Below, piece by piece: positions 1-64,000 of a stretch of DNA of 64,000 nucleotides. The DNA is from Gemmatimonadales bacterium. Lineage in GTDB: Bacteria; Gemmatimonadota; Gemmatimonadetes; Gemmatimonadales; GWC2-71-9. Position 1 is the stretch's first letter. Each line of letters begins with the position of its first letter. A model generated the notes under the pieces. That model was not told the origin of the DNA. It saw only the letters and a list, made by a program, of their open reading frames with translations, and did not search any database. The translations under genes were made by a program, and so were the position numbers. The stretch spans positions 2,856-66,855 of the forward strand of contig JBFJCP010000010.1 of assembly GCA_041615815.1 (NCBI GenBank), written 5' to 3'.

Positions 1-849
1 TCGCATGTCGAAGCGACGAATGCGAAGCTTGCCGACCAGCTGCTCCAGGATCACCTGGGGATCCGTGCCGTCGTCGAGGAACAGCTCGGCCCGCTTTCCG
101 GCGTCGTTCACACGGTGGACGCCGCGAAGTGTTCGGAAGACGGCACCATCGCCGTCATAGTCGATCAGAATACCGCGATCGCCCGTTGCTTTGACCTCGG
201 CGAGCGTTCCATCCAACACCTTTCGGCCTTTGTTGATCAGCAACACGTAGTCGCAAATTTGTTCGGCCTGTTCCATGACGTGGGTGGAGAAGATCACGGT
301 CCGCCCCTCCCGCTTCATGTCGAGGATGACTTCACGAACGGTCTCGACGTTCACTGGATCGAGTCCGGAGAATGGCTCATCGAGAATCACGAGCTCTGGA
401 TCGTGGATGATCGTCGAAAGGATTTGGACTTTTTGCCCCATGCCCTTGGAGAGCGCTTCGCAACGGCGATCCTTCCAGTCGCCGAGCCCAAACTCGTTCA
501 GCAGGTGTGCCGCGCGCCGCTTGGCTTCCTGGCCGGGCATTCCCTTGAGCTTGCCGAAGTAGGCGATGATATCTCGGGCCGTCATCTTCTTGTACAGGCC
601 CTTTTCCTCGGGGAGGTAGCCCAGCCGGTCCTTGACGGATTCCGGGTTCCGGCTACCGAGCACCTCGATGGTCCCCGCGTCCGGATACAAGATGCTCATG
701 ATCATCCGGATCGTCGTGGTCTTGCCGGCGCCGTTGGGTCCAAGGAACCCGTAGATGGTGCCACGCGGCATTCGAAGGGAGACGTCGTCGACGGCAACGA
801 TCTTGCCAAATCGCTTCGAGACGTTCTCGAGCGCCAGCGCATACTCCAT
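1..849 (-). CDS. ABC transporter ATP-binding protein (3' end runs off the window)
   Basis: Absent from the ORF track because no stop lies in the window. My reverse translation from ATG 849 gives MEYALALENVSKRFGKIVAVDDVSLRMPRGTIYGFLGPNGAGKTTTIRMI (Walker A), LSKGMGQKVQI (signature) and LVILDEPFSGL (Walker B). Listed + ORF 115..924 is its antisense shadow. Confidence 0.9.
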   Translation of the reverse strand, partial: MEYALALENVSKRFGKIVAVDDVSLRMPRGTIYGFLGPNGAGKTTTIRMIMSILYPDAGTIEVLGSRNPESVKDRLGYLPEEKGLYKKMTARDIIAYFGKLKGMPGQEAKRRAAHLLNEFGLGDWKDRRCEALSKGMGQKVQILSTIIHDPELVILDEPFSGLDPVNVETVREVILDMKREGRTVIFSTHVMEQAEQICDYVLLINKGRKVLDGTLAEVKATGDRGILIDYDGDGAVFRTLRGVHRVNDAGKRAELFLDDGTDPQVILEQLVGKLRIRRFDMR

Positions 850-1048
850 GGAGAGAAACTCACGGCGCCAGGACTCAGTGGTTTCCTGACGGAAAGTGGG
901 CGAGGCAGGTATGCGATTCCGTGAAACAGGTTCCGGCATCCAATGAGTCCTTGGTGCAAGACTCCGACGGTGCGTCGCTCGCCGCAGGAGGGAACGGCGT
1001 GGCAAAGATACGGAATACCACCTTCGCTCGGGAGTGTAACTTCAGATC

Positions 1049-1525
1049 ATGTCCATTCGCCAACCCACCAAGCTCATCGTGCTCTTCGGTCTCGTCACGG
1101 GCTGTGCGCTGTTCCGCGGTTTCTCGTTCGAGCGACCCACCGTGTCCCTCGACTCCATTCAGGTCGTTGCGCTCGATCTCCGGGGCGGGAGGCTCAATCT
1201 CCTCCTGGACGTGTACAACCCGAACGGGTATGACCTGCGGGGGACGGGGCTCGAGGCGACGCTGGAGCTCGAAGAGACACGATTCGGCGACGTCCAACTC
1301 GAACGGGACTTCCTCTTGCCGGCGAAGGAGCAGACGTTCATCGAGATCCCCATGAGCTTTACGTGGGAAGGGGTCGGCGCCGGCGCTCGCGCTCTGCTCA
1401 CTCGCGGAGAGGTGGCCTACGACCTTGCGACGCTCATCCGAGCACGGACGCCTGGCGGTGACCGGCCGGTTCGGTTCCACCTGAACGGGATGGTGCGGTT
1501 GGCGGACCTGGGCGTGGGACGGTAA
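1049..1525 (+). CDS. LEA_2/WHy (NDR1/HIN1-like) domain lipoprotein
   Basis: N-terminal hydrophobic segment ends in lipobox LVTGC. The body (VSLDSIQVVALDLRGGRLNLLLDVYNPNGYDL...FIEIPMSFTW) resembles the LEA14/WHy beta-sandwich family. Confidence 0.6.
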   Translation: MSIRQPTKLIVLFGLVTGCALFRGFSFERPTVSLDSIQVVALDLRGGRLNLLLDVYNPNGYDLRGTGLEATLELEETRFGDVQLERDFLLPAKEQTFIEIPMSFTWEGVGAGARALLTRGEVAYDLATLIRARTPGGDRPVRFHLNGMVRLADLGVGR

Positions 1526-1589
1526 CAGGAACGGGGGCGAGGCGAGACAACCGGACGGACAACATGCCGTGCTCCTCTCATGGCCCCGC

Positions 1590-3974
1590 TCACCCGGGCC
1601 TGGATCCCTCGATTCTCCACACGAGGGCGGCGACAGCATACCCCGCGGCCGCAACCAGAAACAACGCCGGCGAGCCCGCGTCCAGGGCAACCAACGCTGC
1701 GAGCGGCGCGGCAATCACCGACGAAAAGCCGTTGGCCGCCCACGCCCACGCCAGACGATCCGGCTCGGGTTGGAACCCGCGGAGACCCAACGGAAAGGGG
1801 AATCCCATCAGAAACGCCACGGGGGCGAGCGCCGCGAACGCCACCATGGCCCGGGCCGGGAGGGACGCGCTCTGGAACTGGTGGACGAGCGGAAGGAGGA
1901 AAACGGCGTACACGATGAACAGCCCGGCCAGCGCCAGCGGCGCAGCCCATCCCCGTGCAACCCCCCATCGGTCCGACCACGCGCTTCCCAGTCCACTGGA
2001 GATCAGGACGGCGGACAGCACGACCGCGACGGCGTAGACTGGGTGACCGAGCAGGAGGCCAAGCTGCTGGATGGCGGCGATCTCGGCGGCGAGGTATGCC
2101 AATCCGATGGCACCGAAGTACAGGACAAGAGGGCCAAGCCCTCGCCGCCGTCCGCGCCGCACCGCGACGGGGAGGATGAGAAACAGCGCGGCCAGGACGG
2201 CACTCTGCGCCAGCGTGGCGAGCAAGGTGAGGTACCCCCACTCGGCGAAGGGGAGCCAGCTTCCCGTTTCCAGCCGAAGCAGATCGGCAACCGCCGTCGC
2301 GCGGAGGAAATGATGCGGATAGGGACGGGCATCCGTCGCCGGCGTTACGTCGAAGGGGTACGCGGCGGCGAACTGCTGCGCACTCTCGGCGCCGCGGACC
2401 GCAGCATCGGCGGCCCGATAGAGGATTGGCTCGTCGATGAAGTTGAACTCGCTCTGCGGCGCCTCGAGGCCCGGATACCAGTCGAGATCGAACTGACGTG
2501 ACCGCGCCCAGTGCGCGAGTGTGGCGATCTCTCGGTCGGAGAACCCGGCGGGGCGCGCCATCACGGTCACGGTTCCCCAACTGCGAAGGACGATCAGCTG
2601 GCGCGCCGTGGGCCCGTCGGACACTTGGTGGAGCGCCTGGGCCAGCGTGAGCACTGTGCGGACACTCTCACGCGGCGGCGTTCGCAGCCACCCGGTGATG
2701 GCCAGCACGCCTCGGTCGGTCAGAAGACGGAAGTAGTGGGCGTAGGCCTCTTCGGTGTGGAGGAAGTCCTCGTTCAATGCGTGGACGCCCGCCGCGGCCA
2801 GGCCGTACCCCCCTCCTTGCGCGAGCGTGATGAGATCGTAGCGCGCGGCTGTACGAGCCACGAAGTTGCGGGCGTCTCCGCTCACCCACGTAACCCGGCT
2901 TCTGGCCCACGCGGGTGGTACGGTGGCGAGGTCGCGGCTGAGCGTGAGGAGGGATGGTTGGAGCTCGACCGCTGTCACGTCGTCGGCTCCATGCGCCACC
3001 GCGTTCCAGACTTCCGTGCCGCCGCCCGACCCGATCACCAGGACCCGCTCAGGTGGCACCACGCTGTACGGCGCGCTCGACGGCAGCCAGTCCAGGACCG
3101 CATCGGAAGCGGTATCCGCGGCCCAGCGGGCCGCCGCTCCCGCGATCTGGCCGTCCACGAACAAGGCTCTTTGCGGCGGAAACGCGCCACGGTAGGCCAG
3201 ACTGAGTCCGGGAGCGTAGCGGAAGGCCGGAGCCTCGACGGCCACCACCCATCCCACGGGACTGTTCCGTTCGGCCGTCCGCTTCGCGTCCGGGTAGGCT
3301 TCCACCTGTGGGAGTTCCTTATACGGGGTGATCGTGAACTCCCACGGAGGCCACCGGAAGGCGGCAAGGCTCCCGATCGTCAGCAGGGTGGCCAACACCA
3401 CCTGCTGCCGACGCTGCGCAGTCAGGGATGCGGCGAACGCGCCGCCGCCAGCGAGGACGGCGGGCAGCGCGAGGGCGGGCTCCGGAGCTGCCAGCCACAG
3501 GATCCCGATGGCGGCAGCAGCGCCGAGCCCCGAGCCGATGAGGCTCGCCCCGTAGAGGCGGCCCACATGCCGGGTGGATGCGGTCAGACCCAAGAGCACG
3601 GCGGCCGCTCCGACGGCGAACGGGAGTGCCGCGAGCACGTACACGGTGGCCAGCTTGGGGATTTCCGCTACTGAGACGGGTAGCTGCGTGGGATCGAGTG
3701 GAATTCGGTGAATGAGGATGGGGCTCATCAGGAGCGCCACCGGCGTGAGCAGACTCGCAGCGATGAACCATGTGGCCGCCCGGCTGGGCGAAAGGTCGCG
3801 AACCGTGGCGATGACGGTCCCGCTCACCCCGAAGCCGAGCATGGCCACACCGATGGCCATGAACGCGAAGTGATGGAAATGCTCGATCGCGAAGGCGCGC
3901 ACGAGCAGCAGCTCGTACGCGAGGGTCCCGGCCGAGAGGAATCCCACAGCCAGGATGCGCGCCAAGGCCGTCAC
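1590..3974 (-). CDS. polytopic membrane protein with central spermidine/spermine-synthase-like methyltransferase domain
   Basis: ORF 1590..4208 trimmed to GTG 3974, 5 nt after the pcm stop; the upstream part overlaps pcm and is Arg-rich. Many TM segments at both ends. VLVIGSGGGTEVWNAVAHGADDVTAVELQP is a SAM-binding GxGxG motif typical of spermidine-synthase-like proteins. Confidence 0.65.
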   Translation of the reverse strand: MTALARILAVGFLSAGTLAYELLLVRAFAIEHFHHFAFMAIGVAMLGFGVSGTVIATVRDLSPSRAATWFIAASLLTPVALLMSPILIHRIPLDPTQLPVSVAEIPKLATVYVLAALPFAVGAAAVLLGLTASTRHVGRLYGASLIGSGLGAAAAIGILWLAAPEPALALPAVLAGGGAFAASLTAQRRQQVVLATLLTIGSLAAFRWPPWEFTITPYKELPQVEAYPDAKRTAERNSPVGWVVAVEAPAFRYAPGLSLAYRGAFPPQRALFVDGQIAGAAARWAADTASDAVLDWLPSSAPYSVVPPERVLVIGSGGGTEVWNAVAHGADDVTAVELQPSLLTLSRDLATVPPAWARSRVTWVSGDARNFVARTAARYDLITLAQGGGYGLAAAGVHALNEDFLHTEEAYAHYFRLLTDRGVLAITGWLRTPPRESVRTVLTLAQALHQVSDGPTARQLIVLRSWGTVTVMARPAGFSDREIATLAHWARSRQFDLDWYPGLEAPQSEFNFIDEPILYRAADAAVRGAESAQQFAAAYPFDVTPATDARPYPHHFLRATAVADLLRLETGSWLPFAEWGYLTLLATLAQSAVLAALFLILPVAVRRGRRRGLGPLVLYFGAIGLAYLAAEIAAIQQLGLLLGHPVYAVAVVLSAVLISSGLGSAWSDRWGVARGWAAPLALAGLFIVYAVFLLPLVHQFQSASLPARAMVAFAALAPVAFLMGFPFPLGLRGFQPEPDRLAWAWAANGFSSVIAAPLAALVALDAGSPALFLVAAAGYAVAALVWRIEGSRPG

Positions 3975-3979
3975 GGTGC

Positions 3980-4693
3980 CTAGCGGATCCCGCTCAACAT
4001 GGGGACGAACCGAACTGGCAGGAGGTTCCGCGTCCGGAGGTCTCCGTCTCCGCGCTTTTCCACGAGGATGAGGTTCTGCACGCCGTACACGCTTCCCACG
4101 GGGATGATCATGCGTCCTCCAGTCCGAAGCTGCTCCACGAGGGCCGGAGGGATGTAGCCCGCGGCGGCCGTGACGATGATCGCATCGAAGGATCCTCCCT
4201 CGGGCCATCCGTGATGACCGTCGGCGTGACGCACTTCCGCCGTGTATCCGAGCCGATCCAGACGGTCGCGGGCCGACGTCGCGAGGGCGCCGATGAGCTC
4301 AATGGAGAATACCTCGCAACCGATGTGGGCCAGCACGGCCGCCTGGTATCCCGATCCGGTCCCCACCTCGAGCACACGCATCCCGGGTTTCGGCCGCAGC
4401 ACTTCGGTCATGAAGGCCACGATGTAGGGTTGGGAGATCGTCTGTCCGTAGCCGATGGGGAGCGGGTGGTCGCCATACGCCCGTGTCAGGGTTTCCGGCG
4501 CCACGAACTCATGGCGAGGAACCTTGCGCATGGCGTCGAGCGTGGCGGAATCGCGCACCCCATGTGCGGTAATCAAGTCGACCATGGCCATCCGTTGGCG
4601 CGTGAATCTGGCGGCCTCTTGGCCCCAGCCCGGGGTGCAGACGACGAAAGCCGAGACGAGGAGCAGGAAGCGTGGGGTGGCTCGCTGTTTCAT
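3980..4693 (-). CDS. pcm: protein-L-isoaspartate O-methyltransferase with N-terminal signal/lipoprotein-like peptide
   Basis: GQTISQPYIVAFMTE and VLEVGTGSGYQAAVLA are PIMT hallmarks. The N-terminus MKQRATPRFLLLVSAFVVCTPG looks like an export signal. Its start shares 1 nt with the upstream permease stop. Confidence 0.85.
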   Translation of the reverse strand: MKQRATPRFLLLVSAFVVCTPGWGQEAARFTRQRMAMVDLITAHGVRDSATLDAMRKVPRHEFVAPETLTRAYGDHPLPIGYGQTISQPYIVAFMTEVLRPKPGMRVLEVGTGSGYQAAVLAHIGCEVFSIELIGALATSARDRLDRLGYTAEVRHADGHHGWPEGGSFDAIIVTAAAGYIPPALVEQLRTGGRMIIPVGSVYGVQNLILVEKRGDGDLRTRNLLPVRFVPMLSGIR

Positions 4694-5469
4694 CAGTAAT
4701 GTCCCAGGAGCCCTCGATTTCGCGCTTGCCGCTCGAAGACTCTGAAAATCGAGAACCCGGCTAGGAAGTAGAACGTCCCGTTCGCCGCCAGCAGCCCGAG
4801 GTCACCGAGCGGCATGTCGAAGATAGATATTCCGTCGATCATCGAGCTCGCTATCAAATTGGTGCCCCATGAAAGCGGCAGAAAGCGGAGAAACGGAAAC
4901 TGTTCTACCGGGGCGGCGATGAGGGCCACGAACCCAAACTGAAGAATGCCGAGAGCGGCCTGGATCTGCTTGAAGACGATTGCGAGTCCGCCCATGACGA
5001 ATCCTATTCCGAGGACACTCGCTACGGTGAAGGCAAAGAGTGGACCGAGGGTCACGATATCGAGACGCAGCCAGCGGCCCGAAGTCGCCATCATGAGGAC
5101 GAGAAATCCCAGCATGATCACGATCCGGAAGACCATGGCGGATGCGACGCGAGCCACGAGTACCCGTCCCAGTCCCAGCGGAGACATCGAGAGTTGTTCT
5201 AACGTGCCTTGTTGCGCTTCTCCCATCAACACCCATGACAACTCGGCGTACGCGTACATGGACAGATAGAAGATGCCGAATCCCACCACGATTCCGGCCA
5301 GCGTACCGCCGAAGTTGGTCTGGTCTCCGGCAAAACTCCGCGCGCCAAAGAACACCAGGACAAAGATCAAGTAGAACGACGCCAACATCGAGAGCGTGTT
5401 GAAGTAGTAGCGCTTCATCTCGATGGCGTAGCGCTTGAACATCGCGCTCACCAGTGCCAGCGTCGCCAT
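4693..5469 (-). CDS. ABC-2 type exporter permease
   Basis: Six or so hydrophobic segments, 258 aa, immediately downstream (1-nt gap) of an ABC ATPase. Confidence 0.75.
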   Translation of the reverse strand: MATLALVSAMFKRYAIEMKRYYFNTLSMLASFYLIFVLVFFGARSFAGDQTNFGGTLAGIVVGFGIFYLSMYAYAELSWVLMGEAQQGTLEQLSMSPLGLGRVLVARVASAMVFRIVIMLGFLVLMMATSGRWLRLDIVTLGPLFAFTVASVLGIGFVMGGLAIVFKQIQAALGILQFGFVALIAAPVEQFPFLRFLPLSWGTNLIASSMIDGISIFDMPLGDLGLLAANGTFYFLAGFSIFRVFERQARNRGLLGHY

Positions 5470-5470
5470 A

Positions 5471-6427
5471 TCAGCTCTTTCGTCGCAAAATCGACAGGAA
5501 AATCTCTTCGAGGTTCGGGTCGCGCCGGTCGATGGCCTCGATGACGGCGCCTGCGTCCCGAAGCAGGTCCATCAACTCGTAGAGCTGCTCGCCGCGGAGG
5601 AGCTCCACCTCGATCTCCGTCGTGTGATCGGTGTGGTGAAACTCAATCATTTGAAAATGGGATTCCACCCTCCGTTGCTGTTCCGGCGTGAGCCGACCTG
5701 CCAACTGGAAGTGATACGCGCGGGCTCGAAAGAGGGCGAGAAGATTGGAAACCTCGTCGTCCGTGATCACGTGGCCATCTTGGATGATGATGACGCGGTC
5801 GCAAATGTCTTGCACGACGTTCATGTCGTGGCTCGACAACAGGATGGTCCGATCCCCCTGGCGCGCCATCTGTTTCAAGGCGGTGCGCAGTTCGTACGAT
5901 GTTTCCACGTCTAATCCGAGCGTCGGCTCGTCCAGGAGCAGCAGCTCCGTTTGCTTTACCAGCGCACACGCCACTGCCAGCTTCTGCTGCATGCCGCGCG
6001 AGAGTTTACGAGCGGCGGCCTTTGCCTTGGACTCGAGATCGAACATCTCGAGAAGCTCGGAAATGTGACGGCGAACCCGGCGGGCGGGGATCCCTTGTAG
6101 ACCAGCAAAGAACTCGAGGTTCTCTCTGGCGCTGAGGCGCCAGTACACGTTGCGATTCCCCTCGAGCACCGCCGCAATTCTACGCAAGGCTTTGTTGGGC
6201 CTGGCGAGGACGTCGATGCCATCGATGACAATCCGTCCCGCGGTAGGTTGGATGAGGGTGCACAAACATTTGATCGTCGTGGTCTTGCCGGCTCCGTTGG
6301 GACCTAGGAGTCCCACCACCTCTCCCCGACCGACCGAGAAACTGACGTGGTTCACCGCCCGGACGGTGCCCTCACGGCTGCGATAGACCTTCGAGAGGTC
6401 GTCGATCTGCACGATGGGTTCGGACAT
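5471..6427 (-). CDS. ABC transporter ATP-binding protein
   Basis: GPNGAGKTTTIKCL (Walker A), LSRGMQQKLAVACAL (signature), LLLLDEPTLGLD (Walker B). Start trimmed to ATG 6427 (MSEPIVQIDDLSKVY), because the longer ORF to 6502 overlaps the amidase stop. Confidence 0.9.
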   Translation of the reverse strand: MSEPIVQIDDLSKVYRSREGTVRAVNHVSFSVGRGEVVGLLGPNGAGKTTTIKCLCTLIQPTAGRIVIDGIDVLARPNKALRRIAAVLEGNRNVYWRLSARENLEFFAGLQGIPARRVRRHISELLEMFDLESKAKAAARKLSRGMQQKLAVACALVKQTELLLLDEPTLGLDVETSYELRTALKQMARQGDRTILLSSHDMNVVQDICDRVIIIQDGHVITDDEVSNLLALFRARAYHFQLAGRLTPEQQRRVESHFQMIEFHHTDHTTEIEVELLRGEQLYELMDLLRDAGAVIEAIDRRDPNLEEIFLSILRRKS

Positions 6428-6498
6428 CAGGCTCCGTGATGCGGTGTTCGGCAGAAGATAGCGCGCTCCGCGATCACGTAGCTGGCGGAGCTTCTGGC

Positions 6499-8211
6499 TC
6501 ACGCGAACTCGGGCGGATGATGGAGATGGAACCCCGTGGCGTCCTGATACGCCTTGGCCGCGGCCAGCAGGATCCCCTCTTCATACAGATTGCCCACGAA
6601 GGAGAGGCTCACCGGCGTGCCATCGTCACGGAATCCGTTGGGGAGGGTGACCGCCGGGTGTCCCGTGAGGTTCGTCAGGAGCAACACGCCACCGCCAAAC
6701 GACGGCGTCACGAAGAGGTCGATCCCATCCATGGCCGCCCGCATGCTTCCCATCAGCATGGTGCGGACACGGTTGGCCTGGAGGTACTCGACGGCAGGGA
6801 TCAGACGCGACTGACGGAACACGTTGGGCCACGCGCGCCGGATTTGCCGAACGAGCAGATCGTCCCGGCCGGACCGCGTGAGGTCATCGAACGCCGCGGC
6901 CGCTTCCACGTTCAGGATGATGCGTAGCGCATCCAGCGGGAACGCGTCAGTGGGGAGGTCGACAGGGATGAGGTTGGCGCCCAGTGATCGAAGCGTCTCC
7001 AGCGCGGCGTCATCGAACGGCTTCCAGTCATGGTCCGCTTCGAACGCAGCGCGGAAATAGCCGACCCGTAGATCGGCGAGCCGGGTTCCCGGGTCCCACG
7101 TGAACGGGAGGTCCCGCGCTGTGGGGTCCTTACCATCTGCTCCGTGGATGGCGTCGAACACGAGGGCGCAGTCCTCCACGGTCCGACAGATGGGTCCCAG
7201 CTTGTCCATGCTCCAGGAGAGTGCCATCGCCCCATGGCGGCTCACGCGTCCAAACGTGGGGCGCAAGCCCGTGGCACCACACCGTGTCGAGGGTGAAACG
7301 ATGGACCCGAGGGTTTCGCTTCCGATACTGAACCCGACGAGTCCTGCCACCGTCGCTGATGCCGAGCCGGCCGACGATCCGCTGGATCCCTGCTCGAGGT
7401 TCCACGGATTGCGCGTTTGCCCACCGTACCACACATCGCCCCACGCGAGGGCGCCGAGGGTGAGCTTGGCGACCAAGATCGCCCCAGCTTCCTCGAGGCG
7501 TCGCACCACCGTGGCATCGTACGGGATCACTTGATCCTCGAATGGTTTCGCGCCCCACGTGGTCCGATAACTATCCTCGGCCAACAGATCCTTGGCTCCC
7601 CACGGGATCCCGTGGAGTGGGCCGCGGTACCCGCCCCGGGCCAACTCGGCGTCGGCCCGACGCGCCTGGGTCATGGCCAGCTCCTCGGTGAGCGTGATCA
7701 CGCATTCCAGCTTCTGGCCGTACGCACGCAGGCGATCGAGGTACATCCCGGTGAGCTCCTCCGAGGAGATCTTACGCGTGCGAAGAAGCTCCGCCTGCTC
7801 GGACAGGGATAGAAAGACCAGGTCCTGCGATTTCGAGGGTCGTTGCACCGCCGGAGCGCGGCTCCTCCGCGAGGGTTGCCGCGCGGCTGGTATGCTCGTT
7901 CCGGGTGTGGCGGGATCGAACAGGAGCGCGGGATGGACTTCGTTGGGTATCGCGACGGTGCGGAGCTTTTCGAAGGCCTCGAGATTCTCGTTGACGTCTT
8001 CCAGCATCAGCTCCCGCTCCGCCTCAGTGAACTCGAGTCCCGCGAGTTTCTCGGCCTCGGCGATCATGCGTGCGGTGATCCGAGCCTTCTCTTGCGCCAG
8101 CCCCCACAGGACGGTGGGAAATGCCGTGCTGCCGAGCCCGACGGCCGAGAAGTAGGCCATGAAACGCCGGCGAGTGAGCGAGTGGCGGATGACGGAGTCG
8201 CTGGTTGGCAT
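6499..8211 (-). CDS. amidase-signature family amidase with Tat-type signal
   Basis: N-terminus has the twin-arginine motif LTRRRFMAYFSAVGLGSTAF. Amidase signature GSSGSSAGSASATVAGLVGFSIGSETLGSIVSPSTRCGATGLRPTFGRVSRHG. Confidence 0.85.
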   Translation of the reverse strand: MPTSDSVIRHSLTRRRFMAYFSAVGLGSTAFPTVLWGLAQEKARITARMIAEAEKLAGLEFTEAERELMLEDVNENLEAFEKLRTVAIPNEVHPALLFDPATPGTSIPAARQPSRRSRAPAVQRPSKSQDLVFLSLSEQAELLRTRKISSEELTGMYLDRLRAYGQKLECVITLTEELAMTQARRADAELARGGYRGPLHGIPWGAKDLLAEDSYRTTWGAKPFEDQVIPYDATVVRRLEEAGAILVAKLTLGALAWGDVWYGGQTRNPWNLEQGSSGSSAGSASATVAGLVGFSIGSETLGSIVSPSTRCGATGLRPTFGRVSRHGAMALSWSMDKLGPICRTVEDCALVFDAIHGADGKDPTARDLPFTWDPGTRLADLRVGYFRAAFEADHDWKPFDDAALETLRSLGANLIPVDLPTDAFPLDALRIILNVEAAAAFDDLTRSGRDDLLVRQIRRAWPNVFRQSRLIPAVEYLQANRVRTMLMGSMRAAMDGIDLFVTPSFGGGVLLLTNLTGHPAVTLPNGFRDDGTPVSLSFVGNLYEEGILLAAAKAYQDATGFHLHHPPEFA

Positions 8212-8254
8212 GGTTCGGTTCGGGTGGAGGGTCTGGGGGGTGTGCGCGGACTAT

Positions 8255-9262
8255 TCAACTTCTCGCGGCCAACTCCCGCAAGGCTTGCAGTTGCGTCTGC
8301 GTACCGACGGCGATCATGACGTCACCCGGCTCGAGCCGAGTGTCCACCGGCGGATTGGTCAGCACCTCATCGTCCCCCCGCCGGTGGACGGCCAGCACAT
8401 TGGCCCCGGTTGGTTGTCGAACCTGAGCCTCGGCAACGGTCTTGTTGTGGAGACCGCCGTCCGGCTCGACAAGGCACTCCTCCAACCAGAGTTCCAGTTT
8501 GCCTGAGTGAATGGCGAGATCGAGAAACGCCGTCACGGATGGGTGGAGGAGTTGGGTGGCGATGCGGTGCCCGGTGATGGTGTACGGGGAGATCACGTGA
8601 TCTGCGCCGGCCCGAAGGAACCTGGGCTCCGCCGTGGGTTGGTTGGCTCGGGCGATGATCGTGACGGACGGGTTCAAGGCACGGGCCGTTACCGTAATGA
8701 ACAAATTGTCTGCGTCATCTCCCGTGGTAGCGACCAAGCCCCGCGCTCGCTCGATGCCTGCCCGTTGGAGGGTTTCGTCATCTTTCGCGTCGCCGGCGAC
8801 ATAAAGGATGTCGGTGGCGATCTCGTCGATCACCTGGCCGGCCGATTCTACTGCTACCGTGGGGAGATCGCGCCGTTCGAGATCAGCGGCCACCTGATGT
8901 CCCACACGCCCCAGCCCACAGACGATGTAGTGATCGTGTAGGGCGTCGATACGTTGCTGCATGCGTTTGCTCCGCCAGGATCCCGAGATCTCGCCACTCA
9001 CGATGGCGCGGCCCACCGCGCTGAACAAGTAGGCGACCGATCCGACCCCGGCCATGATCAGGCCCGTCGTGAAGAGTCGACCCGCCTCCGAGAGGGGGCG
9101 CACCTCTCCGTAGCCCACCGTGGAGAGAGTGATCACCGTCATGTACGACGCGTCGGCCACGCGCCAGCCTTCGATGAGCACGAATCCAGCAGTCCCCAGG
9201 GCGGTAATGCCGACGAGGACGAGGACGAACCGAACGAGACGGGTTCGAACCTCGGAAATCAT
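8255..9262 (-). CDS. potassium channel with RCK (TrkA-N/TrkA-C) domains
   Basis: Two TM segments flank the selectivity filter TLSTVGYGEV. A Rossmann-like segment HYIVCGLGRVGHQVA and a C-terminal TrkA-C-like segment follow. Confidence 0.85.
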   Translation of the reverse strand: MISEVRTRLVRFVLVLVGITALGTAGFVLIEGWRVADASYMTVITLSTVGYGEVRPLSEAGRLFTTGLIMAGVGSVAYLFSAVGRAIVSGEISGSWRSKRMQQRIDALHDHYIVCGLGRVGHQVAADLERRDLPTVAVESAGQVIDEIATDILYVAGDAKDDETLQRAGIERARGLVATTGDDADNLFITVTARALNPSVTIIARANQPTAEPRFLRAGADHVISPYTITGHRIATQLLHPSVTAFLDLAIHSGKLELWLEECLVEPDGGLHNKTVAEAQVRQPTGANVLAVHRRGDDEVLTNPPVDTRLEPGDVMIAVGTQTQLQALRELAARS

Positions 9263-9320
9263 GCCTTGCTAGCGCTGCGCGCCTAGAAGGTCGCTGGGAC
9301 CCATGGCATGGCGCCTCGTG

Positions 9321-9734
9321 TCAGGCCGACGCGACGGTCGAAAGAACGCGCTCGATCCGCGCACGCACCTCGCGGGCCACCTCCCCGAGCTCGGGATTCC
9401 CGCTGATCTTGAGTTGCTCGACCGGATCGAGGGCGGCGACCACGCTCTCGTCGCGCCGCTCGCCCTGGTACACGATCAGGTTACACGGCAACAGCAGGCC
9501 GATCTCGAGCTCGCTCGAGAGAGCCTGGTGGGCCAGTGGGGGATTACAGGCCCCGAGGATCACGTAGGGTCTGAACTCCACATCCAGCTTCTTCTTGAGC
9601 GTTTCCCGCACGTCGATCTCGGTGAGGACGCCGAACCCCTCCGTCGCGAGGGCCGCACGGGTCCGGGCGAGCGCCTCTTCATAGGGCAGAGCCACTTGGG
9701 TGCTGAGCCCATACGCGGTCCTGGATCTCGTCAT
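9321..9734 (-). CDS. DUF302 domain protein
   Basis: 137 aa. GFGVLTEIDVRETLKKKLDVEFRPYVILGACNP is the family-typical core. Confidence 0.7.
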   Translation of the reverse strand: MTRSRTAYGLSTQVALPYEEALARTRAALATEGFGVLTEIDVRETLKKKLDVEFRPYVILGACNPPLAHQALSSELEIGLLLPCNLIVYQGERRDESVVAALDPVEQLKISGNPELGEVAREVRARIERVLSTVASA

Positions 9735-9947
9735 GGTTTCTCCTTCTGCTCACGGGGCGCGCAACGGTGGGATGTCCCCGCCCTCCATTCTATCGATTTG
9801 CACGATTGGGGGCCATCTCTCTAAGCCGTTCTACATACTCCCTTTAGCTTCGTTCGTCGGGAAGTTCGTCGCGAAGGTTGTGCAAGTTGACCGCGAGGCG
9901 TCTCATGGCTACCATACGCCGGGCGAGAAGGGCCTTTCAGTCGGTAG

Positions 9948-9969
9948 ATTCGCGATCTCAACCGCGAAT
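9948..9969. promoter_or_regulatory. perfect 7-bp inverted repeat ATTCGCG-N8-CGCGAAT 16 nt upstream of the coxB start
   Basis: Read directly: attcgcg atctcaac cgcgaat. No obvious Shine-Dalgarno lies between it and ATG 9985. Could be an operator or a 5'-UTR hairpin. Confidence 0.3.
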
Positions 9970-9984
9970 ACGATTCGGACGCTC

Positions 9985-11031
9985 ATGACCATCGATGGTA
10001 CCAGTCAGCGTCGCTCTTCAGTGGTGAGGGTGGCGGCACTCGCAGTCTTTCTTCCGCTGGCGTTCGTGGCTTGCAGCGGGCCGTTTCCGCAATCCACGCT
10101 CCACCCGACCTCCGACTTCGCTGTCGCCATCGACGATCTGTATCGGATCATTTTTTGGTTTGCCGTGGCTGTGTTCGTGTTCGTCGAAGGGCTTCTCGTT
10201 TTCGTGGTGGTGCGCTATCGGGCGAAGCCGGGTGGGGAGGCCAAACACGTTCACGGGAGCACCGCTCTAGAGATTGCGTGGACGCTGGCGCCAGCGGTGG
10301 TGCTGGTGTTCATCGCCGTCCCCACGATGCAGACGATCTTCCAGACCGAGGGGGCGGTCCCAGATGGGGCGCTCGAGGTGGAGGTGATCGGACATCAGTG
10401 GTGGTGGGAGTTCAAGTACCCGGAGCTCGGCATCACGACCGCGAACGAACTCCACCTCCCCCAGGGTCGGGCGGTGGTGCTGGCCATGAGCTCGGCGGAC
10501 GTGATTCATAGTTTCTGGGTCCCCAAGCTGGCTGGCAAACGCGATGTGATGCCGGGTCGGACGAGCCGCCTGATGTTTACACCGGATTCGACCGGCCCAT
10601 ATCTGGGACAATGCGCGGAGTTCTGTGGTGAGTCCCACGCGAACATGCGTTTCCGCGTCATGGTGGATCCCTCGGAGACCTTCGAGCAATGGACAGCGGC
10701 GCAGCTGACCGCGCCGACGCCGGTGGATTCGCTCACCGGACGCGTGCGGCAGGGCGCTGAGGCCTTCCAACGGGTCCGCACACCGGCCAACCATTCCTGT
10801 GTGGCCTGTCATGCCATCGAGGGCGTATCGTTTGGGGTGCTGGGACCCAATCTCTCGCACGTGGCGAGTCGGACGACGATTGCGTCGGGGATCTTGCCCA
10901 ACACGACCGAAGGCCTGACTCGATGGCTGAGGGACCCCGTGGGCGAGAAACCCGGGAGCTTGATGCCCAACATCGAACTCACCGAAGACGAGATCGCGGC
11001 ATTGGTCGCGTATCTCCAGAGTCTGAATTGA
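9985..11031 (+). CDS. ctaC: cytochrome c oxidase subunit II with fused C-terminal cytochrome c domain (caa3-type)
   Basis: ORF 9700..11031 trimmed to ATG 9985 (MTIDGTSQRR..., lipobox-like FVACSG). CuA site HSFWVP...CAEFCGESHANM. C-terminal haem motif CVACH. Confidence 0.9.
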   Translation: MTIDGTSQRRSSVVRVAALAVFLPLAFVACSGPFPQSTLHPTSDFAVAIDDLYRIIFWFAVAVFVFVEGLLVFVVVRYRAKPGGEAKHVHGSTALEIAWTLAPAVVLVFIAVPTMQTIFQTEGAVPDGALEVEVIGHQWWWEFKYPELGITTANELHLPQGRAVVLAMSSADVIHSFWVPKLAGKRDVMPGRTSRLMFTPDSTGPYLGQCAEFCGESHANMRFRVMVDPSETFEQWTAAQLTAPTPVDSLTGRVRQGAEAFQRVRTPANHSCVACHAIEGVSFGVLGPNLSHVASRTTIASGILPNTTEGLTRWLRDPVGEKPGSLMPNIELTEDEIAALVAYLQSLN

Positions 11032-11068
11032 CCAGCGCTTCGCGGGAAGCGATTCGATAGGCTTCGTC

Positions 11069-12880
11069 ATGGCCACTTCCGTAGCTGCCCATCCAGCTCC
11101 AGCCGCCTCGGCGTATCCGAGGGGGCTGTGGAGCTGGATCACGACCACCGATCACAAGAGGATCGGCATCCTGTATGGTGTCACGGCGTTCGTCTTCTTT
11201 CTGGTTGGTGGGCTCGAGGCGCTGCTGATCCGACTCCAGCTAGCGGGGCCCAACGGCACACTGGTGAGTGCGGAAACGTACAATCAGCTCTTCACGATGC
11301 ACGGCACCACCATGGTCTTCCTGGCCATCATGCCGTTGTCTGCGGCCTTCTTCAACTACATCATCCCTTTGCAGATTGGGGCGCGGGACGTGGCCTTCCC
11401 GCGACTCAACGCATTCAGCTACTGGGTCTTCCTCCTGGGCGGGATCTTTCTCAACGTCAGTTTCTTGGTTGGGGCCGCGCCCGACGGTGGCTGGTTCGGG
11501 TATGCCAACCTCACCGCGAAGCAATACTCTCCGGGCTTGAATATCGATTTCTGGGTGCTCGGTCTTCAGATTCTGGGCGTCGCGTCCATCGCGGCGTCCG
11601 TCAACTTCATCATCACCATCGTGAACCTCCGCGCCCCGGGTATGCGGCTCATGCGGTTGCCCGTGTTCACGTGGATGACGCTCGTAACGCAGTTCATCAT
11701 TCTCACCGCCTTTCCCGTGATTACCGTTGCGCTCGTGTTTCTGATGTTCGATCGGTATTTCGGAACCAATTTCTATTCGGTCGCGGCGGGCGGTGACGTC
11801 ATCTTGTGGCAGCACCTCTTTTGGCTGTTCGGGCATCCGGAGGTCTACATCCTGATCCTTCCGGCCATGGGGATTATCTCCGAGGTCGTCCCGACATTCT
11901 CGCGAAAACCCCTGTTTGGCTACGCCATCATCGTCTACTCGGGGCTGCTGATCGCGATCATGGGGTGGGGTGTCTGGGCGCACCACATGTTCCAGACGGG
12001 GTTGGGGCCCATTGCGGATTCAGTGTTCTCCGCCACCACGATGCTCATCGCGATTCCGACGGGCGTGAAGATCTTCAACTGGATTGCCACGATGTGGGGT
12101 GGGCAAATCCAGTTCAAGACCCCCATGCTGTTTGCGCTCGGATTCATCGCCATGTTCGTCATCGGAGGGTTGTCTGGCGTAATGCACTCCTCGCCCCCGG
12201 CCGACCTCCAGCAGACCGATACGTATTTCGTCGTGGCACACATTCACTACGTGCTCTTTGGTGGTGCGATCTTCGGGTTGTTTGCCGGAGCGTACTACTG
12301 GTGGCCCAAGGTCACGGGTCGGCTCCTGAGTGAGCGCATGGGGAAATGGCATTTCTGGCTGATGCTCATCGGGATGAACATCGCGTTCTTCCCGATGCAC
12401 TTCATCGGTTTATTGGGCATGCCGCGCCGGATCTACACCTACGACACCGAACTCGGTCTAGATGCGCTCAACCTCCTGTCCACCGCGGGTGTTGTGGTCA
12501 TCGTGATCTCCACCCTGATCTTCATGTACAACATGTGGTGGACGAGGCAAAACGGCGCCGTGGCTGGAAAGGACCCTTGGGGCGGCGCGGGGCTGGAATG
12601 GGCGATTTCGTCACCGCCGCCGCCATACAACTTCAGCGTCCTGCCGCAAGTCGTCAGCCGGGTTCCTCTGTGGTCGACGAGAGACATGGAGGCCATACCC
12701 GACGTACCGCCTGAACCGGTCCACATGCCAGGTGGTTCGTTCTGGCCGGTAATTGCGGCCGTTGGGATCGTGGCGATGGCGACAGGCGCACTGATCCAGA
12801 CATTATGGGTGGTGTTGGCCGGCGCGGCAGTCTTGGTGGTCAGCATCTACGCCTGGTCCTTCGAACCGTTTGAGATGTAA
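11069..12880 (+). CDS. ctaD: cytochrome c oxidase subunit I (A-type haem-copper oxidase)
   Basis: WFFGHPEVYILILP-type motif (LFWLFGHPEVYILILPAMG), HHMF and VAHIHYVLFGG. 603 aa with extra C-terminal TM segments. Confidence 0.95.
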   Translation: MATSVAAHPAPAASAYPRGLWSWITTTDHKRIGILYGVTAFVFFLVGGLEALLIRLQLAGPNGTLVSAETYNQLFTMHGTTMVFLAIMPLSAAFFNYIIPLQIGARDVAFPRLNAFSYWVFLLGGIFLNVSFLVGAAPDGGWFGYANLTAKQYSPGLNIDFWVLGLQILGVASIAASVNFIITIVNLRAPGMRLMRLPVFTWMTLVTQFIILTAFPVITVALVFLMFDRYFGTNFYSVAAGGDVILWQHLFWLFGHPEVYILILPAMGIISEVVPTFSRKPLFGYAIIVYSGLLIAIMGWGVWAHHMFQTGLGPIADSVFSATTMLIAIPTGVKIFNWIATMWGGQIQFKTPMLFALGFIAMFVIGGLSGVMHSSPPADLQQTDTYFVVAHIHYVLFGGAIFGLFAGAYYWWPKVTGRLLSERMGKWHFWLMLIGMNIAFFPMHFIGLLGMPRRIYTYDTELGLDALNLLSTAGVVVIVISTLIFMYNMWWTRQNGAVAGKDPWGGAGLEWAISSPPPPYNFSVLPQVVSRVPLWSTRDMEAIPDVPPEPVHMPGGSFWPVIAAVGIVAMATGALIQTLWVVLAGAAVLVVSIYAWSFEPFEM

Positions 12881-12882
12881 CG

Positions 12883-13464
12883 ATGAGCCACGCCGTAGCG
12901 CACCATACGAGTACCGGGCTCGACAGCCGCAAGATGGCGTTCTGGGCCTTCATCGGCTCGGAGTGCCTGCTCTTCGGGACACTCATCTCGACCTATCTCG
13001 TGTACAAGGGCCGGAGCGTGGTCGGACCCATGCCGCACGAGATCCTCAATATCCCGCTCACTTCCGTGAGCACCTTCGACCTGTTGATGTCGAGTTTGGC
13101 GATGGTGCTGGCGTTGGCAGCGGTAGAGCGAGGGGACAAGGTCTGGGCCCGGGTGTGGTTAGCGACCACGGCGCTCTTGGGGATTGCGTTCGTTGGGTTT
13201 CAGGTGTTCGAGTTCGCCACATTCGTGCACGAGGGTCTCACACTCCGCACCAACCTCTTCGGATCCACCTTCTTTACCCTCACGGGATTTCACGGCGGAC
13301 ACGTCGTGATCGGGGTGATCTGGCTCCTGACGTTGCTCGTACGGTCGTTCATGGGAAAGCTGGGACCTGACAAAGCGCTGAACGTGGAGATCGCCGGCCT
13401 CTATTGGCACTTCGTGGACGTGGTCTGGATCGTGATCTTCACCGTCGTCTACCTCATCCAGTAG
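12883..13464 (+). CDS. ctaE: cytochrome c oxidase subunit III
   Basis: FFTLTGFHGGHVVIGVIWL and YWHFVDVVWIVIF motifs. 2-nt gap after ctaD. Confidence 0.9.
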   Translation: MSHAVAHHTSTGLDSRKMAFWAFIGSECLLFGTLISTYLVYKGRSVVGPMPHEILNIPLTSVSTFDLLMSSLAMVLALAAVERGDKVWARVWLATTALLGIAFVGFQVFEFATFVHEGLTLRTNLFGSTFFTLTGFHGGHVVIGVIWLLTLLVRSFMGKLGPDKALNVEIAGLYWHFVDVVWIVIFTVVYLIQ

Positions 13465-13471
13465 CGAGCGA

Positions 13472-13786
13472 GTGATGGCTGAAGCAGAGAAATCGGGTCG
13501 GAAACATCCCAGCGTCGATGCCTACCTGGCGGTTGCGGGTGTCCTCACGATCATCACCCTGGTCGAGGTCGGGGTGTTCTACGTCCCGGCGTTTCAGGCT
13601 ATGTTGGCGCCGGTCTTGATCGTTCTGTCTGCGGGAAAGTTCGCGCTCGTCGTGATGTTCTACATGCACCTCAAGGCCGATCACAAGTTGTTTACGCTGA
13701 TCTTCAGCGTCCCGCTGCTCCTGGCGTTGGGAGTGGCTGTGGCCTTGTTGTTCCTGTTTGGGGTATTCGCGACGCAACCCGGTTAG
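13472..13786 (+). CDS. cytochrome c oxidase subunit IV (small bacterial type)
   Basis: About 100 aa with three hydrophobic segments, in the subunit IV position. KFALVVMFYMHLK motif is shared with the paralog at 28881. The start may be ATG 13475. Confidence 0.75.
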   Translation: MMAEAEKSGRKHPSVDAYLAVAGVLTIITLVEVGVFYVPAFQAMLAPVLIVLSAGKFALVVMFYMHLKADHKLFTLIFSVPLLLALGVAVALLFLFGVFATQPG

Positions 13787-13807
13787 CCCGGCTTCCGACA
13801 GGAAACG

Positions 13808-13840
13808 AAGGGGCGCCCAGTTTTGTCCTGGGCGCCCCTT
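13808..13840. terminator. bidirectional intrinsic-terminator-like hairpin between convergent genes
   Basis: Perfect 13-bp stem AAGGGGCGCCCAG / CTGGGCGCCCCTT with loop TTTTGTC, lying between the + stop at 13786 and the - stop at 13865. Confidence 0.6.
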
Positions 13841-13864
13841 CGCGTTCTCGGTTACACGACCGCC

Positions 13865-14425
13865 CTACGGCGCCGGCCTTTTGGGGCCGTCGGCGTGCTC
13901 CCCAGCGGGTTCGTCGATCGGCTCGCCGAGGGGGTGACGCGTGAGCTCCTCCCGCAGCTTGGGGTGCTTTTGCCAGAGGAAGTATCCCATTCCGAGGGCG
14001 GCGATCGCGTTTCCAATGGCGACGTTCCACCAGGCCAGGGCTCCGAGTAACGGTTGGGCCATGACCGCCACCACGACGTAGAATCCGAATTCGAAAATGG
14101 CGAAGAACACGACCACGATGAACAGGGTCGACGGAAAGAGCTCGACTTCGTAGGCCAGCGCGGCGGCGATCACGCCGACGATGAGGAAGGCCACGACGTG
14201 CACCATGGTGTACCCGACCACGGCCGCGAAAATCCGCTCCGGGTCCGTGGCGAAGAGGCTTTGGACTTGTGCCGGGTCGAGTTCACCCCAGAACACCGCC
14301 GATCCGAGCATGGCCGGCGTGAAGAAGGGCTGCCCGTTGATGGCGTCAACGACCAGAAACCAGAGTGCGACGGCGCCCGCTCCGATCAGACCGGCAACGA
14401 ACCCTTCGCGGACGATGCGCTGCAT
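13865..14425 (-). CDS. hypothetical integral membrane protein (186 aa)
   Basis: ORF 13865..15289 trimmed to ATG 14425 (MQRIVREGFVAGLIGAGAVALWFLV...). About four TM segments. The upstream 288 codons are Arg/Pro/His-rich and overlap + strand genes. Confidence 0.6.
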   Translation of the reverse strand: MQRIVREGFVAGLIGAGAVALWFLVVDAINGQPFFTPAMLGSAVFWGELDPAQVQSLFATDPERIFAAVVGYTMVHVVAFLIVGVIAAALAYEVELFPSTLFIVVVFFAIFEFGFYVVVAVMAQPLLGALAWWNVAIGNAIAALGMGYFLWQKHPKLREELTRHPLGEPIDEPAGEHADGPKRPAP

Positions 14426-14545
14426 CTGTCCTCCTCTTGTCGGCAGGCGGGATGCTCGATCAGAGGTTTTCAATATAGGAGTTCTGGACGGGACCGCGAG
14501 GGCAGCATTGCGAGGTCGCCACCGTCCCCTGCATCTTCCCCTCTC

Positions 14546-14908
14546 ATGCGTGCACAAAAGTTTCGGCAGGCAGCCCTTGCGTACCTCCACGTAGGGATTC
14601 TGTACGAAGGTGCGGCCTTCGCGATGTGGAGACGTGGGCTGCTCCCGGCCGATCGCGGTCCAGTCTGGCTCTGGATGTTGTTGGGGGCGGGCATCGTGGC
14701 CGCGGTGGTCTGGGGGCTCTGGAAATGGCAAAACGTTTGGTTCGCACGCATCGTGTGGTTCATCCATGCCGCTCGGGTGCCGACGCTCATTGCCAGCGCC
14801 TTCTTCCCCGCGGTAGACCAGCGTCTGCCGCCCACGTTTTACGGAACCGCATTGCTTGTGGTGGTCATCAACCTCTGGATGTTGGCGCGGGCGGGATGGG
14901 ACGTGTAA
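14546..14908 (+). CDS. hypothetical small membrane protein (120 aa)
   Basis: ORF 14054..14908 trimmed to ATG 14546 (MRAQKFRQAALAYLHVGILYEG...). Three hydrophobic segments. A pyrimidine-rich leader cttcccctctc precedes the ATG. Confidence 0.5.
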   Translation: MRAQKFRQAALAYLHVGILYEGAAFAMWRRGLLPADRGPVWLWMLLGAGIVAAVVWGLWKWQNVWFARIVWFIHAARVPTLIASAFFPAVDQRLPPTFYGTALLVVVINLWMLARAGWDV

Positions 14909-14950
14909 AGGGCACAGGGTGGGAAGCAGAATGATGATTGCAGACTGCAC

Positions 14951-14964
14951 ATTGACGATTGACG
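14951..14964 (+). promoter_or_regulatory. tandem ATTGACG ATTGACG (two overlapping -35-like TTGACG boxes) upstream of the mrp-led cluster
   Basis: Read directly at cacATTGACGATTGACGcgcc, 26 nt before GTG 14990. No convincing -10 identified. Confidence 0.25.
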
Positions 14965-14989
14965 CGCCTTCTGCGCTCGGACGGGTCCA

Positions 14990-15850
14990 GTGACGCGACT
15001 CAGGAGCTACAGGGACGTCGCCGGAGACGATCGTTCGGCGATGCTCGCGCAAGTGCAAGCGCAGCGGGCGCGGGTGAGGTCCCGCCTTGCAGCGGTGTCT
15101 CGCGTGGTGGGTGTGATGAGCGGCAAGGGTGGGGTGGGGAAGAGCTACGTGACGTCGGGTCTCGCCATTGCGGCGCAGCAGACGCGGGGCTGGACGGTTG
15201 GCGTGCTCGACGCGGATCTCCATGGACCCACCGTGGCACGACTTCTCGATGCCACAGGCCCCGTGAGGGTGAAGGGCGACGTGGTGCACCCAGCGGTGGG
15301 GCGCTCGGGGATCGCGGTTTTTTCGATGGATCTGTTATTGGCGGACGAGGCTCCGCTGCGCTGGCGGGACACCAGCGCGGAGCACGCCGTCTCCCGGGGC
15401 TTGCTGGAAGCCGGAGCCTTGCGAGAGTTCCTCGGTGATGTTGCCTGGGGGGAGTTGGATCTGCTCCTCGTGGATCTCCCTCCGGGGACGGCGTCGCTCA
15501 CCGACCTTGCGGGTTTGACGTCCCACCTGACTGGGGTTCTCGCCATCACGATCCCCAGCGAAGAGTCTCGACGCGCAGTAGCGCGGGCTCTCACGGCCGC
15601 CGCATCCTCCGGCGTCCGCGTTTTGGGGATCGTCGAGAACATGAGCGAGTACGTCTGCGGCGAGTGTGGCGCGCGCCAGGAGCTCTTTTCGGGTCAGGCT
15701 GGATCGCGGCTCGCGGAATCCACGGGCGCTCCGCTCATCGGGCGGATTCCCTTTTTCCCGGGCCTGCCGGATCAACGTGCCGAATCTCGACCCGTCCCAC
15801 CGCTTCCTGAGGATGTGGTCGCGCGGTTCTTCGAGGTGATCGAACGATGA
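14990..15850 (+). CDS. apbC: Mrp/NBP35 (ApbC) family Fe-S cluster carrier ATPase
   Basis: Deviant Walker A VMSGKGGVGKSYVTSGLA. LLLVDLPPGT. C-terminal CGECG cysteine pair typical of Mrp/ApbC. GTG start; ATG at codon 18 is an alternative. Confidence 0.85.
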   Translation: MTRLRSYRDVAGDDRSAMLAQVQAQRARVRSRLAAVSRVVGVMSGKGGVGKSYVTSGLAIAAQQTRGWTVGVLDADLHGPTVARLLDATGPVRVKGDVVHPAVGRSGIAVFSMDLLLADEAPLRWRDTSAEHAVSRGLLEAGALREFLGDVAWGELDLLLVDLPPGTASLTDLAGLTSHLTGVLAITIPSEESRRAVARALTAAASSGVRVLGIVENMSEYVCGECGARQELFSGQAGSRLAESTGAPLIGRIPFFPGLPDQRAESRPVPPLPEDVVARFFEVIER

Positions 15851-16302
15851 AGTTTCTATGTTTGGACTGCGACACGCAGATGGCGTTCGATGAGCGGAAT
15901 GTCCCGGGTGATGGCACATTTGCGGCAGCGTTCTCCTGCCCCACGTGCGGTCGGAAGATTGCCATGCTCGCCAACCCCATGGAGACGCAATTGGTGGACG
16001 CACTGGGTGTGCAGATCGGCGGCCGCACGTTGCGCGACCAGCCGTTGGAGCTCGTCCGCGGCAAGTTGGAGGGGCGGGACGATGCGTTCGTGGAGGACGG
16101 CGCCGAGCGGGCGGATGGACCCCCGGACGGGCGTCCCCTCTGGAGCGCGGAAGCCGACGAGCGGCTCGGACGTGTGCCCAGTTTCGTTCGGGGCATGGTG
16201 AAAAAGATCTACACCGAGTATGCGCTGGAACGCGGCATTGGGGAGATCACGCCGGCCGTCATGGACCGTGCACGCGTGGAGCTCGGGCTGGAGGGTATGT
16301 AG
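15847..16302 (+). CDS. Zn-ribbon (CxxC...CxxC) protein with C-terminal PCP_red-like domain
   Basis: ATGA overlap with mrp. N-terminus MKFLCLDCDTQ...FSCPTCGRK has two CxxC pairs. The C-terminus PLWSAEADERLGRVPSFVRGMVKKIYTEYALERGIGEITPAVMDRARVEL matches the fold motif of the BchB/ChlB C-terminal (PCP_red) family. Confidence 0.7.
   Translation: MKFLCLDCDTQMAFDERNVPGDGTFAAAFSCPTCGRKIAMLANPMETQLVDALGVQIGGRTLRDQPLELVRGKLEGRDDAFVEDGAERADGPPDGRPLWSAEADERLGRVPSFVRGMVKKIYTEYALERGIGEITPAVMDRARVELGLEGM
16135..16284 (+). other. PCP_red-like motif copy 1
   Basis: PLWSAEADERLGRVPSFVRGMVKKIYTEYALERGIGEITPAVMDRARVEL. Confidence 0.65.
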
Positions 16303-16545
16303 GTGAGCGACGGGGAAGAGCGACGCGTGTGGGATCTCCGGATCCGGATCGATCGGACGTTGTGTGTGGGCTTCGGCGACTGTCTGGAGGATGCCCCAGA
16401 GGCATTCTGCCTCGACGCGGAGGGGATCGCCATTTTCGCGACCCCAGAGGCGGTGGAGCGCGCGCGACTGTTGCGGGCCTGTGAGGCCTGCCCCGTGGAC
16501 GCTCTCACCGTGTGGGATGCCGCGGGCACGCAGCTGGTCCCTTGA
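16303..16545 (+). CDS. single-cluster ferredoxin (3Fe-4S/4Fe-4S type)
   Basis: GTG start directly abuts the upstream TAG. CVGFGDC...ACEACPVDAL matches the CxxxxxC...CP pattern of small Fer4_13/15-type ferredoxins. Confidence 0.75.
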   Translation: MSDGEERRVWDLRIRIDRTLCVGFGDCLEDAPEAFCLDAEGIAIFATPEAVERARLLRACEACPVDALTVWDAAGTQLVP

Positions 16546-16570
16546 CACGGGTAGCGGCAAGTCTCATACT
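16542..16570 (+). promoter_or_regulatory. sigma70-like internal promoter candidate (TTGACA-17-CATACT)
   Basis: Perfect -35 TTGACA (16542-16547) overlaps the ferredoxin stop. A 17-nt spacer and -10 CATACT (16565-16570) follow. This would give a ~140-nt leader before the USP gene. Confidence 0.3.
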
Positions 16571-16718
16571 CGCCACCGAGGTCGGCGTTGCGCGTACATT
16601 GCACTCGGCGCAGTGGTGCGCGGGATCACGCGGGGCCCTCCAGCGCCGTCGTCCAGTGATACAGCTGTACAAATCCTAGTTGGCCACCCGAACGACCAGC
16701 CTGGCCGGAGGCGGAGCC

Positions 16719-18707
16719 GTGCATCCTCTGTATAGGGAAGTGTTCGTCCCCGTGGACAATTCCCAGCATTCGGATTGGGCTGTCGAGCGTGCCATCGAGC
16801 TGTGCCGCCAGTCGGGCGGTCGGATCACCGGCAACCACGTATACGCCGCCCGCCTGCACGACGTTCGATTTCGCCAGCTCGAGACGGGATTGCCCGCGCA
16901 GTTTCAGACCCCAGAAGAAATCAAGCGCCAACGCAAAGTGCATGACAAGCTGATCGAGAAGGGGTTGCAGCTCATCTCCGATTCGTTCCTCGATCAAGTG
17001 GAAAAGCGGTGTCAGGGTGCCGGCGTCTCCCTCCGCCGTCAGCTCTTGGAGGGCATCAACTACGAAGAGATCGTCAACGAAGTGAACAGTGGTGAGGGGA
17101 CCTTGCCGAGTCTCATCGGCTTCGATCCCAACATCGCGGCAAATTATGACGGTGGGGACAAGGTGCGGAGTGACGTGCGGCTCGGTGCAGACGGACGCAT
17201 CGTGGCGGAGGACGAGGAGTTGGATGAGAAACTCGCCGGGTCTTCGGGTCGTCGTTATGACCTCGTGGTGATCGGCGCTCATGGGATCGGTCGCCAACCG
17301 TATTCCCAATTGGGTGGTGTGGTGGCGCGCGCCATCCGGGGTATCGAAAAAGACGTGCTGCTGGTTCGGGACGATGCATCTCTCAGGGGGGGACGGTTCA
17401 TGGTGTGTGTAGACGGATCGTCCTACAGTTATAAGGCCATGCGAAGCGCGTTGGAGTTGGCGCAGGAGTTCGGGGCGTCGCTGTACGTGTGCAGCGCGTT
17501 CGACGTCGAGTACCATCACGCCGTTTTTCACAATATCAAAGACGTGCTGTCGGTCCGCGCGTCGAAAGTGTTCAAGTTCGAAGAGCAGGAAGAACTGCAC
17601 AACAACATCATCGACAAGGGGCTGCTGAAACTCAGTCAGGCGAACATCAAACGCGCAGAGGTCATGGCGCAGGAGTTTCCCGATGTTCCACTGAAGAGTC
17701 AGATTCTGATCGGCAAGCCGTTTCAGGTGATCTTGCAGTGGGCCGAGGAGATTCAGCCCACGTTGCTGATCTACGCTCGTCATGGGGCCCATCGCATCGA
17801 GGGCACCGATCTGGGATCGCAGGCGGACAACCTCGTGCGCTTGGCGTCGTGTAACACGCTCGTGGTGGGCACGGTGGGCGTCCGCCCGGAGGAGATTCCC
17901 TGGATCGAAGAGGACGGGGAGGCATCACTCCCGTGGGCGCCGGAAGCCGAGGTCCGCATCCAACGGGTGCCGCCGTTTGCGCAGGGGATCGCGCGCAAGG
18001 CCGTCGAGGAGTTCGTCATGGAGCACGGGAGCGACTTCGTGACGAACCAATGGCTCGATCAAGCCATCGCGAAGCTCCTGCCGACACACATGCAGCTCAT
18101 CATGGGGATTGGCACGGCGGAGGAGATGGCTCGGGCCGAGCTCAAGGCGCAAGAGCAGATGGCCAAGACGGAGGTCCGGGGGAGCGAGGCGGATACCGAG
18201 GCGGCGGGTGACACGGTCCAAGTGAAGTGTCCCGTGACAGGGCACATGACGGTCCGAGCGCGGACGGCGGCGGATCCCATGGTATGGACCGTCGAGGCGT
18301 TCGACCGGTTGAAAGCGGTTCCGCTCATCGCGCGCCCACTAGCCCGAAACACGGTGGAACGGTTTGGACGAGACCATGGCTTCTGGCGGATCACGACGTT
18401 GGTCATGGATGAGAACAAGCAGGCGATGATCGAGGCTGACGAGTTCGATGCCGAAACGATGATGGGAATGTTTCGCGAGCTTCGGGCCAAGCAGATCCGT
18501 GCAGAAGCCGAGGGCGGCGATGCCCTCTCGCCCGAGATGCGGCGGTTCATCGAGGAGGCGAAGGCGGCCGGCGTCACTCGGTGTCCCATCCGGGATATCG
18601 AGGAGAAGATGTCGGATTGCCCGGTGGATTTTCGCGTCGCAACACCGGAAGAGGCTCGCGCAGCGGTGGAGCGGTTCATGGTTGAAGGAGAGACGGAGAC
18701 CGACTGA
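16719..18707 (+). CDS. tandem universal stress protein (USP) domains fused to two PCP_red-like domains
   Basis: Longest ORF starts at TTG 16680. GTG 16719 is preferred because GGAGGCGGAG lies just upstream and VHPLYREVFVPVDNSQHS is a typical USP N-terminus. Second USP: RFMVCVDGSSYSYKAMRSALELA...ARHGAHRIEGTDLGSQADNLVRLASCNTLVV. Two PCP_red-like motifs and a Cys-containing tail follow. Confidence 0.75.
   Translation: MHPLYREVFVPVDNSQHSDWAVERAIELCRQSGGRITGNHVYAARLHDVRFRQLETGLPAQFQTPEEIKRQRKVHDKLIEKGLQLISDSFLDQVEKRCQGAGVSLRRQLLEGINYEEIVNEVNSGEGTLPSLIGFDPNIAANYDGGDKVRSDVRLGADGRIVAEDEELDEKLAGSSGRRYDLVVIGAHGIGRQPYSQLGGVVARAIRGIEKDVLLVRDDASLRGGRFMVCVDGSSYSYKAMRSALELAQEFGASLYVCSAFDVEYHHAVFHNIKDVLSVRASKVFKFEEQEELHNNIIDKGLLKLSQANIKRAEVMAQEFPDVPLKSQILIGKPFQVILQWAEEIQPTLLIYARHGAHRIEGTDLGSQADNLVRLASCNTLVVGTVGVRPEEIPWIEEDGEASLPWAPEAEVRIQRVPPFAQGIARKAVEEFVMEHGSDFVTNQWLDQAIAKLLPTHMQLIMGIGTAEEMARAELKAQEQMAKTEVRGSEADTEAAGDTVQVKCPVTGHMTVRARTAADPMVWTVEAFDRLKAVPLIARPLARNTVERFGRDHGFWRITTLVMDENKQAMIEADEFDAETMMGMFRELRAKQIRAEAEGGDALSPEMRRFIEEAKAAGVTRCPIRDIEEKMSDCPVDFRVATPEEARAAVERFMVEGETETD
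17928..18077 (+). other. PCP_red-like motif copy 2
   Basis: LPWAPEAEVRIQRVPPFAQGIARKAVEEFVMEHGSDFVTNQWLDQAIAKL. Confidence 0.6.
18279..18428 (+). other. PCP_red-like motif copy 3
   Basis: MVWTVEAFDRLKAVPLIARPLARNTVERFGRDHGFWRITTLVMDENKQAM. Confidence 0.6.
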
Positions 18708-18709
18708 CC

Positions 18710-20044
18710 GTGGCCACCTCGCTCGCCTTCCTCGGCGAAGCGCCGGCCTCGACCGATTCTCAGGCGACGTATGTGCCTCATGTCGTTGCCTGGAATCTCA
18801 CGCGACGGTGCAACCTGCAGTGCGCACACTGTTACATCGCTGCGGGACCCAGCGAGGTCGCTGCGGACGAATTGCGGACCGGCGAGTGCCTCCGGATTAC
18901 CGAAGAGATACTCGCCCTCAATCCCTCACCGATGTTCATTCTCTCCGGCGGCGAGCCGCTCCTGCGCGACGATCTCACGACGATTGCCGCGTTTGCTGCA
19001 GACCGTGGCGCCACCGTAGTGGTTGGGACCAACGGCACCCTGCTTACCAACCAGCGGATCGACGCGCTTCGACGAGCGGGTGTCCAAGGGGTTGCGGTGA
19101 GCGTAGAGTCCTTGGATTCCACATACCACGATCGATTCCGGCGCGGGCATGGGTCCCTCGAGGCGACACTCGCCGCCGTCGAGCGGCTGGGACAGTGTCG
19201 GCTCGACTTCGTGGTGCAAACGACCGTGACACGGGGGAACCGAGCTGAGCTGGCCCGGCTCGTCGAGTGGGCAGCCAATGTTGGTGCGGTATCGTTCAAC
19301 GCGTACTTCCTCGTCTCGACGGGGCGCGGAGCACGGATGAGCGATTTGAGCCCCGAGGAATACGAAACCTGTCTCGGCGAGCTGGTGGACTTACACGTGC
19401 GGTTCTTGGGGCAGATGATGGTGCGGGCCAAGTGCGCACCGCATTTCATGCGTCTCGTGCACCAACGAGTGCCGACCTCGCCCATCCTCCACTACGGGAC
19501 CCGCTGCCCCTGCGGTGCGCAGTACTGTCGGGTCACTCCGGACGGCAAGCTCACGGCCTGCCCGTACTTGCCGCTGCCCGTTGGCGATCTGCGGCAATCG
19601 TCGTTCGCCGCCGTTTGGCACCACGCCCCCTTGCTTCAGGCGTTACGATCACAGCCGCCGGGTGGCAAGTGCGGAGCGTGCGAGTACCGGGTGCTGTGTG
19701 GGGGCTGCCGGGCGCGCGCGTTCGCCACCACCGACGACTACCTGGCGGCCGATCCGTCGTGTGCGTACGAACCTTCTGGCGAGATCGCAGTCATCGAGCG
19801 CGCCCAACCCGTGACGTACGGCATGTTGGTGGACCGCGAACTGGTGTGGACCGCCGAGGCGCTCGACCGCATCCGCCGAGTCCCCTCGTTTGTTCGCGGT
19901 GTCGTGACAAAGCGCGTCGAGGACTACGCACGGCGGCGCGGGCTGGAGAAGGTCACCGGCGCGCTGCTCCAGGATGTCCGACGGGAAATGCCCGTAGACT
20001 TTTCGAAGCGCAAACCGTTCTTCCTACAGCGCGATGACGACTGA
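18710..20044 (+). CDS. radical SAM/SPASM enzyme (NirJ/AhbD-like) with C-terminal PCP_red-like domain
   Basis: WNLTRRCNLQCAHCY is the CxxxCxxC radical SAM cluster. LSGGEPLLRDD. SPASM cysteines CPCGAQYCRVTPDGKLTACPY and GKCGACEYRVLCGGCRARA, the latter being the tail motif I associate with tetrapyrrole-modifying NirJ/AhbC/AhbD enzymes. GTG start 2 nt after the upstream stop. Confidence 0.85.
   Translation: MATSLAFLGEAPASTDSQATYVPHVVAWNLTRRCNLQCAHCYIAAGPSEVAADELRTGECLRITEEILALNPSPMFILSGGEPLLRDDLTTIAAFAADRGATVVVGTNGTLLTNQRIDALRRAGVQGVAVSVESLDSTYHDRFRRGHGSLEATLAAVERLGQCRLDFVVQTTVTRGNRAELARLVEWAANVGAVSFNAYFLVSTGRGARMSDLSPEEYETCLGELVDLHVRFLGQMMVRAKCAPHFMRLVHQRVPTSPILHYGTRCPCGAQYCRVTPDGKLTACPYLPLPVGDLRQSSFAAVWHHAPLLQALRSQPPGGKCGACEYRVLCGGCRARAFATTDDYLAADPSCAYEPSGEIAVIERAQPVTYGMLVDRELVWTAEALDRIRRVPSFVRGVVTKRVEDYARRRGLEKVTGALLQDVRREMPVDFSKRKPFFLQRDDD
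19841..19990 (+). other. PCP_red-like motif copy 4
   Basis: LVWTAEALDRIRRVPSFVRGVVTKRVEDYARRRGLEKVTGALLQDVRREM. Confidence 0.65.
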
Positions 20045-21752
20045 ACTCCTAGCACTGCTCCAGGCTGCAGCCGACACGAGCGGGGCGTACGGCGAGTTTC
20101 CACTGATCGGGGCTCGGGCGGCCGTTTGGATCGCCGCTGAGGTGCATCTCATGTTCGCGGCCTTCGTTCTCGGTGTCCCGATGTTCGCCGTGATCACCGA
20201 ACTGATCGGCATCGTGGGCAAGGACCCGAAGTACGACAAGCTCTCGAAGGAATTTACGCGGCTGCTGGTGTTCGCCTACAGTGCGACGGCGTTGTGGGGA
20301 GCGGTCCTGGTGTTCTTTCTCACCACGCTCTACCCGGCGTTCTGGCGGCACATGGCTGAGATCTTTGGCTTGTCGATGTGGATCTACGTGGGACTGTTCT
20401 TCGTCGAGTCGTTCACGCTCTACCTCTACTATTATGGTTGGGACCGTTGGAAGGCGGGCCGGGCGAAGTGGGGACATTGGGGACTCGGTCTCCTCCTCAA
20501 TGTCTGGGGCACCACCGTCATGTTCATCGCGAACGGATGGTTGACCTACATGATGTCTCCACCGGAGGGGGTCACCGTGGCCGGGCTCCCCCCGGAGGTT
20601 TCCCTGTGGAATGCGATCGCCAATGCTACCTGGATGCCGATCAACATTCATCGGCTGATTGCGAACGCCGTCTTCGGGGGCACCATCGTGGCTGCCTACG
20701 CCGGCTATCGGTTCCTCGTGGCGAAGACGGACGAAGAACGTGCGCATTACGATTGGATGGGATACGTCGGCAACTTCATCGCGATCGCGACGTTCATCGT
20801 GCTTCCCTTTGCCGGGTACTGGTTGGGGCGGGAGATCTACGAATACAACCAGCAGATGGGAATCACGATGATGGGCGGCTTCATGAGTTGGCTGTGGATC
20901 GTGCAAGCGGTTCTGATCGGGGTGCTGTTCCTTGCCGCCAACTACTACCTCTGGTTGGGCATGCAACGGATTCCCGGTGCCGAGCGGTTCGTGCCGTACA
21001 CCAAGTGGATGCTGTTGGTTTTGGTTGTGTGTTGGTTGGTGTGGGCCACGCCGCACACCATGATTGCCAACCGCCAGGAACTGGCGGCCATGGGGGGATC
21101 GCATCACCCCTTCCTGAGCGTGCTGGGTGTGATGAGCGCCAAGAACACAGCCGTCAACCTCATGATCCTCACGACGTTCCTCTCGTTCTTGATGTACCGC
21201 CGGGCCAACAAGCTCCCCACCGTGTCGTGGGCGAAGACGGGAACGCTCATCGAGGCGGCCATGTTCGTGCTCGCCGCGGGTGTGGTGATATTCTACGGCA
21301 TCCTCGGATACTTCGTGGAGGCCATCGTGCGGATCGGATTCAGCGTGTACCAGGTGGGGGCCGTGCTCGCCTGCATCATCGGTGTGACGGCCATCGACAT
21401 AGCGCTCCTCCGAAGGGCTGGGTCCCGCGGCGAGATTCGATGGGGGCAGATGCCGGAGCGGGCTCAATACGCATTGTTCACCCTTGCGGTCACTTTTACC
21501 TGGCTCATGGCCCTCATGGGGTTCGCGCGAAGCGGCATTCGGCAGCACTGGCACGTGTGGGAGGTGATGCGAGATACGAGCGCCGCCGCGGCCACACCCG
21601 CGCTCGGGTATGCGGCCAACATGATCAGCGTATGCGTCCTCGTGTTCCTCAGTCTCGTGGCGTTCATCTTCTGGCTCGGTGGCTTGGCGGAACGCGCTAC
21701 CACGCGGACCCCCGAGCCCCAGCCGGTCCTGCGTCCAGCGGGGGCGGAGTGA
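20034..21752 (+). CDS. cytochrome bd subunit I (CydA)-like membrane haem protein, no CydB partner
   Basis: 11-nt overlap with the radical SAM gene. CydA-like landmarks: TM1 His (AAEVHLMFAAF), FFVESFTLYLYYYGWDRW (compare FLESTFVGLFFFGWDR), FIANGWLTYM (compare ANGWMQ), INIHRLIANAVFGG (position of the haem b558 His). Divergent C-terminal half, about 12 TM segments. No cydB-like gene anywhere in the window. Confidence 0.8.
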   Translation: MTTELLALLQAAADTSGAYGEFPLIGARAAVWIAAEVHLMFAAFVLGVPMFAVITELIGIVGKDPKYDKLSKEFTRLLVFAYSATALWGAVLVFFLTTLYPAFWRHMAEIFGLSMWIYVGLFFVESFTLYLYYYGWDRWKAGRAKWGHWGLGLLLNVWGTTVMFIANGWLTYMMSPPEGVTVAGLPPEVSLWNAIANATWMPINIHRLIANAVFGGTIVAAYAGYRFLVAKTDEERAHYDWMGYVGNFIAIATFIVLPFAGYWLGREIYEYNQQMGITMMGGFMSWLWIVQAVLIGVLFLAANYYLWLGMQRIPGAERFVPYTKWMLLVLVVCWLVWATPHTMIANRQELAAMGGSHHPFLSVLGVMSAKNTAVNLMILTTFLSFLMYRRANKLPTVSWAKTGTLIEAAMFVLAAGVVIFYGILGYFVEAIVRIGFSVYQVGAVLACIIGVTAIDIALLRRAGSRGEIRWGQMPERAQYALFTLAVTFTWLMALMGFARSGIRQHWHVWEVMRDTSAAAATPALGYAANMISVCVLVFLSLVAFIFWLGGLAERATTRTPEPQPVLRPAGAE

Positions 21753-21759
21753 GGCGATC

Positions 21760-22551
21760 ATGCTGATGACCAATCTGAAAGTCGTGGTCGTGGCGGTGGC
21801 AGTGATCGGCTTCTACACCATGGTGGCGCATATCATCCCACAGCTCGAGTCCGAGGTCCCCGAACAGTTGGATCTCGGCGCTGATGTGACCACCGAGGAG
21901 CTGGTGGCGGCGGGAGAACGCATCTATAACGGTGCGGGGGGATGCACCGCCTGCCACGGCCTCGGTACCAGAGCGCCCAATCTGCTGACCGATCACGCCG
22001 GTCAAGGCCAAATTGGGGCGCGGTGCGGTGGCCGGGAGTCTGGGAAGGACTGTAAGGCATACTTGCACGAATCGATGGTGGAACCGGGTACCTATGTCGT
22101 CGAAGGGTTCGGCAACATCATGCCGGACATGCGTCGCCAGCTCACCGACGATCAGATCTGGACGGTGGTGGCCTACCTCCAGTCGCTTGGCGGCGAAGTG
22201 ACTGTCACCGGCGCGGATGTCCAGGCAGCATCGAGCGGTAGTGAGGCAGGCGGACCGGCGACGGCGGCTGCGCCACGGTCGACCACGAGCGATCCCCGAC
22301 AGCTGCTCACCGAGCATGCGTGCCTCGGATGTCATGCCATCGACGGTCAGGGCCCACCCATCGGCCCCTCCTTCGATGGTATGGGATCGCGCATCTCGGC
22401 CGACCGGATCCGGCGGGGCATCCTCGATCCAAATGTCGAGGTGGCGGCGGGGTTCGACCAGTTCGCCGGGATGATGCCGGCGACCTTCGGCGATCAGCTA
22501 TCTGCGGGCCAGCTCGAAGCAATCGTCCAATTCCTGGTGGCTCGGAAATGA
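21760..22551 (+). CDS. membrane-anchored dihaem cytochrome c
   Basis: ORF trimmed to ATG 21760 (MLMTNLKVVVVAVAVIGFYTMV is the TM anchor), with GAGG 7 nt upstream. Two CxxCH motifs: CTACH and CLGCH. Confidence 0.85.
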   Translation: MLMTNLKVVVVAVAVIGFYTMVAHIIPQLESEVPEQLDLGADVTTEELVAAGERIYNGAGGCTACHGLGTRAPNLLTDHAGQGQIGARCGGRESGKDCKAYLHESMVEPGTYVVEGFGNIMPDMRRQLTDDQIWTVVAYLQSLGGEVTVTGADVQAASSGSEAGGPATAAAPRSTTSDPRQLLTEHACLGCHAIDGQGPPIGPSFDGMGSRISADRIRRGILDPNVEVAAGFDQFAGMMPATFGDQLSAGQLEAIVQFLVARK

Positions 22552-23363
22552 GTGGGAAGATCGGTACCGTCCTGCGCCACCCGTTTTGGCAGGCCATCCT
22601 GCTGCTGGTTCTGGCATATGTCGTCTTCAAATACGGTATCGCGTATCTACCGCCGTTGTTCGGGATCGCCAGCGCGCCCGTGCCCAACAGTGTGCTCATC
22701 CAATTCATGCTGACGGCGCTCGTCGGGATCCTGATCTACGTCAGTGACAACGATGAGAAGTGGCGGAAGTTCAAGGAGCCCATCGTCGCGACGATGATCG
22801 ACACCGACAAGCGATGGCTTCGGGGCGGCCTATTGGTTCTGATCCCCGTCCTCGTGGGCTTCGTGACGTACGATCAGGCGCGGCCCAAGGTGTCGGCACC
22901 GGTCCAACTCCGTTCCATCCACCCGGCGCCGCCAAGCCAGATCACCTTCCGCGGTCAGCCGATGCAGCTCGCGGGATTGGAAAACCCGCTGCGCCGTTCG
23001 GGCCCGCTGGAGGAACACGCCCTCGAGGGACGGCGGGTCTACTATCAGAACTGTCTCGCGTGCCACGGCGATCTCCTGGATGGGGAGGGACACTACGCGC
23101 ATGGATTCAACCCCTTGCCGCTGGCGTTCGACGATCCCGGAACCATCGCGCAGCTCACCGAGAGCTTTGTGTTCTGGCGCATCGCCAAAGGCGGTCCCGG
23201 GCTCCCCCGCGAGGGAACCCCGTGGAATTCAGCCATGCCGGCCTGGGAGGACTTTCTGACAGAAGAGGAGATCTGGGCCGTCATCATCTTCCTGTACGAG
23301 CAGTCCGGATGGGAGCCCCGTACGTGGGAGGAAGCTGGGGAGGAAGGAGGCGCCCATGACTAG
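22548..23363 (+). CDS. polytopic membrane monohaem cytochrome c
   Basis: ATGA overlap with the upstream gene (MSGKIGTVLRHPFW...). Three TM segments precede a periplasmic domain with CLACH. Confidence 0.8.
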   Translation: MSGKIGTVLRHPFWQAILLLVLAYVVFKYGIAYLPPLFGIASAPVPNSVLIQFMLTALVGILIYVSDNDEKWRKFKEPIVATMIDTDKRWLRGGLLVLIPVLVGFVTYDQARPKVSAPVQLRSIHPAPPSQITFRGQPMQLAGLENPLRRSGPLEEHALEGRRVYYQNCLACHGDLLDGEGHYAHGFNPLPLAFDDPGTIAQLTESFVFWRIAKGGPGLPREGTPWNSAMPAWEDFLTEEEIWAVIIFLYEQSGWEPRTWEEAGEEGGAHD

Positions 23364-24936
23364 GGGGAATGGGAACGGCGGACGGTTGGAAGGGCTCCTG
23401 CTCGTCGTCGCTTTCTCCGGCTCATGGCTCTTTTATCCGGGCCCCCTGGTGGCTCAGGACCTGGAGCGCGGCAAAGTCGTGTACGACAAGTGGTGTGCGG
23501 GTTGCCATGGGGACGACGGCGCCGGACTGGGCGAGGCCGCGGCCTTCATGCTTCCCCGGCCGCGGGATTTCACTCGGGGTGACTACCAGATTCGCACGAC
23601 GGCCAGCGGGGAGCTTCCCACCGATGCCGACATCCGCCGAATGGTGGACGAAGGGATGCCCGGCAGCGCGATGCCGGGTTGGGAGCGGCGCTTGAGTGAG
23701 CAGGATCGCAACAACGTGGTGGCCTATATCAAGTCGTTTTCACGGTTCTTCGACGGAGCCGCACCGGAACCGGTCGATTTCGGGCGGGCGCCCCGGAGGA
23801 CGGATGAAGGGCTGGCAGAGGGCGAGCAAGTCTTCCGGGAGCTGGAGTGTTTCAAATGTCATGGAGATGCGGGACGTGGCGATGGACAATCTGCGCCTAC
23901 CCTCACCGATGACTGGGACTTCCCCATTCGCGCTGCGGACCTCACCAAGCCCTGGAACTTCAACGGTGGTGGCACGGCCGAACAGATCTTCCGCCGCTTC
24001 CGTACGGGGTTGAATGGGACCCCGATGCCGTCCTACAACGATGTTTTGGATGCCGGCATCGTGACCGAGGAGCAGTTGTGGCACCTCGCCCAATACGTTC
24101 GTTCGTTGGGGCCGGACGAGCCGACCCCGCGGATTCGGGACGTCGTGCGGGCGCAGCTGGCGGATGGAGCGCTCCCGTCGGGACCGGGAGACACGGCCTG
24201 GGCCGGTGTGGAGCAGTTTTACATTCCGCTCGTTGGGCAGATCATTGTGAAGCCGCGCTGGTTTGCACCCACGGTGGACGGACTCTGGGTGCAAGCCCTG
24301 CACGACGGCGATCAGCTAGCCATTCGCCTCACGTGGAGTGACCCGTCGGAGAGCCCCGACCCCGCGTGGCAAGAGTGGCTGGGGCGAGTCACGAGCACGA
24401 TGTCCGATGGGGACGGTGTGATGGCCGCCGAGCAGGGTGCCGATCGCGTGGTCGTGCAATTCCCGACCCGCCTGTCGGACGGGATGGAGCGGCCCTATTT
24501 TCTTGGGGGCTCGAACCGCAGCCCGGTCTACGTATGGCGCTGGACCAGCGATCCGGACCGGCTGGAGGAAGGTACGACCACCGGGCTTGGTGCCTTCGCG
24601 CCGCTGGCCGGCGGGACCGTTACCCATGCCGCGCGGCACGGTCAGGGGCAGTGGCAGATCCAACTGACGCGATCGCTCGTTCCGGCAGACTCGACGGTCC
24701 TGCGGTTCGACCGGGGCCAGCCCATCCCCGTGGCCTTCTTTGCCGCGGATGGCTCGAACGGGGAAGATTGGGTGCGTGGCTCCGTGAGTGCCTGGTATCA
24801 GATCTATCTCGATGTTCCCACCCCGGTTGCAGCGTATGTGGCGCCGATTGTGGCGATGCTCCTGACGGCTGCCTTGGGGATGGTCGTGATTGCGCGAGCT
24901 CAACAGCGCGGCCGACAGGCCGCCCAATCATCGTAG
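23356..24936 (+). CDS. dihaem cytochrome c fused to EB_dh (ethylbenzene-dehydrogenase gamma-like haem b) domain, C-terminal TM anchor
   Basis: 8-nt overlap with the upstream gene. CAGCH and CFKCH motifs. EB_dh-like region: LWVQALHDGDQLAIRLTWSD...VVVQFPTRLSDGMERPYFLGG...VYVWRW...PVAFFAADGSNGEDWVRGSVSAWYQIYL. C-terminal TM VAPIVAMLLTAALGMVVIA. Confidence 0.8.
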   Translation: MTRGNGNGGRLEGLLLVVAFSGSWLFYPGPLVAQDLERGKVVYDKWCAGCHGDDGAGLGEAAAFMLPRPRDFTRGDYQIRTTASGELPTDADIRRMVDEGMPGSAMPGWERRLSEQDRNNVVAYIKSFSRFFDGAAPEPVDFGRAPRRTDEGLAEGEQVFRELECFKCHGDAGRGDGQSAPTLTDDWDFPIRAADLTKPWNFNGGGTAEQIFRRFRTGLNGTPMPSYNDVLDAGIVTEEQLWHLAQYVRSLGPDEPTPRIRDVVRAQLADGALPSGPGDTAWAGVEQFYIPLVGQIIVKPRWFAPTVDGLWVQALHDGDQLAIRLTWSDPSESPDPAWQEWLGRVTSTMSDGDGVMAAEQGADRVVVQFPTRLSDGMERPYFLGGSNRSPVYVWRWTSDPDRLEEGTTTGLGAFAPLAGGTVTHAARHGQGQWQIQLTRSLVPADSTVLRFDRGQPIPVAFFAADGSNGEDWVRGSVSAWYQIYLDVPTPVAAYVAPIVAMLLTAALGMVVIARAQQRGRQAAQSS

Positions 24937-24945
24937 GGAGGAAGA

Positions 24946-25707
24946 ATGCGACGAGTACTCTTGTCGACGGTTTGTGTCCTGGTTGCGTGTGGTGGCGGTG
25001 AGCAGGCCGCCGATGGCGGTGGAGACGCGGCGGCGACTGCCATGGCCAGCGGACCGCGTGGTGATGGGGCCATTGCGGGGATGGTCATGTTCACTGGGAC
25101 GCCACCGGCGAACCCGACCATTGATATGTCCGAGGAGCCCGAGTGCGTGGCCAAGTACACTGGTTCACCAACCGATCCACGCGTGGTGGTCAGTAACGGC
25201 CATCTTGGCGGCGTGTTCGTCTATGTGAAGAGCGGGCTTCCGGCGGGAGCGAATTATACAGCGCCATCCTCACCGGTGATGCTGGATCAGGACGGCTGTC
25301 TGTACCACCCCCGTGTCTTTGGCGTCATGGCTGGCCAGCCCATCGAAATCAGCAACAGCGATCCCATGCTTCACAACATCAAGGCAGTCCCGGAGCAGAA
25401 CCGGGGGTTCAACATCAGCCAGCCTCGCGAGGGCATGACGACCACGCGGACGTTCAACACGCCCGAGGTCATGGTACCGTTTGAATGCAACGTTCACGGG
25501 TGGATGAACGCTTATGCGGGCGTCATGAGTCACCCCTTTTACGCAACGTCTGCGGAGAACGGATCCTTTTCGATTCAGGGGTTGCCTGCGGGGACCTACG
25601 AGCTCGAAGCGTGGCACGAGACGCTCGGGACCCAGACGCAGTCGGTCACGGTGCCCGAGACGGGGACCGTGAACGTCGAGTTCTCGTTCAGCGCATCGAC
25701 CTCGTAA
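24946..25707 (+). CDS. cupredoxin-like lipoprotein (putative type-1 Cu site) with carboxypeptidase-regulatory-like beta-sandwich
   Basis: Lipobox VLVACGG and RBS GGGAGGAAG. Candidate Cu ligands His143 (MLHNIK) plus C181-x2-H184-x2-M187 (FECNVHGWMNAY). C-terminal GSFSIQGLPAGTYELEAWHETLG. Confidence 0.65.
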   Translation: MRRVLLSTVCVLVACGGGEQAADGGGDAAATAMASGPRGDGAIAGMVMFTGTPPANPTIDMSEEPECVAKYTGSPTDPRVVVSNGHLGGVFVYVKSGLPAGANYTAPSSPVMLDQDGCLYHPRVFGVMAGQPIEISNSDPMLHNIKAVPEQNRGFNISQPREGMTTTRTFNTPEVMVPFECNVHGWMNAYAGVMSHPFYATSAENGSFSIQGLPAGTYELEAWHETLGTQTQSVTVPETGTVNVEFSFSASTS

Positions 25708-25722
25708 GGAGGCAAGGCCGTC

Positions 25723-26409
25723 ATGCCATATGACTGGGGACTCCCCATCGCGGCGTCGACCTTCGCGGCGGACATCGACCGACTCTACTACATGATCTTG
25801 GTGATTACGGGCATCGCCTTCGTCATCGTGGAGGTGGCGATCGTCTGGTTTCTCATCAAGTACCGAGCACGCCCTGGTCGCAAGGCCTATTATACCCACG
25901 GTAGCGCCAAGGCAGAGGTCATTTGGACGGCCGTGCCCGCGGTAGTCGTCGTCGGATTGGGTATTCTCAGCGCGTCCGTATGGAGTCACATTCGTGGGCG
26001 GGACAGCGTTCCCCCCAATGCGTTGCCGATTGCGCTCGAGGCCAAGCAATTCGAGTGGAACGCGACGTATCCTGGTGCCGACGGGGAGCTAGGCACCGGC
26101 GACGATTTCACGATGCGGAATCTGCTGCAGATTCCGGTCAATCAGCCCGTCGTGGTTCACCTCACCTCGGAGGACGTGATTCATTCCTTCTTCGTACCCG
26201 AGTTCCGTGTCAAGCACGATGCGGTGCCGGGTATGGAGGCCCGAGTGTGGTTCGAGGCCACGATGACCGGGGAGTTTTCCATCGCTTGCGCCGAACTGTG
26301 CGGCTTGGGGCACTACCGGATGGCTGCTCGGGTCGTGGTACAAGACCAGGCCGAGTACGATCAATGGTTGGCCGAACAGGCCGCGAACCAAACCGTAGCT
26401 TCGCGTTAG
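25723..26409 (+). CDS. coxB: cytochrome c oxidase subunit II (no fused cytochrome c domain)
   Basis: RBS AAGGAGG. Two N-terminal TM segments. CuA site HSFFVPEF...CAELCGLGHYRM. Confidence 0.9.
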   Translation: MPYDWGLPIAASTFAADIDRLYYMILVITGIAFVIVEVAIVWFLIKYRARPGRKAYYTHGSAKAEVIWTAVPAVVVVGLGILSASVWSHIRGRDSVPPNALPIALEAKQFEWNATYPGADGELGTGDDFTMRNLLQIPVNQPVVVHLTSEDVIHSFFVPEFRVKHDAVPGMEARVWFEATMTGEFSIACAELCGLGHYRMAARVVVQDQAEYDQWLAEQAANQTVASR

Positions 26410-26416
26410 AGGACTC

Positions 26417-28171
26417 ATGGCGACGACAGCAGCTGCCTTCGACCACGTAGCCCACGCGCACGCCGACACGCGGTCGTTCATTCGTCGATACATTTTCTCG
26501 ACGGATCACAAGATTATCGGGATCCAGTTCCTCATTATGAGTCTGTTCTTCCTCCTCGTGGGGGGAACGCTGGCGATCATGATGCGCTGGCAGCTGGGTT
26601 TCCCCGGCGAGGCGTTTCCGGGTGGCGGTGTGCTCCCGGAGACGATGGCACCGGACGGTGTGCTCTTGCCGGAGTTTTACAACTCACTGGTGACGATGCA
26701 CGGCACGTTCATGGTCTTTTTCGCGATCATGCCGCTGCTCGTGGGTGTGTACGCGAACTTCCTGATCCCGCTCAAGATCGGCGCACCAGACATGGCGTTC
26801 CCGCGCCTCAACATGGTTTCGTTTTGGGTCGCCATGCCGGCCGGATTGATCATGATGGCGGGGTTCCTGGTGGAGGGAGGTGCCGCCGGGGCCGGATGGA
26901 CCATGTACGCGCCGTTGAGTGCCAATCCGGAATACTCAGGGGTCAGCGGAGGGCAGATTCTCTGGTGTGTGAGTATCGCGGTGCTGGGCCTCTCATCGAT
27001 CCTCGGATCGACCAACTATATCACGACCATCATCAACATGCGGGCGCCGGGCATGACCTGGTTCCGCATGCCACTCAGTATCTGGTCGCTCTTCATCACG
27101 GCGATTCTGACCATTCTGGCCATCCCCATTCTCTCCGGGGCGGCCATCATGCTGTTGTTCGATCAGCTCATCGGTACCCATTTCTTTCTGCCGCCGGATG
27201 GGGGCCAGCCGCTCCTGTGGCAGCACCTGTTCTGGTTCTTCGGCCATCCGGAGGTCTACATCCTGATCCTACCGGCCATGGGGATGGTGTCTGATATCAT
27301 CGCGAACGGCTCGAGGAAGCCGATCTTCGGATATCACTCGATGGTCTATGCCATGATCGGTATCGGCTTCCTCGGATGGATCGTTTGGGGACATCACATG
27401 TTCCAGAGTGGGATGAACCCGACGCTGGGCATGTCCTTCATGATCTCGACGATGCTGATTGCCGTGCCCTCTGCCATCAAGACGTTCAACTGGTTGGGCA
27501 CAATGTGGAGGGGGAGTATCCGTTTCCACGTCCCGATGCTCAACGCGGTCGCGTTTGTCGCGATGTTCGTGATCGGCGGGCTGAGTGGGGTGTTCATGGC
27601 CTCCACGCCCGTGGACATCCAGATTCACGATACGTACTTCATCGTGGCGCACCTCCACTATGTGTTGTTCGGGGGGAGCCTGTTCGCACTGTTTGGCGCC
27701 ATCACGTTCTGGTATCCCAAGATGTTCGGGCGGATGATGAGCGAGTTTTGGGGGAAGGTGCATTTCGTGCTGACGTTCATCTTCTACAACCTCACGTTCT
27801 TTCCGATGCACCAGATTGGCTTGGGTGGCCACATGCGGCGGATCTACGATCCGACCGAATACGAGTTCTTGCTGCCGCTGCAGGGGCTCAACCGATTCAT
27901 CACGATCAGCGCGATCCTCCTGTTCGCCACACAAACCATCTTTGCGTTGAACTTCATCATTAGTTGGTTCAGGGGGAAGAAAGCACCTGACAATCCGTGG
28001 GAGGATACCGGCGTCGAGTGGAGTACTCCTTCGCCGGCACCCCATGGCAACTTCCCGACGACGCCAACGGTCCATCACGGACCGTACGAGTTCAGCTCAC
28101 CGCTCGTGGAGGAAGACTACTTGATGCAGGATCGTAGGGTCAGCAAACCCGCGACTCCGGCCGCCAGCTGA
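26417..28171 (+). CDS. coxA: cytochrome c oxidase subunit I (A-type), second copy
   Basis: LFWFFGHPEVYILILPAMG, GHHMFQSG and VAHLHYVLFGG. 584 aa. Confidence 0.95.
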   Translation: MATTAAAFDHVAHAHADTRSFIRRYIFSTDHKIIGIQFLIMSLFFLLVGGTLAIMMRWQLGFPGEAFPGGGVLPETMAPDGVLLPEFYNSLVTMHGTFMVFFAIMPLLVGVYANFLIPLKIGAPDMAFPRLNMVSFWVAMPAGLIMMAGFLVEGGAAGAGWTMYAPLSANPEYSGVSGGQILWCVSIAVLGLSSILGSTNYITTIINMRAPGMTWFRMPLSIWSLFITAILTILAIPILSGAAIMLLFDQLIGTHFFLPPDGGQPLLWQHLFWFFGHPEVYILILPAMGMVSDIIANGSRKPIFGYHSMVYAMIGIGFLGWIVWGHHMFQSGMNPTLGMSFMISTMLIAVPSAIKTFNWLGTMWRGSIRFHVPMLNAVAFVAMFVIGGLSGVFMASTPVDIQIHDTYFIVAHLHYVLFGGSLFALFGAITFWYPKMFGRMMSEFWGKVHFVLTFIFYNLTFFPMHQIGLGGHMRRIYDPTEYEFLLPLQGLNRFITISAILLFATQTIFALNFIISWFRGKKAPDNPWEDTGVEWSTPSPAPHGNFPTTPTVHHGPYEFSSPLVEEDYLMQDRRVSKPATPAAS

Positions 28172-28181
28172 GGGAGGAGCG

Positions 28182-28862
28182 ATGGCACACGCAGCAGTGA
28201 TGCAGCCTCCGGCCTCGGCGGAGACCGGTGCGGGGGTTTATAACGAGAAGCTGGGGATGTGGGTCTTCTTGGGGTCGGAGGTCATGTTCTTCACGGCCCT
28301 CATCGGGTCGTACATCATCCTGCGCTTCGCGCAGCCGCAGGCGTGGGCAGCCCCCGGCCAGATTCTCAATATTCCGGTGACGGGCGTCAATACGTTTTTG
28401 CTGATCTGTAGCTCGGTCACCATGGTCAAGGCGTTTGCCGCCGCTCAGGACGGCGACCAGCGCATGTTGAAGGCCTGGCTGCTGGCAACGGTGCTCATCG
28501 GGGCGACGTTCGTGAGCATTCAGGTGTACGAGTATCTGGTGTTGGCGCACGAAGGATTCCTCCCGAGTGGCTATGTGGCGGGCAGTCATCTGGCCGAGGT
28601 CGCAGACGGTGGTGCGGCGTACAAGGGCGGTGCGGCCTTGCCCGAATCGGTGGGGTTGTACGGTTCCACGTTCTATACGATGACTTCCTTTCATGGCTTT
28701 CACGTTACCATGGGTGTGCTGTGCATGATCTTCGTGACGGTGAAGGCGTTTCGTGGCGGGTATACAGCGGAAGACCATCGAGGAGTCGAAGTCATTGGTT
28801 TGTATTGGCACTTCGTAGACTTGGTGTGGATCGTACTCTTTACCATCGTCTACCTGATCTGA
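28182..28862 (+). CDS. coxC: cytochrome c oxidase subunit III, second copy
   Basis: RBS GGGAGGAG. FYTMTSFHGFHVTMGVLCM and YWHFVDLVWIVLFT. Carries a ~35-aa insertion relative to the copy at 12883. Confidence 0.9.
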   Translation: MAHAAVMQPPASAETGAGVYNEKLGMWVFLGSEVMFFTALIGSYIILRFAQPQAWAAPGQILNIPVTGVNTFLLICSSVTMVKAFAAAQDGDQRMLKAWLLATVLIGATFVSIQVYEYLVLAHEGFLPSGYVAGSHLAEVADGGAAYKGGAALPESVGLYGSTFYTMTSFHGFHVTMGVLCMIFVTVKAFRGGYTAEDHRGVEVIGLYWHFVDLVWIVLFTIVYLI

Positions 28863-28880
28863 AACGAGCGGGGTCGAAAG

Positions 28881-29162
28881 ATGGAACAGAAGCCACATGC
28901 CAAGCATCCTCCGTACATGGGGATCTGGGCCGCGCTGGCCCTTCTGACCGTTCTGGAGATTGGCGTGGCGTTCTTCCAGAATTGGCCTAAGGAAGTGATC
29001 ATCCTCGTGCTCGTCGGTCTCGCGATCTGGAAGGCAGTGCTGGTGGCCATGTATTTCATGCACCTGCGCTTCGAGGGCAACCAGCTCCGAATCCTCGCCG
29101 TGGCACCGCTACCACTTGCCGTGATCCTCGTGATTGCGGTGATCACCGAGTATTTGTGGTAG
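28881..29162 (+). CDS. cytochrome c oxidase subunit IV (small bacterial type), second copy
   Basis: 93 aa with three TM segments. KAVLVAMYFMHLR parallels the copy at 13472. Confidence 0.75.
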   Translation: MEQKPHAKHPPYMGIWAALALLTVLEIGVAFFQNWPKEVIILVLVGLAIWKAVLVAMYFMHLRFEGNQLRILAVAPLPLAVILVIAVITEYLW

Positions 29163-30031
29163 CGATCGCGCTCTCGCGTTCGCGGGCAGGTGACTTTCTC
29201 GAGTTGACCAAGCCCCGCATCGTTGCCCTCGTCATGGGCACCGTTGCCGCAGGGTTCTATTTGGCGAGTCCCACCGGCCTGGCGGGGCTCGCCTTGTTCC
29301 ATACCCTGCTTGGCACGGCGCTGGTCTCTGGCGGCACGAACGCGCTGAATCAGATCGCTGAACGGGACGTCGATGCTCTGATGCGGCGTACTCGAGACCG
29401 CCCACTCCCGGCGGGCCGGCTCCGACTCCCCGAGGCGTCATTGTTCGCATGGACCACGGGCCTCGGCGGGATCGGCTATCTCGCCGCGTTCGTGAATGGC
29501 CTGGTCGCGATGCTCGCTGCCGCGACACTCGTCAGTTACGTTTTCGTGTATACACCGCTCAAGCGGCACACGTCTTTGGCAACGTTGGTCGGTGCCGTGC
29601 CCGGTGCGCTCCCGATCGCGGGGGGATGGGCCGCGGCCACGGGCGGGCTTCCGCTCGGTGCCTGGGTGCTGTTTGCCATCGTATTCATGTGGCAGCTCCC
29701 ACATTTTCTGGCGTTAGCGTGGCTGTTTCGTGAAGATTACGCGCGGGCAGGGCTCAAGATGTTGAGCGTCGTTCAAGGAGCGGATTCGACCTTTCGTCAG
29801 TCCGTTCTCTACTCGGTTGCGATGGTACCAACGAGCCTGACGCCTACCGTGATCGGCCTGGCGGGACCGTTCTATTTCTTCAGTGCGATGGGATTGTCCC
29901 TGTGGCTGATCTGGGTGGCCTGGATGGCAGCCCGCCACCAGACGGCCGCTGCGGCCAGACGCCTCTTCATGACGACGATCGTTTATCTTCCCGCGATCCT
30001 CCTCGTTCTGACGCTGGACAAGATCGGATGA
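29156..30031 (+). CDS. ctaB: protohaem IX farnesyltransferase (haem O synthase)
   Basis: GTG start overlaps the upstream gene by 7 nt. LTKPRIVALV and GTNALNQIAERDVDALMRRTRDRPLPAGRL are UbiA-family CyoE/CtaB motifs. Confidence 0.9.
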   Translation: MVAIALSRSRAGDFLELTKPRIVALVMGTVAAGFYLASPTGLAGLALFHTLLGTALVSGGTNALNQIAERDVDALMRRTRDRPLPAGRLRLPEASLFAWTTGLGGIGYLAAFVNGLVAMLAAATLVSYVFVYTPLKRHTSLATLVGAVPGALPIAGGWAAATGGLPLGAWVLFAIVFMWQLPHFLALAWLFREDYARAGLKMLSVVQGADSTFRQSVLYSVAMVPTSLTPTVIGLAGPFYFFSAMGLSLWLIWVAWMAARHQTAAAARRLFMTTIVYLPAILLVLTLDKIG

Positions 30032-30216
30032 TCCTCTTTCATCGTTTTCTCATTGGAACGGCCATTCTCTTTTCCGCGGGGTTCGCGGCCTGGTCCTTCG
30101 TTGGGTTTCGCCAACAGGGAAGTGCGCTGTTGCTCGGGCTCGGTGTGTTCTTCGCGGTCGCCACGTTGGCGCTGGCCTACTATCTCAAGAACCTGAAACG
30201 CTTCCTGGGCCGGTGA
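30028..30216 (+). CDS. small two-TM membrane protein (62 aa) coupled to ctaB
   Basis: ATGA overlap with the ctaB stop. MILFHRFLIGTAILFSAGFAAWSFVGF...LGLGVFFAVATLALAYYLKNL. The longer listed ORF 29902..30216 overlaps ctaB. Confidence 0.55.
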   Translation: MILFHRFLIGTAILFSAGFAAWSFVGFRQQGSALLLGLGVFFAVATLALAYYLKNLKRFLGR

Positions 30217-30239
30217 ACGGCGACGCAGTTTCCGGTGCC

Positions 30240-30350
30240 ATGATGTGGGTGGGGGCCATGATGGTGTTTACGCCGTTGGTGGCCGTGATGTCCGTGATTG
30301 GTGTCTTGTGGTGGCAGAGGAAGAAAGGGCAGCGGGAGCAGGGGAACTAG
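30240..30350 (+). CDS. candidate 36-aa single-TM peptide (below ORF-track cutoff)
   Basis: My translation: MMWVGAMMVFTPLVAVMSVIGVLWWQRKKGQREQGN, then TAG at 30348. A hydrophobic helix is followed by a basic tail. It is the last + strand ORF before the convergent htrA terminator. Confidence 0.4.
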   Translation: MMWVGAMMVFTPLVAVMSVIGVLWWQRKKGQREQGN

Positions 30351-30378
30351 CGGAGTGAAGTAGCTGCAAGGACGGACG

Positions 30379-30423
30379 AGAAAAAGCGGAACGGGCGCGC
30401 CCACTCAGCAGGCACGCCCGTTC
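30379..30423 (-). terminator. intrinsic terminator of htrA
   Basis: Minus strand: GAACGGGCGUGCC-UGCUGAGUG-GGCGCGCCCGUUC, a 13-bp stem with one G.U pair, followed by CGCUUUUUCUC. Confidence 0.7.
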
Positions 30424-30440
30424 ATCTATGTATACGCCGG
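30381..30440. repeat. copy D of a 21-nt AT-rich repeat, interrupted by the 35-nt terminator hairpin
   Basis: + strand GAAAAAGCG[35 nt, 30389-30423]ATCTATGTATAC gCCGG. Compare copy U at 32134. Confidence 0.8.
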
Positions 30441-30472
30441 GCCCCGCAGGGGCGCCGACGGCTAACAAATCT

Positions 30473-32119
30473 TCAGCTCGCGTCTCCCGCTCGGAGTCGC
30501 ACGACACCCTCGTTCACTCGCGATTGGCCCGTTCCGTCCCACAGCACGAGGATGTACCGCACCGACACGATGGCATTGGCGCGGACGTCCTTCATGACCG
30601 CTTCAAACTCGGCCGGTGACCGCACCCGTTCGCCGTTTACGTGGGTGATGACCGTGAGCCGTCCTGCCCGTGGGTTCGAAGCCGCCAGCGGCTTGTCGCG
30701 AGCCGGGCCGTCCGGATCCACTGCGGTAACGACGACACCCGAGAGATCTGACGGGACGCCGGGGTAGCGTACCAACTGCTCCCGGTCGAGACGCTCGACT
30801 TCGAGTCCGAGCTTGGCTTCGTACGAGGTCGTGTTTGAATCGTCCCTGGTGTCGCTGGCCGCAACCACAGTGCGTTCATCCATAGCCGCCTCACCGAGCC
30901 GCACCGTGAGATTGTGCCGCTGCCCGCCTTCGCGCAGCACGGTCACCTGGACCCGTTCACCGGGCCGCTTGAAGCCAACCAGCTGCTGGAGCTGCGCCAC
31001 ATATTGGACTGCTTGGCCGTCCAGCTCGACGATGACGTCTCCCGGGCGGATCCCCGCCTGCCGCGCTGGGCTCTCGTTGCTCGAGTAATCCTGGACGACG
31101 ACGCCTCTAATCTGCTTGAGACCCACATACTCGGCATCTTCCGGATCGACATTGCGAATCGAAACACCCAAAACCGCGCGGGTGACTCGTCCATTGTCGA
31201 TTAGTTGCTCCGCAACGCTGCGGGCGAGGTTGATGGGAATAGCGAAGCTGTAGCCCGAATAGTAGCCGGTGCGGCTCGCGATGGCCGAGTTCACACCGAT
31301 GACCTGGCCGCGGATATTGACTAGCGGACCGCCGGAGTTCCCGGGGTTGATGGCGGCATCCGTCTGAATGAAGTCCTGAATGCTGTACTCGGAGTTGATG
31401 AGGCCTGCGAGGGCCCTGCCCCGACCGCTCACGATACCGGCCGTAACCGTGAACGAGAATTCTTCTCCCAAGGGATTCCCGATGGCCAGCACCCACTCGC
31501 CGATCCGAAGAGAATCCGAGTTACCGAAGGAGACCGTGGGCAAATCGCGCGCATCGATCTTGATGACTGCGAGATCCGTGTTCGGGTCACGACCAACCAC
31601 TCGCGCCGTGAATCGCCGTCGATCGATCAGCGTCACCTCGAGCCGATCGAAATCTTCCACCACATGATTGTTGGTGAGGATATACCCGTCCGGGGATACG
31701 ATGAAGCCGCTCCCCTGGCCTCGACGGGGTCGTTGATCCGAATCCTCAGGCAGTCGGAAGAAGCGGTCAAACGGTTCGGGAAGCGCCCGCTCCCGTTGCC
31801 GATCCCCGCTCCCAGCTTGTCGGCGGGTCTCGGCGTTGATGAAGACGACGGTGGGGCGGACAGCCAGGGCCACGGAGCTGAACGCTTCACCGAGAGCATC
31901 GACCGTCGCATTGGCGGCGACAGGGGCCGGCTGCTGCTCGGCCGCGAGCCCCGGCGACGAGACGTTGCTCGTCTGACCAGCCACCTCACTCAACGGCGTG
32001 GGCTGTTGTGCCTCAGAGCTCTGAGGGAAATCGATCACGGAGACGAAGGCACCCATCAGCACCACACCCAGGGTCACCAATGCTCCGAATTTGAGCCAAT
32101 CCCGCCTACGTCGTTCCAT
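30473..32119 (-). CDS. htrA: HtrA/DegP-family periplasmic serine protease with two PDZ domains
   Basis: Catalytic triad contexts ILTNNHVV, DLAVIKI and GNSGGPLVN. N-terminal TM/signal, two PDZ-like C-terminal regions. Confidence 0.9.
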   Translation of the reverse strand: MERRRRDWLKFGALVTLGVVLMGAFVSVIDFPQSSEAQQPTPLSEVAGQTSNVSSPGLAAEQQPAPVAANATVDALGEAFSSVALAVRPTVVFINAETRRQAGSGDRQRERALPEPFDRFFRLPEDSDQRPRRGQGSGFIVSPDGYILTNNHVVEDFDRLEVTLIDRRRFTARVVGRDPNTDLAVIKIDARDLPTVSFGNSDSLRIGEWVLAIGNPLGEEFSFTVTAGIVSGRGRALAGLINSEYSIQDFIQTDAAINPGNSGGPLVNIRGQVIGVNSAIASRTGYYSGYSFAIPINLARSVAEQLIDNGRVTRAVLGVSIRNVDPEDAEYVGLKQIRGVVVQDYSSNESPARQAGIRPGDVIVELDGQAVQYVAQLQQLVGFKRPGERVQVTVLREGGQRHNLTVRLGEAAMDERTVVAASDTRDDSNTTSYEAKLGLEVERLDREQLVRYPGVPSDLSGVVVTAVDPDGPARDKPLAASNPRAGRLTVITHVNGERVRSPAEFEAVMKDVRANAIVSVRYILVLWDGTGQSRVNEGVVRLRAGDAS

Positions 32120-32133
32120 AAACTCCGTCCAGT

Positions 32134-32157
32134 GAAAAAGCGATCTATGTATACCGG
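32134..32157. repeat. copy U of the 21-nt AT-rich repeat (uninterrupted), 15-35 nt upstream of the htrA start
   Basis: + strand GAAAAAGCGATCTATGTATAC CGG. Identical 21-mer to the split copy D. Confidence 0.8.
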
Positions 32158-32185
32158 TATGTGATACCGTTAAAGTAACCCGAAA

Positions 32186-32212
32186 CCGGGGTCGGGGTTT
32201 CCCCCGCCCCGG
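32186..32212 (-). terminator. intrinsic terminator of dnaK
   Basis: Minus strand CCGGGGCGGGGG-AAA-CCCCGACCCCGG (GC stem with one bulge), followed by UUUCGGGUU. Starts 10 nt after the dnaK stop. Confidence 0.6.
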
Positions 32213-32221
32213 TCCGCGAGC

Positions 32222-34138
32222 CTACTTCGAGTCGTCCACGATCTCGTAATCAGCCTCGACCACGTCTTCCTTTTGCTCGCCGGCGGTGGCGCCAGCCTCC
32301 GCTCCGGCGGGCTCTTCGGCCGGGCCGGGCTCGGCCTGGGTCGCCTGATACAGCGAGGCACCCGCGGCCGAAAAGGCCTGGGAGAGCTCCTCGAGCGCGG
32401 CCTTGATCTCGCCGGAGTCGCCCGAACGGAGAGCCTTCTTGCTCCCCTCCAGGGCGGCGTCCAAGCGATCCCGGTGCGCGGACTCGAGCCGATCTGCCCA
32501 GTCCTTCATGTCCTTCTCGACCTGGTACACGAGCGAGTCGAGCCGATTCCGAGCCTCGATCTCCTCCCGACGAGCCTTGTCTTCCGACGAGTGTTGTTCC
32601 GCCTCCGTGACCATTCGCTCGATCTCTCCCTCGGACAGTCCGCTGGAGGCCTCGATCCGGATCTTCTGCTCCTTACCCGTCGCCTTGTCTTTGGCGGACA
32701 CGTGCAGAATGCCGTTGGCGTCAATATCGAACGTGACCTCAACTTGCGGCATGCCCCGCGGCGCCGGCGGAATTCCGGTCAACTGAAATCGGCCGATCGT
32801 CCGATTGTCCACGGCCATCTGCCGCTCGCCCTGGAGCACGTGGATCTCCACGGTGGTCTGGTTGTCCTCGGCCGTGGAAAAGACCTCCGACTTTTTGGTC
32901 GGAATTGTCGTATTCCGGGAAATGAGCACGGTAGTGACGCCGCCCAGGGTTTCGATACCCAGGGACAGGGGCGTCACGTCGAGGAGCAACACATCCTTCA
33001 CCTCGCCGGCGAGGACGCCACCCTGGATGGCCGCGCCGATGCCAACGACCTCGTCCGGGTTGACACCCTTGTGCGGTTCCTTCCCAAAGAAACTCTTCAC
33101 GATCTCTTGGACCTTCGGGATTCTAGTGGATCCACCAACCAGAATGACTTCGTCGATTTCCGACGGCGCAAGCCCGGCGTCCTTGAGCGCCTGCTCCATG
33201 GGAGCCTTCGTACGCTCGATCAGGTCGTCCACCAGCTGCTCGAACTTGGCCCGCGTCAGGGTCACGTTGAGATGCTTGGGACCCGATTGATCCGCCGTGA
33301 TGAACGGCAGATTGATCTCCGTCTGCGTCGTAGACGAAAGTTCCATCTTGGCCTTTTCCGCCGCCTCTTTGAGGCGCTGGAGGGCCATCGCGTCCTTGGA
33401 AAGGTCGATCCCCTGGTCCTTCTTGAACTCGGCTACGAGCCACTGAATGACCCGCTCGTCGAAATCGTCCCCGCCGAGGTGCGTGTCGCCGTTCGTGGCC
33501 TTGACCTCGAAAACGCCCTCGGCCAACTCCAAGACCGAAATGTCGTACGTCCCACCGCCGAGGTCGAAGACTGCGATCTTTTCCTCTTTCTTTTTGTCGA
33601 GCCCGTAGGCGAGCGCGGCAGCCGTGGGCTCATTGATGATGCGCAGGACTTCGAGCCCAGCGATGCGGCCGGCGTCTTTTGTCGCCTGGCGCTGGGAGTC
33701 GTTGAAGTACGCAGGCACGGTCACGACGGCCTTCTCGACCTTGTGACCCAGATAGTCCTCAGCGGTCTGTCGCATCTTCTGGAGAATCATTGCCGAGATC
33801 TCCGGCGGCGTGTACTGCTTGCCCTGGACCTCGACGGAGGCAAGACTGTTTTGGCCGGGCGCAACTTTGTACGGGACACGGGCGGTCTCCTGCGGGACCT
33901 CGTCCATCCGACGTCCCATGAACCGCTTGATGGAAAACACCGTATTCTTGGGATTCGTCACAGCCTGACGCTTGGCGACCTGTCCCACCAGCCGCTCCCC
34001 GTCCTTGGTAAACCCCACGACCGACGGGGTCGTCCGACCGCCCTCGGAATTGGGAATCACAACCGGGTCGCCGCCTTCCATGACGGCCACCACAGAGTTG
34101 GTGGTTCCGAGGTCGATGCCTATGACCTTCTCAGCCAT
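32222..34138 (-). CDS. dnaK: molecular chaperone DnaK (Hsp70)
   Basis: Trimmed to ATG 34138 ([23 protein letters not shown]). [28 protein letters not shown]. Listed + ORF 32273..34285 is an antisense shadow. Confidence 0.98.
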
Positions 34139-34276
34139 CCCAGTCTCCCTTCGATGAGAATCGATGCGCAATGCTCCGCAGAAGTCGCAGACGCAAGCCA
34201 CATACCCGAAAATCGCGCCAAATTGGCATATAGCGCAGGATGTGGCAGCGCCACGGCAGGGAAGGTATTTGCCTCT

Positions 34277-34305
34277 TTGACTTGAACTTACGCCAGTCGT
34301 AGCTT
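34277..34305 (+). promoter_or_regulatory. sigma70-like promoter candidate (TTGACT-17-TAGCTT) implying a leaderless rhomboid mRNA
   Basis: -35 TTGACT (34277-82), 17-nt spacer, -10 TAGCTT (34300-05). ATG 34312 lies 7 nt after the -10 and has no SD. Confidence 0.35.
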
Positions 34306-34311
34306 TTTGGG

Positions 34312-35091
34312 ATGTTCCCGTACCGGGACGATAACCCCAGCCTGCATAAACCCATCGTCACCTATGTCATCATTGGCGTGACGGCGGCGGTCTGGTTCCT
34401 GGTACAGGGGGCCGGGAGCCAGCCAGCGCTCGCGGAGTCCGTATGTCAACTGGGCGCCATTCCCGGGGAAATCCTCGGCCGGCTCGAGGGCGAGCGCGTA
34501 ATCCCGCTGGGGCGGGGGCTGGGATGCCGTGTGGGGTTGCAGTCCGGCACCTGGCACACCGTGGTGACCTCCATGTTCCTGCACGGGAGCTGGTTCCACA
34601 TCATTGGGAATCTGTGGTTCTTGTGGGTGTTCGGGGACAACGTCGAGGATTCCATGGGTCACGCGCGGTTCGGCGTGTTCTACGTGGTGTGCGGCGTCAT
34701 CGCTGCGATGGCCCAGATCCTCGTGCAACCGAGTTCGCCGATCCCGATGGTCGGCGCCTCAGGGGCGATCAGTGGAGTGATGGGAGCCTACCTGGTGCTG
34801 TATCCGAAAGTGCGCGTCCACATGATCGTGTTCCTCGGCTTTTTCATTACGACGGTGGCGGTGCCGGCGTATTTGATGCTTCTCTATTGGGCATTCCTGC
34901 AGGTGTTGGGCGGTCTGCCCACGGTCGCCGGTGCTGGTGAGCGCGGCGGCGTGGCCTTCATGGCCCATTTAGGCGGGTTCGTGGCAGGCGTGGCGCTCAT
35001 CAAGCTCTTTGCCAAGCGCGCATTGGTGGAAGCGCACCGACGCCACGTGGCGGTCGAGACGCACCGACGGCGTCGCCTCCCCTGGGAGTAA
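34312..35091 (+). CDS. rhomboid-family intramembrane serine protease
   Basis: Six TM segments. [18 protein letters not shown] and the catalytic [13 protein letters not shown] and AHLGGFVAG motifs. Confidence 0.85.
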
Positions 35092-35092
35092 C

Positions 35093-35362
35093 ATGTTTCT
35101 GGCACGAGTAGTGGGCAGAGTGGTAGCCACGGTGAAGCAGGACACGCTCAAGGGTCAGACGCTCCAGTGGATTCAGCCAGTCGACGCCAAAGGACACGAC
35201 CGAGGGAGTCCCATCGTGGCGGTCGATCCGATCGGGCTCGGGTCCGGCGAGCTCTGCTACTACATCACGGCGCGCGAGGCCTCGCTGACCCTGTGGGAAA
35301 CCTTTGCCGCCGTGGACGCCGGGATCGTCGGAAAGGTCGACAAGATCAATCTGGCGGACTAG
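35093..35362 (+). CDS. BMC-P (EutN/CcmL family) microcompartment vertex protein, copy 1
   Basis: Starts 1 nt after the rhomboid stop. MFLARVVGRVVATVKQDTLKGQTL...AVDPIGLGSGE...AGIVGKVDKI follows the EutN/CcmL pattern (compare MKIARVCGTVTSTQK...). 89 aa. Confidence 0.8.
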   Translation: MFLARVVGRVVATVKQDTLKGQTLQWIQPVDAKGHDRGSPIVAVDPIGLGSGELCYYITAREASLTLWETFAAVDAGIVGKVDKINLAD

Positions 35363-35525
35363 AAGCAGAGGGCGGATGGCGCATGGGATTGAGAGAAGAG
35401 TTACGGGCGCGAAGGGGAGAGTGGAGCGTATGCTCACCGGGAGGGGCGGCTGGAGGGCGGTAACCAGCTCCGGACCGCCCGCCGATCCGCCCATCGATGA
35501 ACAGCATCGGGGAGAAGCCAGGCCT

Positions 35526-35801
35526 ATGTATCTAGCGCGCGTCGTGGGCAATGTCGTGTCCACCCACAAGAACGACCGGCTGGACGGCAAGAAGCTTTTG
35601 CTGGTGCGACGGCTGGATCTGGGTGACCGATACGATGGATCGGTGGAGGTCATCGCGCTCGACGTGGTGGACGCTGGGGTAGGCGATAAGGTGTTGGTAG
35701 TCCAAGAGGGCAGTTCGGCTCGCAAGATCTTCAACGATGCCAAGATCCCCGTGCAGGCCGTGGTGGTGGGAATCGTGGAGAGTGTTACGGTGGACAAGTG
35801 A
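35526..35801 (+). CDS. BMC-P (EutN/CcmL family) microcompartment vertex protein, copy 2
   Basis: MYLARVVGNVVSTHKNDRLDGKKLLLV...ALDVVDAGVGDKVLVVQEGSSARKIF...AVVVGIVESV. 91 aa. An in-frame ATG at 35376 with a GAGGG SD would add 50 aa, but those codons are AGA/AGG-rich and un-EutN-like. Confidence 0.8.
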   Translation: MYLARVVGNVVSTHKNDRLDGKKLLLVRRLDLGDRYDGSVEVIALDVVDAGVGDKVLVVQEGSSARKIFNDAKIPVQAVVVGIVESVTVDK

Positions 35802-35845
35802 GAGAGAGCAGCGGGCAGATCGCCGCGCGGTGAAAGGACGAGGCA

Positions 35846-36835
35846 ATGCAACGTCATGAGCTCGAGGAGCTGGCGGACCTGGTAGTGCAGCAGCTGAGCG
35901 GAGGCCGGGTGTCATCCACACCTTCGTCCGTTCCCCCGTCCCACACGGCGGGTTCTTCAGTCGGGCGGTGGGAAGTGCCGGACGTGGGATGGAGGATGCC
36001 GATGGTTGGGAAGCCGGGGGCGCGGGGAACGTTGCCCGAGGTGAAAGCAACGCCCACGACGGCACCGGCAGCGCGTCAATCCATCGGCCCGTCCGCTCAA
36101 CTCCAGCGCATGGCCGACTACGTGGACCACACGTTGCTCAAGGCAGAGGCGAGGCGGGTGGAGATTGAACGGCTGTGTGACGAGGCGGCGGAACATCGGT
36201 TTGCGGCCGTGTGCGTCAATGGTGCGTGGGTCTCGTTATGTCGCAAACGGCTGGCTGGATCGGGTGTGAACGTTGCCACGGTTGTGGGATTTCCGCTCGG
36301 GGCCACAACCACGGCTACGAAAGCGGCCGAGGCCCGGGATCTCGTCGATGCGGGTGCCGACGAGCTGGATATGGTAGCTGCGGTGGGACAGATCCTCGAC
36401 GAGGAGTGGGACTATGTGGATGATGATATTCGGGCGGTAGTGGATGCGGCAAAAGCTCGAACCGTCAAGGTGATTCTGGAAACCGCGACCCTGGAGCCGC
36501 TACAAATCGTCAAAGCGTCGGCCATCGCCATGGAGGCCGGTGCCCATTTCGTCAAGACTTCCACGGGGTTCCATCCCGCGGGCGGTGCCACGGTGGATGC
36601 CGTGGCGCTGATGCGACTCACCGTTGGCGACGCGCTTGGGGTCAAGGCCGCAGGTGGGGTGCGTGACTGTGCCACGGCGGTTCGTATGATCGCGGCGGGG
36701 GCGAACCGGATCGGTACGTCGAGCGGCGTCAAGTTCGTCGACTGCATGGGGGCAGGCCCCCAAGCGCTTCACGATCTGTTGGCCGCGCCGGAGAGGCACG
36801 AGAGCGTGTGTAAGACGGGGGGATGCGGGTACTAG
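35846..36835 (+). CDS. deoC: deoxyribose-phosphate aldolase with ~88-aa N-terminal extension
   Basis: Core from MADYVDHTLLKAEA...VCVNG...VATVVGFPLG...DELDMV...KVILET...FVKTSTGF (Schiff-base Lys context)...VKAAGGVR. The extension is MQRHELEELADLVVQQLSGG followed by a Pro/Ser/Thr/Ala/Gly-rich linker. Confidence 0.85.
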   Translation: MQRHELEELADLVVQQLSGGRVSSTPSSVPPSHTAGSSVGRWEVPDVGWRMPMVGKPGARGTLPEVKATPTTAPAARQSIGPSAQLQRMADYVDHTLLKAEARRVEIERLCDEAAEHRFAAVCVNGAWVSLCRKRLAGSGVNVATVVGFPLGATTTATKAAEARDLVDAGADELDMVAAVGQILDEEWDYVDDDIRAVVDAAKARTVKVILETATLEPLQIVKASAIAMEAGAHFVKTSTGFHPAGGATVDAVALMRLTVGDALGVKAAGGVRDCATAVRMIAAGANRIGTSSGVKFVDCMGAGPQALHDLLAAPERHESVCKTGGCGY

Positions 36836-36966
36836 GGGTGGCAGAAGGTAGAAAACGAACGTGGAGGGGAAGGGGCAGCGGTGAGCGAATTGGGAGTGTG
36901 GGTTTGACGACGATGCGTCCACCGCCACTTACCCCCTCACACCGCTTCCGGCTCTCTCTCCGGTCG

Positions 36967-37656
36967 CTACACCGGCCTTTCGGCCTTGTCTTCGGCGTGA
37001 TGTTTGATGGTGGTTCCCTCCACGAGGAACACGACATCCTCAGCGATGTTCGTCGCGAGATCCCCAACGCGCTCGAGATTTCGGCTCACCAGCGAGAGCT
37101 CCATGGATGGACCGATCATCCGGTGATCTTGCGCCATGTGGGTGAGCAGGATGCGGAACATCGATTCGTGCAGTCGGTCTACCTGGTCGTCTCGGAGACA
37201 GACATCCCGAGCGGCGCGAGTGTCTCCCTTGATGAAGGCGGAAAGCACATCGGACAGCATGTCACGGGCCAAGCGCGTCATCTGCACCAGCTCGGGTGGC
37301 GGGGTGATTGGCATGGCATCGATGAGTCTGACGGCGCATTCGGCGATGTTGACTGCATGATCGCCCATCCGCTCGAGGTCGTTGGAGATCTTGAGACACG
37401 CCAACAGCAGCCGCAAATCCTTCGCCATGGGTTGCTGGAGTGCGAGTAATTGGGTAACCCGGTTCTCGATGTCGATCTCGAGATCGTCGATCTCTTGGTC
37501 CGCTGCGATCACTCGTGCGGCGAGTTCGGGGTCACGATCCAACAACGACGCTACGGCCTGTTCCAAGACTTCGACGACCTGGCTAGACATATGGAGTACG
37601 CGGTCTTTCAACAGGGCGAGCTCGTCGTGAAAATGGCGATGCGGCGGACCGGTCAT
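36967..37656 (-). CDS. phoU: phosphate signalling/transport regulator PhoU
   Basis: 229 aa, two PhoU repeats ([11 protein letters not shown]...; [14 protein letters not shown]). ATGA overlap with pstB. Confidence 0.9.
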
Positions 37657-38471
37657 CCGAATCTCCCGGTGACATAGGCTTCGGTTCGCTCTTCCCGCGG
37701 TCTCGTGAAGAGCTCCTCCGAACGGTTGTACTCCACCAACTCTCCAAGATAAAAGAAGGCCGTGTAGTCGGCGATGCGCGCAGCTTCCTGAAGGTTGTGG
37801 GTGACGATCACGATGGTGTATTCCGATTTGAGCTGAACGAGCAGCTCCTCGATCCGTTGTGTGGCGATGGGGTCGAGCGCGGACGCCGGCTCGTCCAGCA
37901 GTAAGACTTCCGATTCATTTGCGAGTGCGCGAGCAATGCAGAGTCGCTGTTGCTGGCCGCCCGACAACTCGGTACCCGGGTCATCGAGCCGATCCGCCAC
38001 CTCGTCCCACAGGGCAGCCCGCTTGAGGGCGGTCTCGACGCGGCCGGGCAGTTCGACCCTCGTACAGAGGCCATTGCGTATGGGGCCGTAGGCGACGTTA
38101 TCGAAGATGGATTTCGGGAATGGGTTTGGGTGTTGAAACACCATGCCGATCCGCCGTCGGAGTTCCACCACGTCTGTGTCGGGAGAGTAGATGGATTGGC
38201 CGTCGTACGTGATGTTGCCCTGGTAACGCGTCTTCGGAATCAATTCGTTCAGGCGATTGATGGACCGAAGCAGGGTGCTTTTTCCACAGCCCGATGGTCC
38301 GATGAACGCCGTGATCTTTCTGGGCGGGATCTTGAGTTGGATGTTGCTGAGCGCCTGGGTTCTACCGTACCAGAAACTGAAATCCCCGATGTCGAGAAGC
38401 GGCTCGATGACCTCGACGGGCGGCAAGTGTTCCCCGGGATCGCCGAGCTCGGGACGCGGAGCCGCGCTCAT
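37653..38471 (-). CDS. pstB: phosphate ABC transporter ATP-binding protein PstB (copy 1)
   Basis: [49 protein letters not shown]. Confidence 0.92.
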
Positions 38472-39241
38472 CCAAACCGCCCGGTGATGTATGCTTCGGT
38501 TCGTTCTTCTGCCGGACGAGTAAACAACTTCTCCGTGAGGCCCGTCTCGACCAGCTCACCCATGTAGAAAAAGGCCGTGTAGTCGGACACACGAGCCGCC
38601 TGCTGCATGTTGTGGGTGACGATCACCACGGTATAGTGCTCTTTGAGATCCTGCACCAGCTCCTCAATGCGCTGCGTACTGATCGGATCGAGGGCAGATG
38701 TTGGCTCGTCCAACAGGATCACATCGGGACTCGGCGCGATGGCCCGAGCGATGCACAAGCGCTGTTGCTGGCCGCCAGAAAGAGCGAGCGCACTCTTATC
38801 GAGACGGTCGTTCACTTCCTCCCAAAGGGCTGCACCACGGAGCGCCCGTTCCACGATGGTGGATACCTCGGTCCTCTTGACATTGCCATTGACACGGAGC
38901 CCCGCCGCTACGTTCTCTGCCACGGACATGGTGGGAAATGGAGCAGGCCGCTGGAACACCATGCCGACCCGTTTGCGCAGCTGAATTGGATTCACATCCG
39001 GCGCATAGATATCGTGACCGTCCAGAAAGACCTGCCCAGTGACTGATGCGCCCGGTGTCATTTCGTGCATGCGGTTGAGGCACCTGAGGAAGGTGCTTTT
39101 CCCACATCCGGAAGGCCCGATGATGGCCGTCACGGTATTGCGCGGGAACACCAGGGTCGCCTCCCGTACGGCGGCCTTGCCGTGGAAGTAGGCGGATACA
39201 CGCTCCGTTCGCAGCTGAATCTCTGCGGGATCAACGACCAT
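38468..39241 (-). CDS. pstB: phosphate ABC transporter ATP-binding protein PstB (copy 2)
   Basis: Trimmed to ATG 39241 ([10 protein letters not shown]...). [53 protein letters not shown] overlap with copy 1. Confidence 0.9.
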
Positions 39242-40073
39242 AGCGGGCGCGTGTCGCGTAGCGGGCGGTGATGCCGAAGATGAGCACGAGGGCCATGAGC
39301 ACGAGTGCTGAGCCCCAGGCCAGCCGGTGCCATTCGGGGAATGGCCCGATGGCGTAGAAGTAGATCTGGAGCGACAGCGTCTGCATGGGTTGCAAGACGT
39401 TCGTCTTGAAATTGAGGTTCCCCAGGGCCGTAAACAGCAGCGGTGCGGTCTCACCCGTGATCCGTGCCACCGCCACCAGGGCTCCGGTCATGATCCCCGG
39501 CCACGCCGTTCGGATGATGATCGTGACCGAAGTGCGCCACCGTGTATAGCCAAGGGCGAGTGCAGCCTCGCGGAGCGAGTTGGGAACCAGACGGACCATT
39601 TCCTCGGTGGTACGTGTGACCATCGGGATCGTCAATACGGCAAGCGAAACGGCGCCGGCCAACGCCGAGAAGGTGCCCAGCGGGCGAACGAGCCACGTCC
39701 ACACGAAGATCCCGACCACGATGGATGGCGTCCCGTTCAACACGTCGGCGATGAAGCGGACGGTATTGCCGAAGCGGCTGGAGCCGTATTCGGCGAGGTA
39801 CACACCTGCGCCGATCCCGATGGGGAGGCCAATGAGAGCGCCCAGGCCCACGATGATCATTGTTCCCACGATCGCGTTGGCCACGCCGCCACCCGGCACG
39901 CCAGGGGGCGCCGGGTTCTTGACTAGGAAGTCCAGGTTGACGCTGGAGACCCCCTTGATGACCAGATCGGCGAAGATGACGAAGAGTGGCAGCACCGCGA
40001 GAATCGCAGCCAGCACGGTGGCGCCCGTCATGATCCGGCTCACCAATCGTCGTCGCCCACGCCGGCGCGTCAT
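39231..40073 (-). CDS. pstA: phosphate ABC transporter permease PstA
   Basis: Trimmed to ATG 40073 (ATGA overlap with the pstC stop). EAA loop [14 protein letters not shown]. Confidence 0.9.
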
Positions 40074-41035
40074 ACAGCGCGGCTCCCGGCGGAACTCCCA
40101 CGGGCCACGCGCCATACTAGCAGCCGGGCGCCGGCGTTCACGACGATGGTCACGACAAACAACACGAGTCCAATCTCAAAGAGTGCGGAGCGGTGGAGCG
40201 CGCCGCTCATTTCCTGGAACTCGTTGGCCAGGGTAGCTGCCATGGTGTAGCCGGGCTCCAGGATCGAGAAACTCAGGTCGTGCCGATTCCCGATCACCAT
40301 CGTGACGGCCATCGTTTCGCCGAGCGCCCGTCCCAGGCCCAGCACCACGGCGCCGACGATCCCCGCGCGACCGTACGGCAGTACCGCCGTCCAGACCGCT
40401 TCCCACCGGGTGGCGCCAAGGGCGAGAGCGGCCTCTCGCTGGGAGTTCGGCACCGCCAGCAGCACTTCTCGGGAGACCGAGCTGATGTATGGCAGGATCA
40501 TGATGGCGAGGATGATGGCAGCTGCCATCATGGAGTTGCCCTGGAACGTGCCGCTGAAAAAGGGCGTCCAACCCAATGCGGCGCTCAGTGGGGGAACAAC
40601 GACGGTTCGAAGCAGGGGGATCAGCACGAAGATCCCCCACAGTCCATAGACCACGCTCGGAATGGCCGCCAGCAGCTCCACCAGGGTACTCACCGGAGTT
40701 CGCAACCACTGGGGTGAGAATTCGGTGAGGTAGATTGCCGCGCCGAGGGCCAGGGGCACCGCTAGCAGGAGCGCCAGCAGGGATGAGAACACCGTGCCGA
40801 AGATCATGGGAGCGGCGCCGTACACGTCGGCCACCGGATCCCAGGTGGTAGAGACCAGGAACCGAAGTCCGAACCGCTCGATCGTGGGCCACGCACTTAC
40901 CGTCAGCTGGATCAGGAGACCCAGCAGGAGCAAGGGCACGACGGCCGCGAAGGCCGTCAAAATTCCTTGAAAGACGACGTCTCCCGCGCCATCGGTGACG
41001 CGGGAGACGATTGCAGTGCGCGACCGCTTGGCCAT
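40070..41035 (-). CDS. pstC: phosphate ABC transporter permease PstC
   Basis: EAA loop [16 protein letters not shown]. Six TM segments. Confidence 0.9.
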   Translation of the reverse strand: MAKRSRTAIVSRVTDGAGDVVFQGILTAFAAVVPLLLLGLLIQLTVSAWPTIERFGLRFLVSTTWDPVADVYGAAPMIFGTVFSSLLALLLAVPLALGAAIYLTEFSPQWLRTPVSTLVELLAAIPSVVYGLWGIFVLIPLLRTVVVPPLSAALGWTPFFSGTFQGNSMMAAAIILAIMILPYISSVSREVLLAVPNSQREAALALGATRWEAVWTAVLPYGRAGIVGAVVLGLGRALGETMAVTMVIGNRHDLSFSILEPGYTMAATLANEFQEMSGALHRSALFEIGLVLFVVTIVVNAGARLLVWRVARGSSAGSRAV

Positions 41036-41054
41036 CGACTGCCGTAGGTTGTAG

Positions 41055-42125
41055 TTACTCGGCGAGGCCAGCCGGGCGTTGCCAGACTGTTGCTCCCTCG
41101 GCCGTCAGTGCCTCGAATCTGTCCGCGATCCAGGGGGTGAGCGCCCGTGGGATAGGAGCGTATCCCAATGCCGGGGCGTCCGCCGCGCCCTCGGTGACCG
41201 CCCACCAGACGAAGTCCAGTAATGCCTTAGCCTTGGCGGCGTCGCCGTCCTCTCGGCGGATCAACAGCCACGTGAACGACGCGATGGGGTACGCATTGGC
41301 ACCCGGTGAGTTCGTCAAGGACACGCGGAAATCCGTGTCCGGGCCCATGCTGTTCATGGCTCCCGAAGCGGCGGCCGTCACGGATTCGATGGTGGGCTCG
41401 ATGAAGTTCCCGGCCTGGTTCTGCACGTGTCCAGGGGGCAGGTTGTTGAGGAGCGCGTAGCCGAGCTCGACGTATCCCAACGCTCCGGGCGTCTGCCGGA
41501 CGGTGGCGGTGACGCCTTCATTCCCCCGGCCGCCAAGGCCCACGGGCCAATTGACAGACTTCCCGGTGCCAACCTGGCCCTGCCATGCCGTACTCACCTT
41601 GGACAGGTACTCCGTCCAGATGAACGTGGTCCCGGAACCGTCAGATCGGTGCACGACGACGATGTCTTGGGCCGGAAGGGTGAGCCCAGGGTTCACGCTG
41701 GCAATACGCGGATCGTCCCACTTCGTGATTTTCCCGAGAAAGATGTCGGCCAGCACGGCGGGCGTGAACCGTATCGGTTCCGTGACCCCGGGGAGATTGT
41801 ACGTTGGCACGACTGCTCCGAGCACCGTGGGGACGTGCAGCACGTTGCCATTCACCGCGCTCATCTCTTCGTCGCTCATTGGGGCGTCAGAGGCGCCGAA
41901 GTCGACCGTGCCGTCAGTAAACTGCCGGATACCGCCGCCGGAACCGATGGACTGGTAGTTGAGCTCGACACCGTCGACTTGTTGGTTGTATTCGATGATC
42001 CATTGCTGATAGATCAGATTAGGAAACGTCGCGCCGGCACCGTTCAGAAAGACGGTGGGTTCGCCACCGCCGCAGGCGGCGAAACTCACGGACGCGAGTA
42101 TCGGGAGGAACTTGCGAAGCGTCAT
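41055..42125 (-). CDS. pstS: phosphate-binding lipoprotein PstS
   Basis: Lipobox SFAACGG. NGAGATFP, SIGSGGGI, GASDAPMS. Confidence 0.9.
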   Translation of the reverse strand: MTLRKFLPILASVSFAACGGGEPTVFLNGAGATFPNLIYQQWIIEYNQQVDGVELNYQSIGSGGGIRQFTDGTVDFGASDAPMSDEEMSAVNGNVLHVPTVLGAVVPTYNLPGVTEPIRFTPAVLADIFLGKITKWDDPRIASVNPGLTLPAQDIVVVHRSDGSGTTFIWTEYLSKVSTAWQGQVGTGKSVNWPVGLGGRGNEGVTATVRQTPGALGYVELGYALLNNLPPGHVQNQAGNFIEPTIESVTAAASGAMNSMGPDTDFRVSLTNSPGANAYPIASFTWLLIRREDGDAAKAKALLDFVWWAVTEGAADAPALGYAPIPRALTPWIADRFEALTAEGATVWQRPAGLAE

Positions 42126-42223
42126 GTGTTCAGTACCTCGTCTATGCCGAACGTTGGATAGTCGGTGCGGGACGGCGCCGGAAACTTACTAGCGTACCGG
42201 ACGGACGCCAGCCCGCATTCTCG

Positions 42224-42245
42224 CTTTGTAACAGCTGTGTAACGG
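42224..42245 (-). promoter_or_regulatory. Pho-box candidate (two 11-bp direct-repeat units) upstream of pstS
   Basis: Minus strand CCGTTACACAG CTGTTACAAAG. The second unit matches the E. coli unit CTGTCATAAAA at 8/11 and the first at 6/11. It lies ~100 nt upstream of pstS ATG 42125. Confidence 0.45.
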
Positions 42246-42270
42246 AGCGTTCCACACAGGTCTCCCCCGC

Positions 42271-42453
42271 CTAGTGCATGACGATGCCGATGATCTTGAA
42301 TCGTCCGTCCACCTCCACGGCGGAGCCGAACCACTTCGCCTCGAAGCGTGCGTCGTGTTGCCGGAGCGGGAGCCAGCAGTCTCCGTGAACCCGAAAGCTT
42401 GGTACTTGCGAACGCCGTTGCGGCAACTGATTTGTGTGATGGTAGCGTGTCGA
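42271..42453 (-). pseudogene. possible gene remnant or small ORF in the pstS-phoR spacer
   Basis: 60 stop-free codons ending ...DARFEAKWFGSAVEVDGRFKIIGIVMH then TAG. The last ~28 codons are almost all G/C-ending (coding-like) while the first ~25 are not. No ATG; one TTG would give 51 aa. Confidence 0.2.
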
Positions 42454-42628
42454 TCACGGAAGTGCGGGGCGAGGGTTGCGGCGTTTATTCCGTTTGAGGA
42501 TGGCGCGGAGGCGGTACTGTTGCGGGTCGCCACAACTGGATAGCTACAATTGGCGGGGCTAACCCATGGAGCCGAGTGGTTAGGCGACGCTCAAGATGTA
42601 GCGAGCTGGCGGTTTGGAAAGTCGGGTG

Positions 42629-44344
42629 TCATGGTCTTTCGGTTTGAACGGGGAGGTTGATCCGTACGGTGGTGCCGATCCCTATCGCACTCTCCAGCTC
42701 CACGCGGCCGCCCTGCGCTTCGACAAGGTGTTTCACGATGGCGAGCCCGAGTCCGGTTCCGCCTTCTGCGCGGGACCGTCCCGGATCCACGCGATAGAAG
42801 CGCTCGAAGACGCGGGGCAGGTGGGTATCCGGAATACCAGAGCCAGTGTCACGGACGACCAGGTGCATTTCCCCGTTCTGCCTCTCGGCTCCGACGGTGA
42901 TGGTTCCACCTTCGGGTGTGTGGCGGAGCGCGTTGTCCAAGAGGTTGTCGAGGATCTGACGTAACGCGTTGGGGTCGGCGTTTACGGTGATTTCCTCGGG
43001 CATGTCGATGCCGAAATCGACCCCCTTCTTCTGCGCAGCATCCGTGAATGAGCTCCAGGCGTTCAGCGCCAGGTGACGCAAATCGATGGACTCACGAACG
43101 GGCGTCCATCCCCCGGACTCGAGCTTGGCGAGATCCAGCAGATCGTCCACCAGACGTTGCATTCGGCGGGCGTTGTCGCGGATCGTCGCCGAGAACCGCT
43201 GGCGCGTCGAAACGTCGACGTCCTCGGTGGCGAGGGTTTCGGCATAGCCGAGGATGCTTGTGAGCGGCGTCTTGAGCTCGTGCGAGACGTTGGCGACGAA
43301 GTCGCGGCGCACAACCTCGAGGCGCTTGAGCGCCGTAACGTCCAGTAGTCCGAGGACAGCTCCCCCGGTAGGGAGCGGTCGGGCAGTTAGGAGGAGGGCA
43401 CGGCCCTCTCGCTCGATTTCTTCGCCGACGGTGGTCTTGCCGGCCAACACGCGGTCGACGGTGGCGCGCGCCTCCCGGCGATGAAAGAGCACCCGCAGGT
43501 TGGGGAGACTGTCGTCCTCCTCGTAGCCCAAGAGCCGGCGGGCGGCCGGGTTACACACGATGACATCTCCGCGTGCGTCGGCAGCAATGACACCTTCCTC
43601 CATGGTCTCGATGATGGCGACGGTCTCTTCGCGCTCACCGCGCAGTTCGCCAATGCGAGCGTCGAGCTGCTCTTGCATGGACCGAACCGATCGGACCACC
43701 TCGGTGACTTCAGAAATGTTCGACACGGGATAGACGGGGCTGCCTCCTGCCGCGGCGGCGTGGGCGCCTTGGGCCAAGCGCCGGATGGGTTGGGCCACGC
43801 CTCTCGCCACCAGCGCGGCGAGGGCGGCGCCCACGAGAATGGCGGCCAACGTGGCGAAGAGGATTGCTCGCTCCACCCGACGCACCAGGCCGTTCAGTTG
43901 TACCAGTGGGGCAGAGATGCGCACCGCGCCGGGCCATGCTGGGATCGCCACCTTCAGCTCCTCGCGGTTGGTGGAGGCGCTGACGCGGCGCGCGATGCCG
44001 ACGCGACCGTCGAGGGCGGCGGCGATCTCTGGCCTGGTCCGGTGGTTGTCCAGCAGGGCGAGACTGGCATCGTCGAAATCCGAATCCCCCAGCACCTCAC
44101 CGTCGGGTGCGATGAACGTGACGCGGCGGCCGAGAAGCGCGCCAAAGTGGTGCGCCGTCAGATTGAGGTCCGTGGGCCGGCTCGAGAGTGCGGCGGCGGT
44201 GATGCGGGCCTGGCGTCCGAGCTCCTCGGCGAAGCTGTCTTCAAGGCTGTTCCTGAGCCAGCGGTCGCTGGCATAGAGGAGCACGACGGCGGCGAGGGTG
44301 AGGATACCGAGGATGCCGAGAAAGAGGCGGGGGAAGATGCTCAC
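42629..44344 (-). CDS. phoR: PhoR-like sensor histidine kinase (TM-sensor-TM-HAMP-PAS-HisKA-HATPase)
   Basis: Trimmed to GTG 44344 (GTGA overlap with the response-regulator stop; VSIFPRLFLGILG is TM1). H-box SHELKTPLTSILGYAE. G-boxes DTGSGIP and GGTGLGLAIVKHLVE. The PhoR name rests on context. Confidence 0.8.
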   Translation of the reverse strand: MSIFPRLFLGILGILTLAAVVLLYASDRWLRNSLEDSFAEELGRQARITAAALSSRPTDLNLTAHHFGALLGRRVTFIAPDGEVLGDSDFDDASLALLDNHRTRPEIAAALDGRVGIARRVSASTNREELKVAIPAWPGAVRISAPLVQLNGLVRRVERAILFATLAAILVGAALAALVARGVAQPIRRLAQGAHAAAAGGSPVYPVSNISEVTEVVRSVRSMQEQLDARIGELRGEREETVAIIETMEEGVIAADARGDVIVCNPAARRLLGYEEDDSLPNLRVLFHRREARATVDRVLAGKTTVGEEIEREGRALLLTARPLPTGGAVLGLLDVTALKRLEVVRRDFVANVSHELKTPLTSILGYAETLATEDVDVSTRQRFSATIRDNARRMQRLVDDLLDLAKLESGGWTPVRESIDLRHLALNAWSSFTDAAQKKGVDFGIDMPEEITVNADPNALRQILDNLLDNALRHTPEGGTITVGAERQNGEMHLVVRDTGSGIPDTHLPRVFERFYRVDPGRSRAEGGTGLGLAIVKHLVEAQGGRVELESAIGIGTTVRINLPVQTERP

Positions 44345-45048
44345 GGCGATCGTCCGGCTGAGGCCTCCGCACGGAAGCGATACCCGAACCCGCGAACTGT
44401 CTCGAGCAGATCGGCCGCGGGGCCGAGCTTCGTACGCAAGCGCTGAACGTGCATGTCCACGGTGCGTGTCTGGATATCCGGGTTGGCTTCCCAAACCGTT
44501 TCGAGCAGCTGGGCGCGCGACTGAATCCGACCGCGGCGTTCAGCGAATGTCACGAGCAACTTGTATTCAGTTGCGGTGAGTTGAAGCTCCTCCTCTCCCA
44601 CGCGCACCCGTTGGGCCCCGCGGTCGATCGTCAATGGTCCGGCAACGAGCATCGAGCCGGATGTTACCGGTGGCGCTTCGAGGCGCCGAAGCACGGCACC
44701 CACGCGGAGGACCAGTTCTTGGGGTGAGAACGGTTTGACGAGGTAGTCGTCGGCGCCCAGGCTCAGTCCTTTGATCCTGTCTCCCTCCTCGCGTCGAGCG
44801 GTCAACACGATCACACCGAGTTGAGCCGTCTCGGGCTTGCGGCGTAGCTCTTGGAGCACGTCGAATCCCGAGACTTCGGGGAGCATCAAGTCCAAGACCA
44901 CGAGATCGGGTCGCTCGTTGGCAATGGCTTTGAGGGCGTCTGCCCCGCTGCTCGCCGTCGAGACGCGGTATCCGTCCTTTGCCAGATGATAGGCGACGAG
45001 GGCCGTGATATCGGGCTCGTCGTCCACTACCAATACGCGATGTGGCAT
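44341..45048 (-). CDS. phoB: OmpR/PhoB-family response regulator
   Basis: Trimmed to ATG 45048 (MPHRVLVVDDEPDI). DLVVLDLMLPEVSG. Winged helix LTATEYKLLVTFAE...RTVDMHVQRLRTKL. Confidence 0.85.
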   Translation of the reverse strand: MPHRVLVVDDEPDITALVAYHLAKDGYRVSTASSGADALKAIANERPDLVVLDLMLPEVSGFDVLQELRRKPETAQLGVIVLTARREEGDRIKGLSLGADDYLVKPFSPQELVLRVGAVLRRLEAPPVTSGSMLVAGPLTIDRGAQRVRVGEEELQLTATEYKLLVTFAERRGRIQSRAQLLETVWEANPDIQTRTVDMHVQRLRTKLGPAADLLETVRGFGYRFRAEASAGRSP

Positions 45049-45158
45049 GTTGGTGAAGTCGCTGAATAGCGAGAATATACAAGCCATGGGGTGCTGAGCC
45101 AGGCAAGTTTCGTCACAGAATTGCATCGAAACCCGTCCCCTACCAGATTGCGGCTCTC

Positions 45159-47498
45159 ATGATCGGGCTTCTTTCCATCGCTCTGCTCGCCGGCCAGTTG
45201 GCCAGCGAGGACACGCTCCACCTCGTTGTCGTGGCCACCACGGACGTGCATGGCCGCGCGTATCACTGGGACTACGCCGAGGACCGGGAGGCCCCGTGGG
45301 GGATCACGCGTGCTGCGACGGCGATCGATTCCCTTCGGGAGGCTTATCCGGGTCGGGTCCTGGTGGTGGATGCGGGGGACTTGATTCAAGGCGATGCCTT
45401 CGCGGCCTATTTCGCGGAGCAACGGGTGGTCGTGCCGCACCCCGTGGTGGAGGCGTTGAACACCGCCGGTTTCGATGCCGCGACGCCGGGAAATCACGAG
45501 TTCAATTGGGGTCTCGACCTCTTTGCGCGGGCGATGGCGTCGGCCGCGTTCCCCGTGGTCTCGGGTAACCTCTATCGTCTGCCCCGTGACACCCTGGCGT
45601 TCCCGCCGTTCAGCGTCCTGGTGCGTCAGGGAGCCCGCGTGGGCGTCACGGGCTTTACGACACCGGGCGCCATGGTGTGGGACCGGGCCAATCTCAGGGG
45701 ACGATTGCTTGTGCGTCCCATCCTGCCGGAGGCTCGGCGCGTGCTCCAGGAGCTGGCGGCGGCCGGCGCCGATCTGCGGATTGCGGTCATTCACAGTGGT
45801 ATGGACGGACCGTCGAGCTACGACACTCGTGGGGTGGGTGAGGAAAACGTGGCGATGGGATTGGCCCGGTTGCCCGTTCCGCCCCATCTCGTGGTTGTGG
45901 GACATACCCACCGCGTGATGCGTGATTCCGTCGTGAATGGAGTGCACTTCATCCAGCCCCCGCCGCACGCTCGAGGTCTGGCGGTGGCACACGTGTGGAT
46001 GGTGAAAACGAACAGAACGGATGTTGGACGATCGGGTGGGTTCGAGGTCGCGCGGATTCAGGGGGAGACCATCTCCCTCGACGAGGTTCCGCCGCATCCG
46101 GTAGTGACGGCTCGGTTGGCGAGTGCGCACGAGGCCATCCGCGTGTGGGTGAATCAACCCATCGCCGAGGTCGTCGAGGGTGACTGGAGCGCGTGGTACG
46201 GACGAGCTGAAGACACGCCCATTATCGATTTTCTCAACGAAGTCCAGCGGATGGCTGGGGGGGCGGAGCTCTCCGCCACTGCGGCATTCAATCCCAGGGC
46301 GCGCTTTGGACCCGGCGAGGTGCAGCTGCGTGACGTTGCCGCGCTCTATCCGTACGAGAACACGCTCAGAGTGATCGTGATCGACGGTCGCACGCTCAAG
46401 GCGTATCTGGAGCAGTCGGCGGCGTATTTCCGCACGTATGTCCCGGGCGCGCCAATCATCAACGACAGCATGCCGGGGTACAACTTCGACATCGTGAGTG
46501 GTGTCGATTATGTGCTCGATCTCACGCAGCCCGTTGGGTCGCGTGTGCGGCAGATTACGTACGGCGGGCGTTTGGTGCAGCCCACGGACACGTTTACGAT
46601 GGCGCTGAACAGTTATCGCCAGGGCGGTGGTGGAGGTTTTACGATGTTACGGGACGCTCCCGTGATCTTCGACGGCCAGGACATTCGGGATCTGGTGGTC
46701 GAACACCTTCGAGTCGTGCGCTACTTGCGCGCGCGCGATTACTTCACCCCGTCGTGGCGAATCGTGCCCGAAGCTGCGGCGACTGCCGTCCGGGATGCCT
46801 TGGGTCCGGCGCCAGTGGCGCTTGCACGGGTACCCGAGCCACGGGGCCGAACGGACACATTGCGCCCCACGGATCCCAATGCGCATTTGCCATACGAAGT
46901 GCAGGGGCGGTTCACGCGGCCCCTGGCAGAGATCAAGGTTCCGCTGATTCCCACGGGCTCAGAGCACGGCTTGGGGCGATTGGTCGCCGACGCCTACCGC
47001 GGCGCCGCGCGGGCGCACGTGGCCGTCGTACCGAACGCCCGCCTGACCGTGACCTTGCCGAGCGGTCCGATCACGGAAGGCCACATCGATTCCGTTCTGC
47101 CGGTGCCGGACGAGCTCGTCACGCTGGAGTTGACCGGTCGGCAGCTCACTGCGCTCTTCGAGTTGGCGGTGCAGCCGGGCGAACCGACGATTCACGTGTC
47201 CGGGGTACAAGTGGTATTCGATCCAGGGCGCCGGGTCGGTCGCCGAATTCGTGAGGTACGATTCCCAGACGGTGAGAAGGTGAAGGACAACGACACCTAT
47301 CGACTGGCGGTACCGGCAACGCTCGTCTCTCAAGAGGGACTCCTGATCCCCGTGGGCGGAGGAGCCTCCTCCGCACTGGACCGGTTTGCCGTCGAGCGCA
47401 CGGGCGTGAGGGAGAACGAGGCACTCTTGGCCCACCTACAAGCCCTGCGACAACCCGTGGCGCCGCCCCCAACCCCCCGATTCCGCATGAGGCGTTGA
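45159..47498 (+). CDS. secreted bifunctional metallophosphoesterase/5'-nucleotidase (UshA/CpdB-like)
   Basis: Signal-like MIGLLSIALLAGQLA. Calcineurin-like motifs TTDVHG, DAGDLIQG, GNHEFN, GHTH. A 5'-nucleotidase C-terminal-like region follows. Confidence 0.85.
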   Translation: MIGLLSIALLAGQLASEDTLHLVVVATTDVHGRAYHWDYAEDREAPWGITRAATAIDSLREAYPGRVLVVDAGDLIQGDAFAAYFAEQRVVVPHPVVEALNTAGFDAATPGNHEFNWGLDLFARAMASAAFPVVSGNLYRLPRDTLAFPPFSVLVRQGARVGVTGFTTPGAMVWDRANLRGRLLVRPILPEARRVLQELAAAGADLRIAVIHSGMDGPSSYDTRGVGEENVAMGLARLPVPPHLVVVGHTHRVMRDSVVNGVHFIQPPPHARGLAVAHVWMVKTNRTDVGRSGGFEVARIQGETISLDEVPPHPVVTARLASAHEAIRVWVNQPIAEVVEGDWSAWYGRAEDTPIIDFLNEVQRMAGGAELSATAAFNPRARFGPGEVQLRDVAALYPYENTLRVIVIDGRTLKAYLEQSAAYFRTYVPGAPIINDSMPGYNFDIVSGVDYVLDLTQPVGSRVRQITYGGRLVQPTDTFTMALNSYRQGGGGGFTMLRDAPVIFDGQDIRDLVVEHLRVVRYLRARDYFTPSWRIVPEAAATAVRDALGPAPVALARVPEPRGRTDTLRPTDPNAHLPYEVQGRFTRPLAEIKVPLIPTGSEHGLGRLVADAYRGAARAHVAVVPNARLTVTLPSGPITEGHIDSVLPVPDELVTLELTGRQLTALFELAVQPGEPTIHVSGVQVVFDPGRRVGRRIREVRFPDGEKVKDNDTYRLAVPATLVSQEGLLIPVGGGASSALDRFAVERTGVRENEALLAHLQALRQPVAPPPTPRFRMRR

Positions 47499-47737
47499 CT
47501 CGCCGTATCGGCGTCTATGTCAATGAACGCCCGGTCCAGGTAGCGCCGGGCTCGACCGTCGTACAGGTGGTCGAGCAGGTGGATGCAGTCTGGGGCAACG
47601 CCGTTCGGTCCGGGCTCGCGTACGTGACCGACGGAGTGGGACGTCGCATCTCCCCCTCGACGAACGTCGTTCCCGGGTCCATCTTGCGCGTCGTCCATTC
47701 AGCTCGAAGAGCGAAGCCCGATCGCGATCTCGCATGA
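47495..47737 (+). CDS. small ThiS/MoaD-like beta-grasp protein lacking a C-terminal Gly-Gly
   Basis: Bracketed by 4-nt overlaps (TTGA at 47495, ATGA at 47734). IGVYVNERPVQVAPGSTVVQVVEQVD...AYVTDGVGRRISPSTNVVPGSILRVV parallels the ThiS pattern. Ends HSARRAKPDRDLA. Confidence 0.5.
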   Translation: MTRRIGVYVNERPVQVAPGSTVVQVVEQVDAVWGNAVRSGLAYVTDGVGRRISPSTNVVPGSILRVVHSARRAKPDRDLA

Positions 47738-48759
47738 CGATGAATAAGGAGTTGATCCAGCGCCTTCCGAAGGCGGAGCTCCACGTACATCTGGATGGGT
47801 GCATTCGCCCCACCACGATGGTTGCCCTGGCCAAGGAACAGAGTGTGCGGCTACCGGCGGCGGAGCCCGAGGCATTAGCGCAGGCGATGTACGTGCGCGA
47901 TGCCCACAGTCTCGAGGAGTATCTCGCGAAGTACGAATACACGTTGGCTGTCATGCAGACACCGCGTGCCATGGAGCGCATCGCGTACGAATTCGTCATC
48001 GACTCCGCGGCAGACGGCGTGCGTTACACTGAGGTGCGGTATTGCCCGGCCCTGCACACGCCCGCCCTGAGTCTCACCGAGGCCGTGGAGGCTCCGCTCG
48101 AAGGGATCCGGCGTGCGGAAAAGACGTCAGGCACGCAGGCGCGGCTCATCATCTGTGGTCTGCGAACGTTGTCTCCGCGGGTTTCGGAGGATTTGGCTCG
48201 ACTAGCGGCGGACTATCGCGGCGATGGAGTGGTCGCGTTCGACCTCGCGGGTTCGGAGAAAGGACACCCGGCGCGGGACCACGTGAAGGCGTTCGAGCAC
48301 GCCCTCGGACACGGACTAGCGTGCACCTGTCATGCCGGAGAGGGCGATGGTCCAGAGTCGATTCGGCAGGCGCTGCATGTTTGCGGTGCGCAGCGAATCG
48401 GCCATGGCACCCACCTGTTCGAGGATCCAGCACTCGAAGAGGAAATCCGCGACAAGCGGATCCCGCTAGAAGTGTGCCTCACATCCAATCTCCACACGCG
48501 GAGCGTCGATGCGGTCGAGCAGCATCCCATGCGTCGGTATCTGGACGAGGGGTGCGTGGTAACCCTCAATACGGATAGCAGATTGATGGATGGCATCACG
48601 CTCAGCGACGAATACCTGCTAGCACACACGGCGTTGGGTTGTGATCGCCGGGAAATCGATCAGCTCATTCTCAATGGATTCGAGAGCTCATTTCTCCCCG
48701 AGGACGAAAAGGCCAAGCTCGTGCAACAGGTGCGGGCGGAGCTCGATGAGATCGCATGA
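47734..48759 (+). CDS. add: adenosine deaminase
   Basis: LPKAELHVHLDG, CHAGE, RIGHG, TLNTDS. Confidence 0.92.
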   Translation: MTMNKELIQRLPKAELHVHLDGCIRPTTMVALAKEQSVRLPAAEPEALAQAMYVRDAHSLEEYLAKYEYTLAVMQTPRAMERIAYEFVIDSAADGVRYTEVRYCPALHTPALSLTEAVEAPLEGIRRAEKTSGTQARLIICGLRTLSPRVSEDLARLAADYRGDGVVAFDLAGSEKGHPARDHVKAFEHALGHGLACTCHAGEGDGPESIRQALHVCGAQRIGHGTHLFEDPALEEEIRDKRIPLEVCLTSNLHTRSVDAVEQHPMRRYLDEGCVVTLNTDSRLMDGITLSDEYLLAHTALGCDRREIDQLILNGFESSFLPEDEKAKLVQQVRAELDEIA

Positions 48760-50135
48760 CGGCGCTGATGCTACTCCAGGAAGCCGGGCAGCTGGCGGCC
48801 ACGCGGGAAGGCCTCGATACCCCGCTCCTCGCGCGGCTGATGGGACTCGTCGGTATGGCGTCGATGATCGCCATCGCCTGGGTGATCTCGGTCGATCGCC
48901 GCAAGGTCAACTGGCGCTTGGTTGGAGTGGGCGTGGCGCTGCAAGCGACGTTCGGGTTCATCGTGCTCAAAACCACGGTGGGGCGAGCCCTCTTCCGCGG
49001 CGCCAATGCCGTCTTTACGAGACTCTTGGGATTCACCGAGGAGGGAGCACGGTTCATCTTCGGGAATCTGGTCACCAACAACGTGCCGGTGGGGCCTGTC
49101 ACCGGACCCCCCGCCCAGTCGGCACCGATCGCATCGGTGGAGATGTGGGCTAACACCGGGGCGTTCTTTGCGTTCACGGTCTTGCCGACCATCATCTTCT
49201 TCTCGTCCCTCATGTCCGTGCTGTACTATCTCGGCATCATGCAGCGGGTGGTGAAGGGCATCGCGTGGCTCATGCAACGAGTGATGGGGACCTCGGGGGC
49301 CGAGACGCTTTCCGTGGCGGGGAACATCTTCGTCGGGCAGACGGAATCGCCACTCTTGATCAAGCCGTTCGTTGGTAGGATGACGTACTCGGAGCTCAAC
49401 ACCGTGATGGTGGGTGGGTTCGCCACGATCGCCGGTGGTGTCCTGGCCGCATACGTGGCGATGCTCACACCGTTCTTCGAGGATATCGCCGGTCATCTCC
49501 TGACGGCGAGCGTGATGAACGCTCCGGCGGCGCTCCTCATTTCCAAGGTGCTCGTTCCGGAGGTTGGCGAGCCGGTAACGAAGGGCTCACTCAAACTGAC
49601 CATAAGTAAGGAAGAGGCGAACGTCATCGACTCGGCGGCCGCCGGAGCATCGCAAGGAATGCAACTGGCGTTCAATGTAGGCGGGATGCTGATCGCGTTC
49701 GTGGCGTTCATCGCCCTGCTCAACTATCTCGTGGCCGCGCTGGGTGGCGTCGTGGGACTGGATGGGCTCACCCTCGAGCGGATCTTTGGCTGGGTGTTGG
49801 CACCACTGGCCTGGTTGATGGGGGTGCCGTGGGCCGACGCCGGGCAGGTGGGAGCGCTCATCGGGGTCAAGACCGTGCTCACGGAGTTCATTGCCTACCT
49901 GCAACTGGCGGGGACGCTGGCGGTCGACGGCTCGCTCTCCCCCCGTGGCGCCGTGATTGCCACGTACGCGCTGCTGGGATTCGCCAATCTGCCGTCGATC
50001 GCGATCCAAATTGGCGGAATCGGTGGAATCGCGCCGGAGCGACGAGGCGATCTTTCCCGCCTCGGTGTGCGGGCGATGGTGGGCGGCAACCTGGCCGCCT
50101 TCATGAGCGCGAGTCTGGCGGGAATGCTGCTATGA
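48756..50135 (+). CDS. nupC: NupC/CNT-family nucleoside transporter
   Basis: ATGA overlap with add. GNIFVGQTESPLLIKPF and polytopic CNT-family architecture. Confidence 0.88.
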   Translation: MTALMLLQEAGQLAATREGLDTPLLARLMGLVGMASMIAIAWVISVDRRKVNWRLVGVGVALQATFGFIVLKTTVGRALFRGANAVFTRLLGFTEEGARFIFGNLVTNNVPVGPVTGPPAQSAPIASVEMWANTGAFFAFTVLPTIIFFSSLMSVLYYLGIMQRVVKGIAWLMQRVMGTSGAETLSVAGNIFVGQTESPLLIKPFVGRMTYSELNTVMVGGFATIAGGVLAAYVAMLTPFFEDIAGHLLTASVMNAPAALLISKVLVPEVGEPVTKGSLKLTISKEEANVIDSAAAGASQGMQLAFNVGGMLIAFVAFIALLNYLVAALGGVVGLDGLTLERIFGWVLAPLAWLMGVPWADAGQVGALIGVKTVLTEFIAYLQLAGTLAVDGSLSPRGAVIATYALLGFANLPSIAIQIGGIGGIAPERRGDLSRLGVRAMVGGNLAAFMSASLAGMLL

Positions 50136-50271
50136 CGGCAGACGGCAGAGGGTCAATGTCGATTGGTGGCGTGCATCCTCAGTCCATGCAGTGCAACGCA
50201 CGAGCGGCAAGCGCGAATGCTGAGTCCGGTTCTCTGCCCTCTACCCTCTGGCCTCTGCCTTCTCCTCTCTC

Positions 50272-51150
50272 ATGACCATCAAGGGTGCGCGCAAACGTTC
50301 CCGTCCCGCAGCCCCCTCGATTCGTGAGCGGGCTGCCACCGGAGCCTTGCTCCGTGACGCCGTCGCAGCGATCCGACAACGGGTGGGGTCGCAAAGACCG
50401 TCCGTGGCCATCGTGTTGGGCTCTGGGTTGGGGGGTCTCTCGGGCGCTGTGGACGATGCGCGGATCATCCCGTATGGAGAGATCCCCGGCTTCCCGGTCC
50501 CCAAGGTCGTCGGTCACAGCGGCGAACTCGTCGTGGGAACGCTGGAGGGGGTGCCGGTGATCCTCCAAAGCGGCCGGTTTCACATGTATGAGGGGCACGC
50601 CCCGGAGGTGGTCGTTCTTCCCGTCCGTGTGTTCGCCGAGCTTGGCGTCGGGACGCTCATCGTCACGAACGCCGCCGGCGGGATTCGACACACGTTCCGG
50701 CCTCCCACGCTCATGCTGATCGCTGATCACATCAACCTGATGTGGCGCTCGCCGCTTCGGGGGCCGGTCCAAGCACCCGAGGGCCGGTTTCCCGATATGT
50801 CGGAGCCCTACAGCCGACGCTTGCAGCGCCTTGCACAAGAAGTGGCGGCGGCCGAAGGAATTGGGCTCGAAACAGGCGTCTACGTGGCGGTGCTCGGCCC
50901 GAGCTTCGAGACGCCAGCGGAAGTGCGTATGCTCGGGTCGCTGGGGGCAGACGCCGTCGGCATGTCCACGGTTCCCGAAGTGACGGTGGGCCGTGCTCGG
51001 GGTATGGACGTGCTGGGGATCTCCACGATCTCCAACTTCGGGGCCGGCCTCTCCCCCAATCCCCTCTCGCACGAGGAGGTTTTGGAAGCCGGGAAGGCGG
51101 TGGCGCAGGACCTGGAGCGATTGGTCCGCGGAGTGGTGAAGATGTTGTAG
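50272..51150 (+). CDS. purine nucleoside phosphorylase (trimeric PNP/inosine-guanosine family)
   Basis: GRFHMYEGH, VTNAAGGI, LGPSFETPAE, GMSTVPEV. Confidence 0.9.
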   Translation: MTIKGARKRSRPAAPSIRERAATGALLRDAVAAIRQRVGSQRPSVAIVLGSGLGGLSGAVDDARIIPYGEIPGFPVPKVVGHSGELVVGTLEGVPVILQSGRFHMYEGHAPEVVVLPVRVFAELGVGTLIVTNAAGGIRHTFRPPTLMLIADHINLMWRSPLRGPVQAPEGRFPDMSEPYSRRLQRLAQEVAAAEGIGLETGVYVAVLGPSFETPAEVRMLGSLGADAVGMSTVPEVTVGRARGMDVLGISTISNFGAGLSPNPLSHEEVLEAGKAVAQDLERLVRGVVKML

Positions 51151-51363
51151 GGTGGAAGGTTAGAAGGCTGGAAAGTCGGGATGGCAAAAGGTTGGAAGCG
51201 AGAGATCTTCCGTCTTTTTCGTCCGTTCGTCCAGCTTTCTTGCGTTCCGGCATTCTCACCGTATCGTGTCTCTTCCCCGCTTCTCTTTCCCGCGCAACCC
51301 TTTTTTCCGACCTTGTGTCCTACAGAGCAGAAAACGGTTGATCCGAGAGCCCCCGGGGGGTTG

Positions 51364-51909
51364 GTGGACGAGACGCAACTGCTTGCTCGGCTTCGCGCCG
51401 GAGAGCCCGAGGCCCAACGCAGCTTCTACGATCAGCACGTGGATCGGATCTTCCGTTTGGCGTATCGAATGACGGGGGATGACGAATTGGCGCGGGACTT
51501 CACCCAGGAGGCCTTTATCCGCGCTTTCGATCGGATCGGTCAGTTTCGCGGGGATGCGGCTCTGGGGACGTGGCTCTTCTCCGTTGCGTCGCGCGTGGTC
51601 CTGAACGGCCTACGCAAGGTCAAGCGGTTCCGCCAACGGGAAGTGGCGCTGGACGAAGTAGGGGCGGTATCTGCGGCACCGCGTCGTGAAGCCGAGCCGG
51701 ATCTGAAGGATCGACTGCGTCATGCAATTGATGCACTGCCCAACAAGTATCGCATGGTGTTTGTGATGCACGATATCGAGGGATACACACATGAAGAAAT
51801 CGGCGCTGCGCTAGGCGTGCAGACCGGCACCTCCAAGGCACAGCTTTCGCGGGCCCGCGCCCGCTTGCGGGAATCGCTAGCAGATTTCGCTCCGGAGTGG
51901 GCATCATGA
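51364..51909 (+). CDS. ECF-type RNA polymerase sigma-70 factor
   Basis: Longest ORF (51181) runs through a pyrimidine-rich, structured spacer. Likely start is TTG 51361 or GTG 51364. Region 2: RIFRLAYRMTGDDELARDFTQEAFIRAF. Region 4: YRMVFVMHDIEGYTHEEIGAALGVQTGTSKAQLSRAR. Confidence 0.85.
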   Translation: MDETQLLARLRAGEPEAQRSFYDQHVDRIFRLAYRMTGDDELARDFTQEAFIRAFDRIGQFRGDAALGTWLFSVASRVVLNGLRKVKRFRQREVALDEVGAVSAAPRREAEPDLKDRLRHAIDALPNKYRMVFVMHDIEGYTHEEIGAALGVQTGTSKAQLSRARARLRESLADFAPEWAS

Positions 51910-52535
51910 CCAATGAGCGTTTCAACGAGCGCATCCGCCGGGCCGTGCAGGACTATCACCGGCCTCCGCCCACCCCCCGGGAGGAGATGTGGCTCGCCAT
52001 CGAACAGGGGCGCGAGCGAGACGCGGGGCACCGGGCCGGCGACCCGGGGCGGGTGACACGTGGCGTGTGGTGGATGATGGGTCTCGCCGCGGCCTTGCTG
52101 CTAGGCATTGCCATTGGGCGCTTCGCTCTCGAGGGCCCGACCGTGTCACGATCCGTCGCGTCGGTTGGCGAAGGTATGCCGGCCTCCACGGAGGCATATC
52201 GCGTGGCCGCCGGCGAGCACCTGACCCAGGTCGAGACATTTCTCACGGTGTTTCGCGTGGAGGCTCGTGCGGGGCGTGCCGACGAAGCAGCGGTCAGCCC
52301 CGCGCGTGATCTCCTCGTAACGACCCAACTCATGCTGGACTCCCCAGCGGGGGACGACGTCCAGCTCAGAACATTGCTCGAGGACATCGAGCTCGTGCTC
52401 ATGCAGATCGCGCTGTTCTCGAACCAGCGGGGATCGGGCGAACTCGAGCTCATCGATCAAGGAATCGAACAACGAGGCGTTCTGCTGAAGCTACAGACAC
52501 TGTCGACAGCCGGTGGAATGCAAGGAGCGCTGTGA
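51906..52535 (+). CDS. putative single-pass anti-sigma factor
   Basis: ATGA overlap with the sigma gene. Cytoplasmic N-terminus, one TM (VWWMMGLAAALLLGIAIG), helical periplasmic domain. No zf-HC2 motif; assigned by position. Confidence 0.55.
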   Translation: MTNERFNERIRRAVQDYHRPPPTPREEMWLAIEQGRERDAGHRAGDPGRVTRGVWWMMGLAAALLLGIAIGRFALEGPTVSRSVASVGEGMPASTEAYRVAAGEHLTQVETFLTVFRVEARAGRADEAAVSPARDLLVTTQLMLDSPAGDDVQLRTLLEDIELVLMQIALFSNQRGSGELELIDQGIEQRGVLLKLQTLSTAGGMQGAL

Positions 52536-54091
52536 TCATGCGGAAGACCCGAATGCAGGTGGTGGGTGTCATGGTGGGTGGACTGGTTGCCGCCAGCGGC
52601 GCTCACGGTCAGGACCCGGCGCCGCTGGGGCCCGTCCGGGCGTCGCTCGCGGTGGCCGAGGCCCGTGTGGCGCTGGTGGGACATACGCTGGAGGCGGCGG
52701 CACCGCAGCTCGCGGCGGTCGAAGCATCGCTCGGTGGCTGGGGGGTGATTGCTCCGATGGTGGAGCAAATCGAAGCGCGAGCCCCCGAGGCTTGGCTACG
52801 GCAAGATCCGGCGGATTCCCTGTACCGAGAGGCCCGAGAGGCCCTGAACCGGGGCAACTACGACCGCGCCGCAATCTTGTTCCGCGATCTCCGGCGTCGG
52901 TTTCCGCGATCAGGCTATGTGGCGGATTCGTATTACTGGGAGGCGTTTGCTCGGTATCGAGATGGTGGCGAAGAGCAGGACCGCGCGGCGTTGGATCTCC
53001 TCCGCCGTCAGGGCGAGACCCATCCGGATGCGGAGACCCGGGCATCGGCCGAAGTCTTGGCTACCCGGATCCGAGGGCGGTTGGCCGCGGCGGGAGACGC
53101 GCCTGCCGCCGAGCGCGTGGCGGTCATTGCCGCGCCACCGGCTCCCCCGGCCCCTGCCATTGCGCCGCCGGGGGCCCCTGCCATTGCGCCGCGTCCTGCG
53201 GCAGCCCCGCAATTCAGCGATCAGGACGACGACATTCGGATTGCTGCGCTCAACGCGCTCCTGCAAATGGATGCGGAGCAGGCCATCCCGATTCTCAAAC
53301 AGATTCTGGAGCGCCGCGACGCAGGGTCGACCCGCCTGCGACGCAAGGCGGTATTCCTGGTATCGCAGAAACGATCGCCCGAGACGGAGACGATCCTGCT
53401 CAACGTGATCCGCAACGATCCCGACTCGGACGTGCGGGCGCAGGGCGTGTTCTGGCTTTCGCAGGTGCCGACCGAAAACGCGGTGGCGGCGTTGGATTCC
53501 ATTCTCATGGCGTCCGACGATCGGCAAGTGCAGAAGAAAGCCATCTTCGCGCTGTCGCAACACAACAGCGAGCGCGCAGGACGGGCGCTGCGAGCCTACG
53601 CGCAGCGGCGGGATGCCCCTGAGGAATTGCGCCGGGATGCGATCTTCTGGCTGGGACAGCACTCGGCGGAAGCGAATCAGGCGTTCTTGCGTCAACTCTA
53701 CCCGAGCCTGCAGAGCTCCCGTTTGAAGGAGCGGGTCATATTCGCAATCTCGCAACGCGCAACCGCCGAGAACCAACGCTGGCTCCTGGATCTCGCACGC
53801 AATAGCAACGAGTCCATCGAGATGCGGAAGAAGGCGCTGTTCTGGGCAGGACAAAGTGGGGTCGCGATCTCGGAGCTCGTATCGCTCTACAGTGCCATCC
53901 CGGATCGAGAAATGCGCGAGCAGCTCATCTTCGTGTACTCGCAACGGTCCGATGGCGAAGCGGTGGACAAGCTCATGGATATCGCGCGCAACGACCCGAG
54001 TCCGGAGTTGCAGAAGAAGGCGGTGTTCTGGCTCGGGCAATCCAAGGATCCGCGCGTCGCCCAGTTCCTGCTGGAGATCATCAACCGATGA
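52532..54091 (+). CDS. exported HEAT-repeat protein (8 repeats)
   Basis: GTGA overlap. Signal MRKTRMQVVGVMVGGLVAASGAHG. Repeating xxxA(V/I)F(W/A)L(S/G)Q units: RRKAVFLVSQ, RAQGVFWLSQ, QKKAIFALSQ, RRDAIFWLGQ, KERVIFAISQ, RKKALFWAGQ, REQLIFVYSQ, QKKAVFWLGQ. Confidence 0.75.
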   Translation: MIMRKTRMQVVGVMVGGLVAASGAHGQDPAPLGPVRASLAVAEARVALVGHTLEAAAPQLAAVEASLGGWGVIAPMVEQIEARAPEAWLRQDPADSLYREAREALNRGNYDRAAILFRDLRRRFPRSGYVADSYYWEAFARYRDGGEEQDRAALDLLRRQGETHPDAETRASAEVLATRIRGRLAAAGDAPAAERVAVIAAPPAPPAPAIAPPGAPAIAPRPAAAPQFSDQDDDIRIAALNALLQMDAEQAIPILKQILERRDAGSTRLRRKAVFLVSQKRSPETETILLNVIRNDPDSDVRAQGVFWLSQVPTENAVAALDSILMASDDRQVQKKAIFALSQHNSERAGRALRAYAQRRDAPEELRRDAIFWLGQHSAEANQAFLRQLYPSLQSSRLKERVIFAISQRATAENQRWLLDLARNSNESIEMRKKALFWAGQSGVAISELVSLYSAIPDREMREQLIFVYSQRSDGEAVDKLMDIARNDPSPELQKKAVFWLGQSKDPRVAQFLLEIINR

Positions 54092-54888
54092 AGAACAAGA
54101 CGGAACGTGTCGCGGACCGTCGTTGGGTCGTGACCTCGTGGCAGCTGGTCGTTGCGTTCACGGCCGTGTTGGCGGCGCTTCCGAGGATGGGTCGAACGCA
54201 ATCGATTGCCGAACGTGTGGCCGGGGTGCGGGACGGCAAAGTGCGCATGAGCTTTGCCGCCAAGGAGGGTGTCTGTGGGGATGGGCGGTCCATCACGACG
54301 CACCGGAGCACCGAGGACTGGGAGGGTTGGTGTGAGGGGGGCCCGGTCCGAGTGGTGCTGCGACTCCGGCGTGGTGACGTCGTGGATCTCGATACGTTCG
54401 TTGGTGGGCGGTGGCGCGCGGCGGGTGAGGGGGTGGATCTTGGCCCGGTCTCCGCCCCGGCGGCTGCGGAGTTTCTGTTGTCGATCGCTCGCCGTTCCGG
54501 CGCTCAGGTGGGGAAGGCAGCAATCGTAGGGGCCGTGCTGGCAGACAGCGCCGTGGTGTGGCCGACCCTGCTGGCGATGGCCAAAGACCACGCGCGTCCA
54601 GGCGAGATTCGGCGCGCCGCCGTGTTCTGGTTGAGCCAGGCGGCGAGCGATCGTGCGACTGAGGGACTGGAAGAGATCGTCGACGACGATGCCACCGATC
54701 TCAAGGTCCGTGAGCACGCGGTGTTTGCCCTCTCGCAACGACCCCAGAATGAAGGCGTGCCGGCGCTCATCCGGGTGGCACGGAGTCACAACAGTCCCAG
54801 GATCAGAAAAAAGGCACTTTTCTGGCTGGGGCAAAGCGCCGATCCCCGAGCTATCCAGTTGTTCGAGGAAATTCTGCTACAGCCGTAA
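54088..54888 (+). CDS. exported HEAT-repeat protein (3 repeats)
   Basis: ATGA overlap. Signal-like N-terminus. RRAAVFWLSQ, REHAVFALSQ, RKKALFWLGQ. Confidence 0.7.
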   Translation: MKNKTERVADRRWVVTSWQLVVAFTAVLAALPRMGRTQSIAERVAGVRDGKVRMSFAAKEGVCGDGRSITTHRSTEDWEGWCEGGPVRVVLRLRRGDVVDLDTFVGGRWRAAGEGVDLGPVSAPAAAEFLLSIARRSGAQVGKAAIVGAVLADSAVVWPTLLAMAKDHARPGEIRRAAVFWLSQAASDRATEGLEEIVDDDATDLKVREHAVFALSQRPQNEGVPALIRVARSHNSPRIRKKALFWLGQSADPRAIQLFEEILLQP

Positions 54889-55011
54889 GCGTTCCCCTGG
54901 TCGAGAACCCACGGGACCAGCTTCCCCCAGCCAGTTGCCCAAACCCCTCCGCCTGATCATTAGTGTATTGACCAGTCGCACGCGCCTGTCTCAACCCCAG
55001 GAGCCTGTCGA

Positions 55012-56466
55012 ATGATTGCTAGTGCTGCCCGAGTGAGAACCATCCTCCTCATCGTTGTTGCAAGCACCGTTGCGGCCTGCGCCACCAATCCCGCCACCGG
55101 TCGGCGGCAATTGATGCTCGTCAGCGAGGGGCAGGAGATTGCGATGGGCCAGGAGGCCGATCCGCAGATCGTGGCGCAGTTCGGACTCTACCCGGACGAG
55201 TCCCTCCAACAGTACCTCGACGGAATCGGCCAGCGGTTGGCCTCGCTCTCTGAGCGTCCCGATCTGCCGTGGACCTTCCGGCTACTGGACGATCCGGTGG
55301 TCAATGCGTTCGCTCTACCCGGCGGTTTCAACTACATCACGCGCGGGATCATGGTGCACTTCAATTCGGAAGCCGAGCTGGCGGGCGTGATGGGTCACGA
55401 GCTCGGCCATGTCACCGCACGGCATTCAGCGGCCCAGATGACGCAGCAGACGCTCGCCGGTGTGGGGCTTGTGGCGGGGATGATTCTCGTGCCGGATCTC
55501 CAGGACTACGCCGGGCTCGCCGGTGCCGGGCTCCAACTCATGTTCCTCCGCTTCAGCCGGGATGACGAACGAGAGGCGGACGATCTGGGTCTGCGCTACA
55601 TCTACCGCGCCGGATATGATCCCCGGGAAATGCCCAACGTCTTTGCCATGCTCGAGCGCGTGAGCCGCGCGAGTGGGGCGGGTCGAGTGCCCGGGTGGCT
55701 CTCGACCCATCCCGACCCCGCCGATCGGCAGGAGCGGATTCGGGAGAAGATCGCGGCGCTGCCGGTTCAGGACTTTTCCGCCCTGGTGGTGGCGCGTGAT
55801 GAGTACCTTCGGCGTCTCGACGGCATGGTCTACGGGCCCAACCCTCGCGAGGGCTACTTTCGTGGGCAGAATTTCTTGCACCCTGATCTCGAATTCCAGC
55901 TGACGTTTCCGCCCAACTGGCGGACGATGAACCAGAAACGGGCGGTCCTGGCACAACCGCCCGATCGGGACGGCCTGTTCGAACTGACGCTTGCCCAGGT
56001 GGCGTCACCCATGGAGGGTGCACAGGGGTTTCTGGCCGAGGAGGGTGTCAGCGGTGGGCCTGCGCGTTCCGGCAACATCAATGGACACTCGGCTGCGACC
56101 GCAGGCTTTCGCGCACAAACGAATCAGGGGGTGCTAGAGGGCATCGTCACATTCATTGCCTATCGAGGCAACGTCTATCGGCTCATGGGCTACGCTCCGA
56201 GAGAACGGTGGCGCGTCTACAATCAAGACATGCGCGCCATCACGGGAACGTTCGATCGCCTGACCGACCAGGAAGCGCTGAACGCGCAGCCGTTACGCAT
56301 TCGTGTTGACCAAGTGAGCGGCGCCATGACGTTATCTGAGTTCGTGGCGCGGGAACCCTCGCCCGTCGCAGTCGAGACGGTGGCTCTCCTGAATCAGATG
56401 GAGCCCACCACGATGCTTACACGGGGGCAGCTGGTGAAACGGGTGGTAGGCCAGACGCCTCCGTAA
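55012..56466 (+). CDS. M48-family zinc metalloprotease lipoprotein
   Basis: Lipobox VAACAT. Zinc motif MGHELGHVTARH plus a downstream E (EREADDLG). Confidence 0.85.
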   Translation: MIASAARVRTILLIVVASTVAACATNPATGRRQLMLVSEGQEIAMGQEADPQIVAQFGLYPDESLQQYLDGIGQRLASLSERPDLPWTFRLLDDPVVNAFALPGGFNYITRGIMVHFNSEAELAGVMGHELGHVTARHSAAQMTQQTLAGVGLVAGMILVPDLQDYAGLAGAGLQLMFLRFSRDDEREADDLGLRYIYRAGYDPREMPNVFAMLERVSRASGAGRVPGWLSTHPDPADRQERIREKIAALPVQDFSALVVARDEYLRRLDGMVYGPNPREGYFRGQNFLHPDLEFQLTFPPNWRTMNQKRAVLAQPPDRDGLFELTLAQVASPMEGAQGFLAEEGVSGGPARSGNINGHSAATAGFRAQTNQGVLEGIVTFIAYRGNVYRLMGYAPRERWRVYNQDMRAITGTFDRLTDQEALNAQPLRIRVDQVSGAMTLSEFVAREPSPVAVETVALLNQMEPTTMLTRGQLVKRVVGQTPP

Positions 56467-56580
56467 GCGTAGCAAAGCGGCACGCGCAGCTGCTGCTGCA
56501 CTAGAACCGGCAGGAATGGATGCAGGGGAAGAAGTGGCGGGGGTGGATGGAAACAAAGAGCCGATGGCCGTCGGGAGCTG

Positions 56581-57276
56581 CTACACGGCTTTTGGTGGAT
56601 ACACACGGACCTCGGAGCCCACGGCGAAGATCGTGGACACCGGGGTCCGCTCGTTCAGGAAACCCCAGCGATTGCCATACAGGGCGCGAAAGTCGATGTC
56701 GTAGTCGACATCCCGGAGTTCACGGATGGCCCACTCGGGGTGCTCGACGCGGTACCGGAGCAGCCTTCCGCTTCGCGTCGTCCCGAATCCCCACGTGTGT
56801 TCCTTGAAGTGGTGCTCGACGGACGAATCGGGTGGCACGCTGCTGGTGATGGAACCCACGGCCCGCAGGCGATACGCTCCGAATCGGTGTGTCACGGTAA
56901 CCAGGCCGTCACCGCTCCGCGTGCTGCTCCGCATGGCCAATACTTGATAGGGTTCGTTGTACCGCCATCGTGCGACCGTTGCCACCAACCGCGATGGGAC
57001 CAGTTCGCGCAGGAAGATCACGCCCCGATCGTCCTGGTGCCGGGCATAGGTGCGCAGGTTGATCTCCGGGAAGTTCTCGAGTCCCGGCACTAGGCAGCCC
57101 ATAACGCGCGTGTCGCGAAAATCGAACGCCACCAAGCTCACATGCGTGCAGCCGCTCCACCGATCCGGCTCCAGCTCGCGATGGAGTGCTGCGCGGACGA
57201 GCTTGGCCGGTGCTTCGAAGGTCAGCAGCACCAGGTTGGCCCAGCGCGCCGTGAGAAATGGTCGGGGCTCGCTCAC
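56581..57276 (-). CDS. DUF2071 (YqjF-like) family protein
   Basis: GTG start. PFLTARWANLVLLTFEAP is the family-typical N-terminus. Confidence 0.6.
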   Translation of the reverse strand: MSEPRPFLTARWANLVLLTFEAPAKLVRAALHRELEPDRWSGCTHVSLVAFDFRDTRVMGCLVPGLENFPEINLRTYARHQDDRGVIFLRELVPSRLVATVARWRYNEPYQVLAMRSSTRSGDGLVTVTHRFGAYRLRAVGSITSSVPPDSSVEHHFKEHTWGFGTTRSGRLLRYRVEHPEWAIRELRDVDYDIDFRALYGNRWGFLNERTPVSTIFAVGSEVRVYPPKAV

Positions 57277-57365
57277 GGCGAGCGCCCCATCGAGCCGCCC
57301 GTGCGCGGAACTGGCCCCGAAACTATCGTTGCATATGGAGCGGTGATGCTTTCAGGAGGAACCGA

Positions 57366-57794
57366 TTGAACGTCGATCCTGCTCAGCCAGTGGTGCTTGC
57401 GTCCCCCCGATTGCTGCATGCCATGCTCGTTGCTGGGGTGGTCATCATCATGGTTGTGTTGGGGGTGGTACGCGCGGCGTCGGCTTTGGATCCTCTGACG
57501 TCGCTCATCCCTTACTTCCGGTTGGCAGCCATGGGAGTGTTGATCGCATCGTATGTCGTCATGTGGATCCTCCGACTTCGGATCGAGCCTCGCCGCGCCA
57601 CCGAAGACCGCCGCCACTGGTGGCAACGTCATTTGACCACCGCACTGGCGGTGTGGGCTCTTGCCGAGGGGGCCGCAATGGTTGGCGCCGTGTTCTGGTT
57701 TCTCACGGGGGATACGATCATCCTCGTTGGTGTCGCCGGTCTCGCGCTGACACTCTTGGTGATGAATCGACCGGGGCGTCTCGAAGAGGGCTAG
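57366..57794 (+). CDS. hypothetical membrane protein (4 TM)
   Basis: TTG 57366 is preceded by AGGAGG 8 nt upstream; the longer ORF from 57258 overlaps the divergent gene. Four hydrophobic segments. Confidence 0.55.
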   Translation: MNVDPAQPVVLASPRLLHAMLVAGVVIIMVVLGVVRAASALDPLTSLIPYFRLAAMGVLIASYVVMWILRLRIEPRRATEDRRHWWQRHLTTALAVWALAEGAAMVGAVFWFLTGDTIILVGVAGLALTLLVMNRPGRLEEG

Positions 57795-59275
57795 GCCTGC
57801 TCCTCCTCAACCGCGCCGGCCCCGGGCTCGGGATCGTGGGGCAGGCTGCCGCGGGGTGATCGGAGGTAGCCGAACGGTGTTTGGAAAAGAAAGTTCGAGA
57901 CGCGTGACATGTAGATGTCCGCGTGTCGCTCCACCTGACGTGCCAGATGGCTCTTGTCATTGCCCGCCCGCATCAGGGGTCCCCAATTGGAATTGTTCAG
58001 CGCGCTGGCGGCACTCGCCAACGGTGAAATCTCCGCATCCAGCGCCATGATCTCTTCCCGGGTCGACGCGAGTCGTCGTTCGAGAACCCCGATTGACGTG
58101 CGTGGCGAGGGCCCATAGGCCTCCCGCTTCCGCTGCAGCTGGAGCCGCAGCTGATACATCTCGTACTCCAGACGTTCCTTTTGCTTCATGAGCGTTGTAA
58201 GACGGTGCTGCTGCGGTTCGAAGTCCACCGAGGCCGCGAAATCAGCCTCCAACTCGCGCAGCACGAGAGCCGTACGCCATCGGGATACACTCTTCGATAC
58301 CTGGACGTCGGTATACAGGTGGTCCCCCACATAAAGAATCTCGTCGCCGGACATGCCAAGGTACCGCTCCACTGCCGGGGCATTGCCACCGAGATAGATC
58401 CCTCCGTGCCGGATTCCCCAAGGCGAGGGTCGCAATAGCCCGTCATCGTTCACGACTTCGAATACCGGATTTGGGGACGAGAAAAAACTGGGTTTGCGGG
58501 CGGACACAATGATGACGTCGAAGAGATCACGCCACGTCATGTCATCGGGCAAGTACGCGTCAAACGCGTACGTCATCATGGCACGGGTGTAGTCCCACTC
58601 CGAATTGGTAATTGCGAGGAGCTTCTTCCCCGCATGCCGCTGGTCCAAAATGGCGAGCGGTAGGTCCGGATCCAGTTCGACGAACCGATCTGGATCGGCG
58701 ATGATCTCCGCCTTGAGCTCCCCCTCCATATGCGCTTCGTCTATCGACGTCCGAACCGCCCGGTACAGGTCCGTGTATCCGAGCACGCCTTCGATCTTTC
58801 CGGCGTCCAAGAGATCGACGAGCTGGGCGTACATACAGGCCTCGGACAGGGAGAACAGGGTGTTGAGGAACTGAAACCGCGGTTCGTTGAGGTCCACGAG
58901 AATACGAGCGTAGGTCTCACGTTGCTCATCGAAGCTCGTCCGACTCGTTCCGTGAAAGGCACGTTTGACATAGCCGAAGCGATTGGCCTTGACCAAGTTC
59001 CCTCGCTCGATGTCGAGGATGAGGCCGCGGACGATCAGTTGCGGATCGAACTCGAGATCCTGAACCGGCCAGCCAAACGCCAAGAGCTTTTGGCGCAGAT
59101 GCTCGTACGCGCGTCGCTCCCACTCTTCGATCCGATAGTGGATGAGCGTGTAATCCATGTCGTACCCGATGGCCTTGATGGCGCGGAGGTTGAGCGTTCG
59201 GTTGCAGAAGATCTGACGCTCCCGCCCCGGGGTCGGTGAGTCGTGGGGCTGGGGGAGCGGTTGGGCGGTGCTCAC
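57791..59275 (-). CDS. HAD-superfamily cytosolic 5'-nucleotidase (cN-II/5_nucleotid family)-like protein
   Basis: Trimmed to GTG 59275 (GTGA overlap with the thiD stop). IFCNRTLNLRAIKAIGYDMDYTLIHY (DxDxT nucleophile motif), ITNSEWDYT, LYVGDHLYTDV. Helical C-terminal extension. Confidence 0.75.
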   Translation of the reverse strand: MSTAQPLPQPHDSPTPGRERQIFCNRTLNLRAIKAIGYDMDYTLIHYRIEEWERRAYEHLRQKLLAFGWPVQDLEFDPQLIVRGLILDIERGNLVKANRFGYVKRAFHGTSRTSFDEQRETYARILVDLNEPRFQFLNTLFSLSEACMYAQLVDLLDAGKIEGVLGYTDLYRAVRTSIDEAHMEGELKAEIIADPDRFVELDPDLPLAILDQRHAGKKLLAITNSEWDYTRAMMTYAFDAYLPDDMTWRDLFDVIIVSARKPSFFSSPNPVFEVVNDDGLLRPSPWGIRHGGIYLGGNAPAVERYLGMSGDEILYVGDHLYTDVQVSKSVSRWRTALVLRELEADFAASVDFEPQQHRLTTLMKQKERLEYEMYQLRLQLQRKREAYGPSPRTSIGVLERRLASTREEIMALDAEISPLASAASALNNSNWGPLMRAGNDKSHLARQVERHADIYMSRVSNFLFQTPFGYLRSPRGSLPHDPEPGAGAVEEEQA

Positions 59276-60078
59276 GACGGCATCACCTCCAAACCCGGCA
59301 CAGGAGCAAAGTGGTTGAGGGGACCGTGGCCTTGGCCAATCCCAGGCGCGGTGGCGATGCCCTCGTGCACGAACGCCAGCGCCTCGCGGACGGCACGGTC
59401 CAGATCCCATTCCAAGGCGAGGCCGGCGGCGACCGCGGCGGAAAGCGTGCAACCCGTTCCGTGCGTCGATGTCGTCTGGATTCGCGGCTGTGAGACATGG
59501 TGCACCGTATCGCCATACACGAGCACATCCACGACCTCGTCTCCCTCCAGGTGTCCGCCTTTGACCACTGCGGCGGTGGCCCCCATGGCCACCAGGGCGC
59601 GGCCGGCACGCTCCAGATCGGTGATCGAATCGATGCGTTCGCCCGCGAGAATCTGAGCCTCGTCCCGATTGGGCGTGACCACGGTGGCGAGCGGAACGAG
59701 TTGGCGTCCCACGAGCTGCTCAGCAGCCGGCTCGAGCAGCCGGTCACCCGAGGTCGCGACCATCACGGGATCCAGCACGTAATTGGGGAATCCGTGCCGC
59801 GCCATCGCGTGGGCCACGACCTCCACGAGCTCGCCCGTAGCGAGCATCCCGCTCTTCACGGCGTTGGGGGGGAGGTCCGCTGCCACGGCGTCGAGCTGAG
59901 CTGCTACGATCTCTGGCGGAACCGGGTGAATGGCGGCAACCCCCTTGGTGTTCTGGGCGGTGATGGCTACAACGGCTGAGGTGCCAAAGACCCGATACTG
60001 GTGAAAAGTCTTCAGATCCGCTTGGATCCCGGCCCCGCCACCGGAGTCCGAGCCTGCGATCGTCAACGCAATTCTCAT
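59272..60078 (-). CDS. thiD: hydroxymethylpyrimidine/phosphomethylpyrimidine kinase
   Basis: [48 protein letters not shown]. Confidence 0.92.
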
Positions 60079-60149
60079 CTTCGCCTATCTCGCGCGAATC
60101 CAGTCACTTGGCGGACGGGGGCAGTGGGGTAAATTCGTGGCCAGCACTC

Positions 60150-60920
60150 ATGAACTCCAATCTCATCACGCTGATCCGAAATCTGCAACATCGGAAAGGG
60201 CGCCGGCGCCGCGGCCTCGCCGTGGCTGAAGGCGTGCGACTGGTAGACGAGGCGCTCAAAGCGAGCGTGCCGTTCCGTGGTGCCGTGGTGAGTCCGGTGG
60301 GGAAGAGCACACCACTCGGTCGGAACCTCCTCGGTGCACTCGCCGCCCACGCCGTCCCCATCGAGGAGATCGGCGAGCGGGAGTTGGCGACGTTGGCGGA
60401 CACGGACACCCCCCAGGGGATCCTGGCCGTGATCGAGCCGCCACGATTTACCCTCTCAGACATCAAGCCCCACGATCGATTCCCGATCCTCGTGTTGGAT
60501 GGCGTCCAAGACCCGGGCAACGTCGGAGCCCTGCTCCGCACCGCCTTCGCCCTCGGGGCGCCCGGCGCCATCCTGCTGAAAGGCACAGCCGACGCCACGA
60601 ATCCCAAGGTTCTGCGTGCCGGCATGGGGGCGTCGTTTCGGCTTCCGGCAGCCACCGCTGATGAGACCACGTTCGCAGAGTGGGTGCGGGAGCACGACGC
60701 GAGCGTATGGGCGGCTGACGCGCAGGGGGTCCGGCTGGAGCGTCTGGATCCGCCGCCGCGGCTTGCCATCGCCGTGGGGAACGAAGGAGCCGGCCTACGG
60801 CCGGCGGTCGCAAGTCTCGCCAAGCAACGGGTTGCCATCGGGCTTGCTCGCGGGGCGGAATCCCTCAACGTCACGGTGGCAGCAGGCATCCTGCTCTACG
60901 AGGTGCAGCGTGATCGGTGA
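60150..60920 (+). CDS. TrmH/SpoU-family RNA 2'-O-methyltransferase
   Basis: Start ATG 60150 preferred over 60108. [44 protein letters not shown]. Confidence 0.85.
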
Positions 60921-61683
60921 TCCTTTGGTCTTGATGGTCGCGGGTGTGTTCGGTGCGATGCTCGGCAGCTTCCTGAACGTGTGCATCGTCCGACTTCCCA
61001 AAGACGAATCGATCGTCAGTCCCCGCTCGCGATGTCCCCGCTGCCACACCCCCGTGGCCTGGTTCGACAACGTGCCGGTGCTGTCGTGGATCCTGCTCCG
61101 CGGGAAGTGTCGACACTGCGGCGAGACCATCTCAGTGCAGTACCCGGCCATCGAGCTGCTCACGGCGACGATCTGGATAGGCGCGGTCTGGTACTACGGC
61201 ATCACCCTCACGGCTCTTGCGGCGGGCATGCTGGGGACCATCCTGCTGGGCATCGCCGTGACGGACGCGCGACACTACCTGATTCCAGACGAGTACACGT
61301 TCGGAGGGCTCGCCGTGGGCCTGGTGCTCTCGCTGCGCGGTGGCCTCGATGGTCTGGTCGCGGCTCTGGTGGGAGCGCTGGTAGGATTCGGGGTGCTCTA
61401 TGCGGTGGCCTTCATCGGGGAGAAAGCCCTCGGTAAGGAAGCGATGGGTGGCGGAGACATCAAGATGATGGCCATGGTCGGGGCATTTGTGGGGTGGCGG
61501 GGCGTGCTCCTCACCATCTTTGGGGGCGCCTTGCTGGGGACCCTGATCTTCGTCCCGATCTCACTCTTGTCGAAAGACAAGCCGCTCGTTCCATTCGGCG
61601 TGTTCCTGGCCGGCGCCGCCGCCCTGGTGTTCGTGTTTGGCGACGCGGTGTGGCAATGGTACATGGGGTTCGTCGGCGGGTAG
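60910..61683 (+). CDS. pilD: prepilin peptidase (A24 family, PilD-like)
   Basis: ORF 60616 trimmed to GTG 60910 (or ATG 60934). Zinc-binding CPRC...CRHC, catalytic Asp contexts AVTDARHYLIPDE and GGGDIKMMAMVG. Confidence 0.85.
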   Translation: MIGDPLVLMVAGVFGAMLGSFLNVCIVRLPKDESIVSPRSRCPRCHTPVAWFDNVPVLSWILLRGKCRHCGETISVQYPAIELLTATIWIGAVWYYGITLTALAAGMLGTILLGIAVTDARHYLIPDEYTFGGLAVGLVLSLRGGLDGLVAALVGALVGFGVLYAVAFIGEKALGKEAMGGGDIKMMAMVGAFVGWRGVLLTIFGGALLGTLIFVPISLLSKDKPLVPFGVFLAGAAALVFVFGDAVWQWYMGFVGG

Positions 61684-61809
61684 GGCGGACGGGTGGTGGG
61701 TCAGAACGAACCAAAGCGGGAGGTGGTGGGGGGTCTGCAAGCCGCGCTTTCCCCTCTGGCCGGCCCGCGCTCCCCGTAAACCTTTCGACGTATTCAACTA
61801 TCCAAACGA

Positions 61810-62382
61810 GTGCATGCAGCTGATAGGCCTCGAGGGGTGCAGGCCCTGAAAAATCGGCAGGATACGCTCCAAGCGGATCCTGACGCGGTCGATGCCACGC
61901 TGGCCGCGAGTGGGGACGTGCATGCCTTCGAGCGCCTGTACCACGGTCATGTGGCTCGAATTCACAGCCTCGCGCGGAGGATGATGGGGCCTGAGGACGC
62001 GGACGAGGCGACGCAGGACGCGTTCGTGCGAGCCTGGGAAAAGCTCAGCACGTTTCGCGGGGAGTCAGCGTTCGGAACGTGGCTGCACCGCTTGGCGATC
62101 AACGTGATGTTGGCAGAGCGGACCCGCCGCGGCCGGCGCTGGCATCGGGAACTCGCGGTGGAGATAGAGGGGGAGGCGACCACGAGTAGTCCGGAACTTC
62201 GGATGGACTTCGAGCGGGCGATGAGCCACCTGCCGGCGGGGGCTCGGGAGGTATTCGTGCTTCACGACATCGAGGGTTTCAAGCATCACGAGATCGGGGA
62301 GATGTTGGGAATCGCAGCGGGAACCTCCAAGGCACAGCTTCATCGCGCGCGCATGGCGCTGCGACAGCACCTGGATCGATGA
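61810..62382 (+). CDS. ECF-type RNA polymerase sigma-70 factor
   Basis: HSLARRMMGPEDADEATQDAFVRAW (region 2), VFVLHDIEGFKHHEIGEMLGIAAGTSKAQLHRAR (region 4). Start is GTG 61810 or 61837. Confidence 0.88.
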   Translation: MHAADRPRGVQALKNRQDTLQADPDAVDATLAASGDVHAFERLYHGHVARIHSLARRMMGPEDADEATQDAFVRAWEKLSTFRGESAFGTWLHRLAINVMLAERTRRGRRWHRELAVEIEGEATTSSPELRMDFERAMSHLPAGAREVFVLHDIEGFKHHEIGEMLGIAAGTSKAQLHRARMALRQHLDR

Positions 62383-62395
62383 TAGGAGCAGCAAG

Positions 62396-63073
62396 ATGAC
62401 GGATATATGGATCAATCGGCTGTCCGAGTACGTGGATCGAGAGCTCGACCCAGCAGACGAGGGTGCTCTCGAGGCCCATCTCGCGGAGTGTCAGCGCTGC
62501 CGGGCCACGGTGGAAGAGCTGCGGGGGGTCGTGGCCAGGGCTCGAGGCCTCGAGGACCGACCGCCGCTCAACGACCTGTGGTCGGGGATCGCGGGCCGGA
62601 TTGCTGGAAAACGCGTTCCCGCCGCCGTGGTGGATCTGGGGACGGCGCGCCGGCGGCGCATCGCGTTTTCCGTGCCGCAGCTCCTGGCAGCGGGCATTGC
62701 GTTGATGGCGGTATCGGGCGGTGCGGTATGGCTGGCCATCCGCGCACCGGTGGCCACGCAGACTCCGGTGGCGGTCGAGGGGGTGGCTCCCAATGCGATG
62801 ACCGCGCGGCCGGTCCTCGCCGCCGACGAATACGATTCGGCCATTGCGGAACTGGAACACGTCCTGCGCGAACATCGCGATCAATTGGATCCCGAGACGG
62901 TGGCGACGCTGACCGAGAGCGTCGCGGCGATCGACCGCGCGATCGAGGAGGCCCAAGCCGCCCTCGTATCGGATCCGGCCAACGCCTATCTCAACAACCA
63001 TCTTGCGGACACGATGCGTCGCAAGATTCACGTACTGAGCCGGGCGGCGGCGCTCGTCCGGACCGCGAGCTGA
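62396..63073 (+). CDS. zf-HC2 anti-sigma factor (single-pass)
   Basis: LSEYVDRELDPADEGALEAHLAECQRCRATVEEL (H-x3-C-x2-C), TM LLAAGIALMAVSGGAVWLAI. Confidence 0.8.
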   Translation: MTDIWINRLSEYVDRELDPADEGALEAHLAECQRCRATVEELRGVVARARGLEDRPPLNDLWSGIAGRIAGKRVPAAVVDLGTARRRRIAFSVPQLLAAGIALMAVSGGAVWLAIRAPVATQTPVAVEGVAPNAMTARPVLAADEYDSAIAELEHVLREHRDQLDPETVATLTESVAAIDRAIEEAQAALVSDPANAYLNNHLADTMRRKIHVLSRAAALVRTAS

Positions 63074-63114
63074 TGGTGAGGAGTGAAACCGATGCTGGCG
63101 GAGGAGAGTAGGGT

Positions 63115-63978
63115 ATGCTAACGGCGGTAGTGGGCGGTTTCGTCCTGAGCCTCGCGCTGGTCCAACAGACCGACACCGTGGTGACGGTCCGTCCAGATGC
63201 TCGTCTCGAGGTGGGTGGGTTGGGGGGTGAGGTGGTGGTGCGGACGTGGGATCGAACCAACCAAATGCGGGTGGTGGCGTATCACTCGAGTCAGTCGACC
63301 GTCGAGATTCGGTCCGGTGTATCGAGCGTACGGCTCGAAGCCAAGTCTCGCCGGGGCGTTCCTCGATCCGTCGAATACCAAGTCACCGTGCCGAGGACGA
63401 TGGACGTCGAGGTGAACGGCACGTTCATGGATGCGGACATTCGAGGTGTGCAGGGGAGTGTGGCTGTCGAGACCGTGCAAGGCGATGTGCGGGTGGAAGG
63501 TGGGGCTCGATACGTCCGCGCCGTGTCGGTCCAGGGCGATGTCGAGGTCCAGGGAGCACGGGGCCGGGTGTTCGTGGAAACGGTCAACGGGACTCTGCGG
63601 GTGCGGAACGTCGTCGGGGAGGTCCGGGCCGAGACGGTCAACGGGGGGCTCTTTTTGGAAGGAATCGACGCCCGGTCGGTCGAGGCCGCAACGGTGAATG
63701 GTGAGATCGTCTACGACGGCACGATATCCGACGGAGGCCGGTACTCGTTCAATACACACAACGGCGATCTCACAGTATCGGTGCCGGAGCGAGCCAACGT
63801 GACGATCTCGGTATCGACGTTCAACGGAGACTTCGAATCGGACTTCCCTGTCACCATCACGGGGACGAGGGGAAAGCGCTTCAACTTCACGCTGGGCTCC
63901 GGCAGCGCGCGTTTGGAGCTGGAGTCGTTCGGCGGGAGCATTCGTTTGCGCCGTCCCGGGACTGGCCGGCGGCGTTGA
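63115..63978 (+). CDS. DUF4097-family beta-helical putative adhesin
   Basis: N-terminal TM/signal. Repeated V(E/Q)TV(N/Q)G(D/T/E)(V/L/I) strands: VETVQGDVRV, VSVQGDVEV, VETVNGTLRV, AETVNGGLFL, AATVNGEIVY, VSTFNGDFES, ESFGGSIRL. Confidence 0.7.
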   Translation: MLTAVVGGFVLSLALVQQTDTVVTVRPDARLEVGGLGGEVVVRTWDRTNQMRVVAYHSSQSTVEIRSGVSSVRLEAKSRRGVPRSVEYQVTVPRTMDVEVNGTFMDADIRGVQGSVAVETVQGDVRVEGGARYVRAVSVQGDVEVQGARGRVFVETVNGTLRVRNVVGEVRAETVNGGLFLEGIDARSVEAATVNGEIVYDGTISDGGRYSFNTHNGDLTVSVPERANVTISVSTFNGDFESDFPVTITGTRGKRFNFTLGSGSARLELESFGGSIRLRRPGTGRRR

Positions 63979-64000
63979 TGCGGTTGCGTATCTTCGATCA

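Follow-up and report, generated by a model that had tools for sequence, protein, structure and literature searches.

In the genome of a Gemmatimonadales bacterium we found a cassette of two BMC-P genes followed by a deoxyribose-phosphate aldolase gene (deoC) that is probably a satellite of a fragmented microcompartment (BMC) of the FRAG8 kind, an SPU-like deoxyribose-phosphate metabolosome situated in a nucleoside-catabolic cluster. This reading is favoured by the likeness of the cassette to the makeup of catalogued FRAG8 and Haliangium ochraceum (HO) satellite loci and by the N-terminus of DeoC, which resembles an encapsulation peptide in sequence. We infer that DeoC is encapsulated and that genes for BMC-H, a third BMC-P and an acylating aldehyde dehydrogenase lie at other sites of the genome, and likewise what becomes of the acetaldehyde. 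A sequence-only reading of the same DNA had left the choice between a satellite locus and a use of the BMC-P fold that is independent of a shell; our analysis favours the former without proving it. Since it matches fragmented BMC loci already catalogued for the phylum, the locus is mostly an ordinary one.

The cassette lies in a stretch of 64 kb (hereafter the window), where it is preceded by a gene for a rhomboid-family protease. The four open reading frames form a co-directional run and are intact at the positions at which they had been read before (Table 1). The reported junctions are likewise the same on reading the sequence, with a single nucleotide between the stop codon of the rhomboid gene (ending at 35091) and the ATG of EutN1 (35093), and 44 nt between the end of EutN2 (35801) and the ATG of deoC (35846). 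In about half of the relatives the stop codon of EutN2 overlaps the start of deoC by 4 nt. The 163-nt spacer between EutN1 and EutN2 was considered as an RNA element and rejected, having no Rfam match and a folding z-score of -1.1; its length ranges from -1 to 213 nt among relatives.

Table 1. Features of the cassette and its surroundings, in positions of the window
Feature	Position	Strand	Basis
Rhomboid-family intramembrane serine protease gene, 259 aa, first in the run	34312..35091	+	PF01694
EutN1, BMC-P paralogue 1, 89 aa	35093..35362	+	PF03319
EutN2, BMC-P paralogue 2, 91 aa	35526..35801	+	PF03319
deoC, deoxyribose-phosphate aldolase (DERA), 329 aa, with N- and C-terminal extensions	35846..36835	+	TIGR00126
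Codons of the N-terminal amphipathic helix of DeoC, E5-L17 ELEELADLVVQQL, candidate encapsulation peptide	35858..35896	+	Conserved pattern
Second conserved motif in the DeoC linker, D46-P52, DVGWRMP	35981..36001	+	Alignment A2
C-terminal tail of DeoC past the DERA model, with invariant Cys/His	36737..36832	+	Outside the TIGR00126 match
phoU-pstB-pstB-pstA-pstC-pstS and phoR-phoB block, between deoC and the nucleoside genes	36967..45126	-	ORF translations
Cluster of UshA-like 5'-nucleotidase, adenosine deaminase, NupC-type transporter and purine nucleoside phosphorylase	45159..51150	+	Pfam

The two small proteins are members of the BMC-P family and predicted vertex caps, EutN1 by sequence and EutN2 by sequence and structural model. 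Failure to match the EutN_CcmL profile had been named beforehand as a ground for dropping this assignment; both proteins match PF03319 over the whole profile, with scores of 72.8 (EutN1) and 89.1 bits (EutN2) against a gathering cut-off of 25 (E 3.4e-20, residues 1-83 over 83 profile positions, and E 2.8e-25 at full length, respectively). The AF2 model of EutN2 (pLDDT 87.5) superposes on solved structures of the pentamer subunits GrpN, CcmL, EutN and HO BMC-P with TM scores of 0.8-0.88, and its top 47 Foldseek matches in the PDB are all BMC-P chains (GrpN, CcmL, EutN, CsoS4 and HO BMC-P), while EutN1 was matched by sequence to the PDB chains 4I7A, 5V74 and 2HD3. The paralogues are 30% identical to each other, and EutN1 orthologues share 63-91% identity. 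They are the only two in the window, as a third EutN was not found anywhere in its 64 kb.

DeoC matches PF01791 (E 5.4e-16) and, over residues 89-297, the TIGR00126 deoC equivalog with 250.5 bits against a cut-off of 117.3. All of 21 orthologues share its residues D175, K208, K237 and K267, which presumably correspond to D102, K137, K167 and K201 of the E. coli enzyme. Ahead of this catalytic domain, 39 of 42 DeoC orthologues carry a helix of the pattern E-[LIV]-[DE]-x-[LI]-A-x-x-[VI]-[VA]-x-x-[LV], which is followed by a non-conserved linker rich in P, G, S and A and variable in both length and sequence. The hydrophobic moment of the helix falls within the range of the PduP, PduD, EutC and HO-AldDh peptides, although a shuffle test of its amphipathicity, done on the window sequence alone, was weak, with 617 of 5000 shuffles as high. 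Encapsulation peptides are terminal amphipathic helices of about 15-20 residues that a poorly conserved linker ties to the enzyme and that homologues outside BMCs lack. A conserved helix, a variable linker and a DERA model that begins only at residue 89 together give DeoC the sequence features of an encapsulation peptide, and we regard its N-terminus as encapsulation-peptide-like, conserved across the order and predicted to target a shell. Two further parts of the extensions are conserved. The linker, otherwise not alignable, keeps W49, R50 and P52 at 90% conservation or more (alignment A2), and the C-terminal tail has C300, H318, C322 and C327 in all 21 orthologues, with Y329 conserved to 90% or more.

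The surroundings of the cassette point to nucleoside catabolism. A Pho block, whose labels rest on Pfam matches of the same genes in relatives L011 and L014, separates deoC from a cluster of nucleoside genes (Metallophos and 5_nucleotid_C, A_deaminase, Nucleos_tra2 and PNP_UDP_1) that starts 8 kb downstream of deoC in the window and 40-400 nt after it in seven relatives; the Pho block is missing at the corresponding position in L021, L022, L024, L026 and L034. Neither phosphopentomutase nor thymidine phosphorylase was seen in the window. Clustering of DERA with a nucleoside phosphorylase and a NupC-type transporter, as found here, is also a feature of the enterobacterial deoCABD genes and nupC; that operon is not known to include shell proteins, nor its DeoC a targeting extension. 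The link from DERA to SPU microcompartments that had been proposed from the gene alone was right, and the nearby nucleoside-catabolism genes strengthen it.

Among catalogued systems, the closest counterpart is FRAG8 (Sutter et al. 2021, Nat Commun 12:3809, Supplementary Data 2; PMC8217296). The 2021 catalogue samples this type sparsely, with 7 loci, most of them from Gemmatimonadetes. Its shell genes are scattered and comprise a BMC-P triplet and a single BMC-H, and nearly every locus includes a pfam01791 member (PMC8217296). The cassette shares with it the phylum, the scattered shell genes, with BMC-P distal from BMC-H, and the association with a DeoC-type pfam01791 aldolase, but has two BMC-P and no visible BMC-H in place of the triplet and BMC-H. 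The catalogue moreover says nothing of a targeting peptide for encapsulation on the aldolase, of nucleoside-catabolism genes nearby or of a rhomboid. In the accessible part of the Sutter 2021 tree, the Gemmatimonadetes FRAG8 BMC-P entries A0A1G0L335, A0A2D5ZMW7 and A0A2D5ZS33 belong to the green or blue clade. The EutN2 clusters carry no UniProt accessions, and no accession was found that connects EutN1 or EutN2 with a FRAG8 protein of the catalogue. Kinship with FRAG8 is proposed from locus makeup and phylum, and orthology to a catalogued protein is putative. A search of the literature for Gemmatimonadota microcompartments, EutN in Gemmatimonadetes and orphan BMC-P found nothing relevant beyond this catalogue.

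Three other systems share parts of this arrangement. The HO type I satellite likewise consists of two BMC-P and an aldolase, with the third BMC-P in a main locus with BMC-H/T and aldehyde dehydrogenase, and some HO genomes contain remote pfam01791 enzymes with an N-terminal extension resembling an encapsulation peptide (PMC8217296). The DeoC helix in turn resembles LEEIVARVVERL, found at the N-terminus of the aldehyde dehydrogenase that an HO-type main locus encodes. The satellite aldolase there is, however, of pfam00596 (class II) whereas here it is DERA, and the HO loci are from Myxococcota, no HO-like main locus having been found for Gemmatimonadales. SPU microcompartments, for which the use of DNA breakdown products has been proposed (PMC8217296), have DERA as signature enzyme, and such a role fits the nucleotidase, ADA, NupC and PNP genes of the window. 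SPU loci are nevertheless compact and, besides shell hexamers, include RpiB (pfam02502) and aldehyde dehydrogenase, and the cassette has none of these nearby: of the marks of an SPU locus only pfam01791 is present, and RpiB, aldehyde dehydrogenase (EutE-type in the window), PduL and BMC-H were found neither in the window nor in the flanks of the cassette in relatives. In FRAG3 of the Calditrichaeota, finally, a pfam01791 aldolase/DeoC stands directly beside BMC-P in a fragmented system (PMC8217296), but in another phylum and with one BMC-P at the site instead of two.

No shell hexamer accompanies the cassette. The absence of BMC-H/T, stated earlier for 30-45 kb, holds and extends to the whole 64 kb, where tblastn with PduA, CcmK2, EutM and H. 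ochraceum BMC-H gave nothing better than E 0.4; moreover, no BMC-H or BMC-T gene was found up to 10 kb from the cassette in the 41 GTDB species-representative genomes (Gemmatimonadales or Gemmatimonadota MAGs) that carry EutN1-EutN2-DeoC. Hexamers of Gemmatimonadales were also sought through an H. ochraceum BMC-H seed, which covers only relatives of that seed and hence a small part of BMC-H diversity; of the approximately 240 cluster entries, all those named were Myxococcota and none Gemmatimonadota. The BMC-H contexts inspected (L017, L061-66, L067-70, L071 and L072) turned out in every case to be HO-type main loci (Tdp-H-P-AldDh-Ts), and the listed cassette-bearing genomes contributed none of them.

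These absences could mean that the Gemmatimonadales concerned have no BMC-H/T at all, and that BMC-P pentamers or mixed assemblies bind the DeoC helix and arrange DERA with no closed shell around it, for which the tight conservation and translational coupling of the three-gene unit would also speak. We consider this unlikely: every BMC-P described so far serves to cap the vertices of a shell built from BMC-H/T, and BMC-H is on record for FRAG8 genomes of Gemmatimonadetes (PMC8217296). Our BMC-H searches reached only the relatives of a single seed and did not resolve individual genomes. Absence of BMC-H near the cassette is, furthermore, to be expected, because dispersed shell genes are what defines the FRAG types. 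Very unlikely, in our view, is the fuller proposal that BMC-H/T are absent from the cassette-bearing Gemmatimonadales and that the two BMC-P and the tagged DERA form a shell-less or otherwise unconventional assembly handling acetaldehyde during the scavenging of DNA and nucleosides, with the co-transcribed rhomboid as a possible tie to the membrane. Alternatively, the BMC-P genes might be left over from a lost microcompartment, with DeoC an ordinary cytosolic enzyme of nucleoside catabolism. Decay is indeed seen in L057, where both EutN genes are truncated, and in L029, where EutN1 is frameshifted, and DeoC is without its extension in both of these as well as in L034. The reading frames are, however, intact in the roughly 38 other species, the EutN proteins (median identity to the window 72% for EutN1 and 75% for EutN2) are more conserved than DeoC (62%), PhoU and the rhomboid, with DnaK at 81%, 39 of the 91 positions of EutN2 are invariant in 40 orthologues, and the N-terminal helix of DeoC is conserved despite a freely drifting linker, so that a relic is hardly credible. 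In L057 and L029 damage to EutN coincides with a missing DeoC extension, a co-loss that counts for the satellite reading; L034, which has kept both EutN genes but not the extension, counts against it.

The place of the rhomboid gene was weighed separately. Its product matches PF01694 (E 3.7e-35, 121.7 bits) and shows the HxxxN, GASG and AHLGG motifs, including those of the catalytic Ser and His, and falls below the cut-offs of the GlpG and rhombosortase equivalogs of NCBIfam. Synteny had been proposed as a check: EutN1-EutN2-DeoC is kept throughout the order, and of 38 relatives that could be evaluated, 36 have the rhomboid gene next to EutN1 in the same direction, about two thirds with 10 nt or less in between. 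The rhomboid gene is probably co-transcribed with the cassette; a scan for promoters and terminators, which showed no terminator-like site between the two genes, was uninformative. The rhomboid could be a working part of the module, tethering or processing a BMC component at the membrane or controlling nucleoside uptake, in which case the tight junction with EutN1 would reflect function; such a role, compatible with the satellite reading, appears improbable to us. The adjacency has no independent replicate, since the entire cox-htrA-dnaK-rhomboid-EutN-DeoC region is syntenic throughout the order, and it says little about function, as it is confined to this one order and the rhomboid is missing in L033 and L049, which keep EutN1-EutN2-DeoC; in L060, EutN-DeoC stands beside a tRNA synthetase instead. 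The rhomboid is also the least conserved of the four proteins (median identity 60%), and neither the papers found nor the BMC catalogue link PF01694 to microcompartments. A second, unrelated rhomboid two genes from the HO-type main locus of L017 had raised the idea of a general link between rhomboids and BMCs; this proximity was rejected as chance because the related locus L061 does not share it. Of the coupling to an intramembrane protease remarked on in the sequence-only reading, the adjacency is thus real and absent from the catalogue, whereas the functional part finds little support, and we regard the rhomboid gene as a neighbour through lineage-specific synteny rather than as a component.

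Taken as a satellite locus, the cassette suggests the following route. The UshA-like nucleotidase would dephosphorylate extracellular nucleotides and DNA fragments, NupC would import the resulting nucleosides, and ADA and PNP would deaminate and phosphorolyse them. DeoC would be drawn by its N-terminal amphipathic helix into a protein shell that confines acetaldehyde and whose vertices EutN1 and EutN2 would cap, with the hexamers, a third BMC-P and the acylating aldehyde dehydrogenase supplied from other genomic sites.

If hexamer genes were truly lacking, the cassette would be the first case of shell-free BMC-P function and of far greater importance. If the satellite reading is true, the advance is incremental: it would extend the FRAG8 type from 7 loci to at least 41 Gemmatimonadales species, indicate DERA as its peptide-tagged cargo and tie the compartment to a cluster of nucleotidase, ADA, NupC and PNP genes beside the Pho regulon. 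It would as such give the compartment a concrete and testable physiological role, namely to let a phylum that is abundant in soil use deoxynucleosides from DNA in its environment.

The four genes described by the sequence-only reading, namely a rhomboid protease gene, two EutN/CcmL-type genes (EutN1 and EutN2) for microcompartment vertex proteins (BMC-P) and deoC for a deoxyribose-phosphate aldolase (DERA), lie where it had placed them, and its gaps of 1 nt between the rhomboid gene and EutN1 and of 44 nt between EutN2 and deoC are right on the sequence. Its assignment of the small proteins to the EutN_CcmL family also held, as both match the family profile, the EutN2 structure model is confident (pLDDT 87.5) with its best 47 PDB matches all being pentameric BMC vertex proteins, and EutN1, about 30% identical to EutN2, hits the same PDB chains by sequence. 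DeoC scores 250.5 bits on the deoC equivalog model TIGR00126 (NCBIfam cut-off, 117.3 bits), which aligns to no more than residues 89-297 of its 329, and its catalytic D175, K208, K237 and K267 are invariant. The purine-rich 163-nt spacer between the EutN genes gave no Rfam match and no significant fold, and in relatives it is between -1 and 213 nt long.

Features of the window, with the median identity of relatives' proteins to those of the window
Feature	Position	Strand	Match or content	Median identity
872-aa ORF	1590-4208	-	GC3 0.78, coding-like; no Pfam match at E 1e-5	
Neighbouring ORFs	4693-5469, 13865-15289, 15856-16560		Likewise no Pfam match	
aa3-type cytochrome c oxidase set	9700-13786	+	COX2, COX1, COX3, COX4_pro	
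Unusual trio	16680-21752	+	675-aa Usp-domain protein with PCP_red domains; radical SAM/SPASM protein, itself with a PCP_red domain; 572-aa protein, only first half of cytochrome bd subunit I matched	
Second, separate aa3-type set	25723-30031	+	COX2, COX1, COX3, COX4_pro; UbiA-family (heme O synthase-like) gene 3' of it	
DnaK				81%
Rhomboid	34312-35091	+	PF01694, E 3.7e-35	60%
EutN1	35093-35362	+	EutN_CcmL PF03319, full-length, E 3.4e-20	72%
Spacer	35363-35525			
EutN2	35526-35801	+	EutN_CcmL PF03319, full-length, E 2.8e-25	75%
DeoC	35846-36835	+	PF01791 (Pfam)	62%
DeoC linker motif	35981-36001		Residues 46-52	
DeoC C-terminal tail	36737-36832		Residues 298-329	
PhoU				61%
Nucleoside-gene run	45159-51150	+	UshA-like 5'-nucleotidase, adenosine deaminase, NupC-type nucleoside transporter, purine nucleoside phosphorylase (Pfam)	
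Cytosolic 5'-nucleotidase	57791-59452	-		

Exact copies of the EutN2 protein were found solely on short contigs from a single metagenome series, and its close homologues are labelled as Gemmatimonadales, Gemmatimonadetes or Gemmatimonadota MAG proteins. An EutN2 alignment, run against a single representative genome for each GTDB species, yielded 41 loci, nearly all from Gemmatimonadales, with which the window proteins were compared by tblastn. EutN1, EutN2 and DeoC are kept as a unit in these loci, except where a contig end intervenes, in a few decayed copies (L029, L057) and in L060 with its lone EutN; the usual position of this cassette is between a divergent dnaK gene and the pho/pst genes. 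In about half of the loci EutN2 and deoC share 4 nt, the stop of the one overlapping the start of the other. Compared with their neighbours, the median identities of EutN1 and EutN2 place the vertex proteins under strong constraint, and that the cassette is a decaying relic appears very improbable. L060 (1550-4900), from a distant high-GC (0.72) uncultured bacterium, is another isolated BMC-P and DERA pair, in which the 3' end of a gene for a class II (D/K/N-type) aminoacyl-tRNA synthetase, provisionally lysyl-tRNA synthetase, is overlapped by the EutN gene, and the DeoC encoded 3' of the latter has about 270 additional N-terminal residues lacking a Pfam match.

In the window, 88 residues precede the DERA domain of DeoC, and these are not random. 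Residues 5-17 (ELEELADLVVQQL) follow the pattern E-[LIV]-[DE]-x-[LI]-A-x-x-[VI]-[VA]-x-x-[LV] in 39 of 42 orthologues, and the P/G/S/A-rich stretch after this helix varies freely in length and sequence. BMC encapsulation peptides are likewise built as a conserved segment followed by a variable linker, which makes the DeoC segment a candidate for one. The hydrophobic moments of the helix are within the range of the N-terminal peptide of a Haliangium ochraceum (HO)-type aldehyde dehydrogenase, read from locus L017, and of the PduP, PduD and EutC peptides. Since the amphipathicity of the single window sequence is not significant (617 of 5000 shuffles scored as high), the argument for a targeting peptide rests on conservation. 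Natural variants support a tie between extension and BMC-P genes: L057 (7455-8623) has an EutN1 cut short at 28 codons, an EutN2 missing ~25 codons at its start and a DeoC without extension, and L029 (1640-3093) combines a frameshifted EutN1 with a DeoC that likewise lacks the extension. The exception is L034 (9690-10941), where both EutN genes are intact, yet DeoC is short and without the N-terminal extension. Unless they reflect assembly errors, these three loci suggest that the compartment link was lost in one lineage. The otherwise unalignable linker holds a DxxWR[MG]P motif (W49, R50 and P52 at least 90% conserved), and the 32-residue tail beyond the DERA model, in which C300, H318, C322 and C327 are invariant and the last residue is a Tyr, resembles a small redox or metal-binding motif.

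The tight coupling to a rhomboid protease had been called unfamiliar from described BMC loci, in line with which the literature on "bacterial microcompartment" and BMC-P made no mention of rhomboids and the supplements of the 2021 catalogue held neither the word nor the Pfam number. Synteny bore out the adjacency in 36 of 38 evaluable relatives, usually at no more than 10 nt from EutN1, so that co-transcription is likely, but L033 and L049 retain EutN1-EutN2-DeoC without it. A functional coupling of the rhomboid to the module, which would be compatible with a satellite locus, is nevertheless unlikely: besides these two loci, the distant L060 joins its EutN and DeoC to the synthetase gene instead, and the whole neighbourhood is syntenic across the order, so the adjacency counts as one evolutionary event rather than many. 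A 328-aa zinc-ribbon rhomboid gene also lies two genes upstream of the HO-type main locus (Tdp-H-P-AldDh) in L017 (1-984, minus strand); it was rejected as a general BMC link, the matching gene in the related L061 not being a rhomboid, and is probably coincidental. We therefore treated the rhomboid as a neighbour.

The reported lack of shell hexamer or trimer (BMC-H/T) genes between 30 and 45 kb extends to the entire 64 kb window, where tblastn with four canonical BMC-H sequences reached a best E-value of 0.4 and where no third EutN, RpiB, EutE-type aldehyde dehydrogenase or PduL was found. Within 10 kb of the cassette in the 41 loci, tblastn likewise found no BMC-H, CsoS1D-type BMC-T, HO-type aldehyde dehydrogenase or RpiB. 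That BMC-P and DeoC assemble independently of any shell seems to us improbable. A protein search with the H. ochraceum hexamer returned, by names, only a Myxococcota family; the five genomic contexts looked up for it were all Tdp-H-P-AldDh-Ts loci, and no hit could be linked to a cassette-bearing assembly. As this search covered just a small section of the known variety of BMC-H, a missing Gemmatimonadales match says little. The 2021 catalogue describes "fragmented" types with shell genes at up to six sites, among them FRAG8 (seven loci, mostly Gemmatimonadetes), which has a BMC-P triplet and a standard BMC-H, to which nearly every locus adds a pfam01791 aldolase and three add an aldehyde dehydrogenase bearing a C-terminal peptide; in FRAG3 BMC-P adjoins a pfam01791 aldolase, the HO type I satellite consists of two BMC-P and an aldolase, and a remote pfam01791 enzyme whose N-terminus resembles an encapsulation peptide occurs in some HO genomes (PMC8217296). 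A vertex-gene pair with an aldolase away from the hexamer gene is thus a known pattern; new relative to the catalogue are the peptide on a FRAG8-type DERA, the nucleoside-gene neighbours and the rhomboid. Because of the published FRAG8 description, the conservation of a helix that resembles a targeting peptide and the strong constraint acting on the two vertex proteins, we consider the locus to be probably a satellite of a fragmented deoxyribose-phosphate metabolosome, similar to the sugar-phosphate-utilising (SPU) type, within a nucleoside-catabolic cluster.

In the window a phoU-pst-phoRB block stands between deoC and the nucleoside genes, which start 40-400 nt past deoC in L021, L022, L024, L026, L029, L034 and L057 and lie within 10 kb of it in five further loci, so that the cassette forms part of a nucleoside/deoxynucleoside catabolic cluster. 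For DERA-containing (SPU) microcompartments a role in the use of DNA breakdown products has been proposed (PMC8217296; PMC4207490), and the nucleoside-cluster context fits this role.

Follow-up and report, generated by a model that had tools for sequence, protein, structure and literature searches.

Aldolases and encapsulation peptides of described microcompartments

The classical encapsulation peptides (EPs), those of PduP, PduD, EutC and EutE, are said to have been described by Fan et al. in 2010 (PNAS) and by Kinney et al. in 2012. A closer comparison is offered by bacterial microcompartments (BMCs) of the SPU type. All SPU-associated DERAs are described as carrying an EP-like N-terminal extension, which is often missed by automatic annotation (PMC11585597, Commun Biol 2024). 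According to the text of that article, this extension is made up of a helix and two beta strands, and the conserved catalytic residues of the enzyme correspond to D102, K167 and K201 of Escherichia coli (PMC11585597). Furthermore, the SPU6 DERA from Chloroflexi bacterium GWB2_54_36 was reported to be insoluble at full length and soluble once the N-terminal extension had been removed (PMC11585597).

Two further BMC types have been catalogued with aldolases of the same family. The FRAG8 type occurs mostly in Gemmatimonadetes; its entry lists BMC-H and a BMC-P triplet alongside a pfam01791 aldolase (Sutter et al. 2021, PMC8217296, supplement), and its set includes an aldehyde dehydrogenase (AldDh) with a C-terminal EP (PMC8217296). 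The catalogue text on FRAG8 does not mention an EP on the aldolase (PMC8217296), and for genomes whose loci are fragmented, the EP-HMM searches of the same work are reported to have found nothing (Sutter et al. 2021, PMC8217296). In genomes with HO-type BMCs, a pfam01791 aldolase with an EP-like N-terminal extension is described (Sutter et al. 2021, PMC8217296), and the satellite locus of HO type I is given as two BMC-P genes and an aldolase (PMC8217296).

The extended reading frame of DeoC

We analysed a 64-kb stretch of DNA from a Gemmatimonadales bacterium, referred to below as the window, in which a DeoC/DERA gene with a long N-terminal extension follows two BMC-P genes (Table 1). Gemmatimonadota are abundant soil and freshwater bacteria. 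Aerobic respiratory genes are present here as well.

Table 1. Features of the DeoC locus and its surroundings (positions within the 64-kb window)
Feature	Position	Strand	Basis
Rhomboid-family membrane protease gene	34312..35091	+	PF01694, E=3.7e-35
BMC-P1, pentameric vertex shell protein (EutN/CcmL), 89 aa	35093..35362	+	PF03319, E=3.4e-20
BMC-P2, second EutN/CcmL vertex protein, 91 aa	35526..35801	+	PF03319, E=2.8e-25; tblastn
Shine-Dalgarno-like purine-rich GAAAGGACGAGG	35832..35843	+	Consensus match only; 2 nt 5' of ATG
DeoC/DERA gene with N-terminal extension	35846..36835	+	ORF; 329 aa + stop
EP-like amphipathic helix, aa 1-19, MQRHELEELADLVVQQLSG	35846..35902	+	AlphaFold2 and conservation
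Linker, aa 21-88	35906..36109	+	57% P/S/T/A/G; predicted disorder; length and sequence variable among orthologues
Conserved linker motif RWEVPDVGWRMP, aa 41-52	35966..36001	+	Core D-x-[GSA]-W-R-[M/G]-P
DERA TIM-barrel catalytic core, aa 89-299	36110..36742	+	PF01791, PDB and Foldseek matches
Lineage-specific C-terminal tail, aa 300-329	36743..36832	+	C300, H318, C322, G325, C327, terminal Y329
5'-nucleotidase, adenosine deaminase, NupC-type transporter, purine/uridine nucleoside phosphorylase	45159..51150	+	Pfam matches

The DeoC frame begins at ATG 35846, the earliest start codon downstream of an in-frame stop, and closes with the stop codon at 36833-36835. A first-pass annotation of this DNA had placed the DHT motif at codon 89, 44 nt plus 88 codons beyond the preceding BMC-P gene, and had seen a plausible ribosome-binding site and about 70% third-position G/C in the intervening codons. 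These readings hold: ATG 36110 opens MADYVDHTLLK, BMC-P2 ends 44 nt before the upstream ATG, the purine-rich GAAAGGACGAGG stands in front of that ATG, and third-position G/C is 0.727 in the extension versus 0.723 in the core. Purine-rich stretches also precede the conserved deoC ATG in orthologous loci. The Pfam DeoC match is limited to aa 91-294, and alignments with DERAs of solved structure cover no more than aa 81/88-299/304; an extension of this kind is absent from these and from most DeoC without nearby shell genes, as is expected of an EP-bearing cargo enzyme. The window contained no Rfam match, and a promoter and terminator consensus scan of 34000-37800 found nothing beyond shuffle expectation.

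The openness of the frame is by itself weak evidence, because the chance of 88 stop-free codons at such G+C is estimated at about 13%, the antisense frame of the region is likewise open, and long open upstream frames are also found at several unrelated high-GC DeoC loci. Translation could then truly start at ATG 36110 or nearby, with the 88 upstream codons open by chance in GC-rich DNA, and some orthologue entries in the databases (P0010, P0035 and P0068, for example) do begin downstream of the extension start. Such an annotation artefact is nevertheless very unlikely. More than 90 homologues conserve the initial Met and the helix as protein sequence, and the helix-coding segment of orthologous loci shows synonymous codon changes. 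At loci L006 and L009 the database entries are short, yet the upstream frame of the DNA encodes the helix, and the same annotation problem is described for SPU-type DERAs (PMC11585597). A start at codon 89, which the first-pass annotation had named as fatal to its proposal, is contradicted by the orthologues, which mostly read R-[V/I]-A-D there and conserve M-x3-E-L at the N-terminus. We therefore rejected an internal start at M89, since residue 89 in orthologues is usually V or I and not M.

The homologue search recovered more than 100 full-length proteins of 300-350 aa, and the extension has a median length of 71 aa among the 118 homologues with a DHT motif. Because it is conserved at the protein level across homologues, the extension goes beyond chance, and comparative sequence evidence confirms the 88 residues as real coding sequence.

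Amphipathic helix and linker

AlphaFold2, run for DeoC on an 84-sequence alignment, returned a mean pLDDT of 82 over the 329 aa. A helix is predicted at aa 3-19 (pLDDT about 75-83), within the 15-20 residues or so of a typical EP helix, and is followed by disorder with pLDDT below 50 across aa 21-80. This agrees with the helix plus flexible linker proposed earlier from the sequence. A second AlphaFold2 model, of the orthologue P0097, has the same layout of helix, disorder and barrel.

The hydrophobic positions of the helix are L6, L9, A10, V13, V14 and L17, and its net charge is -3. The pattern M-x3-E-[LI]-x2-[LI]-A-x2-[VI]-[VA]-x2-[LV] is present in 92 of the 118 homologues with a DHT motif, and those of the 118 that are named all belong to Gemmatimonadota. 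Column statistics over 82 distinct N-termini show hydrophobic residues at positions 6, 9, 10, 13, 14 and 17 and polar ones at 2, 3, 5, 7, 11 and 16; the polar positions and the linker vary between homologues while the helix pattern is kept. The amphipathicity is moderate, with a hydrophobic moment of 0.46 that was reached by 205 of 10,000 shuffles (2%), and with values of 0.46-0.50 as against 0.61-0.82 for the PduP, PduD, EutC and EutE peptides. The EutE peptide, MNQQDIEQVVKAVLLKM, is comparable with MNQQELEQIANLVVAKL of the orthologue P0028.

Only 1 nt separates the end of the rhomboid gene from BMC-P1, and the gene precedes the unit in every case; this neighbourhood could suggest that the N-terminus of DeoC is a membrane-targeting or secretion signal. 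The helix is acidic, no hydrophobic core of at least 10 residues is present, neither a twin-arginine nor a signal-peptidase motif was found in the DeoC N-terminus, and the substrates of DERA are cytoplasmic sugar phosphates. We give this reading next to no weight; a signal or membrane anchor on DeoC was rejected on charge and hydrophobicity.

The linker, as first described, is a Pro/Ser/Thr/Ala/Gly-rich tract (57% over aa 21-88). It has the poor conservation and flexibility of EP linkers, though one conserved motif, WR[MG]P, sits inside it. W49, R50 and P52 are invariant in the alignment of the extension (A2), and WR[MG]P was found in 60 of the 118 homologues. A six-frame scan located this motif only in the DeoC extension. 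The profile built from the extension alone (A2) gave three matches among 1.84 billion representatives, all of them DeoC fragments with the same extension, and the extension therefore has no detectable similarity to other proteins. The AlphaFold2 monomer models give the WRMP motif no structure in either the window protein or P0097, and no beta strands are predicted in aa 20-88. In the P0097 model, only about 13 residues nearest the barrel ('AAWTPAAG') are confident ahead of the barrel itself. The first-pass annotation had recorded neither the RWEVPDVGWRMP motif nor the first BMC-P gene.

As a variant within encapsulation, the helix could mainly drive aggregation of cargo with cargo, the shell being contacted through the WRMP motif or through the EP of a partner. 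The core would then be nucleated by EP-EP bundles or by an insolubility like that reported for the full-length SPU enzyme. The behaviour of SPU6 DERA with and without its extension (PMC11585597) and the presence of a second conserved motif in the tether point in this direction, but shell binding and cargo bundling are equally compatible with the data, and the motif is unstructured in the monomer models. We regard the variant as possible, though less likely than not.

Catalytic core and C-terminal tail

The core of DeoC matches DERA in sequence and fold. The Pfam scan matched PF01791 (E=5.4e-16), phmmer against the PDB retrieved chain 3r12 (E=3e-63), and the core can be aligned to TM_1559. Foldseek gave target TM-scores of 0.93-0.97 against DERA structures, with a barrel pLDDT above 90. 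Among homologues, D175, K208 and K237 show no or almost no variation.

Behind the barrel lies a tail in which C300 and C322 are invariant, while H318 and G325 reach a conservation of 90% or more. The motif C..H...C..G.C..Y is found in 83 of 112 homologues, and the tail is modelled with a pLDDT of 76-85. It is absent from solved DERAs and from the other BMC-linked DERAs examined. It can be speculated that C300/H318/C322/C327 form a metal or redox switch gating DERA activity within the compartment and that W-R-[M/G]-P is a second, hitherto undescribed docking motif, for the co-encoded BMC-P vertex proteins or aldehyde dehydrogenase, but we hold this combination to be rather doubtful. Placed just before the catalytic C-terminal Tyr, such a Cys/His switch may, by analogy, be the functional counterpart of the N-terminal Cys4 motif of other phyla.

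Linkage to shell genes and nucleoside catabolism

The first-pass annotation had called for a comparison of DeoC proteins with and without adjacent BMC genes. Among 55 GTDB loci, wherever shell genes occur within 10 kb, at least one DeoC copy carries an extension of 44-109 aa, whereas DeoC without nearby shell genes mostly has 7-13 aa before the DHT motif. In Gemmatimonadota, Planctomycetota and Chloroflexia, an amphipathic helix stands first in the shell-linked extensions.

In the window, the shell/DeoC unit comprises only BMC-P, BMC-P and DeoC and lies amid housekeeping genes. At every one of the Gemmatimonadota loci L001-L011 a rhomboid gene immediately precedes the BMC-P pair, and BMC-P1 is conserved upstream of DeoC in the same loci. 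The order rhomboid, BMC-P, BMC-P, DeoC with extension is found in 8 distinct Gemmatimonadota loci; lack of the extension beside BMC-P genes had been named earlier as grounds for abandoning the proposal, and the extension is present in all BMC-P-adjacent orthologues of these loci. The close homologues with names and loci L006-L011 are all from Gemmatimonadota (MAGs). Genes of nucleoside catabolism sit 8 kb downstream of DeoC. These genes also lie beside the BMC-P/DeoC unit at loci L005-L009 of Gemmatimonadota and at L016, L023, L024 and L032 of Planctomycetota. Their role is likely the supply of deoxyribose phosphate.

A tblastn search of the window for BMC-H, CcmK and EutN recovered the two BMC-P genes only, and Pfam scans of its ORFs found no BMC-H (PF00936), AldDh (PF00171) or RpiB (PF02502); the +/-10 kb around DeoC lacked all three at each of the Gemmatimonadota loci. 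When all ORFs of the complete SPU-like loci L016, L018, L023, L032, L034 and L040 were used as tblastn queries against the window and the Gemmatimonadota loci, no AldDh, RpiB, PTAC or BMC-H/T homologues were detected, and the homologues in the window and flanks were DeoC, BMC-P and nucleoside genes only. The combination of RPI (PF02502), AldDh (PF00171), BMC-H and BMC-P that marks an SPU locus was not found in the window or flanks. With the SPU/HO-type BMC-H of L040 as query, none of the 120 matches listed was labelled Gemmatimonadota, which is no evidence of absence. Because the window holds no BMC-H, AldDh or RpiB gene, a shell is something that we infer for this genome, and its BMC-H and AldDh genes would lie elsewhere.

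The lack of these genes, in the window as in the +/-10 kb flanks of the 8 related loci, would also fit an extension that is real but works outside a microcompartment, as a tail of a cytosolic DERA that serves oligomerisation, regulation or partner binding; helix and WRMP motif might, for example, tether DERA to another enzyme. In that case the BMC-P genes would be relics or otherwise used, and the WRMP motif, conserved, lineage-specific and without a known BMC role, would fit as well. We consider this unlikely, since the N-terminal extensions of DeoC go together with shell genes in four phyla, the order of genes, including the two BMC-P genes, is strictly conserved, FRAG8 Gemmatimonadetes genomes are reported with BMC-H elsewhere (PMC8217296), and the helix pattern resembles experimentally defined EPs.

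Comparison with described systems

The Gemmatimonadota DeoC shares with SPU-type DERAs the PF01791 domain with its conserved catalytic Asp and two Lys, and an extension of about 70-90 aa with an amphipathic helix first. In both, the extension is absent from non-BMC DERAs and often missed by annotation, and the genes adjoin BMC-P. The Gemmatimonadota extension differs in lacking the CxxCxxxCxxxC and 'GADRIEYHG' motifs of Chloroflexia DERA extensions and in having the helix but no beta strands predicted by AlphaFold2. Furthermore, the Gemmatimonadota enzyme has the W-R-[M/G]-P motif and the Cys/His-rich C-terminal tail, and no RpiB, AldDh or BMC-H gene is adjacent to it.

With FRAG8, as far as its catalogue entry describes it, the locus has in common the phylum, the scattered shell genes and an SPU-type pfam01791 aldolase beside BMC-P genes. 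Of the FRAG8 set, the 64-kb window covers two BMC-P genes; a third BMC-P, BMC-H and AldDh would lie elsewhere in the genome. MUF2, another Gemmatimonadetes BMC type, is a possible alternative assignment. The HO type resembles the locus in that a DeoC with an EP-like extension is encoded apart from the main shell locus, but HO BMCs are myxobacterial, and for their satellite locus the published text does not say that the aldolase is a DeoC.

The likeness to the Pdu and Eut EPs lies in a terminal amphipathic helix of about 18 aa, a poorly conserved linker to the enzyme and a hydrophobic spacing of i, i+3/4, i+7. The cargo enzyme and the BMC type are different, the DeoC linker, at about 68 aa, is much longer and includes a conserved motif, and the targeting of DeoC is putative.

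The EP-type reading of the first-pass annotation is supported: the start codon and the conservation beside BMC-P genes both came out in its favour, helix and disorder are predicted, and published BMC DERAs are similar (PMC11585597; PMC8217296). The reading of the tail as an EP is in this sense correct, but such tails have already been described for BMC-linked aldolases (PMC11585597). What appear to be new are the invariant W-R-[M/G]-P linker motif, the conserved C..H...C..G.C..Y tail and the linkage to nucleoside-catabolism genes.

Proposed role

With a probability of roughly 0.78, judged from sequence comparison and structural models, we interpret the gene as encoding a catalytically competent DERA that is cargo of a bacterial microcompartment, with the helix as its EP. 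The first 19 or so residues would form an acidic amphipathic helix that docks on the lumenal face of shell proteins, bundles with the EPs of partner enzymes, or both; bundling with, for example, an aldehyde dehydrogenase would provide the nucleus of the cargo core. The helix would be linked to the TIM barrel by a disordered tether, about 68 residues long, that bears a putative lineage-specific W-R-M-P docking motif. Deoxynucleosides would be imported and then phosphorolysed by way of the neighbouring NupC, PNP, ADA and 5'-nucleotidase genes, and acetaldehyde, which is toxic and volatile, would be held back by the shell until its oxidation. Together with DeoC, the two BMC-P genes may represent a satellite locus of a fragmented (FRAG8/SPU-like) Gemmatimonadota microcompartment. 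Physical encapsulation, the binding partner of the helix and the role of the WRMP motif are what we infer.

The general picture of encapsulation peptides is unchanged by this finding. For a gene family whose database entries are often too short, it establishes the right start codon, several orthologue entries beginning after the helix. The WRMP motif and the Cys/His tail are concrete handles on cargo recruitment and regulation in a BMC with scattered genes. Furthermore, the fragmented Gemmatimonadota microcompartments are poorly understood, and the analysis supports giving them a signature enzyme together with a substrate, deoxyribose phosphate of nucleoside or DNA origin.

A four-gene locus with an extended DeoC

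ORF reading and Pfam searches revealed four tightly packed genes on the forward strand at 34312–36835, encoding a rhomboid protease, two vertex proteins of bacterial microcompartments (BMC-P1 and BMC-P2) and DeoC, a deoxyribose-phosphate aldolase (DERA). The rhomboid gene and BMC-P1 probably belong to one operon, since the rhomboid stop codon lies 1 nt before the BMC-P1 start. The DeoC ATG follows BMC-P2 after 44 nt, and a purine-rich GAAAGGACGAGG sits 2 nt 5' of it. The order divergent dnaK, then rhomboid, BMC-P, BMC-P and DeoC with extension is conserved in all recovered Gemmatimonadota loci (L001, L004, L005/L008, L006, L007 and L009–L011 were compared). The rhomboid intramembrane protease gene is directly 5' of the BMC-P pair in every locus L001–L011 and in the window; rhomboid proteases are not known to have a functional link to microcompartments.

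Features of the DeoC locus and other genes in the window
Feature	Position	Strand	Remarks
Rhomboid protease gene	34312–35091	+	PF01694
BMC-P1, EutN/CcmL-type	35093–35362	+	PF03319, E=3e-20
BMC-P2, EutN/CcmL-type	35526–35801	+	PF03319, E=3e-25
DeoC ORF	35846–36835	+	329 aa; PF01791, DeoC domain at residues 91–294 only
DeoC linker motif RWEVPDVGWRMP	35966–36001		aa 41–52
DeoC C-terminal tail	36743–36832		aa 300–329
5'-nucleotidase, adenosine deaminase (ADA), NupC-type nucleoside transporter, nucleoside phosphorylase (PNP)	45159–51150		
Second 5'-nucleotidase	57791–59452		PF05761 family
Cytochrome c oxidase set	9700–13464		COX2/COX1/COX3
Cytochrome c oxidase set	25723–30031		COX2/COX1/COX3, COX4, UbiA-family gene
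PCP_red gene pair	16680–20044		PF08369
Cytochrome bd-like subunit I gene	20034–21752		adjoins PCP_red pair
ORF	1590–4208	-	872 aa
ORF	4693–5469	-	258 aa
ORF	13865–15289	-	474 aa
ORF	15856–16560	-	234 aa

Elsewhere in the window, two adjoining genes each end in PCP_red domains, one adding Usp domains and the other radical-SAM and SPASM domains. The four tabulated ORFs gave no Pfam match at E<=1e-4; their GC3 is coding-like.

Coding status and start of the extension

Alignments to the 39 matching solved DERA sequences are confined to residues 81/88–299/304 of DeoC. Together with the Pfam limits, this leaves 88 additional N-terminal residues; about 30 additional C-terminal residues went unremarked in the first-pass annotation, which had proposed an amphipathic, encapsulation-peptide-like helix and flexible linker at the N-terminus. 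Its description of the extension as coding-like in GC3 holds (0.727 versus 0.723 in the DeoC core). The chance of an 88-codon stop-free stretch at the local G+C is an estimated 13%, the antisense frame is likewise open, and long open upstream frames also occur at several unrelated high-GC DeoC loci. The open reading frame by itself is therefore not convincing evidence for a coding extension.

The decisive evidence that the extension exceeds chance is its conservation. Searching 5.8 billion proteins gave more than 100 homologues that are 300–350 aa long and cover 99–100% of the query; all those with an organism name come from Gemmatimonadetes or Gemmatimonadales MAGs. Among the 118 homologues having the DHT motif that opens the DERA core, the extension has a median length of 71 aa, and 92 match the N-terminal pattern E-[LIMV]-x2-[LIVM]-[AVI]-x2-[IVL]-[AV..]-x2-[LVMI]. 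Helix positions outside the pattern (2, 3, 7, 11, 16) are polar in 80–100%, and helix codons differ synonymously from locus to locus. Beyond position 18, the extension varies in length and sequence. A start at residue 89 is made unlikely by the Val or Ile usually found there in orthologues (R-[V/I]-A-D). Some database entries start downstream (e.g. the homologues P0010 and P0035); there the helix is encoded in the upstream frame of the DNA, as at L006 and L009.

The AlphaFold2 model of DeoC, built with an 84-sequence alignment (mean pLDDT 82, pTM 0.76), agrees with the proposed layout: a helix at residues 3–19 (pLDDT about 75–83), a linker with pLDDT below 50 at residues 21–80, a barrel above 90 and a moderately confident C-terminal tail (76–85). 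Foldseek alignments to DERA structures span about 210 columns and have target-normalised TM-scores of 0.93–0.97. D175, K208 and K237, which correspond to the catalytic D102, K167 and K201 of E. coli, are invariant or nearly so among the homologues. Hydrophobic residues occupy helix positions 6, 9, 10, 13, 14 and 17; the net charge is -3. The hydrophobic moment of 0.46, a value reached by 2% of shuffles, lies below the 0.61–0.82 of the PduP, PduD, EutC and EutE peptides.

DeoC with and without shell genes

We compared 55 GTDB loci, scoring shell genes up to 10 kb from DeoC. Each locus with shell genes in this range has at least one DeoC copy bearing a 44–109 aa extension. Outside the Gemmatimonadota these are Planctomycetota including Kuenenia (L016, L023, L024, L032), SPU6-like Chloroflexia (L034, L036–L038, L041, L043, L048, L053, L054, L056; SPU, like FRAG8 and HO, is a published BMC locus type), Polyangiaceae with an RpiB-DeoC fusion (L040) and Spirochaetales (L018), and in most of them an amphipathic helix opens the extension. 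In contrast, most shell-less DeoCs (from Olsenella, Bdellovibrio, Bacillota and others) have 7–13 residues ahead of the DHT motif; in a few cases, on short contigs, there are 20–43. The Chloroflexia SPU-like loci L036 and L038 carry a tandem DeoC pair (10028–11351), the first with a helix and Cys4 extension and the second with a short N-terminus. A Mycobacterium sp. MAG (L046) encodes, upstream of 6466, a DeoC with a helix-like 42-aa N-terminal extension (MTDLTALIARADEEVTAVLG...); no shell gene was found within 17 kb of locus sequence.

All recovered Gemmatimonadota rhomboid/BMC-P/BMC-P/DeoC loci keep the extension. Its conservation and the contrast between shell-linked and shell-less loci therefore argue against both a start at codon 89 and an extension not conserved beside BMC-P genes, the two outcomes that the first-pass annotation named as refuting its reading. 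They confirm its observation and support the predicted encapsulation peptide.

Linker motif and C-terminal tail

Within the otherwise variable linker, RWEVPDVGWRMP has the core D-x-[GSA]-W-R-[M/G]-P. An alignment of 29 extensions shows no variation at W49, R50 and P52, and WR[MG]P is present in 60 of 118 homologues; among the loci examined it is confined to the DeoC extension. A profile of the extension matched DeoC fragments only among 1.84 billion representatives, and AlphaFold2 gave no structure for the motif in the window DeoC. The motif is specific to Gemmatimonadota DeoC and appears to be new. One subclade has an additional Trp motif, AAW[TK]P..G.RR, packed on the barrel by AlphaFold2 (pLDDT 87, homologue P0097).

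The tail, VDC(300)MGAGP...H(318)ESVC(322)KTGGC(327)GY(329), ends in Tyr and has conserved C300, H318, C322, G325 and C327; the motif occurs in 83 of 112 homologues, and neither in solved DERAs nor in the other BMC-linked DERAs examined. Chloroflexia (L034, L037, L041, L043, L048, L054, L056), one Planctomycetota locus (L032) and Polyangiaceae (L040) instead have, in the N-terminal extension, a Cys4 motif that lies between helix and barrel and about 100–200 nt 5' of the DHT motif (CxxCxxxCxxxC in most, CxxCxxCxxC in L040). Judged by a term search, PMC11585597 does not treat this motif in its main text. The Cys/His tail appears to be a new detail, and we speculate that it could bind a metal or act in redox chemistry close to the catalytic Tyr at the C-terminus.

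Relation to known microcompartment loci

As early as 2014, Gemmatimonadetes single-cell genomes were noted to contain the SPU locus type with its DeoC-like aldolase (PMC4207490). In Sutter et al. 2021 (PMC8217296), FRAG8 is defined as occurring mostly in Gemmatimonadetes and has pfam01791 'in almost all loci'; pfam01791 enzymes with an 'EP-like N-terminal extension', encoded apart from HO loci, are mentioned there too. The 2024 SPU paper (PMC11585597) reports that all SPU-associated DERAs carry an N-terminal extension that includes an amphipathic helix; other DERAs lack it, annotation often overlooks it, and its removal solubilises the enzyme. As such extensions and loci are already described, the DeoC extension is a known kind of feature correctly recognised in a further lineage and does not amount to a new mechanism.

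BMC-H, BMC-T, aldehyde dehydrogenase (AldDh), RpiB and PduL were found neither in the 64-kb window nor within +/-10 kb of DeoC at any Gemmatimonadota locus, and among the matches listed by a BMC-H homologue search none was labelled Gemmatimonadota. Because RPI, AldDh and BMC-H are absent nearby, the locus falls outside the strict curated SPU type; FRAG8-like satellite locus is a better label. A shell in the source genome would rest on the published description of FRAG8, whose shell set, according to the PMC8217296 supplement, comprises a BMC-P triplet and a standard BMC-H, with an AldDh bearing a C-terminal encapsulation peptide in 3/7 loci. A BMC-H-containing shell and targeting by the extension are both predicted, and constitute the main residual uncertainty.

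From its sequence, the DeoC N-terminus is most likely an encapsulation peptide and tether on a microcompartment DERA. Other Gemmatimonadota loci (L005–L009) flank the BMC-P/DeoC unit with the same nucleoside genes as the window, and in Planctomycetota (L016, L023, L024, L032) ADA, NupC and PNP flank it. The presence of two distinct gene sets for cytochrome c oxidase indicates that the organism encoding these BMC parts has an aerobic lifestyle. The nucleoside genes around the unit are consistent with the proposed SPU function, catabolism of deoxyribose phosphate from nucleosides or DNA with the shell confining acetaldehyde (PMC8217296; PMC11585597).
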